NCBI GenBank assembly: GCA_964016885.1
Contig: OZ024742.1
Coordinates: forward strand, 117,862,001 to 117,926,000
Source of the DNA: Eledone cirrhosa
Lineage: Eukaryota
Reading direction: 5' to 3'
DNA: 64,000 nucleotides
Shown here: piece after piece, positions 1-64,000 of the stretch
Layout of the letters: each line of letters begins with the position of its first letter
Position numbering within the stretch: position 1 is the first letter of the stretch
Notes under the pieces: generated by a model
Database searches by the model: none
The model's input: the letters and a program-made list of their open reading frames with translations, nothing else
Told to the model about the DNA's origin: nothing
Program-made: the position numbers and the translations under genes

Positions 1-2072
1 GCCAGTTCGACTTCGTCGAGGCCCAAAGCTTCTCCGAGTGCGTCATCGCACTTGCCCACCACTAATCCTCTATAGAACTCGAGAGTGGAAGTTCCACTGA
101 TCCCATTGCCCGCTTGGTAGAGGGCAGTGAGTGCCTGGCAACATTCCAGGTGCCGGTCACCCAGTCTCGGTCTCTTCTTAACCCAGGACTGCAGTTCAGT
201 CAAAGAAATGGGCGGAAAGGCCCGTCTGATAAACGGTGACCACACCTGTTCACCGTTGAGGCAGAATATCTGGAGATGTCGCAGCCTCAACGCATGTCTG
301 CGCATCATTAGCCACGGCATGCCCAGCCTTCCGCGTAGAGGGTGCTGGCAGCAGATGGACCGCCTCACCAACGGAACTTGTCCACTCCACAAGAATTTGA
401 AGAGGAGCCGTTCCAACTTGACGAGGCGCGGACGGGGGCAAGGCACGACGGCCAGGCGGTAGTAGATGACAGACGCGATGTACGCATTCGCCACCTCCGC
501 GCGACCTTTCAGTGATAGCTCCCTCCCAGCCCATTGGGTGAGCCTGGCTACTCTGCTCGTTACCTCGTCCCAATTCTTTTCCACCTGGAGGTCTGGTCCG
601 AACCAAACCCCGAGCAACTTTACCGGTCCGTCCGTCCAGCGCCCTACGACGCTGTTGGACGGCATGGGCTTGCCTCTCCAGATTCCGAGCTGCAAGCCCA
701 CCGACGTTTCCGGTTTAAGTTTGGCTCCTGTCAACCTTTCATATTCCTTCAATAAGGTGCCGACCACCTCAATTTCTGAGGTGTTCGACACCATTACGGT
801 GATGTCGTCCGCGTAAGCCAACACCGCCCTTCCACGTCACGGTTCGAGCGGGATTCCCTGCAACAGCTCCAGCTTCCGTAGTAAAGGCTCGAGAGTCAAT
901 ACGTATAGAAGGGTAGAGAGAGGGCACCCTTGACGGACCGATCGGGAGAGCCGAAATGGTCCCGAGAGGTGGCTATTAACCTTGACCACCAAGCGTGTGC
1001 CGTTGTGCATTGCAGAGATCCAGCTTCTGAAGACAGGGCGGAAGCCAGCTGCTTTGAGGACAAACTCCAGATACCGATGGTCGACCCTATCGAATGCTTT
1101 TGATTGATCTAAATTGATCAGAGCCCCACCGAAGCCAGGTTAACACCCTACCCTCTCTATGATGTATGGCATGAGGTGGAGATTGTCGTGTATGGACCTG
1201 GCTGGGATTGCACAAGTTTGCGCCTCCCCAACCAAATCCTCGACGACAAGCGCCAATCTCTTTGCTAACACCTTGGCCAAAATCTTAAACTCTGTGTTGA
1301 GCAGAGTTATGGGCCTGAAGTTGTCTAATGTATCCCTCTTGTTCTCGTCTTTCCTTATCAGCGTCATCACTCCCTTGCTAACAGAACTGGGAATACTCCC
1401 ATTCTGCTGCCAGTTGCAGTAGAGTGCTTCGAGGAGATCGGAGAACAAGTCTGGCATATTTACGTAAAGCTCGTAGGGCCGGCCATCCAAACCGGGTGAC
1501 TTGCGCCTCATGCAGACGACAAGGGCGTCCTGAATTTCGGCTGAAGTAATCGGCCTTTCGCAGCGCTCAGCGTCGACCGTCGAGATGCGCGGCAAGCCGT
1601 CAAGGTAGGGACTGAAATCCGCTACTCTCTCTGACTCGCCACTCTCCCCGAACAACCGATCAAAGTGCTAGCGAAAGGCCTCACACATCCGCTTGGAATC
1701 GCTTATCTTGTGTCCGTCTCGGTTCGCCAAAGACCGAATTGTGGTTTTATTACCACGCTGCGCCTCCGCCACGCGGGCCCATCGGACATCTTTGGTTCCT
1801 TCGTTTCTCAACGCACGCGCCTTAGCTCTGACAATGAAACCTTCGTGTTTCGCATTGAAGAAATGGTCTAATGCCATTCTCGCCGCTAGAACGCCAGTTG
1901 CAATCCACTACAAATAGCCTCGTCTAACTCATCTACCAGCTCCCCCTCCTTTCCATTTTTCTCTGACGCTAGTTCTTTGTTGAATTCTATCGAAGTTACT
2001 CTAATCTCTCTTTTGAGAGCTCCCCACCATCTGTTGTCGATGATCCCCCCTGTCAACTTTAGCTTAACTAAA
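1..2072 (-). mobile_element. Tx1/L1-clade non-LTR retrotransposon, ORF2 reverse transcriptase part (disrupted; continues past window start)
   Basis: Minus-strand ORFs carry KSPGLDG and NFRPITLLNTEFKILAK; DQSKAFDRV, RQGCPLS and YADD are readable on the minus strand; collinear with the copy at 26997-29785. Confidence 0.95.
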
Positions 2073-3238
2073 ACGAAAACAAATAAAACCACACCAACAA
2101 AATGTTAAAAATTTCGTGCTTGTCAGAAGGGCTAACGATAAACTGATGGCCCTCTTAGCACGAAGCGAGGACATTCAAACAGAGGGGGAGACTTTTGAAA
2201 TGAGCACATTTTGCGTGCCAGAAGATTTGCTACTGGTCCGAATGCCACTCAATTCCTTCAAAGAAATTCGAGAGAGCTTTCCCCAAGACGTGAGAACCCC
2301 GAATGTGAAACCCACATCGAGACTTTTAAAGGGGTTCCCAAAAGAAACCCCACCAACCATGGAGGTCGAACCACCCGACCTTCACAAGACCCCGAGAGGT
2401 AAGTAAACCTTCCCTCTCTCTCTTAGCTTACCAACATGGCCATATTAAGAGTAGGAAGTTTAAATGTTCGCGGCCTGGTGTCACCCTGGAAGCAGGGTCG
2501 CCTGCTCAACGACCTCAGGTCGCTGGAAATGGATGTGATTGCCATCAGCGAGACCAGAATTTCCGACACGCGCGCACTAGCCCCCATTTTCGACGACGAT
2601 CAGATCTTCGTATCTGTTAGCAGGCCGGGAATGGGGGTGAGGTGGCAGTGCTGTTTAGGAAAGGACTGGATCTCGAGGTAAGGTCGATCTTCCGGGACCC
2701 GGATGGTAAGTTGGTGGTCTTGGATGTGAGCAGTAGCGAAATGGTGCCTTTTGACTGCTGGCCGTCTACGCCCCTACAGGGGCCGGACGACCGGACTTCT
2801 TTAGGCGCCTGGAGACCTTTCTGGGTACGTCTCGCCCTTTACTGTTAGCGGGGCACTGGAATGGCATCTTAGACGCACGCTGGGATTGTGTGGGAGTAGC
2901 CGATAGGAGCGGGGGGTGCAAAAGCCTCAAGCACCTACTCAGCCAGTTCCAACTGTCTGACAGGTATCGACTAGATTTCCCCAATGTGCCAGTATGGACA
3001 TGGACCAACCGAATGGGGTCATCTAGATCGTATATAGACAGGATCTTCATTAGGAAAATAGATAGAAATAGATTGGGCTGCCCACTTTTTAAAACGGTCG
3101 CCTATTCAGATCACAAATTTGTGATCTGTACGGTCGACATAGATAAAACGCGTAGGTTAGGACCGGGTTACTGGAAGCTGAACATGTCATTTCCGGCACG
3201 TAAGGCTTACAGGGACCGAGTCAACAATTTAGTTAAGC
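2073..3238 (+). mobile_element. Inverted 5' segment of the same Tx1-like element: ORF1 end plus APE endonuclease start (ATG 2436)
   Basis: GSLNVRGL, ISETR, SRSYIDRIF and YSDH APE motifs with frameshifts; ends at tttagttaagc (3228-3238), the same point at which the minus-strand part begins (2062-2072). Confidence 0.9.
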
Positions 3239-3239
3239 A

Positions 3240-3289
<50 letters not shown>

Positions 3290-3290
<1 letters not shown>

Positions 3291-4482
3291 CAGTAGGAAT
3301 GCCATAAGTGCAGTAAATTCCCGAGCTGTGTCTATTATTAGGTACAGTACGGGAATTCTGAGATGGAATGCTGCTGAACAAAAAGAAATGGATAGGAAGA
3401 CTAGGAAGCTATTGACTATCTACAACATGTTCCACAAGAGGAGTGATGTCGATAGACTCTACTTAAGGAGATCTGAAGGTGGAAGAGGTCTTATCAGCAT
3501 AGAGGACTGTGTTCAGATGGAGAAAAACAACCTACACAAATACGTGACTGATAGTAAGGAGCCAATGCTCAGAATTGTACTGAAGGAGGGGACAATAGGC
3601 CAGGGGATGTCCAAGGAGGAAATAACATCAAGGAGAAAGAGCAGCCTTCAGGAAAAATACCTTCATAGTACCTTCTTTGAGAAAACTGAATTTAGAGACC
3701 CACAGACATGGAACTGGTTGAAAAGAGGAGACCTTAAAAAGGCTACAGAAGGAATGTTAATGACTGCGCAGGAGCAGACCCTCAAAACGAAGTGGTTGAA
3801 ACACCATATTTACAAGGAGGAGGCTAGCCCACTGTGCAGGATCTGTGGAGAGTGAGAGGAGACTGAGGCTCACATTGAATCCGAGTGTAAACACCTAGCC
3901 CAGACTCACTATAAAGGCTGGAGACATGATGTGATGGGCAGGGTGATCCACTGGCACCTATGCAAAGTAAACAATTTACCACATTCTGAGAAGTGGTATG
4001 AGCATAAGCCAGAGGCGGTGATAGAAAACGATCAAGTGAAGGTGCTGTGGGATTTTAGGATACAGACGGACAAGAAACTGGAACACAATAGACCTGACCT
4101 GGTGGTTGTGGACAAAGAAAAAAGATCGTGCCTGATTGTGGATGTGGCCTGCCCATTCGACACGAAAGTGCAAGAGAAGGAGAAGGAGAAAATTAACCGA
4201 TACCAGGACTTAAAGTGGGAGGTAAAAAGGATTTGGAACTGCCATGAAGTCAAAGTGATCCCGATTGTCATAGGCGCACTAGGGACTATCTCAAAAAGTT
4301 TCCAGGGATGGTTAAAGAAAATTGGCCCCTTCACGCTTTTTGGAACGCTTCAAAAGGCATGCTTGCTGGGAACAGCAAGAACCCTCCGATACGTCCTAAA
4401 TATCTGAGGCTGCAGGTAGTGGCTTGATATTCATTTCAACAAACTTTCCAGTTAACTAACATCAATGACTGAGACTCAAAGA

Positions 4483-4483
<1 letters not shown>
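3290..4483 (+). mobile_element. 5'-truncated R4/Dong-like RLE non-LTR retrotransposon in (AAT)n
   Basis: GGRGL, CRIC..ET..HI...C zinc knuckle, RHD and NRPD...VDVACP..D restriction-like endonuclease motifs; (AAT)n on both sides (3239-3289, 4484-4525). Confidence 0.9.
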
Positions 4484-4528
<45 letters not shown>

Positions 4529-4603
4529 ACTATTAATAATTATTAATTAATGCAATCGTGCAATGCCTGTGCGTGACAAATATTTTTAAAGTGAGGAAAG
4601 ACT

Positions 4604-5660
4604 GTGCATTGAGCCAATCCCACTCTCTGAGCGACAGTAGCTATAACCCGAAAAGAAGAAAAGATTAACATCATCGGTAACTACTGAGCCGCAGGTTTTA
4701 TGTTGGAGTTAACTCAGTTTCCTGAGATGCCTAGAAGAATGCCCTGACAAGGGCTAGGGGTTCTTCACTCCCAGTGGTTTAATTGCGCGATCGGGCATTC
4801 GGCCCGATTATTTCTATGCCCCCGCGCAAAAAAAGAAAAAAAAAAAACCCTCACTTATTGACACTTAAACCTACGACATACACACACGCGCACACACGCA
4901 CATACATACGCGCGCACACAGCAACACTCATACATACAAACAAACACACACACGCTACTCACACACACACATATATATATTACCGTCATTACTGATACAA
5001 GATTACAAGATTATGTCAACTGTTGACTTTCAAGAGTTCGTATAGTTGAAGCCGTTCGTATTACAGTTCAGTATTATTATAATTGCTTTACAGCATAGAG
5101 CTATGGCTCTCCACGCTCTGAGCTCAAATCCCGCCGAGGCCAACCTTGCCTTTCATCCCCACGGAGTCAACAAAAGAGAGTACCAGTAATGTGCTGAGTC
5201 AGTCATTGGTGATGGTGATGGCGGTGGTGGTGGTGGCAGTTGATGTTGTTGTTGTGTTGTGTGCGTGTGTGTGTGTGTTTTATTATTTTGCGGGGTTTTT
5301 TTTTCTTTTTTTTCTTTTTTTATCGTTTGATGCCGCTGTTGTTGTAAATGTTCATTTCAATTCATTCTGAAGCTGTTGTTGCTGTAAACATTAGTGCCGG
5401 TGTTGTTGTTGTAGATGTTGGGGTTGAAGTCTAGTCGTTTGACTGAGTGATGTATATACACACATATACATACATATATATATATACACACACACATTCA
5501 ACACAGAGTAGAGAGTTTGACAACAGGTCGGTGACTTTAGGCTAGATAGAGTAATGACATGTGTAAATGTAAATGTGATGGTGGCGCGAGAGTGTAGACG
5601 TTATTGTGGTGGTGGGGGGCAGTGAGATGTATCTAGTTCATTTGTCCGTTTTCTTCTCTT
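4604..5660. repeat. ~1.05 kb composite interspersed repeat, copy 1
   Basis: Collinear with 42016-43070 over its whole length; contains an RTE 5'UTR-like motif (minus), CA tracts and a Meta-type SINE fragment (~5090-5197). Confidence 0.85.
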
Positions 5661-5671
5661 TATACATACAT

Positions 5672-6085
5672 GGTGGCTACCAACTCGTTTTCGAGTACGG
5701 CCACTACTTTATCTCCATGTAGGAGAACCCCCACCGATGCGCTGAACGAGTGTGACCTTTTAATCCAGCCAGCGACTTGAAAACTCTGGTACAAACACTA
5801 CACTTGTGACAATTATTGACACATAGTGCTGGGCCCATGGTACCATGTGACGACAAGTGCAGAGAGATCACCAGATATAAAGCAATGCCTGTGCCATGAA
5901 GCTTTTATAGTGAGCAAAGGCACTGCACAAAGCCAGTCCCACTCTCTTAACCAAGATGATATTTACCAAAAAGAAGAACAAGTCAACATCATTGGATACC
6001 ATCAGAGTTGCAGGTATTATATCAGAGTTTTCCTTCTCCTAGAATTCTGCCTTGACAAAGGCTAAGGGGTCATCTCTCCCGGTGA
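5672..6085 (-). mobile_element. 5'-truncated copy of a ~605 bp non-coding RTE-derived retroposon with (ATGT)n tail
   Basis: Near-identical to 6107-6520; flanked by the direct repeat tttatacatacat (5659-5671, 6086-6098). Confidence 0.8.
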
Positions 6086-6106
6086 TTTATACATACATAC
6101 ATACAT

Positions 6107-6710
6107 GGTGGCTGCCAACTCGTTTTCGAGTACGGCCACTACTTTATATCCATGTAGGAGAACCCCTATCGATGCGCTGAACGAGTGTGACTTTTTAGTC
6201 CAGCTAGCGACTTGAAAACTCTGGTACAAACACCTCATTTGTGACAATTATTGACATATAGTGCTGGGCCCATGGTACCATGTGACAAGTGCAGAGAGAT
6301 CTCCAGATATAAAGCAATGTCTGTGCCGTGAAGCTTTTATAGTGAGCAAAGGCACTGCACAAAGCCAGTCCCACTCTCTTAACCAAGATGATATATACCA
6401 AAAAGAAGAACAAGTCAACATCATTGGATAGCATCAGAGTTGCAGGTGTTATATCAGAGTTTTCCTTCTCCTAGAATTCTGCCTTGACAAAGGCTAAGGG
6501 GTCATCTCTCCAGGTGATTTTGGATGGCCATTGACTCTTAAGAGCTCGTTTGCCCTTTGACAGGTTTTGTTTTTAGTCCTGCAGGATGTCCAAAGTCACC
6601 CTCCTCACCAAGAAACCTTGGTGGGGTTGCCAGTTTAGTCGCCAACGACCCGACCATGAGACAGGTTGTACTGGGATACATGTTACCAGTAGCACCAACT
6701 GGTGACCTGA
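6107..6710 (-). mobile_element. Full-length ~605 bp non-coding RTE-derived retroposon flanked by (ACAT)n
   Basis: Same ends as the copy at 40463-41070; minus strand has the RTE 5'UTR-like motif GGCAGAATTCTAGGAGAAGGAAAACTCTG and a 3' hairpin ACTCGAAAACGAGT before the ATGT tail. Confidence 0.8.
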
Positions 6711-6758
6711 CATACATACATACATACATACATACATACATACATACATACATACATA

Positions 6759-9700
6759 GACAGTCAACGCGATCATTCGCATATTTTGGCGTGGGAGACT
6801 ATTTATTAAATTTAAGATTAATACTATCTCCGACAGTAATGCCACAACTACAGCCAGGTTGAATAACTGGCTATTCTTCTAACTATACCTTCTGAAGACA
6901 CCTTTTATTCGAATTCGTAGAGATATCTGACTAAATACATAATTCATTTTACAAGAATTTGCTACAAACAGCATGGCTGAACACAACATCAACAAAAAAA
7001 AAAAAATTAAGGTAGTACCGAAGACAAATAACAAGGAAGGTAATCAAACTTTATTCAGTTGTAGCTACAGAAGAAACCGAAATTATAAATCGCATTTCTC
7101 TTGGAGTTGCGAACTTAATAATGATTTATTTAATTGTTATAAAATGGCAAAAAAACAATCCCTCCATTGGCTATATGAATAGAATGAAGCTACACTGGGA
7201 CGAAATGCACCCAGAGCTAAATTATTTCACAGCGAAACAATTACGCCAACAAGCAACGTTTGTTGAACGTAAAAATAAGATAAATATTATTAATTGTAAG
7301 TTCCCCACAACAAACATGGAATCAACAACACGTGCTACAGATAGCCATGCTACTAGACTTCCTAGCAGCCAGGTCGAACAGCGTCTTGAAACAACTCTGC
7401 CTGTAAGAAACTTGATACCACCTGTACCATCTAAGTCTACCTCGAATGCTGAGGAAAACACTATCGATAATAATAATAATCGAAGAAATTTGACACCACG
7501 TGTACCATCCGAGTCTACCTCGACTGTTGTGGAAAATACTATCGATAATGATAATCAAAAGTATAAACAATTGAAAATTTCCCTCAACGAAATCTTCCAG
7601 AGAGAAATTAACTCATGTATACATATCTCTCTTGCTGAACGTATTAAAACAACAATGTTTAATAAAAAAACCAAATAATGAAATATTACGTGTTATTGAC
7701 GAACATTTTGGCAAATCAACGCCTGTTTATATGCCCTAGCAACGACAGTGAAGCATTATCTTGGTGATAGCAGAGATATTAACAAGAACAGAACACCACC
7801 AAAAATACCATCATATATAACTAAAATAGAAAAAAAGATTGCTGACCTACGAAAAAACATAGGATAGGTGACAATGCTCCTTACATGCAAACAAACACAA
7901 AAAAACCTCACTCCTCACCAACAAAGAGTGAAAAATAAAATAGAGACCGTGTTTGGTAACAGTAGAACCAGAACTCTCCAATATAAGTTGATCACCCTCA
8001 AACAAGAATTGAGAGCTGTTAGCGAAAAACGCCGATACCTGAAGAAGGTAGATGAGAGAAAAGTGCTTAATAAAAGATTCAGACGAAACCAAACATCAGT
8101 CTATAGAGATATGAAGGGCAAAATAATAAGTGTCACTGAGGCGCCATCCCAGAAAGACATAGATTCTTTTTGGAGCAAAATATGGGGTGAAAAGAAGAGT
8201 TTCAACCAAGATGAAGTGTGGCTAAGAGAAATCCGAAAGAACTATTGCTCCTACACTACAACAAAAACATAGGAAATAAGTGAGACTGTGATAGGAAAAC
8301 TCCAAGATAAGAAAACACCAGGAAGAGACATGATTATCGGCTACTGGTACAAAAAACTGATATTCTATCGGAGGTATCTTACTGAACTCTACCAACAAGT
8401 TCTTAAGGGAGATACACTTATACCAGAATGGTTGACATTAACACAAACATTACTGGTCCCCAAGAACAAAGATACCCACTTGGCAAAAAACTACCGACCC
8501 ATTGCATGCCAGAACCTGATGTATAAGATGTATACAGCCTGCCTGAACCTATTCCTCCAAGATCACTGTGAAAATAATAACATCATCACAGATGAACAAG
8601 CAGCTGGAAAGAAAGGGGTTTGGCGATGTGCTGAACAACTCCTAATCAACAAAACTGCGATGTCGGAGGTGCGACAACTTAGGAGGAATATGACTACAGT
8701 CTGGCTGGACTACAGGAAACCTTTCGATTCTGTTCTGTTCCCCACTCTTGGATGATAGAGGCCCTCAAACTTGCTAAAGTCCCAGACATTATTGTCAGAG
8801 CCATAGAGAGGCTGTCTTATTCTTGGGCTACTATCCTAAGGTTAAAAACAGAGAAGGAGGACTCTATTTTCACTGATAAAATAAAATATTGCAGGGAGAC
8901 AGTCTCTCTGTGATATTATTCATCTTGTCATTAAGCCCCTTGTCTTTTCTGCTCAACAAATGTGAGGGATACATCATTGGCTCACAGGAGGACAGAAATA
9001 TGAACCTAACCCATAATTTCTTTGTGGACGATCTGAAACTCTATGCCAAGAACATGGATGGGATGAAGAAAAATCTTGACCTGGTTACAACGTTCTCAAA
9101 GGATATAGGAATGGAGATTGGCCAAGACAAATGCTCATACATGACTGTAAAGCGGGGAAAAACAACAATCCAATCTAGCAACATCGTCATCAATGGCCTA
9201 ACTGTTTCACCGATATCTGATGAGGACTGCTACAGATACCTGGGGATAGATGAGAACATATCCTATAATGGTATCTGTAATAAAGAACGCGCAACCAGGG
9301 AATACTACACCCGATTAAGAAAGATCTGGTCATCGGAACTCTCTGCGCAAAACAAACAGTGGCTCACAATGTGTTTGCTGTGCCTGTCCTAACACCAACG
9401 TTTGGAATACTCAATTGGACGATAGACGAAATCCGAGCAGTTGATGTTGGAAGTCGAAAAATACTGAACAACACCGGAAACTTCATGCCTATCAGTAAAA
9501 AAGCATGCATGGATATGTTGCCAGGAAGCTCCAGAGTGAGAGTAATATAGATAAGGAAAGTAGTCTATCTTGGACCAACAACCGCTATATTGGCTCCCAC
9601 TATGAAGAATACGCTTTTGCACTCCAGGAACAGGAGATTAACACGAAATACCTGATTCACAAAAGAGATAGGGATGCAGGCAAAACACCTAGATGTGATA

Positions 9701-10496
9701 ACAAGTGCAGAACTAACATCGAGGATATCACTCATGTCATCAGCAGCTGTCAAAAGATGTCATCGCGGTAATATCTACTTATGAGGCATCATGTAGTGGC
9801 CAAAACACTGTACAATGCAGTTCGTAAAAAAGATAGCCCCGATAATAAACACGTTAATAGCTTCAACAATGTGGAAGACATCCATGTACATAATATGAAA
9901 GAGTACTGGTGGAATGTTCCAGTAAAAACCCCAATAAAATGCAGGCATAACAGACCAGATATTATGATATGGGACAGGGAGAAGAAAGCATGCACAGTAG
10001 TGGAAATTAGCTGCCCAGCAGATGCCAATATAATATCAAAGACTAGCGAAAAGGAGAATATTTATGCACAACTGATGAGAAATCTGCAGATAATCCACCC
10101 TGATTACACCTTCAGATTTATGCCTGTGATTATTGGGGCACTGGGATATGTTAGTAACTGCCTCAATACAAATCTTGAGAAGCTAGGCTTCACAGGAACA
10201 GAAAGAACACAACTAGTTAGGAAATTACAAGTACAATCCATTAATGGAAGAGTAAAAATATGTAAAACATTCCAAAAATTGTGCATCTAATAACTGCATA
10301 TACACATGTACACATGCACACATACAACTCAAAACATCCACATCCACACATACAATAACATCTATATCTACACATGCATGCATACATATGTACCTAGTTG
10401 ATGTTGTGTAAATTCCAATGAGAGAGTCTTGTGTCTATGTTAGAAACCGACTCTCTCTCTATTGGTAAAACTTTGTGAAATTATAAAACCAGAAGA
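6759..10496 (+). mobile_element. Near full-length, disrupted R4/Dong-like RLE retrotransposon in (ACAT)n
   Basis: N-terminal W..E.N..L..CY/GYMNRM..HW domain, NYRPIACQN, WLDYRKPFDSV, QGDSLS, FFVDD, RHH and NRPD...VEISCP; stops and frameshifts; (ACAT)n at 6711-6758 and acatacat at the 3' end. Confidence 0.92.
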
Positions 10497-10504
10497 ACAT
10501 ACAT

Positions 10505-10895
10505 ATGAAAACGTGTTCTGTTGTGGAGATCAGCTGCCCACTTGATGTAAACGTTGTCAGAAAAATACAGGAGAAGGAGGACATCTACGGACCATTGATG
10601 ACATGTTTACAAATACAGTATCCAAGATACACCTTTAGCTTCATACCCATCATTATTGGAGCTACGGGTTATATACGAACCCGCTTGGACCAAAGTATGA
10701 CTGAACTTGGATTTGCGGACAAAGAGAGCAGCTCCCTAATTCATAGTCTACAAATGGCTGCGATAGCTGGCACCTTCTAAATTTGCAAAACATTCTTGCG
10801 ATTCAAGGGATTACAATTTCTTTTCTTTTACAACCTTGCCACCAGGAAGGTGGCCGGTCAAAAAAATATACTCGAAATTAAGGGAAAGAGATAAC
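10505..10895 (+). mobile_element. 3' fragment of a second, related RLE retrotransposon family
   Basis: VVEISCPLD...KEDIY...PIIIGATG...ICKTF, similar to but diverged from the preceding element; ends in an ACAT-like tract. Confidence 0.8.
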
Positions 10896-11077
10896 ATACT
10901 TACACACATACATATACATACGTATGTGTGTAAAGATGTGCTTTCGTGCCTCTATACTCCAACTCAACATTGCATGAAATAGAATATATATTTCATGTTT
11001 ATTGGCAGATGACTTCGCATAATATTTGATATCAACTTGTAAAATATCATATTTTCAGAAACATTATTTATTTATCT

Positions 11078-11270
11078 GGGGCAGTAGATTGGCAGTATCG
11101 GTAAAGGGTCGGACGCCATGCTTTGAAGCATAGAGTTACCTCCCTTTATGATCTGAGTTCAATTCCCACCGAGGTTAACTTTGCCTTTCATCATTACGGG
11201 GTCGATAAAATAAAGTACCAGTAATACACTGGGATAATTGCTGGCCTTGTGCCTGAAGTAGAAAGAATTA
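11078..11270 (+). mobile_element. tRNA-derived SINE with Meta-type central domain
   Basis: B box-like GAGTTCAAATTCC, body CCGAGGTTAACTTTGCCTTTCATC...GTCGATAAAATAAAGTACCAG; ttatttatttat on both sides; many copies in the window. Confidence 0.9.
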
Positions 11271-11445
11271 TTTATTTATGTGAGCGGGGGCGTCGTTCAG
11301 GGATGTTTTCTACACTAATGAGCTTTAAATAACATGCACTTTACAAATATAACACCAATCTATGTATATTTATATACATTATATACCTTTGGGAGAAATA
11401 TACAAACATACATAAATACCGTGAATATTTACAATACCCACCCCC

Positions 11446-11538
<93 letters not shown>

Positions 11539-11548
11539 TGTGTGTGCG

Positions 11549-11655
11549 TAGAAAAAGAGTCAGGACCCCGGCGGCTGAGCTCCGGCCGTTTCTATTGCTA
11601 GATCCTAACTATGGTGCGTTATGGTCCATCTGGTATTTTACCACACCCTCTTTGT
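11549..11655. mobile_element. Short rearranged PLE-type terminal-repeat fragment (family shared with 33290-33492 and 45289-45400)
   Basis: Shares GAAACGGCCGGAGCTCAGCCG (minus) and tggtgcgttatggtcca..tggtat.ttaccaca (plus) with 33290-33492; flanked by microsatellites. Confidence 0.6.
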
Positions 11656-11755
11656 TATATATATATATATATATATATATATAAGTTGAAAAAAATGAAA
11701 ACGAAAAACGAAATTTCATTTCTCACTCTTAGTATGGCACTTACTTAAATGTAAG

Positions 11756-11802
<47 letters not shown>

Positions 11803-12018
11803 GCTACTGTACGTCTGTATACATATATGTATGTACGTATACATACATACTTACATTTAAGTAAGTGCCATACTAAGAGTGAGAAATGAAATTTCGTTTT
11901 TCGTTTTCATTTTTTTCAACTTATTGTTTTCAGTATGCCTGACCGATTTAACTCACTCAATATGCAAATTAGGCTGCTCAGCCGTTAATTTTCATAAGGA
12001 AAGTATATACTTTCGAAC

Positions 12019-12105
12019 GTTCAACTATCTGGCAGATGGGTAAACGGTGCTGATGATAGCTAACAAGCTTGAAACTAGTACATCGTTCCTGTGCCAGTGT
12101 TGAAC
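12019..12105 (+). ncRNA. Type I hammerhead ribozyme, unit 1
   Basis: Stem I AACGGUG/CAUCGUU, core CUGAUGA 12050-12056, stem II AGCU/AGCU, GAAA 12071-12074, palindromic minimal stem III ACUAGU, site GUA (12080); distal helices CUGGCA/UGCCAG and GUUCAAC/GUUGAAC. Confidence 0.85.
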
Positions 12106-12486
12106 AAAAAGGTGACGTGGTTGCCTTAACACCGTATGGCATAAATTCAGGCTGTTCAGTTTGTTGACAAACGAACAAAGCAAGCGCTATAATAAGCGTC
12201 TGCTAAACTGATGCGTGCATATATGTATGTGTACCTGCATGTATGTATATATATATATGTATATATACATGCTACTGTACGTCTGTATACATATATGTAT
12301 GTACGTATACATACATACTTACATTTAAGTAAGTGCCATACTAAGAGTGAGAAATGAAATTTCGTTTTTCGTTTTCATTTTTTTCAACTTATCGTTTTCG
12401 GTATGCCTGACCGATTTAACTCACTCAATATGCAAATTAGGCTGCTCAGCCGTTAATTTTCATAAGGAAAGTATATACTTTCGAAC

Positions 12487-12573
12487 GTTCAACTATCTGG
12501 CAGATGGGTAAACGGTGCTGATGATAGCTAACAAGCTTGAAACTAGTACATCGTTCCTGTGTCAGTGTTGAAC
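12487..12573 (+). ncRNA. Type I hammerhead ribozyme, unit 2
   Basis: Same motif 468 nt downstream (CUGAUGA 12518-12524, GUA at 12548); one C>U change turns a G-C into a G-U pair. Confidence 0.85.
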
Positions 12574-12788
12574 AAAAAGGTGACGTGGTTGCCTTAACAC
12601 CGTATGGCATAAATTCAGGCTGTTCAGTTTGTTGACAAACGAACAAAGGAAGCGCTATAATAAGCGTCTGCTAAACTGATGCGTGCATATATGTATGTGT
12701 ACCTGCATGTATGTATATATATATATATATATACATGCTACTGTACGTCTGTATACATATATGTATGTACGTATACATACATACTTAC

Positions 12789-12852
<64 letters not shown>

Positions 12853-12888
12853 AAATAAAGATCCGAAGGCATGGTATAAATTTCCAAT

Positions 12889-12973
12889 CATTTTAATCAC
12901 GACACATGTTTCAATAAGATAGATCGATCGTGCAGCCATGATCGATTATCACTGATCTCGTCAGGTGAAAATG
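12889..12973 (-). ncRNA. Type I hammerhead ribozyme with long stem II, in a (TA)n-flanked element (12851-13165)
   Basis: Minus strand reads CAUUUUCAC-CUGACGA-[hairpin including AUCGAUC/GAUCGAU]-GAAAC-AUGU-GUC-GUGAUUAAAAUG. Confidence 0.75.
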
Positions 12974-13162
12974 AATTGTCTTCAAATCCTTGATATGAGG
13001 GAGAAATTAACGATGTTCACTCACAGAGTTTAGTCCCTCATACTCCGTTTTACATTATCTAGCTGTTCCCATAAATGGAATTGTAGATATACAAAAGCGT
13101 GGAGAACTTAATATTGCTAACAAAAATTTATTGGACCGTTTGACACAACCAATAATACACCT

Positions 13163-13194
<32 letters not shown>

Positions 13195-13198
<4 letters not shown>

Positions 13199-13914
13199 AA
13201 TGGCGAGCTGTGCTGCTGTAAATATGATATATATAATAAAGAATTAGAAATAGAAATAGAAGCCAGGACTATCCATCAAAGACAGGTCACAGCGAAGGGG
13301 AAAGCATATATGAATGAAAAATGGCGAGCTGTGTTGTTGCAAATGTGATATCTATATATATAAAAACAAGTCGGTCTGTGTGTGTGTGTCTGTCTGTATA
13401 CAAATACTAGGCTCCTTTTAACTTTTGAAGTACTAGGCCGATTTGCTTCAAGGAATGATATTTCTATGTCCAGTGGATGGTCAACGTGGTAGTGGCAACG
13501 CCATCTTACGCATAGGTTTTAGTCTACTGAAGGACATACGGTGCGTCTATTCCATCTTTATCCCCTTACTCATACCTACTACAGCAAGACCGGACCTGAA
13601 ATCATTCACGTCAATTAACTCAAGCTACCCCATGAATTGTTTTTATGTTGCCGTTTATTTCACTCAATCATGTCACTGTACACCCATTTTGTTAAACTTT
13701 TTTTTACAATTACATTTTAATTCTTTGCTCAGCCTTTGGCTCTCTTTATACGGACAAACAGGCTGTCATTCATTTCCCGAGCAACGCCGGGTACATCTGC
13801 TAGTATATTATAAAGAATTGGAAATGGGGGCCTGCACTCTCCATCATCAGTGGTCTACTAGCCATCATAGAGACCACTGATGATGGATAGTCCTGGCTTC
13901 TATTTCTAAATCTT

Positions 13915-13918
<4 letters not shown>
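13195..13918. repeat. (TA)n-flanked element with ~120 bp direct repeat and terminal inverted copy, interrupted by a Helitron
   Basis: gaaaaatggcgagctgtg at 13195 and 13315; 13880-13918 is inverted relative to ~13232-13278; hairpin ccatcatcagtggtc/gaccactgatgatgg. Confidence 0.65.
13351..13803 (+). mobile_element. Non-autonomous Helitron
   Basis: A|TC start, subterminal hairpin CCCGAGCAACGCCGGG, CTAG|T end, no TSD; removing it restores the flanking repeat unit; degenerate Pif1-like ...FYVA remnant. Confidence 0.85.
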
Positions 13919-13963
<45 letters not shown>

Positions 13964-13964
13964 T

Positions 13965-14587
13965 AAAAACATGAGAAGAAAGAAGAATACTGCGTCGTTT
14001 GCACATGGGTTACATATGATAAAAATAGTCCTTCGTCAGTGATTTTCCAACCATCATTGGTATTTCATCGCATTAAAAATCAGATACCTCAGGTTGGTGC
14101 GAGCAATAATCTAAAAAAAGTTATTGGGACCAGTAATCGCGTAAAGCGAGGGGGAAAGTGAACAACGTAGAAGGATAAAAACAAACCAAAGAAAGGAAAT
14201 AAACAAGCAACATGGTAGTCCTGGTCAGCATAAGCTCGGTGGATTTCATGAGCGAAAGGAACAGACGTCCGACGTGAGTGAGATGTAAGCAAGAAGAGGC
14301 CCACTGTTAGCCAAACGAGAGGAAGTGAGAAGGGGAGAAACAGAGAGTGAGTGAGTGGAAGTGCGAGGAAGTGGTCAGTCGAGAGAAAGTGTAACTGACA
14401 GAGGGGGCGAAAGAAGGTGAGAGAAACAGAGAGAGCGGGGAAGCAGTAAGAGAGAAACAGACAAACGCAGCCGAGGTAAATATATATAAAAAACATGAGA
14501 AGAAAGAAGATTACTGCGTGGTTTGCACATGGGTTACATATGATAAAAATAGTCCTTCGTCAGTGATTTTCCAACCATCATTGGTAT
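13965..14587 (-). repeat. Element with 99-bp terminal direct repeats (period 524 bp) in (TA)n
   Basis: 13965-14063 and 14489-14587 are near-identical; each has CTGACGA on the minus strand. Confidence 0.7.
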
Positions 14588-14924
14588 ATATATATTTATA
14601 TATATATATATATATACCGTATATAACATAGAATTGCATGTAAAATATGTTTAGATATTAATTTTCAAAATTATGAAAGAAACAAATGCACCCTCCGTTA
14701 AAGAATATGAATGCGCAAGGTTTTGTCTTGTTTTTATAGAGATTGGATTATACGCTTCGAAATCGATACTGATGCATTGCTGGAACATACTTTGTCGGTC
14801 TGGGAGAAACAAAAGGGGAAATAGATCCCAACTTATAAGGTAATTGGATGTTAATTAATACAGGAAGACTGCTAGTGAAACAATCTACTCTTTCTGATAT
14901 TCGTTCATGTAATTACGTATTAAT

Positions 14925-15117
14925 ATAATTGTTTCTACTTTGGACACAAGGCCAGCAATTATCCCAGTGCATTACTGATACTTTATTTTATCGACCCCGT
15001 AAGGATGAAAGGCAAAGTTAACCTCGGCGGGATTTGAACTCAGACCGTAAAGGGACGTAACTCTATACCGGAAAACATGCTGTCCGACCATCTACCGATA
15101 CTGCCAGCCCACCGTCC
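14925..15117 (-). mobile_element. Meta-type tRNA-derived SINE
   Basis: Reverse complement of the 11078-11270 family. Confidence 0.9.
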
Positions 15118-15388
15118 ATTAGCCAATCGACCGCCCATTATACGTATATTAATAAAATGAGCTTCTCTGTTGGTTGATGTTCTAGCATAGGTTGTTTCGC
15201 GGTTATATATATTTTTTTCATTGTGTCAGCCTTGTTACACATGTAATTGGTTAAATGCTTTTCAAGCCTTTCACATACGCTTCACATTATTTTATTTATG
15301 TAAGTTGGTCCTTCCAGATACTTTATACGACAAAACATCTATATATTTGCAGTTCCTAAGAGGGGTTGCTACACAAATCATGCAATTC

Positions 15389-17343
15389 TTCTTCTTCTTC
15401 TTCTTCTTCTTCTTCTTCTTCTTCTTCTTCTTCTTCTTCTTCTTCTTCTTCTTCTTCTTCTTCTTCTTCGCCCACTTATCCCCAAGAGGCTCGTGGAGGC
15501 AGAGTCCTCAAACACTCCTTCCAGCCGGTCCTGTCTGAAGCAATCCCCTCCAACTGATCCCGTTGGATCCCCAAGCGAGACCAGCCAAGTTCATGGATGT
15601 TATCCAACCATATTGCTCGGGGTCTACACCTGAGTCTCTTACCGGTTAGTTTGCTCGTAAAATCTGTCCAGTGATTCTTTCCTGAGACATTCTAACCACA
15701 TGTCCATAGTATCGGAGTTAAGATTTCTCAATTCAGAGAAGTAGCGATTCTACGTGAAGAGATTCACTGATCTCCGAGCTACGCACTTTATCGAGTAACG
15801 TTACTTCAAACGCCCCTCGAAAGAACCCCAATTCGGCCTCTTCTATTGGCGATCGTATTCTTTCGGTCATTATCCAAGATTCATAACCACAGGTAAAGGT
15901 TGGCCTGAATACCGAATTAAAGACAGCGAGTCTGGATTTTACGCCTACCTCTCTTTTTCTCATTAATGAATGCTGAAACTGACGCATTACTGCACCAGTT
16001 CCTGCAATTCTTGTACCTAATTCAGCCCCCCGCGTGAACATAACCCAGAGATACTTGAACTTCTCTACAAGCTTCAGTGGAATTACATTCACATGTAGAT
16101 TGCACTGCGGAGGCTTCCTTGAGAGGATGAGTGTCTCAGGTTTTACAGCACTGATTTTTATTCCAGCCTTGCAGCACTGGTCATCAAACCTATCAAGTGC
16201 ACGTCGGAGAACACCTTCTGTCGAGTTAAGTAATACCATATCGTCTGCAAACTCCAGCCGACTGATTTTACACGTGTCAGTCACGATACCTCTTCGAACT
16301 CGGCTGGACATGTCAATCCTGATCATGTAAATAATTGTTTCTACTTTTGGCACAAGGCCAGCAATTACCCAGTGCATTACTGGTACTTTATTTTATCGAC
16401 CCCGTAAGGATGAAAGGCAAAGTTAACCTCGGCGGGATTTGAACTCAGAATAGAAAGGGGCGTAACTCTATGCTTCAAAGCATGGCGTCCGACCTTCTAC
16501 TGATACTGCCAATCCTGTAAATAATGACCAGGAGAAGTGAGAGTACGCATCATTGGCGGAGTCCTATTCTGACATTGAATGGTTTCGATTTAGCACCATT
16601 TATCCGAAAACAAATACTTGGGCATTCGTATAGAGACATCGGGGCAGCAAGAAACTGACCATCGATCCCATCCTGCTGAACCTTCCACAGCAGGTCCCGA
16701 GGAACGCGCTCATATGCCTTTTCAAGGTCTACAAAACAAGAATATTTTCTTGGCAATACTCTCACGATTTCCCGAAGACCTGATGCAGTGTGAATATTTG
16801 GTCAGTTGTGCAGCGTCCGGAACGAACACGACACTGTTCATCAGCTAGCTTGGACTCAAGAATCTCCCTGCATCTCTTTGCCAGCCACTTAATATAGACT
16901 TTACTGGGGAGGCTTAACAAGGAGATCCCTCTGTAATTGGAACAATATCTCTTGTCTCCCCTTTTGAAAATTGGGATTATCACTCCCGATTGCCGTTGCT
17001 TAGGTGCCGTTCCAGAGATCCACGCCTCTTGTCACACACGAATCAGAGAGAGAATACCTTCTCTAATTAAGACTTTTACATCTAGTTATCTTCAGCTTGA
17101 GCCTACCTAAAGCTAAAGAAGCCCCCAAAACTGGTAGGAGGACCCCTTGGTTCAATCAAGAAGTCAAAGATGCTATTCGAGCAAAGGAGGGGGCTTACAA
17201 ATCTTAGCTTGGAGATAAGTCCTCCTTCTTGCACTTGCGGTACAAACAGGCACGAAGAATCGCAGTAGAGGCAGTAAAAGTTAACACGTAGGAGGACTTT
17301 GGGGTTAAGCTGTGATCCGATTTCAGATCAGAAAGAAAATAAA
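15389..17343 (-). mobile_element. RTE-clade LINE, 5'-truncated with 5' inversion (~17104-17332 on +) and (AAG)n tail
   Basis: NYRGISLLS, FVDLEKAYE, GLRQ.C.LS, FADD and FKYL; (TTC)n 15387-15469; TSD ATGCAATTC at 15380-15388 and 17344-17352. Confidence 0.9.
16336..16515 (-). mobile_element. Meta-type SINE nested in the RTE RT
   Basis: TSD tgtaaataat at 16326-16335 and 16516-16525; the RT frame resumes on both sides. Confidence 0.92.
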
Positions 17344-18239
17344 ATGCAATTCGTTTTGTAGATATATTTATAAAAGAGAACTTATTATTCATTTAGCGAA
17401 TTTCCTGAACATATTAGATATTTCGATATTGGCCATGGAAGGCGACTACAAACATTACATTATTGAGTTTAGTGCTATCGAATCATGTACTAAAATTATT
17501 ACCTCAAACCGCTTTATTCTAAAATTAGTTACGGTATAGAGAGCCTGTTCCATCTGAATCATACTTTACTATGTTTTGGAACTACATTCCGTTGGTTAGC
17601 TGGTTCTGTTTTCTATATCTCGTAGTACATAAATTTCATTAGAAAGTGATGAATTCATCACTGCATTCGTTTTTCTATTTTTGCTATTCAGCTACAGCCT
17701 TGTGAATTAAAAAAAAATTAAATAGGTGAGTTAGTTTCTGATCTGTATGTAGGCAACTGCATTTATTGACCTGTTTGTTCATATACGTGCCGGCACGTAT
17801 GTGTCTCTATCTGTTAGAAATGCAGCTTGAAATAATTCATATCATCAAAATCACGTGAAATAAAATCAATTTGTCCAATTAAAAGACTTGCAGCAGTGGT
17901 CCGATGATAACTCTATGTTCACAATCAGAAGCACTTGAGATTGGCGCACGATCTTCAAGCTTAATTGATCGGATAGATAAAAGAGAATTGTTGTAGTGGC
18001 GACAGTATCGTTGTTAGTAGTTGTGATAGTTGAGTAGTAATAAGGAAAAGTCGCGTGCAAAGACACCAGTTTACACAGTAATAAAAACTGAAGAGCAACC
18101 TTGTTGTTAAGTGAGAGCAGGTGACTTATAACATACCAGGTCTCACGTGTTAAGGTGGATGAGAAATAATGTGACAAATAAGAAATAAGACAAATTCTGC
18201 TAATATATATAACGAGGCGTCCTTACGGGTTTTCTCGAC

Positions 18240-18462
18240 CTACTATAAATAACAGTCATGCCCCATTCAACTACACCCAACGTCTTAAAGAAATGAAGAT
18301 CACATTACATAATGTAACATATTACATAATATAACATATTACAAAATATAACCATAGATATACAAAATAATATAGAACGGACGGATCATGACTAGAATTT
18401 CTTCTTGATCATCGGTCTGCTAGTTAACAGATGACTTGAGGCTAGCTATCAACAATAACAAC
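18240..18462 (+). mobile_element. Degenerate 3' part of a SINE with (AAC)n tail
   Basis: ...ttgatcatcggtctgctagttaacagatgacttgaggctagctatcaacaataacaac resembles cephalopod SINE tails (recognition from memory). Confidence 0.4.
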
Positions 18463-18514
18463 CTATCTAGCAATCAATCTGTCATTCAGTCAATCAATGT
18501 ATCTATCTATCTAC

Positions 18515-18555
<41 letters not shown>

Positions 18556-18557
18556 CA

Positions 18558-18612
<55 letters not shown>

Positions 18613-18685
18613 CTATCTGTCAGTCTGTCTGTCTATCTGTCTGTCTATTTATCTATTTATCTATCTATCTATCAATCTATCTATG

Positions 18686-18764
<79 letters not shown>

Positions 18765-18822
18765 ACATCAATCAACCAATCAATCAATCAATCGACCAAT
18801 CAATCAATCTATCTATCTATAT
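18463..18822. repeat. Compound (TCTA)n/(TA)n/(TCAA)n microsatellite
   Basis: Directly visible. Confidence 0.95.
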
Positions 18823-19943
18823 ACCTCACCAACATGGAACGCATGCTCTTCCAGTTCCTGTGGAAGAAGCAGGCTCCACTGGTGAGGAGATCCGTCTGCT
18901 GTCAACACCCTTCCAACGGAGGGCTGGGCATGCCGTGACTAATGATGCGCAAACATGCGCTGAGGCTACGGCATCTTCAGGTATTCCTCACCGACCAACC
19001 GGTGTGGGCACCGTTTGTGAGACAGGCCTTCCCACAACTTGTCTCGCTGACGGAGCTGCAGTCCTGGGTCAAGCGAATACCGAACAAGATGGGCGCCTGG
19101 CACATTGAATGCGCTCAAGCACTCACAGTCCCCTGTCAAGCGGGCACAGCAATCAGTGGAGACACCACTTCGACATTCTATAGAGAGTTAGTACTTTACA
19201 AGTGCGACGACGTGCTCGGGGATACTCTAGGCGTCGAAGACGACGAGCTCACCAGTCTGTTCGGTAGGACATTCCGCCCGGGACCTATGGACAACTTCCA
19301 GAGGTCCTTGGCCTGGCAGTGCTACCGAGGAGCTCTACCCGTTCGAGATAAGATCTACAGGCACGGATGCCCCGGCAGGGATCCTTCCAAGAGGACGTGT
19401 CCAAGATGCGAGCAGGACATTGAAACCGTCTTGCACGCAATTGTACACTGCCCGGGCGTAAGCGACCTGTGGAACTATGCAGAACAACTGCTGTCGCGTA
19501 TGGGACAAATCCAGTTGACTGCCGAGTCCATAGTAAGGATCAAATCGCCAGCCTCTTTCAAAAACGAAAGAGAGGCGGTTTTCCTCTGTACAGTGGCTAT
19601 GGTGAAAGAGGTTATATGGTGGACGAGATTGAGAGGACTGAGGACAGATGCCTTCTCTCCGGACAACAATTGATTCCCTTCTTTAAGTATCACTTTAGAA
19701 GAAGAATCAGAGTGGAGCGAAATGCACTGCACCCCAGTAAATTTAGTGAAAGGTGGGTGAATGAAGCGAAAATGGCCCGAGTGATTGGGCGTTCTCTCTA
19801 TATAAACCTGTAGAGAGCAAAAGGAAGAAGGGAGCACTTGCACAACACGCTCCTGAAGTTGAGGGTTGTTCTATCGACGGGGTATTAAACAACCCATTTG
19901 TGGCGTCTCCCCCCTATTGGGGATTTCGATTGTTATAATTGTT

Positions 19944-20000
<57 letters not shown>

Positions 20001-20082
20001 ACACGACTGTATGTAAAATCCAGGGCATGTGTCTTTGTATTGTCCCCTTTTCTTGTACGCCCTTGTAGCAAATAAAGAAAGA
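18823..20082 (+). mobile_element. 5'-truncated Tx1-like LINE 3' end
   Basis: MMRKHALRLRHLQVFL matches 29500-29780; CPRC...ETVLHAIVHC zinc finger; 3'UTR with AATAAA at 20071; atctatcta on both sides. Confidence 0.9.
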
Positions 20083-20252
20083 TATCTATCTACCATTAAC
20101 ACACGTGTAATGTAAATATAAAAATATATATATATATTTACAAATTCTGCTAAAAACTAAGAAACACACACACACTTATATATACACATACACACGCGCG
20201 CGCACATGAATAAAGTCACTTACATATAAGAATGTATGTGAGCAAGGCATTC

Positions 20253-20298
<46 letters not shown>

Positions 20299-20435
20299 AC
20301 AGAGAGATTATTAGGAAGATATATATAATATACACACACACACAAAAACCGGTAATCAAAATAAAATTATTTCTACAAGTAATTTGAAATATTTTGTTTT
20401 AAATGTCAACATCTCAGTCGTGTTAATTAAAAAAT

Positions 20436-20675
<240 letters not shown>

Positions 20676-21339
20676 TTCTGATTGTGTGTTCTTTAATGTA
20701 GCAAATTCAGTTCATTGCTGTACAAATAGATTTTCACTAAAGTACTTTTAACTTCTAGATATTTCTTGCACTGGAGCCATTCGAAACGGAAGGATGTGTT
20801 TTTTTCTTATAAAAATCAATATAGAAAAGTCAATTACAGCAATGAATAGAAAAAAGGTAATATAAAGGGACGTTCCGGTGCACAAACCAACAGACACTTA
20901 AGAAAACAGACTAAATGAAACACATATATACACAAATTACGATGGGTGCACGAACACATTCTAAATATTCGATCTCATACAAAGAATACATAGACACATA
21001 CACAAACATACATAAACACACGCACGCACACCCTCCACGTAAACACACGCGTAAAAGTGAACGTGCATGCACAAACGAATTGACCAGGGTGGACCTATGG
21101 TTGAATAACAACAGCTAAATTTTCATCGAGACATTAAGGGAACCTACCAGTAATAACAACCAAATCACACACTGACATTTAAAGCAAAGGACATATTGGT
21201 TAATGTCGTCTTTACACACATTATACTTGAAAATGATCAAGGCTATAATGCCTTTGATCAATCAGTATTGAATCTTTTTAATAGCTTTCTCTGGAGAAAG
21301 TGGTTGTTTCCGTGAACAACATAAGCCCACCAAGACCTG

Positions 21340-22968
21340 TGACCCGGAAAAAATCCAGCAACAGTTGGAAGATGCCAGCATACATCACGTCTACAAAAGG
21401 AAAAACAACCACCAGTCATGCGACAGTCACTGAGGCATCTCCCTCTTGTCTATAGCCGGGAAGATCTTAGTCTGCGTTCTTATTGATTATATTCTCCAAC
21501 ACCGCGAGCAAGGTCTCTTCTCAGAAGGCCAGCCTTGCTTCCCTGCACAGCGTTGCATTGCTATGATATTTGCCGCACGCCAACTCCAGGAAAAACGCCA
21601 GGTGCAGCACATGACCAAATCGTTTGATACTGTCAGCAAAGATGGCCTATGAAAAATAATGGAAACGTTTGGCTGCCCTAGCAGATTCAACGCGGTTGTT
21701 CAGCATTTCCATAAATAGTATGATGGGGTGATGCTTTTGAATGATAGTGCCAAGTCAGAAGCCTCCACAGTGACTAACGGTATGAAGCAGGGTTGCGTTC
21801 TCGCTACTACACTTTTCAGTATGCTCTTTTCTGCTATGCTGCACGATGCTTTCAACGATTGCCAGGATGGCATACATATCCAATACAGGACTGATGGTAG
21901 GATATTTAACCTCCTGCGTCTGCAATCACCCACAATCGTAAAAGAGACCATCATAAGAGACTTCTTATTCGCTGATGACTGTGCTCTCAATGCTGGCACA
22001 CAGATTAAAATGCATCAAGAAATTGATAGCTTTTCACAGGCCTGTGATAATTTTAGACTCAAAATCGACATCAATAAACCTGAAGTTATGTACCTGCTTC
22101 CTCCTAGAAAGCCCTACAATGAACCACACATGACAGTGAAGGGACAGAAGCTACAAGCTGCTTCTTTTATCTGGGAAGTAACCTTTCGTGAGAGGCAAAC
22201 ATAGATAGAGAGGTTAGCAATAGAACTGCCAAAACCAGTGCCACCACTGGGAGACTCCGCTAGAATGTATGGGAGTGGAAAGAACTCATCCACACTTCAA
22301 AGCTCCAAACCTACCGGGCAATGGTGCTCATCACCCTTCTCTACACCTGTTAAACTTGGACTGTCTACAGCAGACATACTAAGTTCCATCTGAGCTGCCT
22401 CCGCACACTTTTTCATAAATGGTGGCAGGACATAATCCCAGACTCGGAAGCCCTGAGATGGGCACCCATAGTGTCCACACCCTCCTAGAGAAAGCCCAAG
22501 TCAGATAGACAGCTCAGGTTATCTGGACGTCTGACAGCTACTGTATGGATAGACAGGTCAGGTTATCTGGACGCCGAAACAGCTACTGTGCGGAGTGCTG
22601 AGGCAGGGAAAGCACTGTCGGTGGACAGAAGAAACGTTACAAAGACAATGTTAAAGGGTCCCTCAAAAACCTCAACAACACAGTAGTTGGGAATCACATG
22701 CCCTGGAACGCCCAAACTGGTGAAGCAAGATCTTTGATGGAGAATGTACAGCAGAAAACAGACGCATTGCTGACACTCAGAGGAAACGCTCTGCGCGCAA
22801 AGAACGCGTAACATCCACTTCCACTGCAGTACCTACCTATATGTGCTCTACACGTAGGCGTAGGTTCCGGGCCGGGATTGACCTTATCAGTCACGTCCGG
22901 ACCCCCACCAAAAATCCTTCACCCAACATTGAAGTCGTGGTCATCTTGAATTCCGAAGGACGAACAAC
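21340..22968 (+). mobile_element. Degenerate RTE (BovB-like) LINE
   Basis: KSFDTV, GMKQGCVLATTLF, YRTDGRIFNL and FLFADDCAL; C-terminal ...RAGIDLISHVRT and short 3'UTR. Confidence 0.88.
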
Positions 22969-23189
22969 ATGCGTGTGTATGTGTTTGTGTGTGTGTGTAT
23001 GTGCGTGCGTGTGTGTGCGTGTGTGTGTGTGTGCGCGCGCGCGTGTGTGTGTTTGTGCGTGTGCGCGCGTGCATGTCTGTATGTATATATGTATTTTTTT
23101 GTGGGGCGAGAGACTCCTAGTCTTCATTAAGACATCTCCCTAGATAGAAGGTCACTCTGATATAAAACCTGCGACTTCTTTTGCATCTA

Positions 23190-23400
23190 ATGACGTAGAC
23201 CAGTTCTTCTTTTTGGGCAAATGCATTCGATGTTCAGAGAGTGGAATTGGCCACGTGAAAAGCCTTTCTACACTTAAAAAAGCTTCAAGTACAGGCATCG
23301 CTTGATATGTGACATCTTTTGCGATGCACGGTATTGCTGGCCATGGGTAGGTCCCTAGCAGGACTAAAAAGCCACATCCATGATGCTCATGCTTAAGTAT
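23190..23400 (-). pseudogene. Degenerate hAT transposase C-terminal dimerisation fragment
   Basis: WPAIPCIAKDV...SVERLFT...LSEHRMHL resembles hATC P.L..lA.d.L.iP.....ER.FS....R..L. Confidence 0.5.
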
Positions 23401-23689
23401 CAAGCGGTGGCATTACACGAAATCGAGTTGCAGTCATTATCATGTATGTATTTATGCGTATATGTGTGTGTGAGTATTCGTTATTAGTACTTGAATCGTT
23501 ATTTTAAAACTTTTTATTAAACCAAAACGTGCTTCAATAAGGGGTCTGAAGCGTTGGCATGATCGAATCAGAAGACTTCTGTTAATACTGAATATTGTGC
23601 TAGTGAGCAATGAGGCCATGTGTCTGGAAGAGCAGGGTCATGGAGTTTGTCACGCATCCATGCTTGTGTCGTTCTTGTATTATAAGAGA

Positions 23690-24749
23690 GAGCGGAGTCT
23701 TGGAAGACGAACGGTATCTGTTGCTTACCCTGTCTATCCAGGGAAAAACTCGCAGATCCAGGGTGACCTACAAGATAAGATGGGAAGCATTAGTGGATAA
23801 GGAAGTCAGGACCAGGTTAGCAGATGCTATTTAATCCAAATTCAGAGAACTCTCTGAGCAAACTGAGGACCTGGAGACAGAGTGGAGATTGTTCAAGTCA
23901 GCAGTTTCTGCTTCAGCTTTTACATGCTGAATCCGAGGCTTGGTGTGATGCCGGACAGAGGACATTTTGGTTCAATCAAAGGTGCCACCCGAGCAAATAA
24001 GGAGGCCTACAAAGCTTTGCTTGAAAATGAGTCCTCCTTGCTCTTACGGTACAAGCAGGCTGGAAGAATCGCAGCAGACACAGTAAAGGCGTCCAGAGTT
24101 AAGATAAGGGAGGACTTTGGGGTTAAGCTGGAATCCGACATCAGGTCAGCAAATAAAGTGTTCTGGTAGACCATCCGCCGACTTCGTAATAAGAAGTCCT
24201 TCTCCAAACCTGCTATCAGGGATGCGTCTGGTTTCTTCTCTCTTCACAGAGGAACATTCTCGCTACGCGGAGAGAATACTTTGCTGATCTCCTAAACTTG
24301 ATCACAAAACATCTTCTGATGTACATAATGTGCATCTGGGAGCGGTGAATCTTGGATAATAACCGAAAGAATACGATCGCGAATACAAGCCGCCGAAACG
24401 GGTTTCCCCGAAGGGCCTTTTAAATATCGTTATGAAGTGCGTAACTCGGAGATCAGTGAACCACTCTACGTAGAATCGCCAATTCTGCGAATCTATGGAT
24501 ACTATGGATATGTGATTATCCGATACTATGGATATGTGATTAGAATGCGTCAGAACAGAATCTCTGTTCAGATTTTTCGAGCTAAACCAACCGGCACGAG
24601 GACGAGGACGAAGAAGAAGAAGAAGAAGAAGAAGAAGAAGAAGAAGAAGAAGAAGAAGAAGAAGAAGAAGAAGAAGAAGAAGAAGAAGAAGAAGAAGAAG
24701 AAGAAGAAGAAGAAGAAGAAGAAGAAGAAGAAGAAGAAGAAGAAGAAGA
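23690..24749 (+). mobile_element. Internally deleted RTE (same family as 15389-17343) with (AAG)n tail
   Basis: EDFGVKLESDIRSANKVFW matches 17290-17332; 3' part matches the reverse of 15650-15880; (GAA)n 24610-24749. Confidence 0.8.
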
Positions 24750-25239
24750 ATCTGGTGTTTAGGAGCTGATGGTTTTGCTGGTGATCTAGCGTATTTCGGT
24801 TAAACATGTTCCTATATTTATAGCCAGCAAATCTAGCTGTCGTCTGTTCTACAGTGTGGATGTAATTCACTTCGCGCAGAAGTTTTGTTCAAATTTATTG
24901 CGGAAATTTTGTGAGTTCAAATTTAATTTTGATACTATTGTGTAGCTTGACCCCCCGTCTGAACTGTCAGACGGTGGGTCAGCCCATCTTTACCCCTCCT
25001 AGAGGTGAAAAACCTGTTTTTTTAAATTTTGTGGCAAAAAAAAAAAAATTTTTCAATCGTCTGACAGAAATGTTAAACGAAGCGAACGAAAACAGTGGTG
25101 GGGGACAGCGGTAAGAGTTGTAAGCTCGCACGCTTTAGTCCCCCCTTCCTTCCCAACTAACGTCATAGAGAAGGAAGGAAAAAACAAAATAAAAACAGAC
25201 GAATCTGCGGAGAAAAATGACGAAAACACAAATCTGGAC

Positions 25240-26963
25240 ATGGATTCCAACAACGAAAAAAAAAAATTTGAAAAATTGCATGACAATATTAATACCACAA
25301 ACAAAGACATAACAAACACAAAAATAACATTTGAAAACAACATAACAGAAAGCAAAGCAGACGACAGAGTCAACAAGATTTCATTTGCACAAAAAACAAA
25401 GAAATCTTTGACATATATACCCGAAAATATTTCAGATGTGGCACGAAGAATCACAGACGCCAAACAATACATAAGTGAAGGAGAGAATGGTATTTTATCG
25501 GTTAAAATGCCTCAAGAACTCACCAAAGACATTGAAAGTCGAACGGTCGTGTTCCGCACCATTAACAACACTTCAAAAAAACCTGAACAGCCAACTCAGG
25601 CAGATATCAAAACAGTACTCACAGAAGTACTTAATGAAACCACTTTCATAAGAAAAGACAGACTGTATGGAAGCCTAGCAATTATCATGAAGAACGAATC
25701 GGCGGCAAAAAAATGTGCTTTGTCACCGATTCGTTCGAAAATTTTTACCTTTTATCCATCTTATATGGGTAAAAGAACTCAACGCATATGGCTGGATGCA
25801 ATGATGCCAGATGTGGACTACTGCTGGCTCATAGCTGGCTTCATCGATCCAGTGAATGACAACGTGATTTCCATTGGGAAAACCACAGGCAATGCGTTCA
25901 GTGGAACAGGTATAGAGCTGGTAGTGCAAATGAAGCCTGAACGCATCGCCCAAATACCCGACAGAATCCTATTAGAGGGCCACGGGTATATAAACATTAG
26001 CGTGGAGGGGAGAAGGCCATCCTGTCATATCTGTGCAGGCAGAGGGCACCTGAAGGCCGCTTGTCCCCAACACAACAAAATGAAAACCCTGCTACCAACA
26101 CCAGCTCCACCACCACAACAGATAAACAAACAACAAAACTCAGTCCCACCCAACCCGTCCCTCAGTAAAACTACACCACCACCACAACACAAACAGTCAC
26201 AACACATTACCCCAAAACAAAATACAGGCCCACCCAACCCCTCACTCAATAAAACAACACAACCACCGCAGACACAACACACAACACAGTCTAACATAGT
26301 GACATCCATCTCCCCCACAAAGAAAACCAACACGGAAACATTACCAGCAAACATACCTCTTCCCTCCAACACTGAAGATAACCCAACGAATTCGGAGGAA
26401 GAAACGGAGTCCTTCAGACAGATTAAAAGGAAAAAAAGAAAACATATGCAAAACACACACGGCCAAACAACCCCCACCCAAATGTCAACACAATCCAACA
26501 AAACAGAAAACACCTCTCCAGCAACAAACAAAACCAAACCTGCCCCTCCCCTCTTCGAAACACTCACACCATCCGAAAAAAGACATTACACTATACTTAC
26601 ATCAACAGAAACAATAATAAATTAAATGAACTCATATATAATAATCCTTTGGTACAAACCGAAGGTGTAAACTTTGTTTCTTCAGAAAACTACCCACATT
26701 TAAAATTAATAAAGATCCCAATGAACCTCTACCAAAAACTAAAAAAGGATTTTAAGGAGGACGTAGGACCACCCTCTGTCAAACCCATAAACCGCGTCCT
26801 ACTAAAAAGTTTTCCCCCTCCCCTTCCCCTCCTCAACACAACTCCAAACACCCCAACCCCACCACACACTGACGACCCCACACCACCACAAGACACCCCT
26901 TCACCCAACACCCCCGACCCCATGGAAGTCGTGCGACCCGAACCCCGGGAAGCGGAAAGGTAG
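25240..26963 (+). pseudogene. Tx1-like ORF1 (gag-like, CCHC knuckle), interrupted near 26625
   Basis: 461-aa ORF with CHICAGRGHLKAAC (CX2CX4HX4C) and a P/T/Q-rich tail; the 26649-26963 part resembles the ORF1 end at 2116-2406. Confidence 0.85.
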
Positions 26964-26996
26964 GTCTCTACACTTTCCTTTGGCTCTGCCGCCCAC

Positions 26997-29785
26997 ATGG
27001 ATGTGTTAAGAGTAGGATGTTTGAATGCACGTGGCCTGGGCTCGACTTGGAAGCAAGCAAAGCTTCTAAATGACCTCAGGTCATGTGGTATAAATGTAAT
27101 GGTTATCTGTGAGACTCGGATCAGCGTCGTGCGGCAACTGGCCCCTACCTTCGATGACTTTGAGGTGCATGCATCTCTCTGTCAACCTGGAGGTGGGGGT
27201 GGGGTTGTCGTACTGCTGCAAAAACACATGGGTCTTGCCGTACAGGTTGTGCACTCGGACCCGGGGGGTCGTTTGTTGGTGCTAGACGTTGGCAGTAGTG
27301 AAGGTGCGGCCTTAAGACTGGTCGCCGTCTACTCCCCTTTCGGAGCTGAACAGCCCGACTTCTTCCAGCGTTTAGAGACTTTTCTGGGAACGTCGCGTTC
27401 CCTGCTTCTAGCGGGGGATTGGAATGACATCCTAGATGCACGTTTGGACTATGCAGGAGCATGTCCTAATAGAGGGGGGTGTAACAGCCTCAAGGGGTTA
27501 CTCGACCGTTTTAACTTAGTCGATAGATATCGACTAGATTTTCCAACTGTGCCAACCTGGACTTGGAGAAACCACAGTGGTCAATCTAGATCGTACTTAG
27601 ATAGATTCTTAGTTATAAGTAAGGATAGGGACATATTAAGCTGTCCAGAAATGCGCACGGTTGGCTACACGGATCACAAATTAGTGACCTGCGTAGTCAA
27701 TCTCGAGAAAACACATAAACAGGGTCCCGGTTACTGGAAACTTAATTTGTCTTTACCGGCAAAAGAGACTTACAGAAACCGGATTAGCAGATTAGTTAAG
27801 GAGAGGTTGACGGGTGCAATCGTCAACAACCGATGGTGGGCATCTCTCAAAAGAGAGATTAAAACAGAATCAATAAGTTATAGCAAGATGTTAGCTGCCG
27901 ATAGGAATAGAAACGAGAAAGAATTAACAGGTAAATTAGAAGAGGCAATCAAGAGCGAAGATGTGGCCAGAGTGCTGGCATCGAGGACGGCCTGAACCAG
28001 TTTTTCGATGCAAAGCACGAAGGCTGCGTCATTCGAAGTAAAATACGTGCTCTAGGTAATGAGGGGGCAAAAGCCGTTGGCTGGGCCCGCGTGACAGAAG
28101 CTAAGAGTGGAAATCGATCCACCATCCGGTCGTTGCAAGACGAAGATGGACGGGTGATCCGGGAGCCTAAGCAGATGTGCGAGGCCTTTCAAAGGCACTT
28201 TGCCCGATTGTTCGGGAGAGGCGAGGGTCCGGGCGGGGACGTGGATTTCGGTCCATACCTCGACGGCCTGCCGCGTCTCTCGAGCGAAGAGGCAGAGTCC
28301 TGCGAGACCAATCTCGGCTGATGAGATCGGAGATGCGCTGAGCCAATGCAGCAGACGCAAATCTCCAGGTCTCGATGGTATACCTTACGAACTTTATTTA
28401 GCAATGCCGGTCTTCTTCTCCGAACTCCTCGAAGCGGTCTACTGCAATTGGCAGCAGAACGGGAGAATTCCTTGTTCTGTAGCCAAGGGCGTAGTCACGC
28501 TGGTGAGGAAGGATGAGAACAAGGGAGATAGTATAAATAATTTTCGGCCCATAACACTGCTAAACACAGAGTTAAAGATTTTGGCCAAGGTGTTAGCAAA
28601 GAGGTTGGCGCTTGTCGTGGGTAGCCTGGTGGGAGATGCGCAGACATGTGCTATCCCATCCAGGTCCATTCACGATAACCTCCACCTCATGCGATACATC
28701 ATAGAGAGGGTTGGCAACAAACCCGGCTTCGGTGGGGCCCTGATCAACTTGGATCAGTCTAAGGCCTTCGATAGGGTCGACCATGGTTACCTGGATGCGG
28801 TGCTAACGGCGGCTGGGTTCGGTCCTGTTTTCAGAGCCTGGATCACTGCCTTACATAGCAACCACATCTGTTCTAGGATCAAGGTGAACGGCTACCTTTC
28901 GAAGCCGTTCGAAATCACACGATCCATTCGACAGGGGTGCCCTCTCTCCTCCCTTCTGTACGTATTGACTCTCGAGCCTTTACTGAGGAAGTTGGAGTTG
29001 TTGCAGGGTATCCCCCTGGAACCAGGATTGAGCAAAGCGGTGTCGGCCTACGCTGATGACGTAACAGTAGTGGTATCGTAACAGTAGTGGTACCGATCGA
29101 GGCGATCGGTACCTTACTGGAGGATTACGAAAGGTTGTCAGGAGCGAAACTGAACCGGGAAAAATCCATCGGGCTGCAACTCGGAACGTGGAGAAGCAGA
29201 CCGATGCCTCCCGACGGTGTCGTCGGACACTGGACGGAGGGCCCGGTAAAGTTGCTTGGGGTCTGGTTTGGACCGGACCTCCAGGTGGAAAAGAACTGGA
29301 ACGAGGTTACGAACAAGGTGTTTGCACTAACCCAGAAATGGGCCAAGTGTAAGCTGCCCCTAAAAGGCCGGGCGGAGGTGGCGAACATTTACATAGCGTC
29401 CGTCACTTACTACCGCCTGACTGTCGTGCCTTGCCCTAAGGAAACACTCACCACCATGGAACGCATGCTCTTCCAATTTCTTTGGAAGAAGCGCCCTCCT
29501 ATGGTGAGAAGATCCATCTGCTGCCAACAACCTTCGAAAGGAGGGCTGGGGATGCCGTGGTTGATGATGCGTAGGCACGCATTAAGGCTACGGCACCTAC
29601 AGGTATTCCTCACTGGTCAACCGGTGTGGGCTCCGTTCGTGAAACGAGCCTTTCCGAAACTCGTCTCGCTCACCGAGCTACAGTCCTGGGTCAAGCAAAG
29701 ATCCGGAAAACTGGGAGACTGGCACACTGAGTGTGCTCAGGCGCTCAGGGCTCTCTGGCAAGCGGGCCAGGCCATCGGTGGAGAA
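26997..29785 (+). pseudogene. Tx1-like ORF2 (APE endonuclease plus RT), frameshifted
   Basis: GCLNARGL, LAGDWND, YLDRF, TDH; SPGLDG, FRPITLLN, DQSKAFDRV, RQGCPLS, YADD. Confidence 0.95.
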
Positions 29786-30400
29786 TCTGGAACTAGGGTC
29801 TTGCTAAGGGGAGTAGAAGATCTTTTCCTTAAAGCCACTGTTGGCTTAGGTGTTATTATAGTTGGCTAAGGTGTTATTGGGGGCTACTCTATCAAATATA
29901 CTCTTATTTGAAGAAAGGCTTGAGATTCTCTTATTTATGGTGTTACTAGATTCCCGAAAATTATAGACGCGTCACCTTGACTTCTGCTGTATCTAAGTTT
30001 CTCACTGGCTTTGGGACAAGGCTCACGTGTATGTGAGTTTGGGTCGAAGATGATATTTAGGAAACTGACACCAGTGAGGTTGTTGGCTACGGTAATATTT
30101 TACAGGCTATTGAAGATGGTTTAAGAAGTTTCATAAAAGTATCCAAGTCATGGCCGCTTTTACGTCTTGTTAGGACCAGACTATCGTCACAATATAGACC
30201 AATACTAACACCTGGGAATTTACTTTTTTGTGCCTAAAATATATAACCCCATCAAATTTCAGACATTGGTGCTGTCGAATGAATCCATTGATGCATTAAA
30301 CATTCCGCGGCATCCGACGTTTTTAATCAGGTTGATTCGCTATTGAAGAAGAGGTTTTTTTCTTGAATGAAAGACTATTTTGTGTAGAAATATGTTCCTT
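29786..30400 (-). mobile_element. Degenerate Penelope-like element RT fragment
   Basis: Minus strand gives FNASMDSFDST (cf. FDV.MGS.DGA), IGLYCDDSL (cf. GLYRDDGL) and KRISSLSSNKSIF. Confidence 0.75.
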
Positions 30401-30842
30401 CTTATTTTCCTGATGGGTACAATTTTAATACTTTAAAATCTTCTGTTGGACAGTATCTCATTAGATATTATATTTCCTTTTCTTTTATAATGCCTAACAA
30501 ATTAAGTAGTTTCTTATGATCTGCTGTCTTGCTGGTTTCTTGTCACCTTGTTATGAATGACTTCCAATTAAAAAAACCTAACGTGTATCTGATAGAATCT
30601 ACAATTTAAGATTGTGGTTACAATTAATTATATATGAAGTAATCAAATGTATGCAGTGTGTTCGGTTCAAGCAATAAACGAACTATGTATAAAATGATAT
30701 TTAATACACCTCAAGTTTTGATAAATTGAGAAAAATAATTATTTCCAAATTTTCAAATTTACTGGAAATCAACGCTCAAAAATGCATCCAGAAAATGTTA
30801 ATATCATCTGTAACGAAAGCTGTTTTGTTGATCAGTGTGATA

Positions 30843-31040
30843 CGAGAGTCGGTTGAACGGTTCATAGGCTGACCAAGACTCTCTCATGGAATGGCCAAAT
30901 GAGGTTTATTTTTCAACATAGCCCCTGGAAAGAAACAGAGCTGTTATCAATAAGAAGAGTTGAACTTAATGCATGTAAGATTTCACAGTCCTAGCATCAC
31001 TCCTTCATAGTCAGCTTATGAACTTTCCAGCCGACCCTCG
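30843..31040. mobile_element. mariner-derived MITE
   Basis: TA TSD; ~30 bp imperfect TIRs cgagagtcggttgaacggttcataggctga / tcagcttatgaactttccagccgaccctcg. Confidence 0.85.
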
Positions 31041-31081
31041 TAGACATATGTCTACCTGAGTGTGTTTGCCTACAGCGAATG

Positions 31082-31090
31082 ATACTACTA

Positions 31091-31122
<32 letters not shown>

Positions 31123-31328
31123 TCTGCCACCGCCACAACCACCATCACCCCCACCACCATCACCCCCACCACCACCACCACCACCACAACCACCACCACC
31201 ACCACCACCACTATCATCACCATCACCACCATCACCACCACCACCACCATCATCACCACCACCACCACCATCATCACCACCACCATCACCACCACCACCA
31301 CCACCACCACCACCACCACCACCACCAC
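31082..31328. repeat. Compound (ACT)n(GCT)n(ACC/ATC)n microsatellite
   Basis: Directly visible; source of the poly-T/P/V ORFs. Confidence 0.95.
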
Positions 31329-31696
31329 AAAAGCTGGCGAATGTGAAACGGAACGGTTGCAGTGATTACGTCACGAATGGTCGTTTTAAAAAGCGAAGCT
31401 AGTTTAAATAATTCTTCTTTTCTTTTCCCCACTTTCCCCTTTTCCCCCTCTTTCCTTTGCATGCGATAATCTAACCGAGAAAAGAAAAAGACAGATAAAA
31501 TACGTAAGTACGATAATGAGAAAGAAAGAGAAAAATACAAGAAAAAAAAAGAAAAGAAAATAGAAGACTAAACAAATTTCTATATAAAAATTCCAAGCTG
31601 GTCTCAATAAACCTCGTCCCTTCCAGATGGCTGGCTAAAACATACTTGCCTACTACCTCTGTCTATGCCTGTCTATCTGTCTGTCTGTTCCCTCCC

Positions 31697-31924
<228 letters not shown>

Positions 31925-32593
31925 GTTATCTATCTATCTATCTCATCATTCCCTAAATTTATTCTATTACTTCCTCATGAGCTTTATTAAACAGAAAGGC
32001 AGGTACAACGTGGCTTTGAACCATGTGACTGGGAGGCGGAATATTTCCTTACCTCTTTTTAATGCCTACAACCCCACCACCACCACCACATTCATCAATG
32101 TCAGTGTCGTTTCCTCCTCATACTCATCCTTTTTTTATAATTTAATATTTTACTTTCTTACTTTTTATTGAATTTCATCTTGAACGAGTTTTAAAACGAT
32201 GTAATTGAAAGTACATGAGTCTTTCTTTATCTCGACTTGACCGAGCATTTAAGATACTCTTGACCTGACACTGAAACAACGTGAGTTCCCAACTGCGGGC
32301 TTTTCAAAATCATTGCCAAATTCGTAAATACGTCATACAACCTAAATAACACAGCAGCAAGAGCAACGAAAGGAAGCAAATGATAAAGAAATAAAGAAAA
32401 CAAAAACGAAAGAAGAGGCGGAAGCAACTTAGGGAATCTCCAAGTGCTGGAGCTTGTTTTAACACCTGTGTGAAATTTTGAAAATAAACATTCATTTCTT
32501 CTACACATGTCTTGTTCAATGCGTTCTGCATATATCACGTTTATATTTGAAATATATATTTATGTAAGAAAAAAAATTTTAAGCGAAAGGAAA

Positions 32594-32707
<114 letters not shown>

Positions 32708-32761
32708 AAATGGCGTAGGATAGAAGAAAGGAAAGGCACAGAAACGAAGAAAGAAATCCCC

Positions 32762-32806
32762 AGTCACTGAAGAGGTCACAGAGTGTGTGACGAAAGAACT
32801 ATGACT
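32762..32806 (+). ncRNA. Minimal type I hammerhead ribozyme in a (TA)n-flanked insert
   Basis: AGUCA-CUGAAGA-G-GUCACA(GAGUG)UGUGAC-GAAA-GAAC-UA-UGACU: 5-bp stem I, 6-bp stem II, site CUA. Confidence 0.75.
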
Positions 32807-32957
32807 ATATATATATAAACAACTATCTGGTTGTGGAACCAACCAACCAACCAGAAATTTATAAATTTGTAAATTTATAAATATATAATAAATTAAATTG
32901 AAGTGAAAGCAACTGGTGCGTGTGTTTCTTATTGGCAACATGACCCTCCCAAAGTAT

Positions 32958-33069
<112 letters not shown>

Positions 33070-33208
33070 CGATAGTCGATCGACAAGATCCCAGACCTCA
33101 TTCGCTTAACTAGTGGGGTGGAGCTCATCAAATCGGACCGAGGAAACCTTGTTTCCTTTGGTCTTCCCAATTGATAATACTATCTGTCGGTCGCAACTCC
33201 AGGCAAAA

Positions 33209-33279
<71 letters not shown>

Positions 33280-33289
33280 GTGTGTATAT

Positions 33290-33490
33290 ATAGGAAAAAA
33301 GTCAAGATCCCAACGGCGAAGCTCCGGCCGTTTCGACAGCTAGATCCGAACCGTTCGGATCTAGCTGTCGAAACGGCCGGAGCTCAACCGTCGGGGTTCT
33401 GACTCTTTCCCTATTGCCCACTCTACTACCCTAAGTATCGAGGACGCTGGTGCGTTATGGTCCACCTGGTATCTTACCACAACTTCTTTG

Positions 33491-33492
<2 letters not shown>
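33290..33492. mobile_element. Fold-back PLE-type terminal repeat
   Basis: Perfect 32-bp arms 33320-33351 / 33353-33384, imperfect out to 33290-33414; each arm carries a hammerhead 3' half GAAACGG...CCGUY. Confidence 0.7.
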
Positions 33493-33577
<85 letters not shown>

Positions 33578-33578
<1 letters not shown>

Positions 33579-34043
33579 TTTTCTTTATTAACCACAAGGG
33601 TTTACATAAAGTAGACATTAAGGACAGTACAGGACAATACAGGACGGTACAAATGGGCATTTCTGCGTGTAAAAAAAAACAGAGGATGTAATAAAAAATA
33701 ACAATGAAAAATTCCCCAATAGAGGGGAGACTTCCGAGGGACATTTGTGGAGAAAAGCACATTAAAAGGCCACAGTGACCTTGACGACCAGGGCAGTGCC
33801 CTCTCCCAGTTTTCCACCTTTAATTTACAGACTGATACTCAGAGTAGGCCCATACACACGGGCCATACTTGCTTCTCTCACCCATCTTTCAACAAAATGC
33901 TGGGAAGAGAGCACTTCCTTCTCTACCCTGATTTTCCTTTTCAAATGAAATTTGAAAAAGTTAATCAGGGCATCACCGAAGAGGTAAGTGCTCGTCTTCA
34001 GCCCTTTCAAACGTGTCGGACATGCCCGGCTGACGGCACCTCC
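33578..34043 (-). mobile_element. Tx1-like LINE 3' end inserted in (AAT)n
   Basis: INFFKFHLKRKIRVEK...ERWV..ASMARV.G resembles 19660-19813; AATAAA at the 3' end; (AAT)n on both sides. Confidence 0.85.
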
Positions 34044-34120
34044 ATAATAATAATAATAATGATTTATTTATTTGATTATTTTTATTTATAATAATAATAA
34101 TTATTATTATTATTATTATT

Positions 34121-35903
34121 CTGCATCGCACTTATACCATTAAGTAAAATGCTCAATGAAACAAAACATGGATATAAAATCTATGACAAAACCATTAATC
34201 ACTTGTTCTACATGGATGACCTGAAACTATTTGCAAAAAATGATGAACAATTGCAAGGGCTATTATCCACTGTGGAGCAGTTCAGTGATGACATTAAAAT
34301 GGAGTTTGGACTAGATAAATGCGCCAAAGCAACGTTCACCAGAGGAAAGCTGCTGAAGAGTTCAGACATTAATTTTGATCGGGGGAACGTGATAAGAGAA
34401 CTTGATCAAGAAAAAACTTACAAATATCTAGGTGTTTGTGAAGGAGACGGAATCAAGCACTCGACAATGAGGGAAAGGATAAGGAAGGAATGTTACCGCA
34501 GAGTAAGAGCAATCTTAAGAACGGAATTGAATGCAAGGAATAGGATCGATGCCATAAACACGCTTGCCATACCAGTAGTAACCTACAGTTACAATGTCAT
34601 CAACTGGTCAAGCACAGAGATCCGTAGGCTCTATACAAAAATTCGAAAATTCTTAACTATGCACAGAATGCATCACCCTAAGGCAGATATAGATTGAATA
34701 TATCTCCCTAGGAAAGAAGGAGGACGTGGGTTAGTCCAGTTAGACATTGCGTTGAAAACTGCAACAATTGGATTATCTACATATCTAAGGGAATCACATG
34801 ATTGGATGATCAAACTCGTTTTGAAACACGAAAGCATCAAAAGATCATATTCCATTACAAAAGATGCACAAAGATACAGTAATGGACTACAAATTTCAGA
34901 AGTCCCATTTACTGCTGAAATGGAAAACACAGAAAAAGCAAAGCAGGTAAAAGTAACTGCAAAGAAAGAACTGCTCCAGAAACTGGCTAAGAAATGGCAA
35001 GAAAAGCCTCTGTATGGAAAATACCCAGAGCGAGCTAACAATCCTGATGTTGACAAAACTTTAACCCATCAGTGGTTGGCATCCTCTGGACTGAAATCGG
35101 AGACTGAAGGACTGATTATATCAGCACAAGATCAGTGTCTGCCAACAAAAAATTACCAAGCCAACATAATAAAAAATGGATGCAGCCCATTATGCCGTGT
35201 ATGCAAAAAACAACCAGAGACCATTGACCATATAATTTCAATGTGCAGTCCTATAGCTCCAACCGAATACCTAAACAGGCATGACAGAGCTGCACAATAC
35301 ATACATTGGATAATGTGTAAGCATTTTGACCTGCCCCATCAAAAGAATTGGTGGGAGCATCAACCACCTCCCATACTTGAAAAAGATCACATCTCAATCT
35401 TGTGGAACTTTAGCATCCAAACAGACCGAAAAATAGATGCAAATAGACCTGATATAATATTGAAGGACTTTCAAAAGAAGGTATGCCTGCTAATTGATAT
35501 GTCTGTTCCAATAGACAAGAATGTATCTATAAAAACATTTGAAAAATTGAGCAAGTATAAGGACCTGGAGATAAAAATTGGAAAAATGTGGAAATTGAGA
35601 ACTAAAACAATACCAGTGGTTGTAGGCGCTCTGGGAATGATACCTAAGGGGTCTAATGATTACTTATCGCAAATCCCAGGAAACCCGCGTATAGGAGAAA
35701 TACAAAAGATAGTACTAATGGGAACTGCCCATATACTAAGGAAGATTCTGTCAATATAAGTACATCACAAGTCTAAACACTAAAGATGCATGTGTGAGTA
35801 TGTATGTTCTTTCTTGAACATGGCGGACCTTGTTGTCTCTTGAGGTCACTGGTTGTGACTTCGTGATAACTCGTATGAACATAAAGCAAGATAAATGCAA
35901 CTG
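34121..35903 (+). mobile_element. 5'-truncated R4/Dong-like RLE retrotransposon with (TAA)n tail
   Basis: HLFYMDDLK, YKYLG, GGRGL, CRVC...ETIDHIISMC, RHD and NRPD...IDMSVP; only one stop (34695); taataa tail at 35904. Confidence 0.93.
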
Positions 35904-36170
35904 TAATAATAATAATAATATTGCAGTTTAGTTATATATTCAATCGAATACGCATGTAAAATCTGGCGTACAGAGAAAAGGCAAACAAAAATGGTCAGTT
36001 TGACGACAGCAATCAACCTCCCAGTTATACCTTCCAAATGAGGAATTTAACTCAACACTATAAAGCGATGCTCCAGTCTGGCCGCCTTAGCTGTGAAGGC
36101 TAAACTATGTTAAATAACTAAAACACAGCAAATTACTGAAACTAGATGTAAATCTAGATGTCGATAGTAT

Positions 36171-36650
36171 TCAGGCGTAACCTTTTCTCAGCGGTACATA
36201 CGTTGCACGACGTATTAAGTTCCACATAATGTCAAAGTCAGTATCCTCATCTATTAATTGCCAGATGTAATTCAATACTGCTATATTCCTCTTCTCCTTG
36301 TCTTTGAACGATGGTGTGTGTTTGAAGAAATGGTGCTTAAACCTACCTTCCATTATAGGGCGGTGGATTGGTAGTATTGGTAGAGGGTCGGACGCCGTGC
36401 TTTGCAGCATAGAGTTACGGCCATTTACGGTCTGAGTTCAAATTCCGCTGAGGTTAACTTTGCCTTTCATCCTTACGGGGTCGATAAAATAAAGCACCAG
36501 TAATGTACTGGGATAATTGCTGGCCTTGTGCCAAAAGTAAAAACAATTATATCAATGTAGTGTTTATGTTCTATTATGTGATTCAGTATATCAGTTTAGT
36601 TTAACTTATTTCTTCTTCCTCTGCATTGCATAACTTGTTGCATGAGCATG
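36171..36650 (-). mobile_element. Penelope-like GIY-YIG endonuclease relic split by a SINE
   Basis: ...KHYID|IMEGRFKHHFFKHTPSFK...YIWQLIDEDTDFDIMW, typical of the PLE GIY-YIG C-terminal half. Confidence 0.7.
36358..36550 (+). mobile_element. Meta-type tRNA-derived SINE
   Basis: Full-length family match; attata on both sides. Confidence 0.92.
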
Positions 36651-36731
36651 CATTAATGTTTCTTCATGTTTCCACAGCCTCTATTCACATATGTGGCTTT
36701 ATGTGTTCAAATATCTTCTATGTACGGAGTA

Positions 36732-36858
36732 CAATAATTCTCCAACTTAAGAACGAGTTACGTTCCAAAAGGCCTTTCATTAGGCTTGTAAGTTGATCGT
36801 CTGACGCTACGTACCAGTAAGCCCATATGTCTTACATTGATAATGTAGGTTTTCCATA

Positions 36859-36912
<54 letters not shown>

Positions 36913-37508
36913 GTAGAAGAGATATTTAATTTGTTGGAAATACAACAAATATAGATGTTTACAACTGATTCAGAGCACTCGACAGATTTCTGGAGTAAGT
37001 ATTCAATGATATTAAATAAATGGAAACTATATTTATAAAACCATATTTATTCAATTATATATATTTCCAGGGATAACTTGAACCGTTAAGGTATATTATC
37101 CTTGGTCACGTCAAATATTTATAAAACATTTTGTATTTTATCTGATGATAGCGCACCAAAACTTTTGGTACCCTTGAAATATATATAATTGAATAATATG
37201 GTTTTATAAATATAGTTTCCATTTATTGTATATATATGCACTGTATATAGAAGTATATATAACATGTAATAATGGATTTGAATATTGTAAACCTAATGAT
37301 AATAAATTGTTCAAGAAAAAAACTACCTAGCAGAATGGTATCCCATCACGTAGGTACGATTTCGGCATGTTTTTATGCTGCAAAGAAGGAAACTAGAGCC
37401 GGAAAAATCCCACAAAAACGAACTCAGACAAAATTTGTCTTTCTTTGTGAAACTGTTTATATCTGCGGAAGTTCGTAAGAAGGATGTTCGTAAGGCGGGG
37501 GCTTAATG
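36732..37508. mobile_element. Tigger/pogo-like MITE with nested insertions
   Basis: TA-flanked degenerate TIRs caataattctccaacttaagaac / gttcgtaaggcgggggcttaatg. Confidence 0.6.
37015..37227. repeat. ~57-bp inverted repeat (fold-back element)
   Basis: 37015-37072 is the reverse complement of 37171-37227 with few mismatches. Confidence 0.85.
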
Positions 37509-37879
37509 TATATCTGTAACGTTTAGAGAGTTCATGTTGAAACGTAGCAGGGGTTAATGGGGAAATGTTCAGAGGCTTAGAAATTTTTGGCATTATTTGA
37601 CTTAAAATTTTAAAAAGAGATTTTGAACCTGAATATTTTACGGGCTCAATTATTACTGTTAAAATGCAAAGGATTGGGAGTGTATATAATCTTACTTTTT
37701 AACTATTGCCATGCCATGGGCCTTAAACTCCTGATGGGGTTACAGAAGACATATGGACATTTAATCCTGGCAGAACCCATCCCTTTTTGGATCTGACCAC
37801 AGACAATTTGCTTCAGAGAAAGAGAGAGGGGAGAGAGGGAGAGAGAAAGAAGAAGAATCAACTCCAGGAATTGAGCGCT

Positions 37880-38005
37880 ACTATTTATCGGCCTCGAAAG
37901 AATGAAAGACAAAGTTGACCTTGGCAGAATTTGAACTCAGAATGAAGAAAGCTAGAACGAATATTGCAAATCATTCTATCCGACGTTTTCGCAATTCTAT
38001 CAATA
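37880..38005 (-). mobile_element. Older Meta-type SINE fragment
   Basis: gaatgaaagacaaagttgaccttggcagaatttgaactcag. Confidence 0.75.
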
Positions 38006-38405
38006 TGTCATCTTATACTTTCAAACCTAACAGCAAATAAAACCTGACAAAAAGGCGACTGACCATGCAATAATAGTTCTTTGTTAAATGGGGGGTTTGG
38101 GGATCTCCCTACTAATGTTACCGACTGGTTTTTTAAAAATATGTGTGGGGCAGAAGTATTAATGCATGATAGTTTAGTTTTTCACTTGGTTTATGAAAAG
38201 ATTTCATTTATCTTCTGCATTTACAGTTGCTACCCAGCTCAGTAAAAAATGGCCAATATGATTTTAATCCTTGTAACAACTCATTGTCTCGGTGCACAGT
38301 AGAAAGTCATTCCTACCTTCTGCAATTTCATATAAGATCTTTTGTGGAAGACTATTGACCTTATATATTCCGATGATTGATTGTGTATTTTAATCTGTAT
38401 TCAGT

Positions 38406-38706
38406 TAAAGATGAAATCCGGCCCGAGATTTTAAATGCCTTAAATAGAGCAGGTATTCTCTGACTGACTCGTGTGTGCCTTGATCTCTGGAAAGGCACCT
38501 AAGCAATGGCAATCGGGAGTGATAATCCATATTTCGAAAAAGGAAGAAAATAGAGATTGTTGCAATTACAGAAGGATCTCCTTTTTAAGCCGCCCCGGTA
38601 AAGTGTATGCTAAGTGTCTGGACCCGCTGGAAGGAGTGTTTGAGGACTCTGTCCCCACAACTATCTCAAGAATAAGTGAGCAAAGAAGAAGAAGAAGAAG
38701 AAGAAG

Positions 38707-38735
<29 letters not shown>
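38406..38735 (+). mobile_element. Deleted RTE fragment with (AAG)n tail
   Basis: DEIRPEILNAL, WQSGVII and NYRRISFLSRPGKVY joined to an RTE 3' end. Confidence 0.75.
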
Positions 38736-38787
<52 letters not shown>

Positions 38788-39462
38788 ATAAAAATCTAAA
38801 AACACATTTTCTGACATAAATAGAAAATCCTCTTACGGGATCAAAGCAAAATTAAGATAATCTTCAGCAAGTTTGCCAAAGAATTTTGAAAACAATGTGT
38901 AATAATGTGTTTCCTGTATAGAGACGATATCTTTCTTAGCAAGTTTAAGGATTAAAATGAAGTTGAACAAATTAAAATAGATCAAAGAAGCAGAAGCTGA
39001 TGGAGTTTCGATTGTAGAAGCATGGAAAATTTACCGACACATCTGTAAGCTGGTGGTTGACGATTGTGTTGAGGGAATCCTTATCAGTCAATCGAATGGC
39101 TTTCCAGATGTAATTTGTGAACAGACCCAGTAACTGATTAAAGGTGAATTATTTTCTGCATTTAAAACAGAAAGCCTAATAAATGAGATGTAGTGTAGGA
39201 AATGCTAATATGGAAATTCATTATGAAAGATCGGAGATTATGAGACCTAGCATTTGTGGAGACTTTGAATCGTTGTTACTGTATAGTTCATGTCAATTCT
39301 GATCGATTATTTTTCCAGTTATATTATGCTTCATCCTAACTAAGTACTACACTGAGCATTCCGACATGCAGTTTTAAATACGACAGTCTCATTATGTTTA
39401 TTTTTTCCACTGTCAAGTCAATCTCTGTACGCCTGTAGATTTGGGTAATAGAATCGTAATGG

Positions 39463-39546
39463 AAGCAAATGAAGTTTAATTCAAGCAAATGAAGTTTAAT
39501 TCAAGCAAATGAAGTTTAATTCAAGCAAATGAAGTTTAATTCAAGC
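39463..39546. repeat. 20-bp minisatellite, ~4.2 copies of AAGCAAATGAAGTTTAATTC
   Basis: Perfect tandem copies with no spacers. Confidence 0.95.
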
Positions 39547-40462
39547 TGAGTAAGACAATTGCTTTTCTTCTGCGCATATTATTGGAGTTGTGCCACATCA
39601 GTAACATCCTCAACTTTTTAACACCGTGTTTGTAGCTGGTGAGGCTATTGGTGTTGCAGTTACTTTTGAGTGGATATGTTTTATTTGTTTGTACGTGTTG
39701 AATACAAAAGGATTGTGTTTTTGAATACTGTTGCAGTTGCATTCTATGTTTAGAGATGTTTTTTATGCAGTAACAAGGGCTGTCCGATGTTGGGATTTGC
39801 TGCGGCGGTAAAACATTATACGCCTCTCATATTTAGGAGCCAACGTAGAAGCTACTAGGCTAAAGTGAGTAGCCAAATCTCCTTCGAATTTTACTTTCAT
39901 GCATTAAAACAGTATGTCAGAAAAGAAAGCGAAATGAGCACGATGGGAGTAACTGTCGAATAATGTAACACAAACATTGAGGTTTTTAACAGTATGCTGT
40001 TGAGGCTAGTAAATAGTTCTTTCCTTGAAATGCATAGCGATTGTGTCTTTGTTCTGTTAAATGTCATGTCTCCATGAAAGAATCCCAAGAATGAGAAGTC
40101 GTTACGTAAAGACATGATACAAGTAATACCTTTAATGAGTAATAAGGATACAGTGTTACGTGTTTTCATTCTCACATAAATATTCACACGTTTATATATA
40201 TATATATATATATATATAAGAAAAATGAGGTGTTTTTTTTTAAATGAAAAAAAAACGAGATGTCCTACACGAGTGAAAGTATAAGGAAAAAGGATGAAAT
40301 CGAAATTGCAACTGGGGTCTTTTTAAGAATATTTATTTTTTTTTATATTTCCTTTGGCGGTCTCACAGTTCTTATGCTTTTCAAAAGTAGAATTGAGATG
40401 GAGGGTTTGTGGTTTTTCTCGCATCTATATATGTACATAAATACATACATACATACATACAT

Positions 40463-41070
40463 AGTGGCTGCCAACCCGTTTTCGAGTACGGCCACTACTT
40501 TATATCCATGTAGGAGAACCCCTACCGATGCGCTGAACGAGTGTGACTTTTTAGTCCAGCCAGCGACTTGAAAACTCTAGTACAAACACTACACTTGTGA
40601 CAATTATTGACACATAGTGCTGGGCCCATGGTAAAATGTGACGACATGTGCAGAGAGATCTCCAGATATAAAGCAATGCCTGTGCCGTGAAGCTTTTATA
40701 GTAAGCAAAGGCACTGCACAAAGCCAGTCCCACTCTCTTAACCAAGATGATATTTACCAAAAAGAAGAACAAGTCAACATCATTGGATACCATCAGAGTT
40801 GCAGGTGTTATATCAGAGTTTTCCTTCTCCTAGAATTCTGCCTTGACAAAGGCTAAGGGGTCATCTCTCCCGGTGATTTTGGATGGCCATTGACTCTTAA
40901 GAGCTCGTTTGCCCTTTGACAGGTTTTGTTTTTAGTCCTGCAGGATGTCCAAAGTCACCCTCCTTACCCCCAAAACCTTGGTGGGGTTGCCAGTTTAGTC
41001 GCCAACGACCCGACCGTGAGACATGTTGTACTGGGATACATGTTACCAGTAGCACCAACTGGTGACCTGA
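40463..41070 (-). mobile_element. Third copy of the ~605 bp RTE-derived retroposon, in (ACAT)n
   Basis: Collinear with 6107-6710 with the same termini. Confidence 0.85.
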
Positions 41071-41294
41071 CATATACATACATACATGCATACATACATA
41101 TATATATATATATATACACACACATACATATATATAGATATGTACATATATACATATATATATATATAGAAGAAGTCAGTATGCCCGTGGGTACTAAGTA
41201 CCCCTGGAAATACATAGGTTGTCTATGATTTAAGGTTGTTCTATGGTATCAATTTTTTTTTTAAATTGGTTGAATTTTGCTTGTTCCGCTTATA

Positions 41295-41375
<81 letters not shown>

Positions 41376-41482
41376 CGGCAGAATCGTTAGAACCTAGGAT
41401 AGAATGCTTTATGATATCCATTCCAGCTCTCTGCTCTCTGAGTTCAAATCCTGCCGAGGTCAACTTTGCCTTTCATCCTTTC
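41376..41482 (+). mobile_element. Meta-type SINE 5' part
   Basis: gagttcaaatcctgccgaggtcaactttgcctttcatcctttc. Confidence 0.8.
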
Positions 41483-41547
41483 AATCAATCTGATAAACCA
41501 CTCCAAGTCGTTTACCATACACATAGATATTTGGTTCACTGTACTAC

Positions 41548-42015
41548 CTACCAGGGGCAGGTTGGTACATGACGACGGTTTTCTTGGGACTAACAGTCAA
41601 TCCTAGGGCAGTGCAAGCATCAGAAAATGCATTCAAAATGTGCTGCATATCACTCTCTGCGTGCGCTACAAGATCGCAATCATCTGCATACAAAAGGTCT
41701 CTTATGATTGATGTAAATACTTTTGTTTTTGCAGCAAAGCGCTTGATGTTAAATATGCTGCCTGAGGTTCGATATTGGATGATAAACACCATGCTCGAAA
41801 TTCCTGAATACAATATAGAAAACCATTGCAAAGTATATGGCAAACAGGGTCGGTGCTGGAATATCCCCCTGTTTCACTCCATTTTTTACTGATATAGGCT
41901 CCGACATGTTACCTCTGACATTAACCGAAGCCTTCATGTCGTCATGGAAAGACTTAACCAAAGCAAGGAACTTATCAGGGCAACCAAGTTTCTGGAGAAC
42001 CTTCCACAATGCATT
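41548..42015 (-). mobile_element. RTE (BovB-like) RT fragment
   Basis: LWKVLQKLGCPDKF, GVKQGDIPAPTLF and LLYADDCDL. Confidence 0.88.
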
Positions 42016-42365
42016 GTGCACTGAGCCAATCCCACTCTCTGAGCGACAGTAGCTATGACCCGAAAAGAAGAAGAGATCAACATCATCGGTAACTACTGAA
42101 CCGCAGGTTTTATGTCAGAATTAACCCAGTTTCCTGAGATGCCTTCTCCTAGAAGAATGCCCTGAAAAGGGCTAGGGGTTCTTCACTCCCAGTGGTTTAA
42201 GTGCGCGATTATTTCTATGTCCCCGCGCACGAAAAAAAAAGCTCAGTTATTGACACTCATACGTACGACCCCCCCCCCCCTCATACACACTCACTCACAC
42301 ACGCACACATCAACACTCATGCATACAAAGAAACACACACACGCCACTCACTTGCACACGCACAA

Positions 42366-42397
<32 letters not shown>

Positions 42398-43070
42398 TAC
42401 CGTCATTACTGATACACGATTATGTCAACTGTTGACTTTCGAAAGATTCCGTATAATTGAAGCCGTTCGTGTTACTATTCAGTATTATTATAATTGCTTT
42501 ACAGCATAGAGCTATGGCCCTCCACGCTCCGAGCTCAAATCCCGTCGAGGTCAACCATGCCTTTCTTCCCCACGGAGCACCAGTACTGCGATGGGACAAT
42601 CGCTGGCTCCGTACCAAAAGCAGAAAAATTATTATTATTATAGTTGTTGTTTTCTTAAGGCCCGATCGCTGGTGATGGTGATGGTGATGGTGGTGGTGGT
42701 GGATGGTGGCAGTTGATGTTGTTTTTATGTTGTTTTTTTTATCGCTTGATGCCGCAGTTGTTGTAAATGTTCATTTCATGCTGATGCTGTTGGTGTAGAC
42801 ATTGGTGACCGGTGTTGTTGTAGACGCTGGGTTGAAATTTGGTGTTTTGACTGAGTGATATATATATATATACACATACATACATATATATATATATACA
42901 CACACATTCAACACAGCGTAAGGAGTTTGGCAACAGGTCAGTCACCTTAGTCTAGATAGGGTAAAGACTTGTGTAAATGTAAATGTAGTGGTGGGGAGAG
43001 AGTGTAGACGTTATTGTGGTGGTGGGGGGCAGTGAGATGTATTTAGTTCATTTGTCCGTTTTCTCCTCTT
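42016..43070. repeat. ~1.05 kb composite interspersed repeat, copy 2
   Basis: Collinear with 4604-5660. Confidence 0.85.
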
Positions 43071-43327
43071 TTCAAAATTTGAATTTGAATTTTAGCTATG
43101 TTATATTGGGATGTAAGTAAATGTAAAATGTAAAATGTAAATAAAGATTGCTCTGGAAAAATGTATGAAAATATTTGTGTAACTTCCACAACTTCTGTCA
43201 GACTATTTCCCGAGTCTAGTGAGCAAACATTTTGTTTCAGAATACAAAAATTAATCAAAACTTACCCTACGAAAAGACACCGTGTGTTGTCCGATCTATA
43301 AGCTCCCTATATACATACATACACACA

Positions 43328-43414
<87 letters not shown>

Positions 43415-43460
43415 GAAAAGTATAGAAATTGTTGTAGCGAGAAGCTAACAGTATTCCATA

Positions 43461-43558
<98 letters not shown>

Positions 43559-43649
43559 AGATTTGAATGGATACAGTTTAGTTGAAAGGAATTTATTGAC
43601 ACGTGTTTCTATAACAGTTACATAACCTGAAAACAGCTGCTATCTACAA

Positions 43650-43720
43650 AGTATTAGTTATGCAGACATTCAATATTTCAATGTTATTATTTACTGTCAT
43701 TTCATCAGAATAATATTACT
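43650..43720 (-). ncRNA. Hammerhead motif with intact core and weak stem I, probably from a PLE 3' repeat
   Basis: Minus strand: CUGAUGA-AAUG...CAUU-GAAA-UAUUGAAUG-UC; a second GAAACACGUGUC half lies at ~43598-43609. Confidence 0.5.
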
Positions 43721-44247
43721 GAGGACCTGTTTGGTTTTTATAGAGAATATTAGGAGGGGTGAAGTTGTTAGAAGAATAGTTGAGGGAGTGGTTTTTTGAT
43801 AGCAGTGAGAATTTTTGGTGGCAGTGAGTAATTAGATTCCCATCTGTTGTTTTGACATTTTTATAGAATATATTATTGGTTATTTTTCTAAATCTATAGA
43901 AGGATTAGAGATAGTAAAGATATGCGTGTTTGGTTTTGTGTTTGCACTTAATTAACATTTAGACTTAAATTTTTCTTTCAAGTGTACGTATCCTTTCACC
44001 CACGCATTCACACACAAACATATTTGCACACCTCTACAAAATACATATACTCACATTCACATAGTAACATGTTCATACTTACAAACATATACACATGCAT
44101 ACATATATATATACACACATGTATTCATGTACATACATACGCGTTCATGTGTTTTCTACTCAATTTCTACTCAATTTCTACTCAATTTCTACTCATTTTT
44201 CTACTCAACTTATCTTTATATACACACGTATATATACATATACATAT

Positions 44248-44322
<75 letters not shown>

Positions 44323-45288
44323 TGACTAAACATACAAGTGCTATTCCTTCGTGAAAAAATGTTTTTTCGTCTTTTCCATTTTTTTACACTCTTTTATCCT
44401 TCTATTTCTTCTATTCCTTATTCTGTCTTCCAACGATGAAGTAATATCCGAAACATTAAGATTCTTTTTTAATGTATTAAGCGTTAAACTAACATTTTTC
44501 TCCTGTCTTGTTTTCCTTTATTGACGTCTTGCATATGTATATTCACACAAAAACATACATTTTTTTTGGGGGGGGGGGGGATTCTGAATTAATCTTCCGT
44601 ACCAATTTTTACATTTACTTCGTACGAACTTTAATGTAGCTTGCACTAGAACTTTTGTATCGTGGCGGCACCCTTAGAGATAGTATTAGTATTCTTTTTC
44701 GGGACTCTGAATTATTATTTCGTATTAGTTTACTTTTTTGCACTGGGTGGTTGCTGGCCTTGTGCCTGTGGTAGAAACCTTTATTTATTATTTCGTGGTA
44801 GTTTCTTTAGTATTTTGGCCCCCCACTTGTTGACCCGTCACCGTAAGATATACCCGGTTTATTACTTATACCTCTTAAAAGGGTCTCATTATAATTCCGT
44901 CCCACCTAGTATATTTTTTTTCAGCCTAGCAGTACCAGTGAGAGACTTAGGTCGTAGTAACCAGAAATTGTTTATTTTTACATTTAATTGCTTTTTAACA
45001 CTCTCAGTATTTTCCTATATATTTACCCCTTATTGTTCTACTTATTGTTTCGACTTCCTCCCCCTCCCCCTCCCCCTCCCTAGTATCTTCTTTGACCTCA
45101 TGCCCAGCTGTAGTCGGCACTATCAACGCATGAATGGGTCTCCTCCACCCCCCCCCCCCTCCATCTTTCTCCTACTGGCAGGTTTAGCTACCCCTTCCCT
45201 CCACAAATTGCCATCATAGAATTATTATGTCTCAACAACAAACTTTTGACCAATCCTTGTGACAATCACTTTGACCATATATGGAATT

Positions 45289-45384
45289 ACCCCTTGAGAA
45301 GCTCGGCTATTCAAATACCAGGATAAAAATTTTCCTTTACTCCAGAATTAGCCGTCGAAACGGCTTGAGCTCAGCCGTCGGGGT
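45289..45384 (+). ncRNA. Hammerhead relic with intact stems and mutated CUGANGA box
   Basis: ACCCC/GGGGU stem I, UUGAGAA box, CGGCUAUUC/GAAUUAGCCG stem II, GAAA, ACGGC/GCCGU stem III, site GUC. Confidence 0.55.
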
Positions 45385-45394
45385 CCTACTCGTT

Positions 45395-45477
<83 letters not shown>

Positions 45478-45554
45478 GTATATATATACATATATATATA
45501 TATGTATATATATATGTATATATATATATATATATATTTATAAATATATATTCA

Positions 45555-45610
<56 letters not shown>

Positions 45611-45884
45611 TATATATATAAGCATTTTATGAACTAGGATATCCCATTCCATTTCAGCACTTCATTTTTGACGGAACTGCAGTAGCATTGTGAAATTCTA
45701 GATGAACTTAAGTTCCAACAACTATTCCAAACTCTCATTCATATCCCGAGAGATGTTTATAATCACAGGAGAAGAATGCTAAGGAAAGAAACGTCTGGAT
45801 TCCAGACAGAAATAAAAATAGTGAATAGATGTGTGTATGTATGTATGCATGTATGTTTTATGTATGTATGTATGTAAACATATA

Positions 45885-45920
<36 letters not shown>

Positions 45921-46001
45921 TGTATGTATGTATATGTATGTATATATGTATGTATATATATATATATATATGTATGTATATATGTATGCAAACATATATG
46001 C

Positions 46002-46115
<114 letters not shown>

Positions 46116-46419
46116 GAATACTTACATAGATACATATATATATATTTATTTATTTATAACCATATAGCCAGTAAGTGAGCGTGTATTTGCTTTTGTTTAT
46201 ATAATTATATACTTTCCATTATAGATTTCTTAGATAGTCGTTAGTTTTCTAGTATATTATTTATTTATTTAATCAATTTAAACATCCGTATAGAGGCTTT
46301 AAGCCATGACAAGCTTGAGGAGATATAAAATACTCTTTACTGTTAAAAATACAAAAAGAAAAACGAGAGACAGAGAGAAAAGAAATGAAAAAGAGCAACG
46401 TAAAGCAAGAGAAGCATAG

Positions 46420-47510
46420 GTTTTTTAAAACGGTGAAAAACAAGGGCAGCTATAAAGCAGCTAAATGTTTCTGGGGTTGAAATTTTCCTTAGAATTCATG
46501 TACTAAAAATCGTATATATAGTTGGTAGATCTTTGACAATATATTGCATCTCTAATCTCGCTATTTTTTTTAAAGATCTGTTTCAGGATGCCTTCTCTAT
46601 CAGACTAGTTTCTTCATTAGAACAAATAGTGCCAAAGTGTTTCTGGGAAGCCTCCACAAGAACATAGAGGTGATTCTCTACCACCTGCTCTTTATAAAAT
46701 ATAGTTCAACGTATATGGCCTGTTCAAATCCAACTTAGTCTTTGCTTTGTAACATTATTCAGATCTGTCTTAGACAATAGATGATTGAAATGTGGCAGCT
46801 TATCTCAAGAATTTGACTTGCGATAGAATTGGAATGTAGACTATATCTATTACCTCCCTTTGTACTCACTCCTTTGCTAATTCATCTGCTTCCCTATTTC
46901 CCCTAATATCTATATGGCCTGGTATTCAAATCATTGTTTGTTTATCACTCTCAATATTTTTAAACCGTTCTCTTTTTCTTGATTGAAACAGTTCTAACTT
47001 CGATATCAGTAAATAGGAATCTTTTTTTCCATGGTATTTCTTTTGCTAAATCTATGAATAATATTATTCCCCACCACACTGCATCAAATATTCTGAAATC
47101 CTGCTGTAATTTGTTAAAACACTGGCTGTGTAATATTGTCATGGAATTCTTTTGCTTCCTCTGTTGAGGTTTTAATTGGTATCATAAACGATTTTAATTA
47201 CTCTGCCCAAGGAGGAAGCCAAATATTATATTGCTTCAAGATTATGGAAGTGAATCAATTGTGTTTTAGAGGGACCAAATCGTTGACCATTTTCGTGTGC
47301 CCATTTAGTTGCTGCATTTAAGTGGGCTGTGCATAATTTGGTTTTGTTGTTACGGATGAAGCTAGACGAAGTATATAAGTTGATACCATCTGCAAATGTT
47401 AACGCTTCCACCATTTCATTTAGAGATGTAAACAAATCTGCTGTCTAAAATAGAAAGAGAATGGTTAAAACTAGAGAACCTTGTGAGAGAGCCATTAGAA
47501 AGTAAATATC
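46420..47510 (-). mobile_element. Degenerate I-group LINE (RT plus RNase H relic)
   Basis: LTFADGINLY and IPGHIDIRGNREADELAK (RNase H W.P.H..I.GNE.AD.LAK motif). Confidence 0.75.
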
Positions 47511-47534
47511 ATTAACTCATGTTTAATTAATCCT

Positions 47535-47616
47535 TAGTCTTAGATTCTTCCGCGCCGTTCTTCGGCGCATCGAGCAGCAAGTACTCGCCAACAGTCACGA
47601 TCAACGGCAACTTTTG
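47535..47616 (-). mobile_element. 82-bp RTE 3' end with TSD
   Basis: VAVDRDCWRVLAARCAEERRGRI* then CTAAGACTAA; TSD aattaatcct at 47525-47534 and 47617-47626. Confidence 0.8.
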
Positions 47617-47764
47617 AATTAATCCTAGACATATGAAAAACAAGTTTGAAGCTAATAAACATTGAAATGGTTATCATAAATTTCAAAATGTCTTTATTCG
47701 ACTGACTTAGTGAAAGGATTTTGCTTGACAAATGTTCGTATGAAAGGAGCCACTTTTCACCAGG

Positions 47765-47975
47765 TGAGGTACATTTTTTATGGGAAAAATCAACCAGCAA
47801 TCGATCCAGGGGTAGACCCCCCCAAGCAAGATTGTTGGATAACATCCATGGGTTTGGCTGGTCTCGCTTGGGAATCCAGCCTGATCAGTTGAAGACGGTT
47901 GCTTCTGACAGATCCGATGGAAGGAGTGTTTGAGAACTCAGCCCCCACGACCCTCTCAGGAAGAAGTTACATGGA
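47765..47975 (+). mobile_element. RTE 3' end fragment
   Basis: RSRGRP..RLLDNIHGFGWSRLGI matches the reverse of 15480-15660. Confidence 0.75.
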
Positions 47976-48009
47976 AAGAACTTAATCTGCATCCCATCAA
48001 TGCCTACGT

Positions 48010-48200
48010 AACAATTGTTTCTACTTTTGGCACAAAGTTAGTAATTTTGGGGGCAGGGGGAGTCTTGACTGGTTCTTTATTTTATCGACCCCGAAATGAT
48101 GAAACGCAAAGTTTACCTAGGCAGGATTTGAATTCAGAACATAACAAAACGCTGCAAAGTAGTTTGTCCGATACCCTATAGCTTCTGTCAATTAACCACC
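48010..48200 (-). mobile_element. Meta-type SINE
   Basis: Family match, diverged. Confidence 0.75.
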
Positions 48201-49815
48201 TCAAGCCTACGCATTTGAAGATTTTAATGGTTGAATTTAATAGAAATTCCATGATCATGAAAGAATTTCGTGGTGAAAAATGTGGTGTAATGTTTAATGA
48301 ATTATTCAGATAAAGATAAATATAGTTTATAGGTTGTCGCGAAGTAGAAATAAGAGACATAAATGAGTGTAAAATGTAGTTTGTGAGTAAATAAAAATAA
48401 TGTTTATTAGAAATAAAGAAACCATTATAAGAGTAAAAGAAATATCAAAAGATATTTCCACACTGGGCAGGATTTTGCGATTTACAGTAGACAAAGTTAT
48501 TGCTACACAAGCGAATTACAATATTTAGTATGTTGCAACACAGATTTATAATTGGTCGTATTATCTGTAGAATACATGTTTTCTGCTAAGACGACTGACT
48601 TTCGTACTTCCAACCTAACTAGCTGTAACTATATACAGTAGAAGAATTTCCCAAGGGTGTCTTTTGCATGAAGAATATATAGTTAAATGCAGACTATCAC
48701 ATATACTTACTAATTTCAGTTGACTGAAAACATTTTCGGCTCACCGTATTAGGCATTGTCGCTTAGACTTAATTATATACCATAGATATATGCAAACTAA
48801 AATGTAATTATTTTAACGTACCAGAAATCAAATCAGTATAATGTTAACTTTGAACATTTAGGTTTTATCGTAAATGCCCAGACTAGCATTTGAATTATAT
48901 ATTTTGATTGTTCCTCTTAGAAACTCTATACGTTCTGCCAAATCAGACAGACAGTCGTTTATAAAGATATGAACTAGCAGAATGCTATACTGAATGCCCT
49001 TCAACATCTAATCACGTCTGTTCGTGTTCTAAATGCAAATCTTGCTGGGATGGATTTCTCTTTGACAAAGAAAATTAGAAATGTATTCATGAACTAATTG
49101 ATATATATAGAAATTATATTAAATGAAGAATGCTTTTAACAGTATATATAATATAACTAATATGCTTAAGCAGTAATTAACAACACTTGTTACACAATGG
49201 AAAATAAGATATATCCAAACATCTAAAAATGTAGCTATTTTAAGATTAGTTAAACATTGTTTCAGTAGATTTAGAAACACGGAAGGAATATTTCTTCAAG
49301 GAAGTATGTAAACAAACTGTAGGTCTTGGAATATGATTATAATTATGTTTATAAATAACGTCTTCTAACATAAAGTACTAACTTTAGAAAACTGACGGTT
49401 TTTCTTTAAAATTAGGAAATATAATACCTCAGGAAAAACAAGTAGTTAGTACTTTAGATATTTCTATTTATTTACCTCTGGGAAATACCAGATCGTTACC
49501 AGTCTTCGAAAATTGTTTGTATATATAAATTGTTATGAAATGATCTTTAATGACAAAAAGTTGCTAAATGAGTTTGTTTCTAAACGAAAACAAAATTCTA
49601 TCAAAATGGAACGGATTACTCCGTGAAATATGATGTTTGCCGTTTTATTAGATTATGAATTTGGAGAAACATTCTAAAACATATTCAATTCAAGAGTCAG
49701 TTTAATACATTTAATCAATTGTTAAACTTTCTTGATTAGAGATATCCACAAATGGATCACAATTCCAATTGTATTCAGGGTTGAGAAAATGATAGGGTTT
49801 TATATTTACTATTTT

Positions 49816-50820
49816 TCTATATATAAAACAGAGGATGTCTGTCTGTGTAAATCCCGAAAACTCGAGAAGTATCCGACCGATTTTTTTTTAAACTTTACAC
49901 ATGCGTTACTCATATTTCTTGAAGTGCAATGGGCTAAAACAATTTTAACTTTTTCTGCCCTAGGGTCCGCATTAGGCGAAAAAACACATTTTTTAGGCAT
50001 TTTTAGGTTTATTTTGAGGCGTAACTGAGATAATCCAGCCGATTTCCTCGAAATTTGCAGCATACATTGGTTAGTCCCCTCGCATTGCTGTGGCCAAACA
50101 ATATTCTGATTCCATTAATTGTTTCTAGGAAATTTACGAATTAGCATTGGGCATTACATGCCATTTTCATCTTCAATATAAACGCTACTTAAACATCGTA
50201 AGTAGCGCATATTTCGTTAAAAATTTGGTTTATTTAACAGAGGACACAACACTTACTTACTTTTAAGCAGGACCCTTTTCGGTGGATTGAGGAAATGAGG
50301 AGGACCTTAAAATGTTTGTCGGCGCCCTGTTGACGCTTCGTGCTTTCATCACGCGCAAATCCGGGCCCTGTGTACATTGTCGTGTTATTGACACCCTAAA
50401 ACTCACGTCTGTGTTACTTCTACTAAGACCCCTTTTGTTGCACCTACACCGCAGTATGAATGCCCTGCGCAAGTACGCCGAACAGCGGTTGTGCTAATCC
50501 CGCGGTGACCCCACTTGTCGCACTTTTGTTGCTGTCTAAACGCAGTGCAACCAGTGCCGCCCAGCGTTAGTGCTAATTGCACTATGACCCCCTTCTGCTG
50601 CAGCTGCGTTGCCATGCTGATTTCGTCATCTCAATATCCCTACTTAAACGTACATCTCTACTTGGTTTTCACGCAATTGACTACGTCGCTCCTCAATCAT
50701 TGCCTGAGAATAAGGGAATTCAAAAAGTACACAGCTACATTCCTCAATCTTTGCATATGCATGTTGCTATTTCACGTTTCCTACCCCGTCCTGCTGTTAG
50801 TTTTCATTAAAAATAAAAAA
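49816..50820 (+). mobile_element. Possible Helitron 5' region
   Basis: TCTATATATAAAAC...gtctgtctgtgt start resembles 13351; weak CC...P..L...IR..Y RepHel-like remnant; 3' end not found. Confidence 0.4.
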
Positions 50821-50872
50821 TGAACAAAGTCTCTGCAACTGTGACATGTTCGTTCGGTTTGTTAGGACATGT

Positions 50873-51030
50873 GAAAGCGCGTGACTCAGTGGTTAGGGTG
50901 TTCGGCACACGATCGTAAAGATGTGAGTTCGATTCCTGGCTGTCAGACACTTTATTTTACATTACTCCAGGCCACTCAGCTAGTAAAAATGGGTTGTATC
51001 TATAATTCAGTCTTGTCACATTTGTGACAC
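50873..51030 (+). mobile_element. tRNA-derived CORE-type SINE
   Basis: A box TGACTCAGTGG, B box GTTCGATTCC, ...ccactcagctagtaaaaatgggt. Confidence 0.7.
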
Positions 51031-51537
51031 GCAGATTTTAAGCAACATATCCTTTCTTTCAGGCTCTCCGCCATCACAACTAACTAACTAGTCTCTTAAT
51101 TCACTTACTATACTAATAAACTCATTCCTCCGCTCCTGCTTCTTTTTATCTATTATACATTCAGTATGTTATTTATACAAAATTTACTCTTTTTTATTTG
51201 TTCTAATACTCCACTCTAATAAATACCATGTTTTCGTGGTGAGAATGTGTATGTCACTAAAACTGAATTTCTTTATAATAATTCTGTTCCTAAAGTATGG
51301 TGGTGTAATCTGACTAATTTATTTTTAAATCTACACCTAGAAACACAGATTAAATTATGTCAAAGTAGCCTAAAGTTTCTATGTTTAATTTTGAATAATA
51401 CTGATATCAGAATTATAGTTTCAGCACAGGAGCGTTGTGTACACCCTGATAATATCCACCATGACAATAATAACCATACTTAACAATATAACTCTGTAAT
51501 TTTCCTTGATATTTCAATTATTAGAGACCTCTCTCGA

Positions 51538-51760
51538 GGGCGGTGGATTGGCAGTATCGGTAGAGGGTCGGACGCCATGCTTTGCTGCATAGAGTTACGG
51601 CTCTTTATGATCTGAGTTCAAATCCCGCCGAGGTTAACTTAGCCTTTCATCCCTACGAGGTCGATAAAATAAAGTAACATTCACGCACTGGAGTCAATTT
51701 AATCGACTTTCCACTCCCCCCAAATTGTTGGTCTTCTGCCTATATAAGAAACTATTATTA
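51538..51760 (+). mobile_element. Meta-type SINE
   Basis: Family match. Confidence 0.9.
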
Positions 51761-51787
51761 AAGATCTCTCAGATATATTTTACATCA

Positions 51788-52130
51788 TGCTTTCAAAAGA
51801 CAGTAATAATCTAAAGAAGCAGAACACACTATCGATGAATCAGAATATGGAACTTGTAAAGAAATTCGAGACTGGCCCATCGGTGGCGAGAGTCTGTTAA
51901 GGGCAGGACGTTATACAGTTTCGGACTAACTTACTGAATTTTATTTGAAATATATTGATGCAAATTCAAAACCACCATCTATTGAAACAAAGAGACGTAT
52001 AAGAGCTACAAGTACAAATCTGGAGGAAATAGTAACGAAGTGGTTTATCCATCAATCAACTGTTAACATCACCAGTATTGTAGAAATTTTAAGCTATGCT
52101 GCCAAATTAGATAGGCATATGGGCATCAAA
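51788..52130 (+). pseudogene. Tigger/pogo transposase N-terminal CENP-B-type HTH relic
   Basis: TLSMNQNMELVKKFETGPSVARVC and KRRIRA....LEEIVTKWF. Confidence 0.55.
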
Positions 52131-52742
52131 AATTATTTATTGGAGGTTCCCTCCACCATATAACTGGAGAAATAAGATTCTGCATACATACATCCCCCGT
52201 CAAACGAACACTACAGCCATGTTTGAGTCGCATGTCTCGTAAAATTCTCTACGATAAATGTGTTGCTGGAAAACCAAAGAAGGCATTCAAATACTAGCTG
52301 AAAAACAATTTACGGATGAAAAGCACCAGCTCTTCAAGACATCTCCAGCCGCCATTCGCTTTGTCAGTCTCACTGTTTGAGAGGCATTTATGATATAGAG
52401 GAGAAACATCATCAGCACTACCAGGAGTTTTCAAACAAATATTTACATGTCCCATTTGGGACCCAGGTTTCCCATAAAGAATTAGTCATTAAAAATATAT
52501 ACAAATTAAAAAGGCTAGATATTATCGGTTTCGATGGACAAACATTAGCATAAAAAACATATGTATATATATATATGTGTGGCAACCTGAACATTTCAAA
52601 AGAGTTAATCTTGAAACAGGTTGGTAATATTGATAATATTTTTGTTTATAGGTATTTGGATTTGGTTATATGTAAAAACATTTAGTGGAAAGTATTATCT
52701 AAAGGCACGTGTGCTTTCGACTTTTTAAACCTCTCTCTTTTC

Positions 52743-53000
<258 letters not shown>

Positions 53001-53007
53001 GTATATA

Positions 53008-53879
53008 CAGGGTGCGGATGGTATTTGAGGACATGCATTTTTAGTCACTATTTTATTTGACTAATTTTTATTGAACTTCTATTTCAGAAAATAACAATGA
53101 AAATAACTGAGCTTACTAATGAAATGAAAAGGCATGTTGTGATTGTGGCTTTGAAGGCTAAGCATGGGGGTTTAGAAATTTCTCGTTTTCTGAAAGTTGC
53201 AAGATATTTTGGCCACAAGATTCGGTGTGAGTTAGAGAAAGAAGATGGAAGCGCATTACCTGTATCAAAACGTAAAAAAACATTCCAAACGTTCTGATTT
53301 TATCAGGACACCTGAATTTATTCAGGAAGTTAAGCAAAACATTGATGACAATCCAGGAAAATCAATGAGGTCAATTGCAAAAAAATTTTGGTGTGTCAGA
53401 AAAAACAATCAGAAATGTTGTGTATGAAGACATCAGATACAAATCTTACGTGATGAGGAGAGGTCAATTCATGTCAGAAAAAAACCAAAGAAAACCGTTT
53501 AATCAGATCCCAAAGACTTTTGATCAAACTTAAAAATCCATCAGAAGATGGTATGATTTGGATTTTCTCAGATGAGAAAAACTTTGACCAGGACCAGAAA
53601 GCTAACAGAACAAATGACAGGTGGCTATGTGTAGACCATTCTCAGGTTCCAAGAGTAATGCACACAGCATTTCCTGCAAGTGTCATGGTTTTGGGTGTTG
53701 TTAGCAATGAAGGACATGTGATGCCTCCTCACTTTTTTCCACAAGGCCTTAGGGTGAATGCTGGTGCGTATATTGAGGTTCTGGATAAAGTTATTTAAGC
53801 CTTGGATCAACAGTGTTTTTAAAGCCATAAATCAACGTTTTTTAAAGCCATAAATCTGTCCTCAAATGCCGTCCGCACC

Positions 53880-53882
<3 letters not shown>
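53008..53882 (+). mobile_element. Tc1/mariner superfamily (maT/DD37D-like) transposon, internally deleted
   Basis: 26-bp TIRs cagggtgcggatggtatttgaggaca / tgtcctcaaatgccgtccgcaccatg in (TA)n; FSDEKNFDQDQK.NR.NDRW and VMVLGVVS.EG motifs. Confidence 0.9.
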
Positions 53883-53953
<71 letters not shown>

Positions 53954-54016
53954 ATGTATATATTTATATATATATAGATATATGTATGTACACTCAATAT
54001 ATGTGTCATACGTATA

Positions 54017-54068
<52 letters not shown>

Positions 54069-55749
54069 GGTGCGTGTGTTCATGTATTTGTCTAAAGAAT
54101 TAGTCGAACTAGAAAATAGTAAAATATATTTTGCATGTTAGTCCACTCTGCATAACAGCACGTGCACTGGAAGGGCATTTTCCGTATGACGTCATTTATG
54201 TCATGTGGAAAAGTGCTTGCAAAAATATATTAATAAAATCATGCCAACTCTGTAGTATGGACAACGTGTCTCAGTATAGTTTCAATTTGGAATTTAGCCA
54301 TGTCTGATGAGATTTAAATGATAAATATGTTAGAACAAAATTTTGAAGTAGTGCTGGTACTGGAATTTAAGAGATAGCAGCACTTCTTACGATGAATACA
54401 GCTGTTGCTTTAGTAGCTAGCTATTATAGGTGGATGCTTTACTTGAAATATTTTCACACTTTACTGTTTTAAGTTCAAGTGAGGCTTCTAAAGATATATT
54501 TTAACATTAACGTCGATACGGTAGGTCCCATTAGTGTATACGCTTTTAAACTTTGGTGAAGAAACTATAGTTAATAGTATTAATAAGTAAAAATACAAAA
54601 TTTGGAAATAGTCAGTTGCAACCATCATCAAGCAATATTCCTATCCAAGGCAAATCGATTTCGTGGTGCCCAATCCTATTAGATATAAACCCATATTTGC
54701 GATATCTGGTCAAATCTATTCAGCAAGATTGAGAATTAAACGTCATGGACTCAATGCAGTGTGGTGACAAAATTTCTAGTTTATCAACAAAACAGTCTAC
54801 GAGCCAAATCCCAGCACCACATATATCTATGAGTACATTTCAATCTCAATGTTTCAGTCCAAAAGAAATATATGACACCTCTTCTATAGAAAAATGAGGC
54901 ATTGTACAACAATGAGTTGGCGAGAATACAGTATGTTAATGAAGTATTTCCTATCTGCACCTTCCCCTTGAAAGTACTAGTTATTGTTAGAGTGTCAGTA
55001 GATATGGGAAACATTTCTTAGCAGGTATCAGATACTAGACAGCACAGAAGTCCACATTGCATCGTCCACATCATCTAATTTTAAATTTCGTTTTCTTTTT
55101 TCCTAGCTGCTCTTCTTTATCGAATACAGATTTCATTGTTTTTCATAACCATGAAGACCTACCAGGAAGTTAACAGCAACCCAAGAGCTTTGGTTTGTTA
55201 TTCCATCAATGGATTTGACTGAATGACGAGAGCGTCAGATAAAATGTTTTACGGCATTTAGTCACTTTCTGAGTTCAATTACTTTAAGAGTTATCATATT
55301 CTATCGAATATGACGTACCAGTCAAGTATTTGTGTCAGTTTAACCCACTAAGTCCTACCCACAAATTTCAAACTTTGCACTTATGTCAGGAAATATGATT
55401 TTGCGAATGTTAAATTAGGAAAAACAATTACAAAATATAAAAAGTCAATCTGCTGTTAAATTTTCACCCTTACACGCAGACATTCAATTCCCTCAAGTGT
55501 GTTTCAGTCTTCATGCGTGTGCCCACGTTAGTGATATTACGCTTAATCTAGTGCAGGTGTTTCAGACCACCTTCGTATATTTCGTGACAACTTTTCGGAA
55601 GTAAATTTAACCCCAATAGGCTTTGTTTATTAATTTGAGTTTACATCTATACCGTAATGCAGCAACTGTTCAAATAGCAATAATAGTGCAAAAAAAACTT
55701 ATCTCACTTATTTATGAACAACTAATGATGCATAAATACTGGTACTTTA

Positions 55750-56000
55750 AACAAATACAGTCAGTCAATGCGAACACATCAAACAATGACACTTTTCAGC
55801 AACCATTTTGGAAATTCTTGATGCACTGGTTTAAAGAACACCAGCACTTCATTTTGATGACCATCTCACTAATGTCGAGAATCCTTCCTTTCTCACATAG
55901 ACAAATAGTAACAAGTGTTACAATGATTGCGAAAGCTCGCTTAATCAACACACACTGAAACAGTTAAATTTGTGACGAACAGTTATTGAGTTTTAAAGAC
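55750..56000 (-). pseudogene. Possible hAT-Charlie transposase C-terminal relic
   Basis: Minus strand VTICLCEK..GFSTLV resembles F.TTYLCE.GFS.L. Confidence 0.4.
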
Positions 56001-56636
56001 CAATCCATCTTTATACTAGTCATCATGATTAATGTCATCAAATCTAGGTTTTCATACCATTAAAATAATAATTGAATTTGTTCTTTAAAGTAACTAGCTG
56101 CTGAATTTAGAAATCTTATCACGACTTCCGTTCACTTTTCAATCCTCAAATTTACCACTGGGCACTGAAAGAAAATGTTATGTCCGTTAACACCGAATTT
56201 CTTCTTCTAAACAAAAAAATTAAATACATATTTCTAATCAAGACGCAATTTAGTACACACGGTCTAGCAAAGACCAATAAAGAGAATGACTGGCAAACTT
56301 TCAAGTTTTTTTGTTAATTTTTATCTTACCTTTTTGTAAATTTTCATCTTATTTTGTCATTAATTTCTTGAAATTAGTTTCTGAATTACACCACTTGCAA
56401 CGCGTTAATTAAGAAATATAAAAATATAAAATACAAATAGTAAAGTACAAAATAATCGGAAAAAAATAAGGCAGTGTCTTAAACAAAATAAAATGATTTC
56501 AAATTTTCTTTCAACTTTTAATTATAATTGAAAAAATATATACAAATTCAGAATTAATAAGCTTTATCCTTTGTGTAGGCGAAATTTGCCCCCAGGCTTG
56601 GAACCTCTAATCTAGTGGAAAAAGTCTAATTAATTG

Positions 56637-56817
56637 ATAATTGTTTCTACTTTAGGCACAAGGCCAGCAATTACACAGTGCATTACTGGTACTTTATTTT
56701 ATCGACCCCGTAGGGATGAAAGGCAAAGTCAACCTCGGCGGGATGTGAACTCAGATCGTAAAGGGACGTAACTATGCTGGAAAGCATGGCGTCCGACCCT
56801 CCACCGATACTGCCAAT
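56637..56817 (-). mobile_element. Meta-type SINE
   Basis: Family match. Confidence 0.9.
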
Positions 56818-56898
56818 GATAATACTATGTGATGAGAAGAAAACATTAGATCAATGACTGATATTAACCTATTCTGATTTTCGCAAGAATATGCGACA

Positions 56899-56937
56899 AC
56901 TTCGGATATTTTCGGATTTATACTTCTTCAGCGAAGT
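56899..56937 (-). ncRNA. Minimal type I hammerhead, slightly decayed
   Basis: ACUUCG-CUGAAGA-A-GUAUAAAUCC-GAAA-AUA-UC-CGAAGU with a perfect 6-bp stem I. Confidence 0.6.
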
Positions 56938-58139
56938 AAAGTCTTCCCTGTACTTGTCACATTGGTGATGAGAGAATCACTATATTAATATAAAATAACC
57001 TACACATAATAACTAAAGGACGTATGATGGTATTAACTTGACTGTTATTTCCATGCGGATGGCATCTCTAAGTAATTTCTTTTAGTTATGATATGCTTTA
57101 GCGCTTACACAGGCACATTTTCGTACATCAGTATAGTGATTCTTTTATTATAAATTTGGCAAATATACGTCCATACATGACTGATGAGGTCTAATAGCAT
57201 TGAAACATATCTGGAGTTGTCACTTGTACAATTAGATATTTTCCCCACTATATTAAGTATAGTAGCACTCACTTGATGTGCGGATGGCATCTTAGACTAA
57301 TTTTCATTTCATTTTTCCTATATACTTCTTTCTCAATATCAAGTCGTTTATTGTTTGTTCGGCTCCATTCAGCTACAAAGAGACTTCTTTTTTCCCAGAA
57401 TCTGTACAAATATCACTACTGAATGGGATTAAAAAAACTGCATGTCAATTTGCTGAGGTGACTGACAAAACTTTTCCTTTATTGTTTGCAGGAAAATGAA
57501 CAAATGAAACTATACATTTATCTCCAGGTGACTTTCAACTCACATTGTGTAATATGCATTTTAACTTACAGTCGTAAAATAGCACTTACAAAACTGTCAG
57601 CCTTCAACGAAAACAAGAGATATACGATGTAGACTAACATCCTGTGGTTCACGTTTCTAGTTCTCCAATCACACAACACTTCTAGAAACAAGTGAGCAGT
57701 CAGACAACTAGCCGTCTGTAATAGCAAAAAGAATTAAATATATCACTATCGATTGTTTGTTGTATGGCCGTGTGTCTTACGAGGATCTCTTCCATTTGGG
57801 ATTGCTAACGAACAATTAACGACTTTTCCACATTTTCATTTAGGTTTTAATTTTGATTTTATTTCATATTTATTTCATATCAAAAATTATTTCTTAAAAT
57901 CTAAATTTTCTCCTTGAAAACAAATCACTAAAAACTAAGAACTTCATTAAAATCCAAAGTAAGATTAGAGCTACACATTCTTAAGCAAAGAGCTAGCATT
58001 TAGTCTGAATGAACCATTGTCTCATACATAAATATGGTTGAAATATATCTGATCCAGTCTTGAAACGTTAACTGAATTATCCATTATTTAAACTATCATA
58101 CCCCTTGGAACATCAAGCATAAGTAGTAATAGAGTCACT

Positions 58140-58490
58140 GGCTGGGAAGAAAAACTTAACAACTCCCATCTGTAACAACAATGGAGCTAAAGGCGAGCGA
58201 GGCACAGTCCCCCGGAGCAGATACAAACTAGGCAGTGTGGAAATGCCTCAACAGATTAAGATCTGGTGTTGGTCGTGCAAAAATCAATCTGGCAAAATGG
58301 GGATATTTAAAGGATGGGGACATTGTATGTGACTGTGGCACCTCCTGATATGGCCTCTGCTGGGACACCCCTGCACAACATTGGACTTGGCAGAGTTTAA
58401 TGAGAAAGGACAGCAATGTGTTAAGCTGTGGCGGAACCACATCTAGCCAAGTTTTGTAGCTGACACTTGCGGGCACGTTAAGAAGAAGAA
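58140..58490 (+). mobile_element. Vingi/Ingi-like LINE 3' end
   Basis: PPGA....VWKCLNRLRSGVGRAKINLAKWGY.....CDCG followed by an (AAG)n tail. Confidence 0.75.
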
Positions 58491-58801
58491 TTTAAACTAG
58501 TATTTGAAAATCATTTCTTTCATACAAATACATGTTTTAGTTGTGTCATTAATTATTACAGAGGTTTAGAATTTCCTCCTCTTCGTCCACTTTCTATCAT
58601 CAGAATGTTTCTCTCTACACTTTCTTTCCTTCTCCTCCTCTTTCTTCTCGTATCATCATCCTCAACACAAGTGCTGGCCTGGCGTGGGAAAAGCTGTATT
58701 TTTGTATAATAATATTCAGTTTTCGTTCCTTTACTTTTTTAGTTCAAATTCCACCACGATCATCTTTGTCTTTCACTCGATCAGTCTCCAGGATTGATGA
58801 A

Positions 58802-58985
58802 ATAATAATTTCTAACTTAGGTACACGGCCAGCAATTGGGTGTGAGGAAGGGAAATTTGATTATGACGACCCCAAATGGATAAAAGGCAAAGTTGACCTC
58901 GGTAGGATTTGACTTCAGGATGTAAAATGTAGGAACAAATACTGCTACACATGCGTCTGATGCTTTAACGACTCTGCCAACAGAC
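58802..58985 (-). mobile_element. Older Meta-type SINE
   Basis: aaaggcaaagttgacctcggtaggatttga. Confidence 0.75.
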
Positions 58986-59990
58986 ATAACTATACTCAGC
59001 ATGACAATATATCTGCATGTACTATGGGTAAACTAGTTTCAATTCTCTTCTAGAACAACTTCACAAATTTTGTCAATGCCTTTAATAAAAGAATGAACTC
59101 CACAAACCCTTATTTTCCTTTCCAGCATATCTAATTTTTTTTATACACATTAAGAAATTGTATGGGGAAAATGTAGTCTATGACATTTGTGTTTTCGACA
59201 AAGAAAACCATAACTGTTTCCTCTCGGGTCAGAACGTCCTTGAGTTGTATTTATCTGATGCTATTAATATAGACGGTAAGATTTCCTAAGAGTGCTGGCA
59301 ACCATACACACATTGTGAGACGAAAATATGTTTTAATCAATTGAAATTATAACCGCAATGAGAAGAAAACGCATTGCTTTAATGAAAATTACTCTCAAAG
59401 GATACAGAAGAAAGAACTCATAAACTTCAATTGACAAAAAAATTAGATTAATTTTTTTCAAAGAAGTGAGTCTTTGGTGGTTATTATGACATTTTCAGAT
59501 ATGTTCAGTTTTACTGGCTATGCACAGTGAAATATAATCAACACAACATTTTTAATGTATTTGGAACACACAGGAAGAAATTGAATTTCAAAGGACAGTT
59601 ATTGTTGTTATAAAAGACAACATATAAGTGTTGTAAGGTTAGCAGAGAGAAATTCAGATCATGTGGCAAGAATTAGTAGAGGAATAATGTTTGGTTCAAG
59701 TGGAGGTGAAGGACGAAAGGAAAAACAGAGGACACAGCAGTAGAGAGAAGATATTTTATTTATTTATTTATCTATTTATTTATTTATATATATATATTTA
59801 CCTCAGCTGTGAACAATAGCATCTTTGTTTACAGCTTTTCAATTCGTTCACTGCATTTCTGATGGCGTGTTATAAGGAAGCGTCTGTAATTCGCTTGAAG
59901 TGCACCGGTTTTTCGCCGATGTTTATATTCTTAGGTAATAATTTATTTACATCATTGAAAAATATGAAAACATACACACCAGCGCATTCT

Positions 59991-60140
59991 CTATACACGA
60001 CGGGCTTCCACACATTTTCCACCATTCATAATCTCCTCACATGGTATTCGTCAGCCATGGTAGAAAAATTTAATGTTCCATGCTGTGAGATCGAATCTGG
60101 AATCAAGTAGTTGCGAACCAGATCTTTCTAAATACACATT
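59991..60140 (-). mobile_element. Degenerate CORE-type SINE
   Basis: cacgacgggcttccacaca...gagatcgaatctggaatc (B box on minus). Confidence 0.5.
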
Positions 60141-61451
60141 CTCACTTGTTCCCGTGCCTTACAAGACTAAATCTATTAGTCAAAGGTGACGTATTTTGCT
60201 CTTAATTACTGGAATAATATATATTTCACCATTATTTCAGCACTACTCCACCACTTAAGCTTCGTTTCTTAATGAGATATGCTTACAAATATATAATAAC
60301 TAGAAACCTTCAGATTTGAAGTGATTTCCTTCAAATTCTTACCATAGAATTGCAAATTTATATTTGTTACAGTATTTAACGTATGTGGGAGAAAGAAGGT
60401 AATAACTTCTATTTTAGCTAGGGATGCTGTTGGACAAGTAGTTTATTGAATAAATACGTCTTGTTGAAGAGGAAGATTACTGTTGAAGTCTTTGGAAATT
60501 AATGACATTCTCAATGACGCGATACAATTGCAGTGAAATAACGATAGTTGAAAATGGAGACTGATTCACAGATTTACTCAGCTGGTGTTTATTTTAAGCT
60601 GTAAGGTGTTAGCCGACATAATTTTCATTAGATCAATTACTTTGGTTATTCATTTCTAAGAGATAACATGCCAGAATACAAAAGGTGTTTGACAGAGTCT
60701 AGATAGATTAAGTACATTTATTATATGTATTCACTTTCAGTCCCTTTCTTTTCCCGTTAAAATTATGTTGTTGTGTCAAAGGTTCCTTTCATTTCTCTGT
60801 TGTCCGATAAGACAAAATATCGACAGTATACCAGAACTTCGTCTTTTAGCCAGCCAAATCAAATATTAGAATTAATAGTTTCAAATAGTAATATCAATAG
60901 TATATGAAATATATATTTATTAATACAATTTTCATTTTTTCAAATGTTTGCATAAGTATTTCTTTTATCCAAAATATAGCGGATTCTGGTGAAATAACCA
61001 TAGATATAAAATAAATATAAACATGAATATACCGGAGTTTGATTTGAGGGGAGAAGTTGAGGTGGAAAACTAACAACAAACAGGTTCAATAAATAACAAC
61101 TTATATGCTACAGAAGTTGTAAGTAATTATAATGTACTAACAAGGATTGTTTTACTACTCGAGCTGTACCAACGTCTAGTTTATTTCTTCTATCAACAAG
61201 AATAGTACACCTTTGTTGTTTTTTGTCGGTAACAAACTTCAAGAGGTTGTTTATTGTTACAACCAACACCTGTAAACATTAGTCGGAGAGAATGAATGTA
61301 ATTTATCTCCCTGTCCACATAAGCGGCTACCATTTAAAAGGAATGTGTGTAATAATTAATATATCACTCAAATAAGTATAAAGATATCAGACCAACAGTG
61401 TACTTCGAAACATTATATCAAACACGTAAACAAAACTAAAAATAAACATTC

Positions 61452-61832
61452 TAATTCTTTCTAACATTGGCACAAGACCAGCAATTTGGAGAAAAGGAAA
61501 AAGTCGATTATATCGACCCCAGTACTTATCTGGTAGTTTATTTTATTGACCTCGGAAGGATGAAAGGCATAGTTGACCTCGGCGAAATTTGAACTCAGGA
61601 CAGAGAAAGTCGTAAATAAATAGCGCAAAGCATTTTGTCTGACGCTCTATCGATTCTGCCAATCCACTACGTTCAACTAAACTTAGTAATTATTTTTACT
61701 TTTGGTACAAGGCCAATTATTTGAAGGGAAAGAGGGAAGTCGATTAAATCGACCCTAGTGTGTTACTGGTACTTTATTTTATCGATTGCGTAAGGATGAA
61801 AGGCAAAGCTAACCTCGGTGGTATTTGAACTC
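61452..61832 (-). mobile_element. Two adjacent Meta-type SINEs (61452-61670, 61688-61832)
   Basis: Family match twice. Confidence 0.85.
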
Positions 61833-61882
61833 ATTAATTAAGCCTTCTGATGCATGTGTACATCGTCAATTCATGCGCACAC

Positions 61883-61928
<46 letters not shown>

Positions 61929-62179
61929 AAATACACACACACATACTCAGACACAGAAATACACACGTACACATCTATATATTATTGCACTGATGTGCAT
62001 ACATGCACAGTTATAAAGAACTCAAAACTAGACAGATATGATTTTGATAGTTTGCCAGATTAAGCAGCGTGAATCGTAATCTTCAAATGTCTCTTCAGGT
62101 TGATTTAAACTACAGGCATACATACATACATACATACATACATACATACATACATACATACATACATACATACATACAT

Positions 62180-64000
62180 TTGGAGAAAAATATGGAGTGA
62201 AAAGAAGAATTTCAACCAAGATGCAGTGTGGCTAAGAGAAATCCGAAAGAACTACTGCTCCTACACTACAACAAAAAACATACGAAATAAGTGAGGGTAC
62301 CCTTGAGACTGTGATAGGAAAACTCCAAGACAAGAAAACACCAGGAAGAGACATGATTATTGGCTACTGGTACAAAAAACTGATATTCTATCGGAGGTAT
62401 CTTACTGACCTCTACCAACAAGTTCTTATATCAGAATGGTTGACATTAGCACAAACATTACTGGTCCCCAAGAACAAAGACACCCACTTGGCAAAAAACT
62501 ACCGACCCATTGCATGCCAGAACCTGATGTATAAGATGTATACAGCCTGCCTGAACCTATTCCTCCAAGATCACTGTGAAAATAATAACATCATCACAGA
62601 TGAACAAGTAAGGGAAAGAAAGGGGTTTAGGTATGTGCTAAACAACTCCTAATCAACAAAACTGCGATGTCGGAGGTGCGACAACTTAGGAGGAATATGA
62701 CTGGCTGGACTACAGGAAAGCTTTCGATTCTGTTCCCCACTCTTGGATGATAGAGGCCCTCCAATTTGCTAAAGACCCAGACATTAATGTCAGAGCCATA
62801 GAGAGGCTGTCTTCTTCTTGGGCTACTATCCTAAGGTTAAAGACAGAGAGGGAGGCCTCTATTTTCACTGATAAAATAAAAATGTTGCAGGGGTATATTT
62901 CAGGGGGACAGTCTCTCTGTGATATTATTCATATTGTCATTAAACCCCTTGTCCTTTCTGCTCAAAAAATGTGAGGGATACATCATTGGCTCACAGGAGG
63001 ACAGAAATACGAACCTAACCCATAATTTCTTTGTGGACGATCTGAAACTCTATGCCAAGAACATGGATGGGATGAAGAAAAATCTTGACCTGGTTACAAC
63101 GTTCTCAAAGGATATAGGAATGGAGTTTGGCCAAGATAAATGCTCATACATGACTGTAAAGCGGGGAAAAACAACAACCCAATCTAGCAACATTGTTATC
63201 AAAGGCCTAACTGTTTCACCGATATCTGATGAGGACTGCTACGGATATCTGGGGATAGATGAGAACATATCCTATCATGGTACCTGTAATAAAGAATGCG
63301 TAACCAGTGAATACTACACCCGATTAAGAAAGATCTGGTCATTGGAACTCTCTGCGCAGAACAAAACAGTGGCTCACAATGTGTTTGCTGTGCCTGCCCT
63401 AACACCAACGTTTGGAATACTCAGTTGGACGATAGACGAAATCTGAGCAGTTGATGTTGGAACTCGAAAAATACTGAACAACACCGGAAACTTCCACATC
63501 AACAGTAACATAAACCGCCTTTACTTGAAACGTAAGCAGGGAGGCAGAGGCCTAACATCAGTCCAGACAACATTTGAATGTCGCATCATATCTCTCCGAC
63601 AACATCTACGAACCTCGAAGCGTAGGAGCCCGTTTCTCGAGCAAGTCTATCTGCATGAAACAGATAAGATCATGAGAGTTGGGAAGGAACTCCTCGAGAG
63701 ATATTCCCTGTGTGATAATCAAAAACTCATACCCAGGGATGTCGCTTAGCAGTATCGCAGTGAATCCATGGATGAAAAACTGCATGCCTATCAGCAAAAG
63801 ATCATGCCATGGATATATTGCCAGAAAGCTCCAGAGTGAGAGTAATATAGATAAGGAAAGTAGTCTATCTTGGACCAACAACCGCTATATTGGCTCCCAC
63901 TTTGAAGGATACGCTTTTGCAATCCAAGAACAGGAAATTAACACGAAATACCTGATTCACAAAAGAGATAGGGATGCAGGCAAAACACCTAGATGTGATA
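62180..64000 (+). mobile_element. 5'-truncated second copy of the (ACAT)n-associated R4/Dong-like element
   Basis: Near-identical to 8170-9700; starts immediately after (ACAT)n 62117-62179; runs off the window end. Confidence 0.93.

Follow-up and report, generated by a model that had tools for sequence, protein, structure and literature searches.

R4/Dong-like LINEs of Eledone cirrhosa reside in (ACAT)n repeats and belong to a deep branch with a likely tetranucleotide target

How retrotransposons with a restriction-like (RLE) nuclease change their target is a long-standing question that has been studied mostly in R2. Dong elements target TAA (PMC3812793), and, as the available part of PMC7998251 puts it, "most" Dong elements of insects, molluscs and cnidarians share this target. 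The window analysed here, 64,000 nucleotides of the Eledone cirrhosa genome (contig OZ024742.1), contains RLE LINEs flanked by (TAA)n and others flanked by (ACAT)n. It therefore raises the question of whether the latter select the tetranucleotide repeat as their target and, if so, whether this choice is a recent departure from TAA. An earlier note on the window had proposed such a switch for an R4/Dong-like LINE and had described four elements piled up in one ACAT repeat.

The features of the window are collected in Table 1. The near full-length LINE of the earlier note, here family A, encodes a reverse transcriptase (RT) and an RLE nuclease and starts directly after a perfect ACAT tract. ACAT adjoins both of its ends as described, but the assigned extent had to be revised: its true 3' end lies where other copies end, and the ACAT-like stretch ahead of it belongs to its own 3' UTR. 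The second A copy likewise begins directly after (ACAT)n, and the diverged relative downstream of the first is the end of a second family, B. The two LINEs that had been noted beside (AAT)n, T1 and T2, do lie in TAA repeats. The two non-coding retroposons left of A are present beside ACAT, but they are copies of one 603-bp family (N, 95% identical) in minus-strand orientation and were probably not mobilised by the RLE LINEs.

Table 1. Features of the ACAT pile and of the comparison elements (window coordinates).
Feature	Position	Strand	Remarks
Left neighbour	4528–5661	−	fragment of another abundant repeat, cut off at 5661; at least 843 candidates
ACAT spacer	5662–5671		10 nt
Non-coding element N, truncated	5672–6088	−	414 nt at the 3' (hairpin) end retained
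ACAT spacer	6089–6106		4.5 units, 18 nt, between two N copies
Non-coding element N, full length	6107–6709	−	603 bp
(ACAT)12	6710–6758		perfect; target tract 5' of family A
RLE LINE family A	6759–10497	+	both ends present; ~290 bp internal deletion at 9484
Broken single ORF of A	6943–10287	+	six segments, 7 stops
ACAT-like low-complexity stretch	10296–10395 (approx.)	+	within A's own 3' UTR, not a tail
Short ACAT spacer	10498–10504		~9 nt, separating A and B
RLE LINE family B, 5'-truncated	10505–10894	+	last 390 bp of a ~4.2-kb element
Degenerate ACAT tract	10895–10925		3' of B
(ACAT)n tract	62117–62179		~15 units, 5' of second A copy
Second A copy, 5'-truncated	62180–64000	+	truncated at family position 1438; runs past window end
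Third N copy	40464–41069	−	ACAT-type repeats on both sides
Comparison family T1, 5'-truncated RLE LINE	3290–4485	+	in (TAA)n
Comparison family T2, 5'-truncated RLE LINE	34121–35903	+	in (TAA)n-type repeats

The left flank of the pile is itself a repeat cut off at 5661, which brings the pile to at least five members. Its segment 4528–4828 shares 88% identity with an RTE-tailed short element, M, seen in locus L323. The picture of elements piled up within one tetranucleotide repeat was not borne out by comparison with the paralogues of this flank. All 14 fetched paralogues (best of at least 843 candidates) lack ACAT at the point matching 5661, although about 11 of them run into ACAT farther along, where they end themselves or are truncated elsewhere, and the right flank of the pile showed no match to the continuation of the paralogues.

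Junctions across the genome were sampled by scoring the 40 best candidates of each search and fetching 30 loci, 29 of which enter the counts, the window's own being excluded. The candidates numbered at least 1648 for the A 5' end, 544 for the A 3' end, 183 for B, 703 for T2, 2049 for T1 and 3732 for N, each figure a lower bound. Copies were chosen by internal sequence, and best-match sampling favours those resembling the copies in the window; a junction was called ACAT if it carried at least 8 nt of the repeat. In this best-match sample, ACAT is found at 18/20 of the A 5'-truncation junctions that fall inside the locus and at 27/29 A 3' ends, and TAA at none of either (0/20 and 0/29). For B, sampled in the same way, the ACAT counts are 18/21 and 27/29; a wider count that includes neighbours found in flanks gave TAA at 0/56 B truncations and 0/74 B 3' ends. 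T2 shows TAA at 11 of 13 truncation junctions and at all 29 3' ends, with ACAT at none, and T1 shows TAA at 10 of 12 and 28 of 29, again among best matches. A majority of 5' junctions without (ACAT)n, the outcome that the earlier note had set against its own proposal, was thus not observed. The 5' ends of full-length A copies all lie in ACAT (26/26 after duplicate removal, neighbours found in flanks included).

The repeat is also nearly always read in the sense ACAT, the reverse repeat occurring at no A junction and at 1/56 B truncations. As a background, ACAT (at least 8 nt, plus strand) is present in 29 of 2133 30-mers of the window (1.4%). (AT)n is three times commoner (97/2133) and yet adjoins only 2/20 A truncations. 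For both families, truncated copies included, the two junctions lie in one repeat and on a fixed strand. A and B therefore sit in (ACAT)n genome-wide, beyond chance, and coexist with the TAA families T1 and T2 with mutually exclusive flanks.

Apart from the exceptions counted above, A copies truncated at many different points all begin after ACAT tracts, and the 5' ACAT is therefore not a tail, in agreement with that part of the earlier claim that the 5' repeat is target rather than tail. The repeats could instead be products of insertion, a slippage-prone RT adding an ACAT tail and the 5' repeat being an expanded target-site copy or added sequence. RTE LINEs do create microsatellites at their own 3' ends, according to the available part of PMC2887409, and the absence of ACAT at 5661 in the left-flank paralogues points the same way, except that it is N and the truncated neighbour that meet at this junction, whereas A has no part in it. 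We nevertheless consider an origin at insertion unlikely. Many of the tracts 5' of A have the length and degeneracy of old tracts; however far a copy is truncated, the repeat on either side is the one typical of its family, ACAT for A/B and TAA for T1/T2; copies land beside one another's tails; and Dong targets TAA repeats that already exist (PMC3812793, PMC7998251, as far as these texts were available). An insertion-made repeat would also accord with the outcome of the search for empty sites. Comparison of the flanks of 91 A/B copies with all collected loci gave no clean empty site, the matches being low in complexity or marking junctions of other elements with one another, and no sequence that links the unique flanks of the pile directly was present in the contigs of four sequencing runs. 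Contigs from three further organisms contain the family as well. The presence of the repeat before insertion is therefore something that we infer. A paralogue within the window (42015–43071) was considered as an empty site and proved not to be one.

An A, B or N copy lies within 300 bp upstream of 18/29 full-length A copies, and 16/29 A 3' ends have a neighbour downstream; the pile in the window is thus typical for family A. Head-to-tail A-A, B-A and N-A joins are common. These neighbours and joins lend themselves to a reading without DNA targeting, in which the 5' ACAT is the tail of the upstream element and came to adjoin A through template switching, through co-transcription by read-through or through a later deletion between tails. 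We give this little credence, less than the origin of the repeats at insertion: 11 of the 29 copies have no A, B, N or T neighbour within 300 bp (family M lying outside that library), N copies upstream of A run in the opposite orientation, which keeps them from sharing the RNA sense of A, and solitary copies have unique-looking DNA past the tract (L011, L024, L028 and L030).

Element N has one precise and one variable end, with 14 copies cut at the right-hand (far) end and one at the left (hairpin) end. In minus-strand orientation, the final ~110 nt of N can be aligned to the 3' end of RT-encoding LINEs in L318 and L059. The shared end includes the decayed reading of a zinc finger and closes with a hairpin, after which (ATGT)n begins, and 25 of 30 nt are identical in the terminal match (E 2e-4). 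The partner LINE carries an RVT_1 domain; its copies are truncated, and the APE domain is not among the parts recovered. Judged by their motifs, the partner LINEs are probably RTE-like. N thus has the features of an RTE-dependent element, namely a 3' end shared with a LINE, a precise 3' end and variable 5' truncation, whereas no end in common with A, B, T1 or T2 was found. These sequence comparisons suggest that N was likely copied by an RTE-like LINE and is not a passenger of an RLE LINE. The comparisons of ends and partner LINEs led us to abandon an initial plus-strand reading of N, in which its 3' end would have been truncated repeatedly at a run of T.

The flanks of N are strict ACAT in 14/28 and 15/28 cases, and most of the others are (AT)n, a looser preference than that of A and B; AT/ACAT-type repeats also adjoin its 5' side. 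A second RTE-like family, a partner of N, has ATGT at 16 of 30 3' ends and at 11 of 26 automated 5' calls, likewise a looser and noisier preference. For the first RTE-like family, all 30 copies lie in one composite repeat amplified as a unit and were dropped from the junction counts. Searched against Rfam, A, B and N (N on both strands) showed no meaningful match to a ribozyme or to a tRNA head, and neither a tRNA nor another small-RNA origin was traced for the head of N. Nor was the head traced to the 5' UTR of the partner LINE, all fetched copies of which fall short of full length.

A majority reading of 14 A copies, with a mean pairwise identity of 95.9%, yields an element of ~4.1 kb, the length of full-length copies, with one ORF of 1231 residues. 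In motif alignments, this ORF consists of a helical N-terminus (a three-helix domain), the RT, a CCHC finger and a PD..E..K-type nuclease, and the pieces of A in the window match RVT_1. No intact ORF was present among the fetched copies of A or B, the longest frame being 833 residues. Copies that look intact occur in T2 (1216 residues) and T1 (1141 residues), which are younger than A and B. Intact ORFs of 1153–1217 residues are found in the metagenome relatives L261–L265 and L270 (see below). The single ORF with RT, C-terminal CCHC finger and PD-(D/E)xK nuclease is the arrangement of R4/Dong elements. The N-terminal alignment contains no C2H2 or CCHC pattern of the kind expected for R2-type zinc fingers, and no Pfam finger match was obtained there.

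The N-terminal 55 residues of A are predicted to form three helices (pLDDT ~90). The earlier note had looked to the N-terminal regions for a difference between ACAT and TAA families. The helices themselves, with two invariant Trp residues, align with the N-termini of T1 and T2. An R-x-N-R motif ahead of the first helix is specific to the A/B branch: it is found in all branch members that have an N-terminus and is absent from T1, T2 and the Bombyx protein. In the alignment, the branch proteins thus have their own N-terminal basic motif, together with a longer C-terminal helix pair. The R4/Dong N-terminal region has been called Myb/SANT-like (PMC7998251, available part). For the helices of A, no match supporting this label was found in Pfam, in PDB sequences or in fold searches, the last being dominated by other helices. 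The predicted structure of a full-length branch member (P0004) has R2 structures as its top matches.

The RT of A is 59.5% identical to that of B, and both are 37–40% identical to the RTs of T1 and T2. An RT core was present in 233 rows; 74 of these have the higher identities to A (47–65%), and the other 159 lie at 35–43%. In trees of 68 and 28 selected rows, the branch holding A and B has support of 100/100 and a stem of ~0.5 changes per site. It stays whole among 152 rows, including 124 representatives of 50% clusters, and A/B and T1/T2 lie on opposite sides of a long, fully supported branch. Its position is among the nearest 50%-cluster representatives, beside TAA-flanked families and the Bombyx protein (40.5% RT identity). 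The RT trees were built from rows other than named Dong, Rex6 and nematode R4 elements and from no outgroup clade, and the R4/Dong placement rests on nearest proteins and architecture; on these grounds the R4/Dong-like identity given to A in the earlier note is supported and extends to B. Argonauta hians contributes the one named protein of the branch, with 68% RT identity to B.

Further members came from a metagenome scan, in which 16 of 33 loci were assigned to the branch by score. The RTs of L261–L265 and L269 are 57–65% identical to that of A, L261 reaching 65%. (ACAT)n or (ACTT)n is present at an end of 10 of the 16 branch contigs, each of which likely collapses many copies, so that each flank label is read from one contig. 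(ACAT)n occurs at both ends of L263 and L264 and (ACTT)n at both ends of L265; (ACTT)n is found at the 5' end of L261, L262 and L270 and at the 3' end of L267, L269, L271 and L272, with L269 beginning with (ATA)n. The remaining six (L266, L268, L273, L274, L279 and L280), three of which are internal fragments, carry no tetranucleotide array. The branch contigs come from three assemblies, the ACTT contigs from two and the two ACAT contigs from one. A search of prokaryote genome contigs returned only stray TAA-type or distant matches.

Within the branch, A groups with ACTT-flanked members (90/88) and B with the Argonauta protein and the ACAT contigs (90/86), both with moderate support. As the ACAT-flanked families fall in different groups, the tree suggests that ACAT and ACTT have been exchanged at least twice. 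The same data bear on the switch from a TAA-targeting Dong family to ACAT that the earlier note had proposed. The coexistence of ACAT and TAA families, both with the R4/Dong layout, would suit such a switch in the host lineage. A, however, is far closer to its metagenome relatives than to T1 and T2, and its nearest group is ACTT-flanked and excludes B. A constraint placing A, B, T1 and T2 in one clade, a grouping tested after the tree had been seen, was rejected by the AU test (p-AU 5e-30). A recent switch is thus the least credible of the alternatives and very unlikely. The deep, separate branch and the occurrence of relatives elsewhere in ACAT and ACTT instead make it likely that A and B represent an old tetranucleotide-targeting lineage.

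We therefore favor, with considerable confidence, the view that A and B are R4/Dong-like LINEs that reside in (ACAT)n in fixed orientation, likely cut the repeat themselves and belong to a deep branch with a likely four-letter target (ACAT/ACTT). The data establish position, strand and a family-specific repeat; the steps of insertion are taken from the R2/Dong model. By analogy, the N-terminal three-helix domain would bind the ACAT repeat and the C-terminal restriction-like nuclease would nick the ATGT strand. The freed 3' end could then prime reverse transcription of the element RNA, and early stops of this reaction would give truncated copies joined to upstream ACAT. Each insertion would leave repeat on both sides, allowing later copies to land beside earlier ones. 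N, probably copied by an RTE-like LINE, would enlarge the piles by inserting, from the opposite strand, into these repeats and into looser ones (AT/ACAT).

A broader proposal is more tentative, and we put it at somewhat less than an even chance. The branch may be an unrecognised old R4/Dong subclade that is present in several animal groups and targets C(A/T)TA repeats, ACAT and ACTT having been exchanged at least twice; its R-x-N-R extension, in front of the three-helix domain, would determine the four-base register. In this genome, an RTE-type system would share the target but act from the opposite strand, and the two together would produce self-extending piles.

In the literature searched, neither ACAT nor ACTT was found as the target of any R4/Dong family; Repbase and Dfam lay outside that search, and prior annotation there is possible. 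Having TAA- and ACAT-specific families side by side in one genome, and near neighbours such as A (ACAT) and L261 (ACTT) in a branch with intact ORFs, is of practical value. The targets differ by one base, which makes swaps of the N-terminus or the nuclease domain directly testable. The insertions of A, B and N also explain part of the microsatellite-rich, piled repeat landscape of the genome, and ACAT markers in Eledone cirrhosa will often be flanked by these elements.

Octopus genomes contain abundant Dong-R4 and RTE LINEs (PMC13282606, PMC8967140 and PMC9115989), with 51 Dong-R4 families in O. vulgaris (PMC13282606), and A or B may be among them; the available parts of these papers, with the one supplement of PMC13282606, were found to give no target sequence for Dong-R4.

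Among the systems described, in the sources as far as available, A and B are most like the Dong/R4 elements (Bombyx Dong, DongAg, DongBg and Darwinula Dong1/2; PMC7998251, PMC3812793). They share with these a single ORF with RT and C-terminal restriction-like nuclease, an N-terminus in which no zinc fingers were seen and whose helical domain aligns with that of the TAA families, and the location of both ends inside a microsatellite in fixed orientation. They differ in their target, (ACAT)n and, for their relatives, likely (ACTT)n, instead of (TAA)n, and in forming a separate deep branch with 35–43% RT identity to all other rows. In the strict sense, which entails insertion in (TAA)n, A and B are not Dong elements.

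Microsatellites other than TAA are used by some HERO families and by Togen, which targets (TG)n (PMC4640811, available part). These too are RLE LINEs with non-TAA microsatellite targets, but they belong to other clades (HERO and NeSL-related) and use other repeats; the comparison is by description, none of them being in the RT tree. N resembles the RTE-tailed SINEs and bipartite non-autonomous RTE elements, such as Bov-A, RTESINE and Ceph-SINE (PMC5786205, available part), in having a 3' end in common with an RTE-like LINE and in ending in a microsatellite. It differs from them in its head, for which no tRNA or LINE 5' UTR origin was traced, and in the AT/ACAT repeats on its 5' side. ACAT itself is within the ACAY target of WaldoAg1, WaldoAg2 and WaldoFs1 (PMC3812793, available part). 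Waldo is listed there as APE-type and is placed in the R1 clade by a title cited in the same paper, whereas A and B use an RLE nuclease; a common ACAT target of Waldo and A/B would therefore be convergence.

The non-coding 603-bp element N, the left-neighbour composite repeat and the LINE families A and B (R4/Dong-like, in ACAT repeats) are accompanied by the further features listed in the table below. Intact copies of the left-neighbour repeat are terminated by ACAT approximately 240 bp past the point matching position 5661, where the copy in the window stops short next to the N-N-A-B pile. The middle part of this repeat is in common with N, and the two likely also share an RTE-type hairpin end. 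Among the loci with a terminal hairpin of the N type, the outer stem displays apparent paired changes. The multi-kilobase composite repeat contains one truncated RTE-like LINE between ATGT-type repeats, together with the short RTE-tailed element M, and is possibly the cargo of a DNA transposon.

Features in the window and in loci fetched from outside it (L-numbers)
Feature	Location	Strand	Remarks
Open frame	2755–3240		Interrupted by (AAT)n tract 5' of T1, a LINE family in (TAA)n
LINE-like element, long open frames	25009–29869	+	
Piece of LINE-like element	121–1667	–	79% identical to 25009–29869; near window start
Tandem repeat	11774–12793		468-bp unit, 2.2 copies, 98% identical; internal inverted repeat
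Tandem duplication, 78 bp	7405–7555		In N-terminal linker of A
Abundant composite repeat	4528–5661, 42015–43071; L308–L321		843 candidates in search
Composite repeat of several kb	L352–L371		Common start; many amplified copies, 725 candidates
Set of short, diverged elements and LINE termini sharing the terminal hairpin of N	L032, L037, L059, L102, L148, L318, L320		
Additional diverged members of the ACAT branch (that of A and B), same genome	L047:2159–2684, L042, L237, L056		70–80% identical to A or B at the DNA level

The copy number of the 78-bp duplication differs between copies of A, and the additional branch member in L042 has an end close to CA/CTA-type repeats. A GGACGTG motif, located about 30 nt or less from the 5' end, is common to the 5' UTRs of family B and of three metagenome contigs of the same branch (L263, L264 and L265). 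Family A begins with TCAGT, and in B this sequence lies close to the beginning. These motifs, which we take to resemble Inr/DPE, may constitute an internal Pol II promoter.

Dong-like LINE sequence is also carried by short contigs of bacterial genome records (L294–L300), three of which (L295, L298 and L299) open with (TAA)n; its presence there likely reflects eukaryotic contamination. In the window, the open frame upstream of T1 contains motifs that presumably correspond to those of the APE endonucleases of Tx1-type LINEs.

Follow-up and report, generated by a model that had tools for sequence, protein, structure and literature searches.

Both retrozymes and the preference of Naiad- and Neptune-type Penelope-like elements (PLEs) for (TA)n tracts are already known. 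In the accessible part of their description (Craig et al. 2021, PMC8557442), these PLEs combine this preference with partial tandem pseudo-LTRs, an inverted 5′-truncated copy and an optional tail, and Naiads are described as being without canonical hammerheads, with eight of them flagged as having a "half core". Metazoan non-LTR retrozymes (Cervera and de la Pena 2020, PMC7229834; Li, Clavereau and Pollet 2026, 10.64898/2026.07.22.740005), as set out in their available text, consist of tandem non-coding repeats, each a few hundred nt long and bearing a single hammerhead, and have been proposed to be non-autonomous PLE derivatives. The minimal or dimer type I hammerheads of PLE pseudo-LTRs, according to the portion available (Cervera and de la Pena 2014, PMC4209133), show a short palindromic stem III, a bulged base starting stem II and dual motifs on opposite strands. 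Finally, the blocks of type-SGC hammerheads (HRIMA-1 and variants; Eckert et al. 2023, PMC10085705) come in the order cleavage strand, GAAA, CUGAnGA, and the accessible text of that study reports no example in the genome of a known organism.

We analyzed a 64,000-nt stretch of the Eledone cirrhosa genome (contig OZ024742.1, positions 117,862,001 to 117,926,000; hereafter the window), in which six multicopy mobile repeats, namely five segments and a Helitron-like insert, are packed in a TA microsatellite at 11549-14620 (Table 1). It is likely, in our judgment, that this chain consists of separate insertions of such repeats into the microsatellite, most of them probably written by PLE reverse transcriptase-endonucleases, and that the families of segments 4 and 5 carry a predicted hammerhead of rewired order that probably stems from Naiad PLEs. 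The five segment boundaries of the initial annotation were borne out, with pure (TA)n spacers at 11656-11683, 12792-12850, 13166-13194 and 13918-13960. So was the tandem and inverted geometry, seen as an inverted arm plus repeats in segment 2, head-to-head arms in segment 4 and, in segment 5, a 99-nt direct repeat at a spacing of 524 nt with a short internal TA run at the unit junction. The chain closes on the 3′ side of segment 5 with TA at ~14588-14616; on its left, segment 1 is flanked by (TG)n instead of (TA)n.

Table 1 Features of the two chains in the window, with positions counted from its first letter.
Feature	Position	Strand	Description
Segment 1 (F1)	11549..11655	+	family of ~200 nt, palindrome plus tail; this copy has an internal deletion
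Segment 2 (F2), inverted arm	11681..11787	-	107 nt, 94%; second 3′ end facing outward
Segment 2 (F2), tandem part	11800..12792	+	2.2 units of 468 nt; non-coding retrozyme-like family
Type I hammerhead motif, segment 2	12043..12087	+	dimer type with short palindromic stem III; stem I of 7 bp; cut predicted after 12080
Second copy of F2 type I hammerhead motif	12511..12555	+	
Segment 3 (F3)	12851..13165	-	member of a longer non-coding family, shortened and rearranged to a 3′ end plus inverted tail
Type I hammerhead motif, segment 3	12897..12968	-	long stem II, palindromic stem III, predicted cut after 12901
Segment 4 (F4)	13195..13918	.	remnants with deletions, arranged head to head; family related to segment 5
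Helitron-like insert	13351..13803	+	453 nt; 5′ TC, 3′ hairpin 13776-13791, CTAG; 97-98% identical family
Segment 5 (F5)	13965..14587	-	524-nt non-coding unit plus 99-nt 5′-truncated partial unit; 3′ end fixed in (TA)n
Predicted permuted hammerhead domain, segment 5	14028..14130	-	103 nt
Helix P	14130-14127 with 14031-14028	-	predicted
Hairpin Q	14126-14104	-	predicted
Substitute stem II	14102-14099 with 14071-14068	-	predicted; upstream strand supplies one side
Helix Xb	14097-14092 with 14052-14047	-	predicted; ties stems I and II
Stem III	14088-14084 with 14063-14059	-	predicted
Stem I	14082-14076 with 14046-14040	-	predicted
Predicted cut	between 14083 and 14082	-	
GAAA; CUGACGA	14066-14063; 14039-14033	-	core blocks of the permuted domain
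3′ tail of coding PLE	32702..32962	+	PLE with RT and C-terminal GIY-YIG; 91% over 267 nt
Type I hammerhead motif in PLE tail	32762-32806	+	within 32702..32962
Multicopy segment	33066..33208	-	degenerate hammerhead-like core; 8 matches in 1 Mb
Full-length F1 family copy	33290..33492	+	125-nt palindrome plus tail

Each of the five segments belongs to a dispersed multicopy family whose 3′ ends are fixed in TA and whose layout is partial-tandem or inverted, as in Penelope-type elements. First-look genome matches, which are candidates and not copy numbers, amounted to 4948, 2033, 1938, 1768 and 2906 for segments 1 to 5, respectively. The fixed 3′ ends lay in TA in 16/23 and 17/20 cases for F1, 10/10 and 8/9 for F2, 17/20 and 18/18 for F3, 6/6 for F4 and 28/30 terminal ends for F5, and at the other F4 end TA was reached after ~10 nt in 13/13. 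The presence of two 3′ end sites per family resembles the PLE "tail" as far as the available parts of PMC8557442 and PMC11167929 describe it. Across the fetched loci of these families, 5′ ends were variable, and both partial tandems and 5′-truncated inverted copies were found.

The segments had been described as five unrelated elements. This did not hold for segments 4 and 5, since stretches of 142 and 122 nt in the segment-5 unit share 75-78% identity with segment-4 family members (E 1e-15 to 1e-18); no BLAST match connected the remaining segments with each other. The number five proved too low as well, with the insert inside segment 4 being a sixth element. Helitrons are recognized by a 5′ TC, a subterminal hairpin, a 3′ CTAG and insertion between A and T without target duplication. 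The insert shows all of these hallmarks, including the A/T position and the lack of a target duplication, and we take it to be a non-autonomous Helitron-like element.

Hammerhead motifs, attributed by the initial annotation to most of the segments, are complete in three of the five (segments 2, 3 and 5), whereas segment 4 retains only two CUGAUGA half-cores (13850 on the minus strand, 13877 on the plus strand), with the cleavage strand and GAAA absent, and segment 1 has no hammerhead core, its GAAA lying in a hairpin loop. A hammerhead reading of segment 1 was rejected because no CUGAnGA stands upstream of GAAA in any of the 22 longer copies listed. F2, F3 and F5 are all dispersed, multicopy and non-coding, with units of a few hundred nt; F2 and F3 have one type I hammerhead per unit, and F5 carries a permuted motif instead. 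The F2 motif is identical in 59 of 88 copies of this young family, whose top matches are 99% identical, and the F3 motif is identical in core and flanks in 27 of 36 copies. Both match the hammerheads of the available part of PMC4209133, as does the motif at 32762-32806, but differ from them in that no ORF accompanies F2 or F3 in the examined loci and that a U-U mismatch occupies the base of stem II in F2. No coding PLE partner of either family was found in the fetched loci. The metazoan retrozymes, as far as their accessible descriptions go, are like F2 directly and like F5 by layout; they have type I hammerheads, whereas that of F4/F5 is permuted, and, unlike retrozymes, the copies here have PLE-type inverted arms and TA targeting. 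Single-strand folds of the hammerhead motifs were no better than those of shuffles (z -0.2 to -1.3), and none of the 100 Rfam matches at E<=1 was to a ribozyme.

The similar chain noted at 32702-33492 does exist, but its first two "segments" are a single piece, the 3′ tail of a coding PLE, with the 12-nt TA at 32806-32817 internal to that tail. Pseudo-LTR homology to coding PLE-like elements was found for this piece and for F1. The latter goes back to the final ~130 nt of a coding PLE-like element, being 82% identical over 131 nt to the tail behind an ORF in locus L167; the ORF behind the F1-like tail in L167 and L313 had no Pfam match.

The non-circular permutation of the segment 4/5 hammerhead had been overlooked. 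In the F5 domain, every hammerhead core letter is present in type-SGC order (cleavage strand, GAAA, CUGAYGA), together with two extra helices and a kink-turn-like motif with GA pairs. Further features in common with type-SGC, in the accessible text of PMC10085705, are the 3-nt linker from stem I to stem II, which is TAA in 30/30 alignment rows but was demanded by the selection pattern for part of them, and an extra helix tying these two stems. The main difference concerns stem II. In the type-SGC structures given there it directly follows CUGAnGA, whereas in F4/F5 the chain exits the core after CUGAYGA into helix P, and both stem II, with its covarying partner, and the tying helix draw on a strand 5′ of the cleavage strand; a hairpin and a kink-turn-like loop are added. 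The canonical 10.1-11.1 pair is formed in only 17/30 rows. In the predicted fold, the upstream strand would provide stem II, helix P and hairpin Q would close a four-way junction, and the kink-turn-like bend would fold an extended stem III back. Block order and stems I and III recur in a distant subfamily (L132, L257, L281).

The F4/F5 helices are supported by covariation. Pairing in the alignment reached 94.2% of 858 cells, with two-sided changes in 20 of 33 pairs, as opposed to 30-44% in slid registers, and none of 500 shuffles attained the observed value. Helix Xb alone was 92% paired, with two-sided changes in 5/6 pairs. Helices P and Q emerged from an unguided column scan, and the kink-turn letters were G in 30/30, A in 30/30, A in 29/30 and G in 26/30 rows; P, Q and these letters were not demanded by row selection, whereas the pattern used for selection already included the core letters and stems I and III. 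The permuted order pattern had 23,800 matches in the genome versus 222 for a control. Other block orders searched in the loci produced weak chance matches only, and a scan of metagenome contigs with one pattern gave no match. From this model we infer a three-dimensional fold and cleavage.

About 84% of 5229 anchored copies run through the predicted cut. A pile-up of 5′ ends at this position, suggested by 10 hand-checked junctions, was rejected, since two control anchors and intact copies showed the density to extend over the whole core. By hand tally of the 100 truncation-enriched rows listed, 14 end at offsets 16-20 (the cut being at 16/17) versus 52 at offsets 1-11. Compared with two control stretches, the core holds 5′ ends at ~2-3 times the density (about 16% in 24 nt versus 6-8 per 100 in 31 nt); these ends fall mostly at AT microhomology and show at most a weak excess at the predicted cut.

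In the supplement of PMC8557442, the same helices are readable by eye at the 3′ ends of the published octopus elements Naiad_Obim and Naiad_Ovul, one of which was flagged "HHR_half_core" by its authors. The link to Naiads rests on this by-eye reading of a published supplement because the fetched loci held no coding Naiad; no Naiad ORF was found near the permuted motif in 20 larger loci. F4/F5 are non-coding units of 520-570 nt, unlike Naiads as described there, and F5 copies are 95-97% identical, whereas cephalopod Naiads are called old remnants in that text. We lean towards the view that Naiads and their non-coding hitchhikers may use an active hammerhead with undescribed wiring, combining type-SGC order with a four-way junction, into which stem II opens at the catalytic core, and with a kink-turn brace. 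Present at ~24,000 places here, it would explain the reported lack of hammerheads in Naiads and would give animal genomes their first family of non-circularly permuted ribozymes. No description of the F4/F5 fold was found in the open-access literature searched.

We then turned to the frequency of such chains in a sample of 100 evenly spaced 10-kb stretches (1 Mb). The chain as such is not above chance and is ordinary in this genome, since 34 of the 100 stretches hold a chain of at least four segments between (TA)n tracts. Hammerheads and multicopy families, whose enrichment between TA tracts had been proposed as a check, were both enriched. There were 51 hammerhead matches in 1 Mb versus none in a reversed control, 33 of them inside inter-(TA)n segments, which make up 22% of non-tract bases. 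Counting one match per stretch, 19/23 lay within 300 nt of a tract versus 33% of random positions (p 1e-6). Homologues in at least three other stretches were found for 193/286 inter-TA segments versus 94/286 matched controls. The proposal that (TA)n serves as a landing pad thus stands insofar as the tracts are a preferred site of several PLE-derived, partly hammerhead-bearing families, as indicated by this enrichment and by two tails traced to coding PLE-like ORFs. The wider claim of a diverse community of ribozyme-bearing PLE derivatives does not, as the occupants are not all unrelated, ribozyme-bearing or PLE-derived, with a Helitron here and a Tc1-like transposon in a similar chain in locus L286. 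The suggested repeated duplication and expansion of the tract may just as well be the simple splitting of one tract by insertions.

Insertion may proceed as follows. The PLE GIY-YIG endonuclease, with its known preference, would nick (TA)n, and reverse transcription would start from one or two fixed internal sites of the RNA, beside a short TA-like run. The fixed ends and the adjoining run were observed directly; the priming is our suggestion, and if often from both strands it would give rise to head-to-head arms. Truncation of the 5′ ends is variable, and their junctions lie at AT microhomology. Templates exceed one unit and were therefore presumably uncut multimers or circles. TA would remain on both sides after each insertion and would still be a target, also for a Helitron. 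In the one PLE tested, hammerhead cleavage was dispensable for insertion in vitro (PMC11167929).

These separate insertions have to be weighed against two other origins of the chain. Copying of the whole as one composite element, or a segmental duplication, might be suspected from the F1 copy in both chains of the window and from neighbours that recur elsewhere, such as F2 beside an SGC-family copy in L286. Yet each family has different neighbours in 145 other fetched loci, segment order differs between chains, and family identities differ (about 88-99%), which implies different ages; this origin is largely refuted and has become very improbable. We also think it unlikely that the TA tracts are by-products, with internal TA runs of elements seeding and expanding microsatellites after insertion anywhere, so that chains are partly self-made. 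F2, F4 and F5 do have an internal TA-like run directly at the fixed 3′ end, and the PLE tail contains its own 12-nt TA. However, the 5′ junctions, with no element-encoded TA, mostly adjoin TA too, unrelated families and DNA transposons gather in the same tracts, and a (TA)n preference is reported for Naiads in the accessible part of PMC8557442.

Regarding the permuted motif, the chief competitor of an active ribozyme is a structure derived from a hammerhead that has lost cleavage but stays conserved because it signals binding or reverse transcription to the Naiad protein. The stem II pair adjoining the core is not conserved, most copies run through the predicted cut without a pile-up, the raised 5′-end density across the core could come from structure alone, and PLE hammerheads often cut poorly on their own according to the available text of PMC4209133 and PMC11167929. 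Read-through is nevertheless expected of circles or uncut multimers, type-SGC ribozymes of identical block order cleave in vitro (accessible part of PMC10085705), and the ~24,000 places, as well as distant Naiad tails, retain every catalytic letter together with correct stems I and III. A structure that has lost cleavage is a possibility to which we give a clearly minor share, and an active hammerhead is the reading we prefer.

The chain itself is a tidy case of known biology, with PLE tails and retrozymes crowding into TA microsatellites. Non-circularly permuted hammerheads have been known so far only from environmental sequence, and the segment 5 motif is abundant in an animal genome. It breaks the assumption that stem II necessarily follows CUGAnGA, and it bears on why Naiads seem to be without the hammerhead kept by other PLEs. 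Because standard descriptors and Rfam miss this motif, such ribozymes may be undercounted in animal genomes.

The five segments of the chain at 11549..14620 and their TA spacers lie where the initial annotation had placed them. Homology searches with each segment against the 3.0-Gb animal assembly (40 candidates scored and 30 loci retrieved per family, the window's own copy counted in each) showed that all five belong to dispersed families, F1-F5. Segment 1 is a deleted copy of the F1 family, a palindrome plus tail, of which the second chain (32702-33492) carries a complete copy. Over 131 nt, the F1 tail shares 82% identity with the 3' UTR end behind an ORF at locus L167, which has RT-like and GIY-YIG-like motifs and no match in Pfam; its nearest Atlas clusters are eukaryotic, with HTH_animal on 30-38% of members. 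Segment 2 (F2) consists of an inverted arm and 2.2 units of 468 nt, and the best F2 copies are 99% identical. Segment 3 derives from F3, a longer non-coding family, and is a short and rearranged member of it. Segment 4 comprises two deleted F4 remnants, head-to-head, split by a 453-nt Helitron-like element whose copies are 97-98% identical, and segment 5 one 524-nt F5 unit with a partial unit of 99 nt; F4 and F5 are related (75-78% identity). Within the second chain, 32702-32962 matches, at 91% identity, the tail that follows a Penelope-like element (PLE) frame at L286 (631 aa, RT and C-terminal GIY-YIG, both Pfam matches under the curated cut-off). The chain is of a known kind, PLE tails, retrozyme-like hitchhikers (PMC7229834, PMC4209133, 10.64898/2026.07.22.740005) and one Helitron inside a TA tract.

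L286 (G000:C1:13317541-13325582) is itself another TA chain, in which the following stand one after another: a PLE ORF that is nearly intact, together with its tail; a copy resembling F1; a Tc1/mariner-like transposon bearing terminal inverted repeats; a copy of F2; and one of the permuted hammerhead. A PLE-like family with RT and GIY-YIG-like motifs and no Pfam match occurs at L167:2293-5070, L237 and L313:7890-9626; no CUGAnGA was seen in its 3' UTR, the final 130 nt of which are related to F1. Both chain flanks carry an abundant repeat, which we take to be SINE-like from a motif that occurs three times in the window. This motif, together with the resemblance of the element tails to those of published octopus Naiads, suggests that the host is a cephalopod. 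Several non-LTR retrotransposons are present as fragments, with RT, endonuclease or gag-like frames.

Features located in the window
Feature	Position	Strand	Basis or remark
Type I hammerhead, segment 2	12043-12087	plus	complete; descriptor scan
Type I hammerhead, segment 2	12511-12555	plus	complete; descriptor scan
Type I hammerhead, segment 3	12968-12897	minus	complete; descriptor scan
Predicted permuted hammerhead, segment 5	14028-14130	minus	all helices of model
F1 family copy	33290-33492		complete; second chain
SINE-like repeat	11090-11280, 14950-15110		chain flanks
Non-LTR fragments	2755-4407, 7016-10290, 25009-29869, 34101-35759, 62880-63446
Tandem repeat	5662-6520		two units, 432 nt, 95% matches

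We estimated enrichment in 100 evenly spaced 10-kb stretches. In this test, which the initial annotation had proposed, hammerheads were concentrated between TA tracts: of 51 matches (47 type I, 4 permuted; none in reversed sequence), 33 fell in inter-TA segments, which make up 22% of non-tract bases. Because matches were clustered, one match per stretch was also counted, and 19 of 23 lay within 300 nt of a tract, versus 33% (p 1e-6). These counts are lower bounds, since bulged variants, F2 among them, escape the strict descriptor. Multicopy families were likewise in excess, with homologues in at least three other stretches for 193/286 inter-TA segments versus 94/286 controls. Chains of at least four segments occurred in 34 of the 100 stretches; therefore, the chain at 11549..14620 is not special. 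Random stretches L155-L246 hold at least eight more type I families, many as inverted pairs close to TA tracts, and 47 type I matches per Mb would extrapolate to more than 100,000 genome-wide.

Rfam returned no ribozyme among 100 matches (E ≤ 1). Complete motifs were found by the descriptor scan in segments 2 and 3; segments 4 and 5 gave only isolated CUGAYGA boxes, and segment 1 no hammerhead motif. A scan of all block orders gave 58 matches in the loci and window for the order cleavage strand, GAAA, CUGAnGA, and genome-wide this permuted spacing pattern had 23,800 matches versus 222 in the reversed control. The alignment had 30 rows: from 21 clusters at 90% identity we took 19 representatives (the window replacing one, two left out), and 11 rows were added by hand. 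The bases that follow CUGAYGA are not paired with those preceding GAAA (first pair in 17/30 rows). Both the strand in front of GAAA and the linker leading into stem I find a partner in an upstream strand (88.3% paired, two-sided change in 19/25 pairs). An unguided column scan yielded hairpin Q as well as helix P, in which a strand still further upstream pairs with the bases that follow the core. The scan also showed tandem GA letters (30/30, 30/30, 29/30 and 26/30 rows) in what we take to be a kink-turn arrangement. When 4 rows were dropped and the 26 whose upstream part is intact were kept, the seven-helix model paired 94.2% of 858 cells, versus 30-44% in slid controls, with two-sided change in 20/33 pairs; a shuffle control can be beaten by related sequences without structure. 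Rows were selected on core letters and stems I/III, leaving P, Q, the substitute stem II, Xb and the GA letters free of selection. A distant subfamily of the permuted hammerhead (L132:174-264, L257:1467-1557, L281 near 2001-2043) has other stem I/III letters, with a stem III nearer published Naiad tails.

The F4/F5 block order is that of type-SGC, which Eckert et al. (PMC10085705) found in metatranscriptomes and in no known organism's genome. The predicted F4/F5 hammerhead should work like type-SGC, yet fails one defining feature of the type. By eye, the Naiad_Obim and Naiad_Ovul 3' ends in the PMC8557442 supplement have the same order, the GA pairs, an identical Q loop sequence and, with different letters, all helices; Naiad_Ovul is marked 'HHR_half_core' by its authors. 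The literature searched contained no description of the F4/F5 permuted fold, a variant on a known hammerhead type.

Ten junctions in the loci examined start a few bases from the predicted cut. Genome-wide, we anchored 5229 copies (1058 truncation-enriched, 4171 complementary); by hand tally of the first 100 listed in each class, 71/100 and 2/100 ended within 24 nt, giving an estimate of ~16% of all anchored copies ending across the core. Two control anchors had 6-7/100 and 7-8/100 ends in 31 nt. Ends inside the core track AT microhomology, with 52 at offsets 1-11 and 14 at offsets 16-20, the cut being at 16/17 (hand tally). Most templates ran through the predicted cut, as expected of circles or uncut multimers, and the 5'-end pattern thus neither supports nor excludes cleavage activity. 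In a single case (L300, ~5400-5850), an F4 copy starts at the predicted cut and after ~330 nt jumps to that of a second copy, as would be expected from template switching where an RNA had been cut.

Terminal 3' ends were fixed, opening into TA, in F5 (28/30), F4 (6/6), F2 (10/10 and 8/9), F3 (17/20 and 18/18) and F1 (16/23 and 17/20); 5' ends were variable and partial tandems the rule among the matches listed. Naiad and Neptune PLEs are described in PMC8557442 as preferring (TA)n and as having partial tandem copies, a truncated copy in inverted orientation and a tail that may or may not be present. For one PLE in vitro, PMC11167929 reports that AT-rich DNA was cut on both strands and that reverse transcription started internally, at two sites. 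In contrast to that PLE, F2, F4 and F5 have their fixed end next to a short run of TA-like sequence. Starts here coincide with TA-like RNA, which could therefore pair with the TA target.
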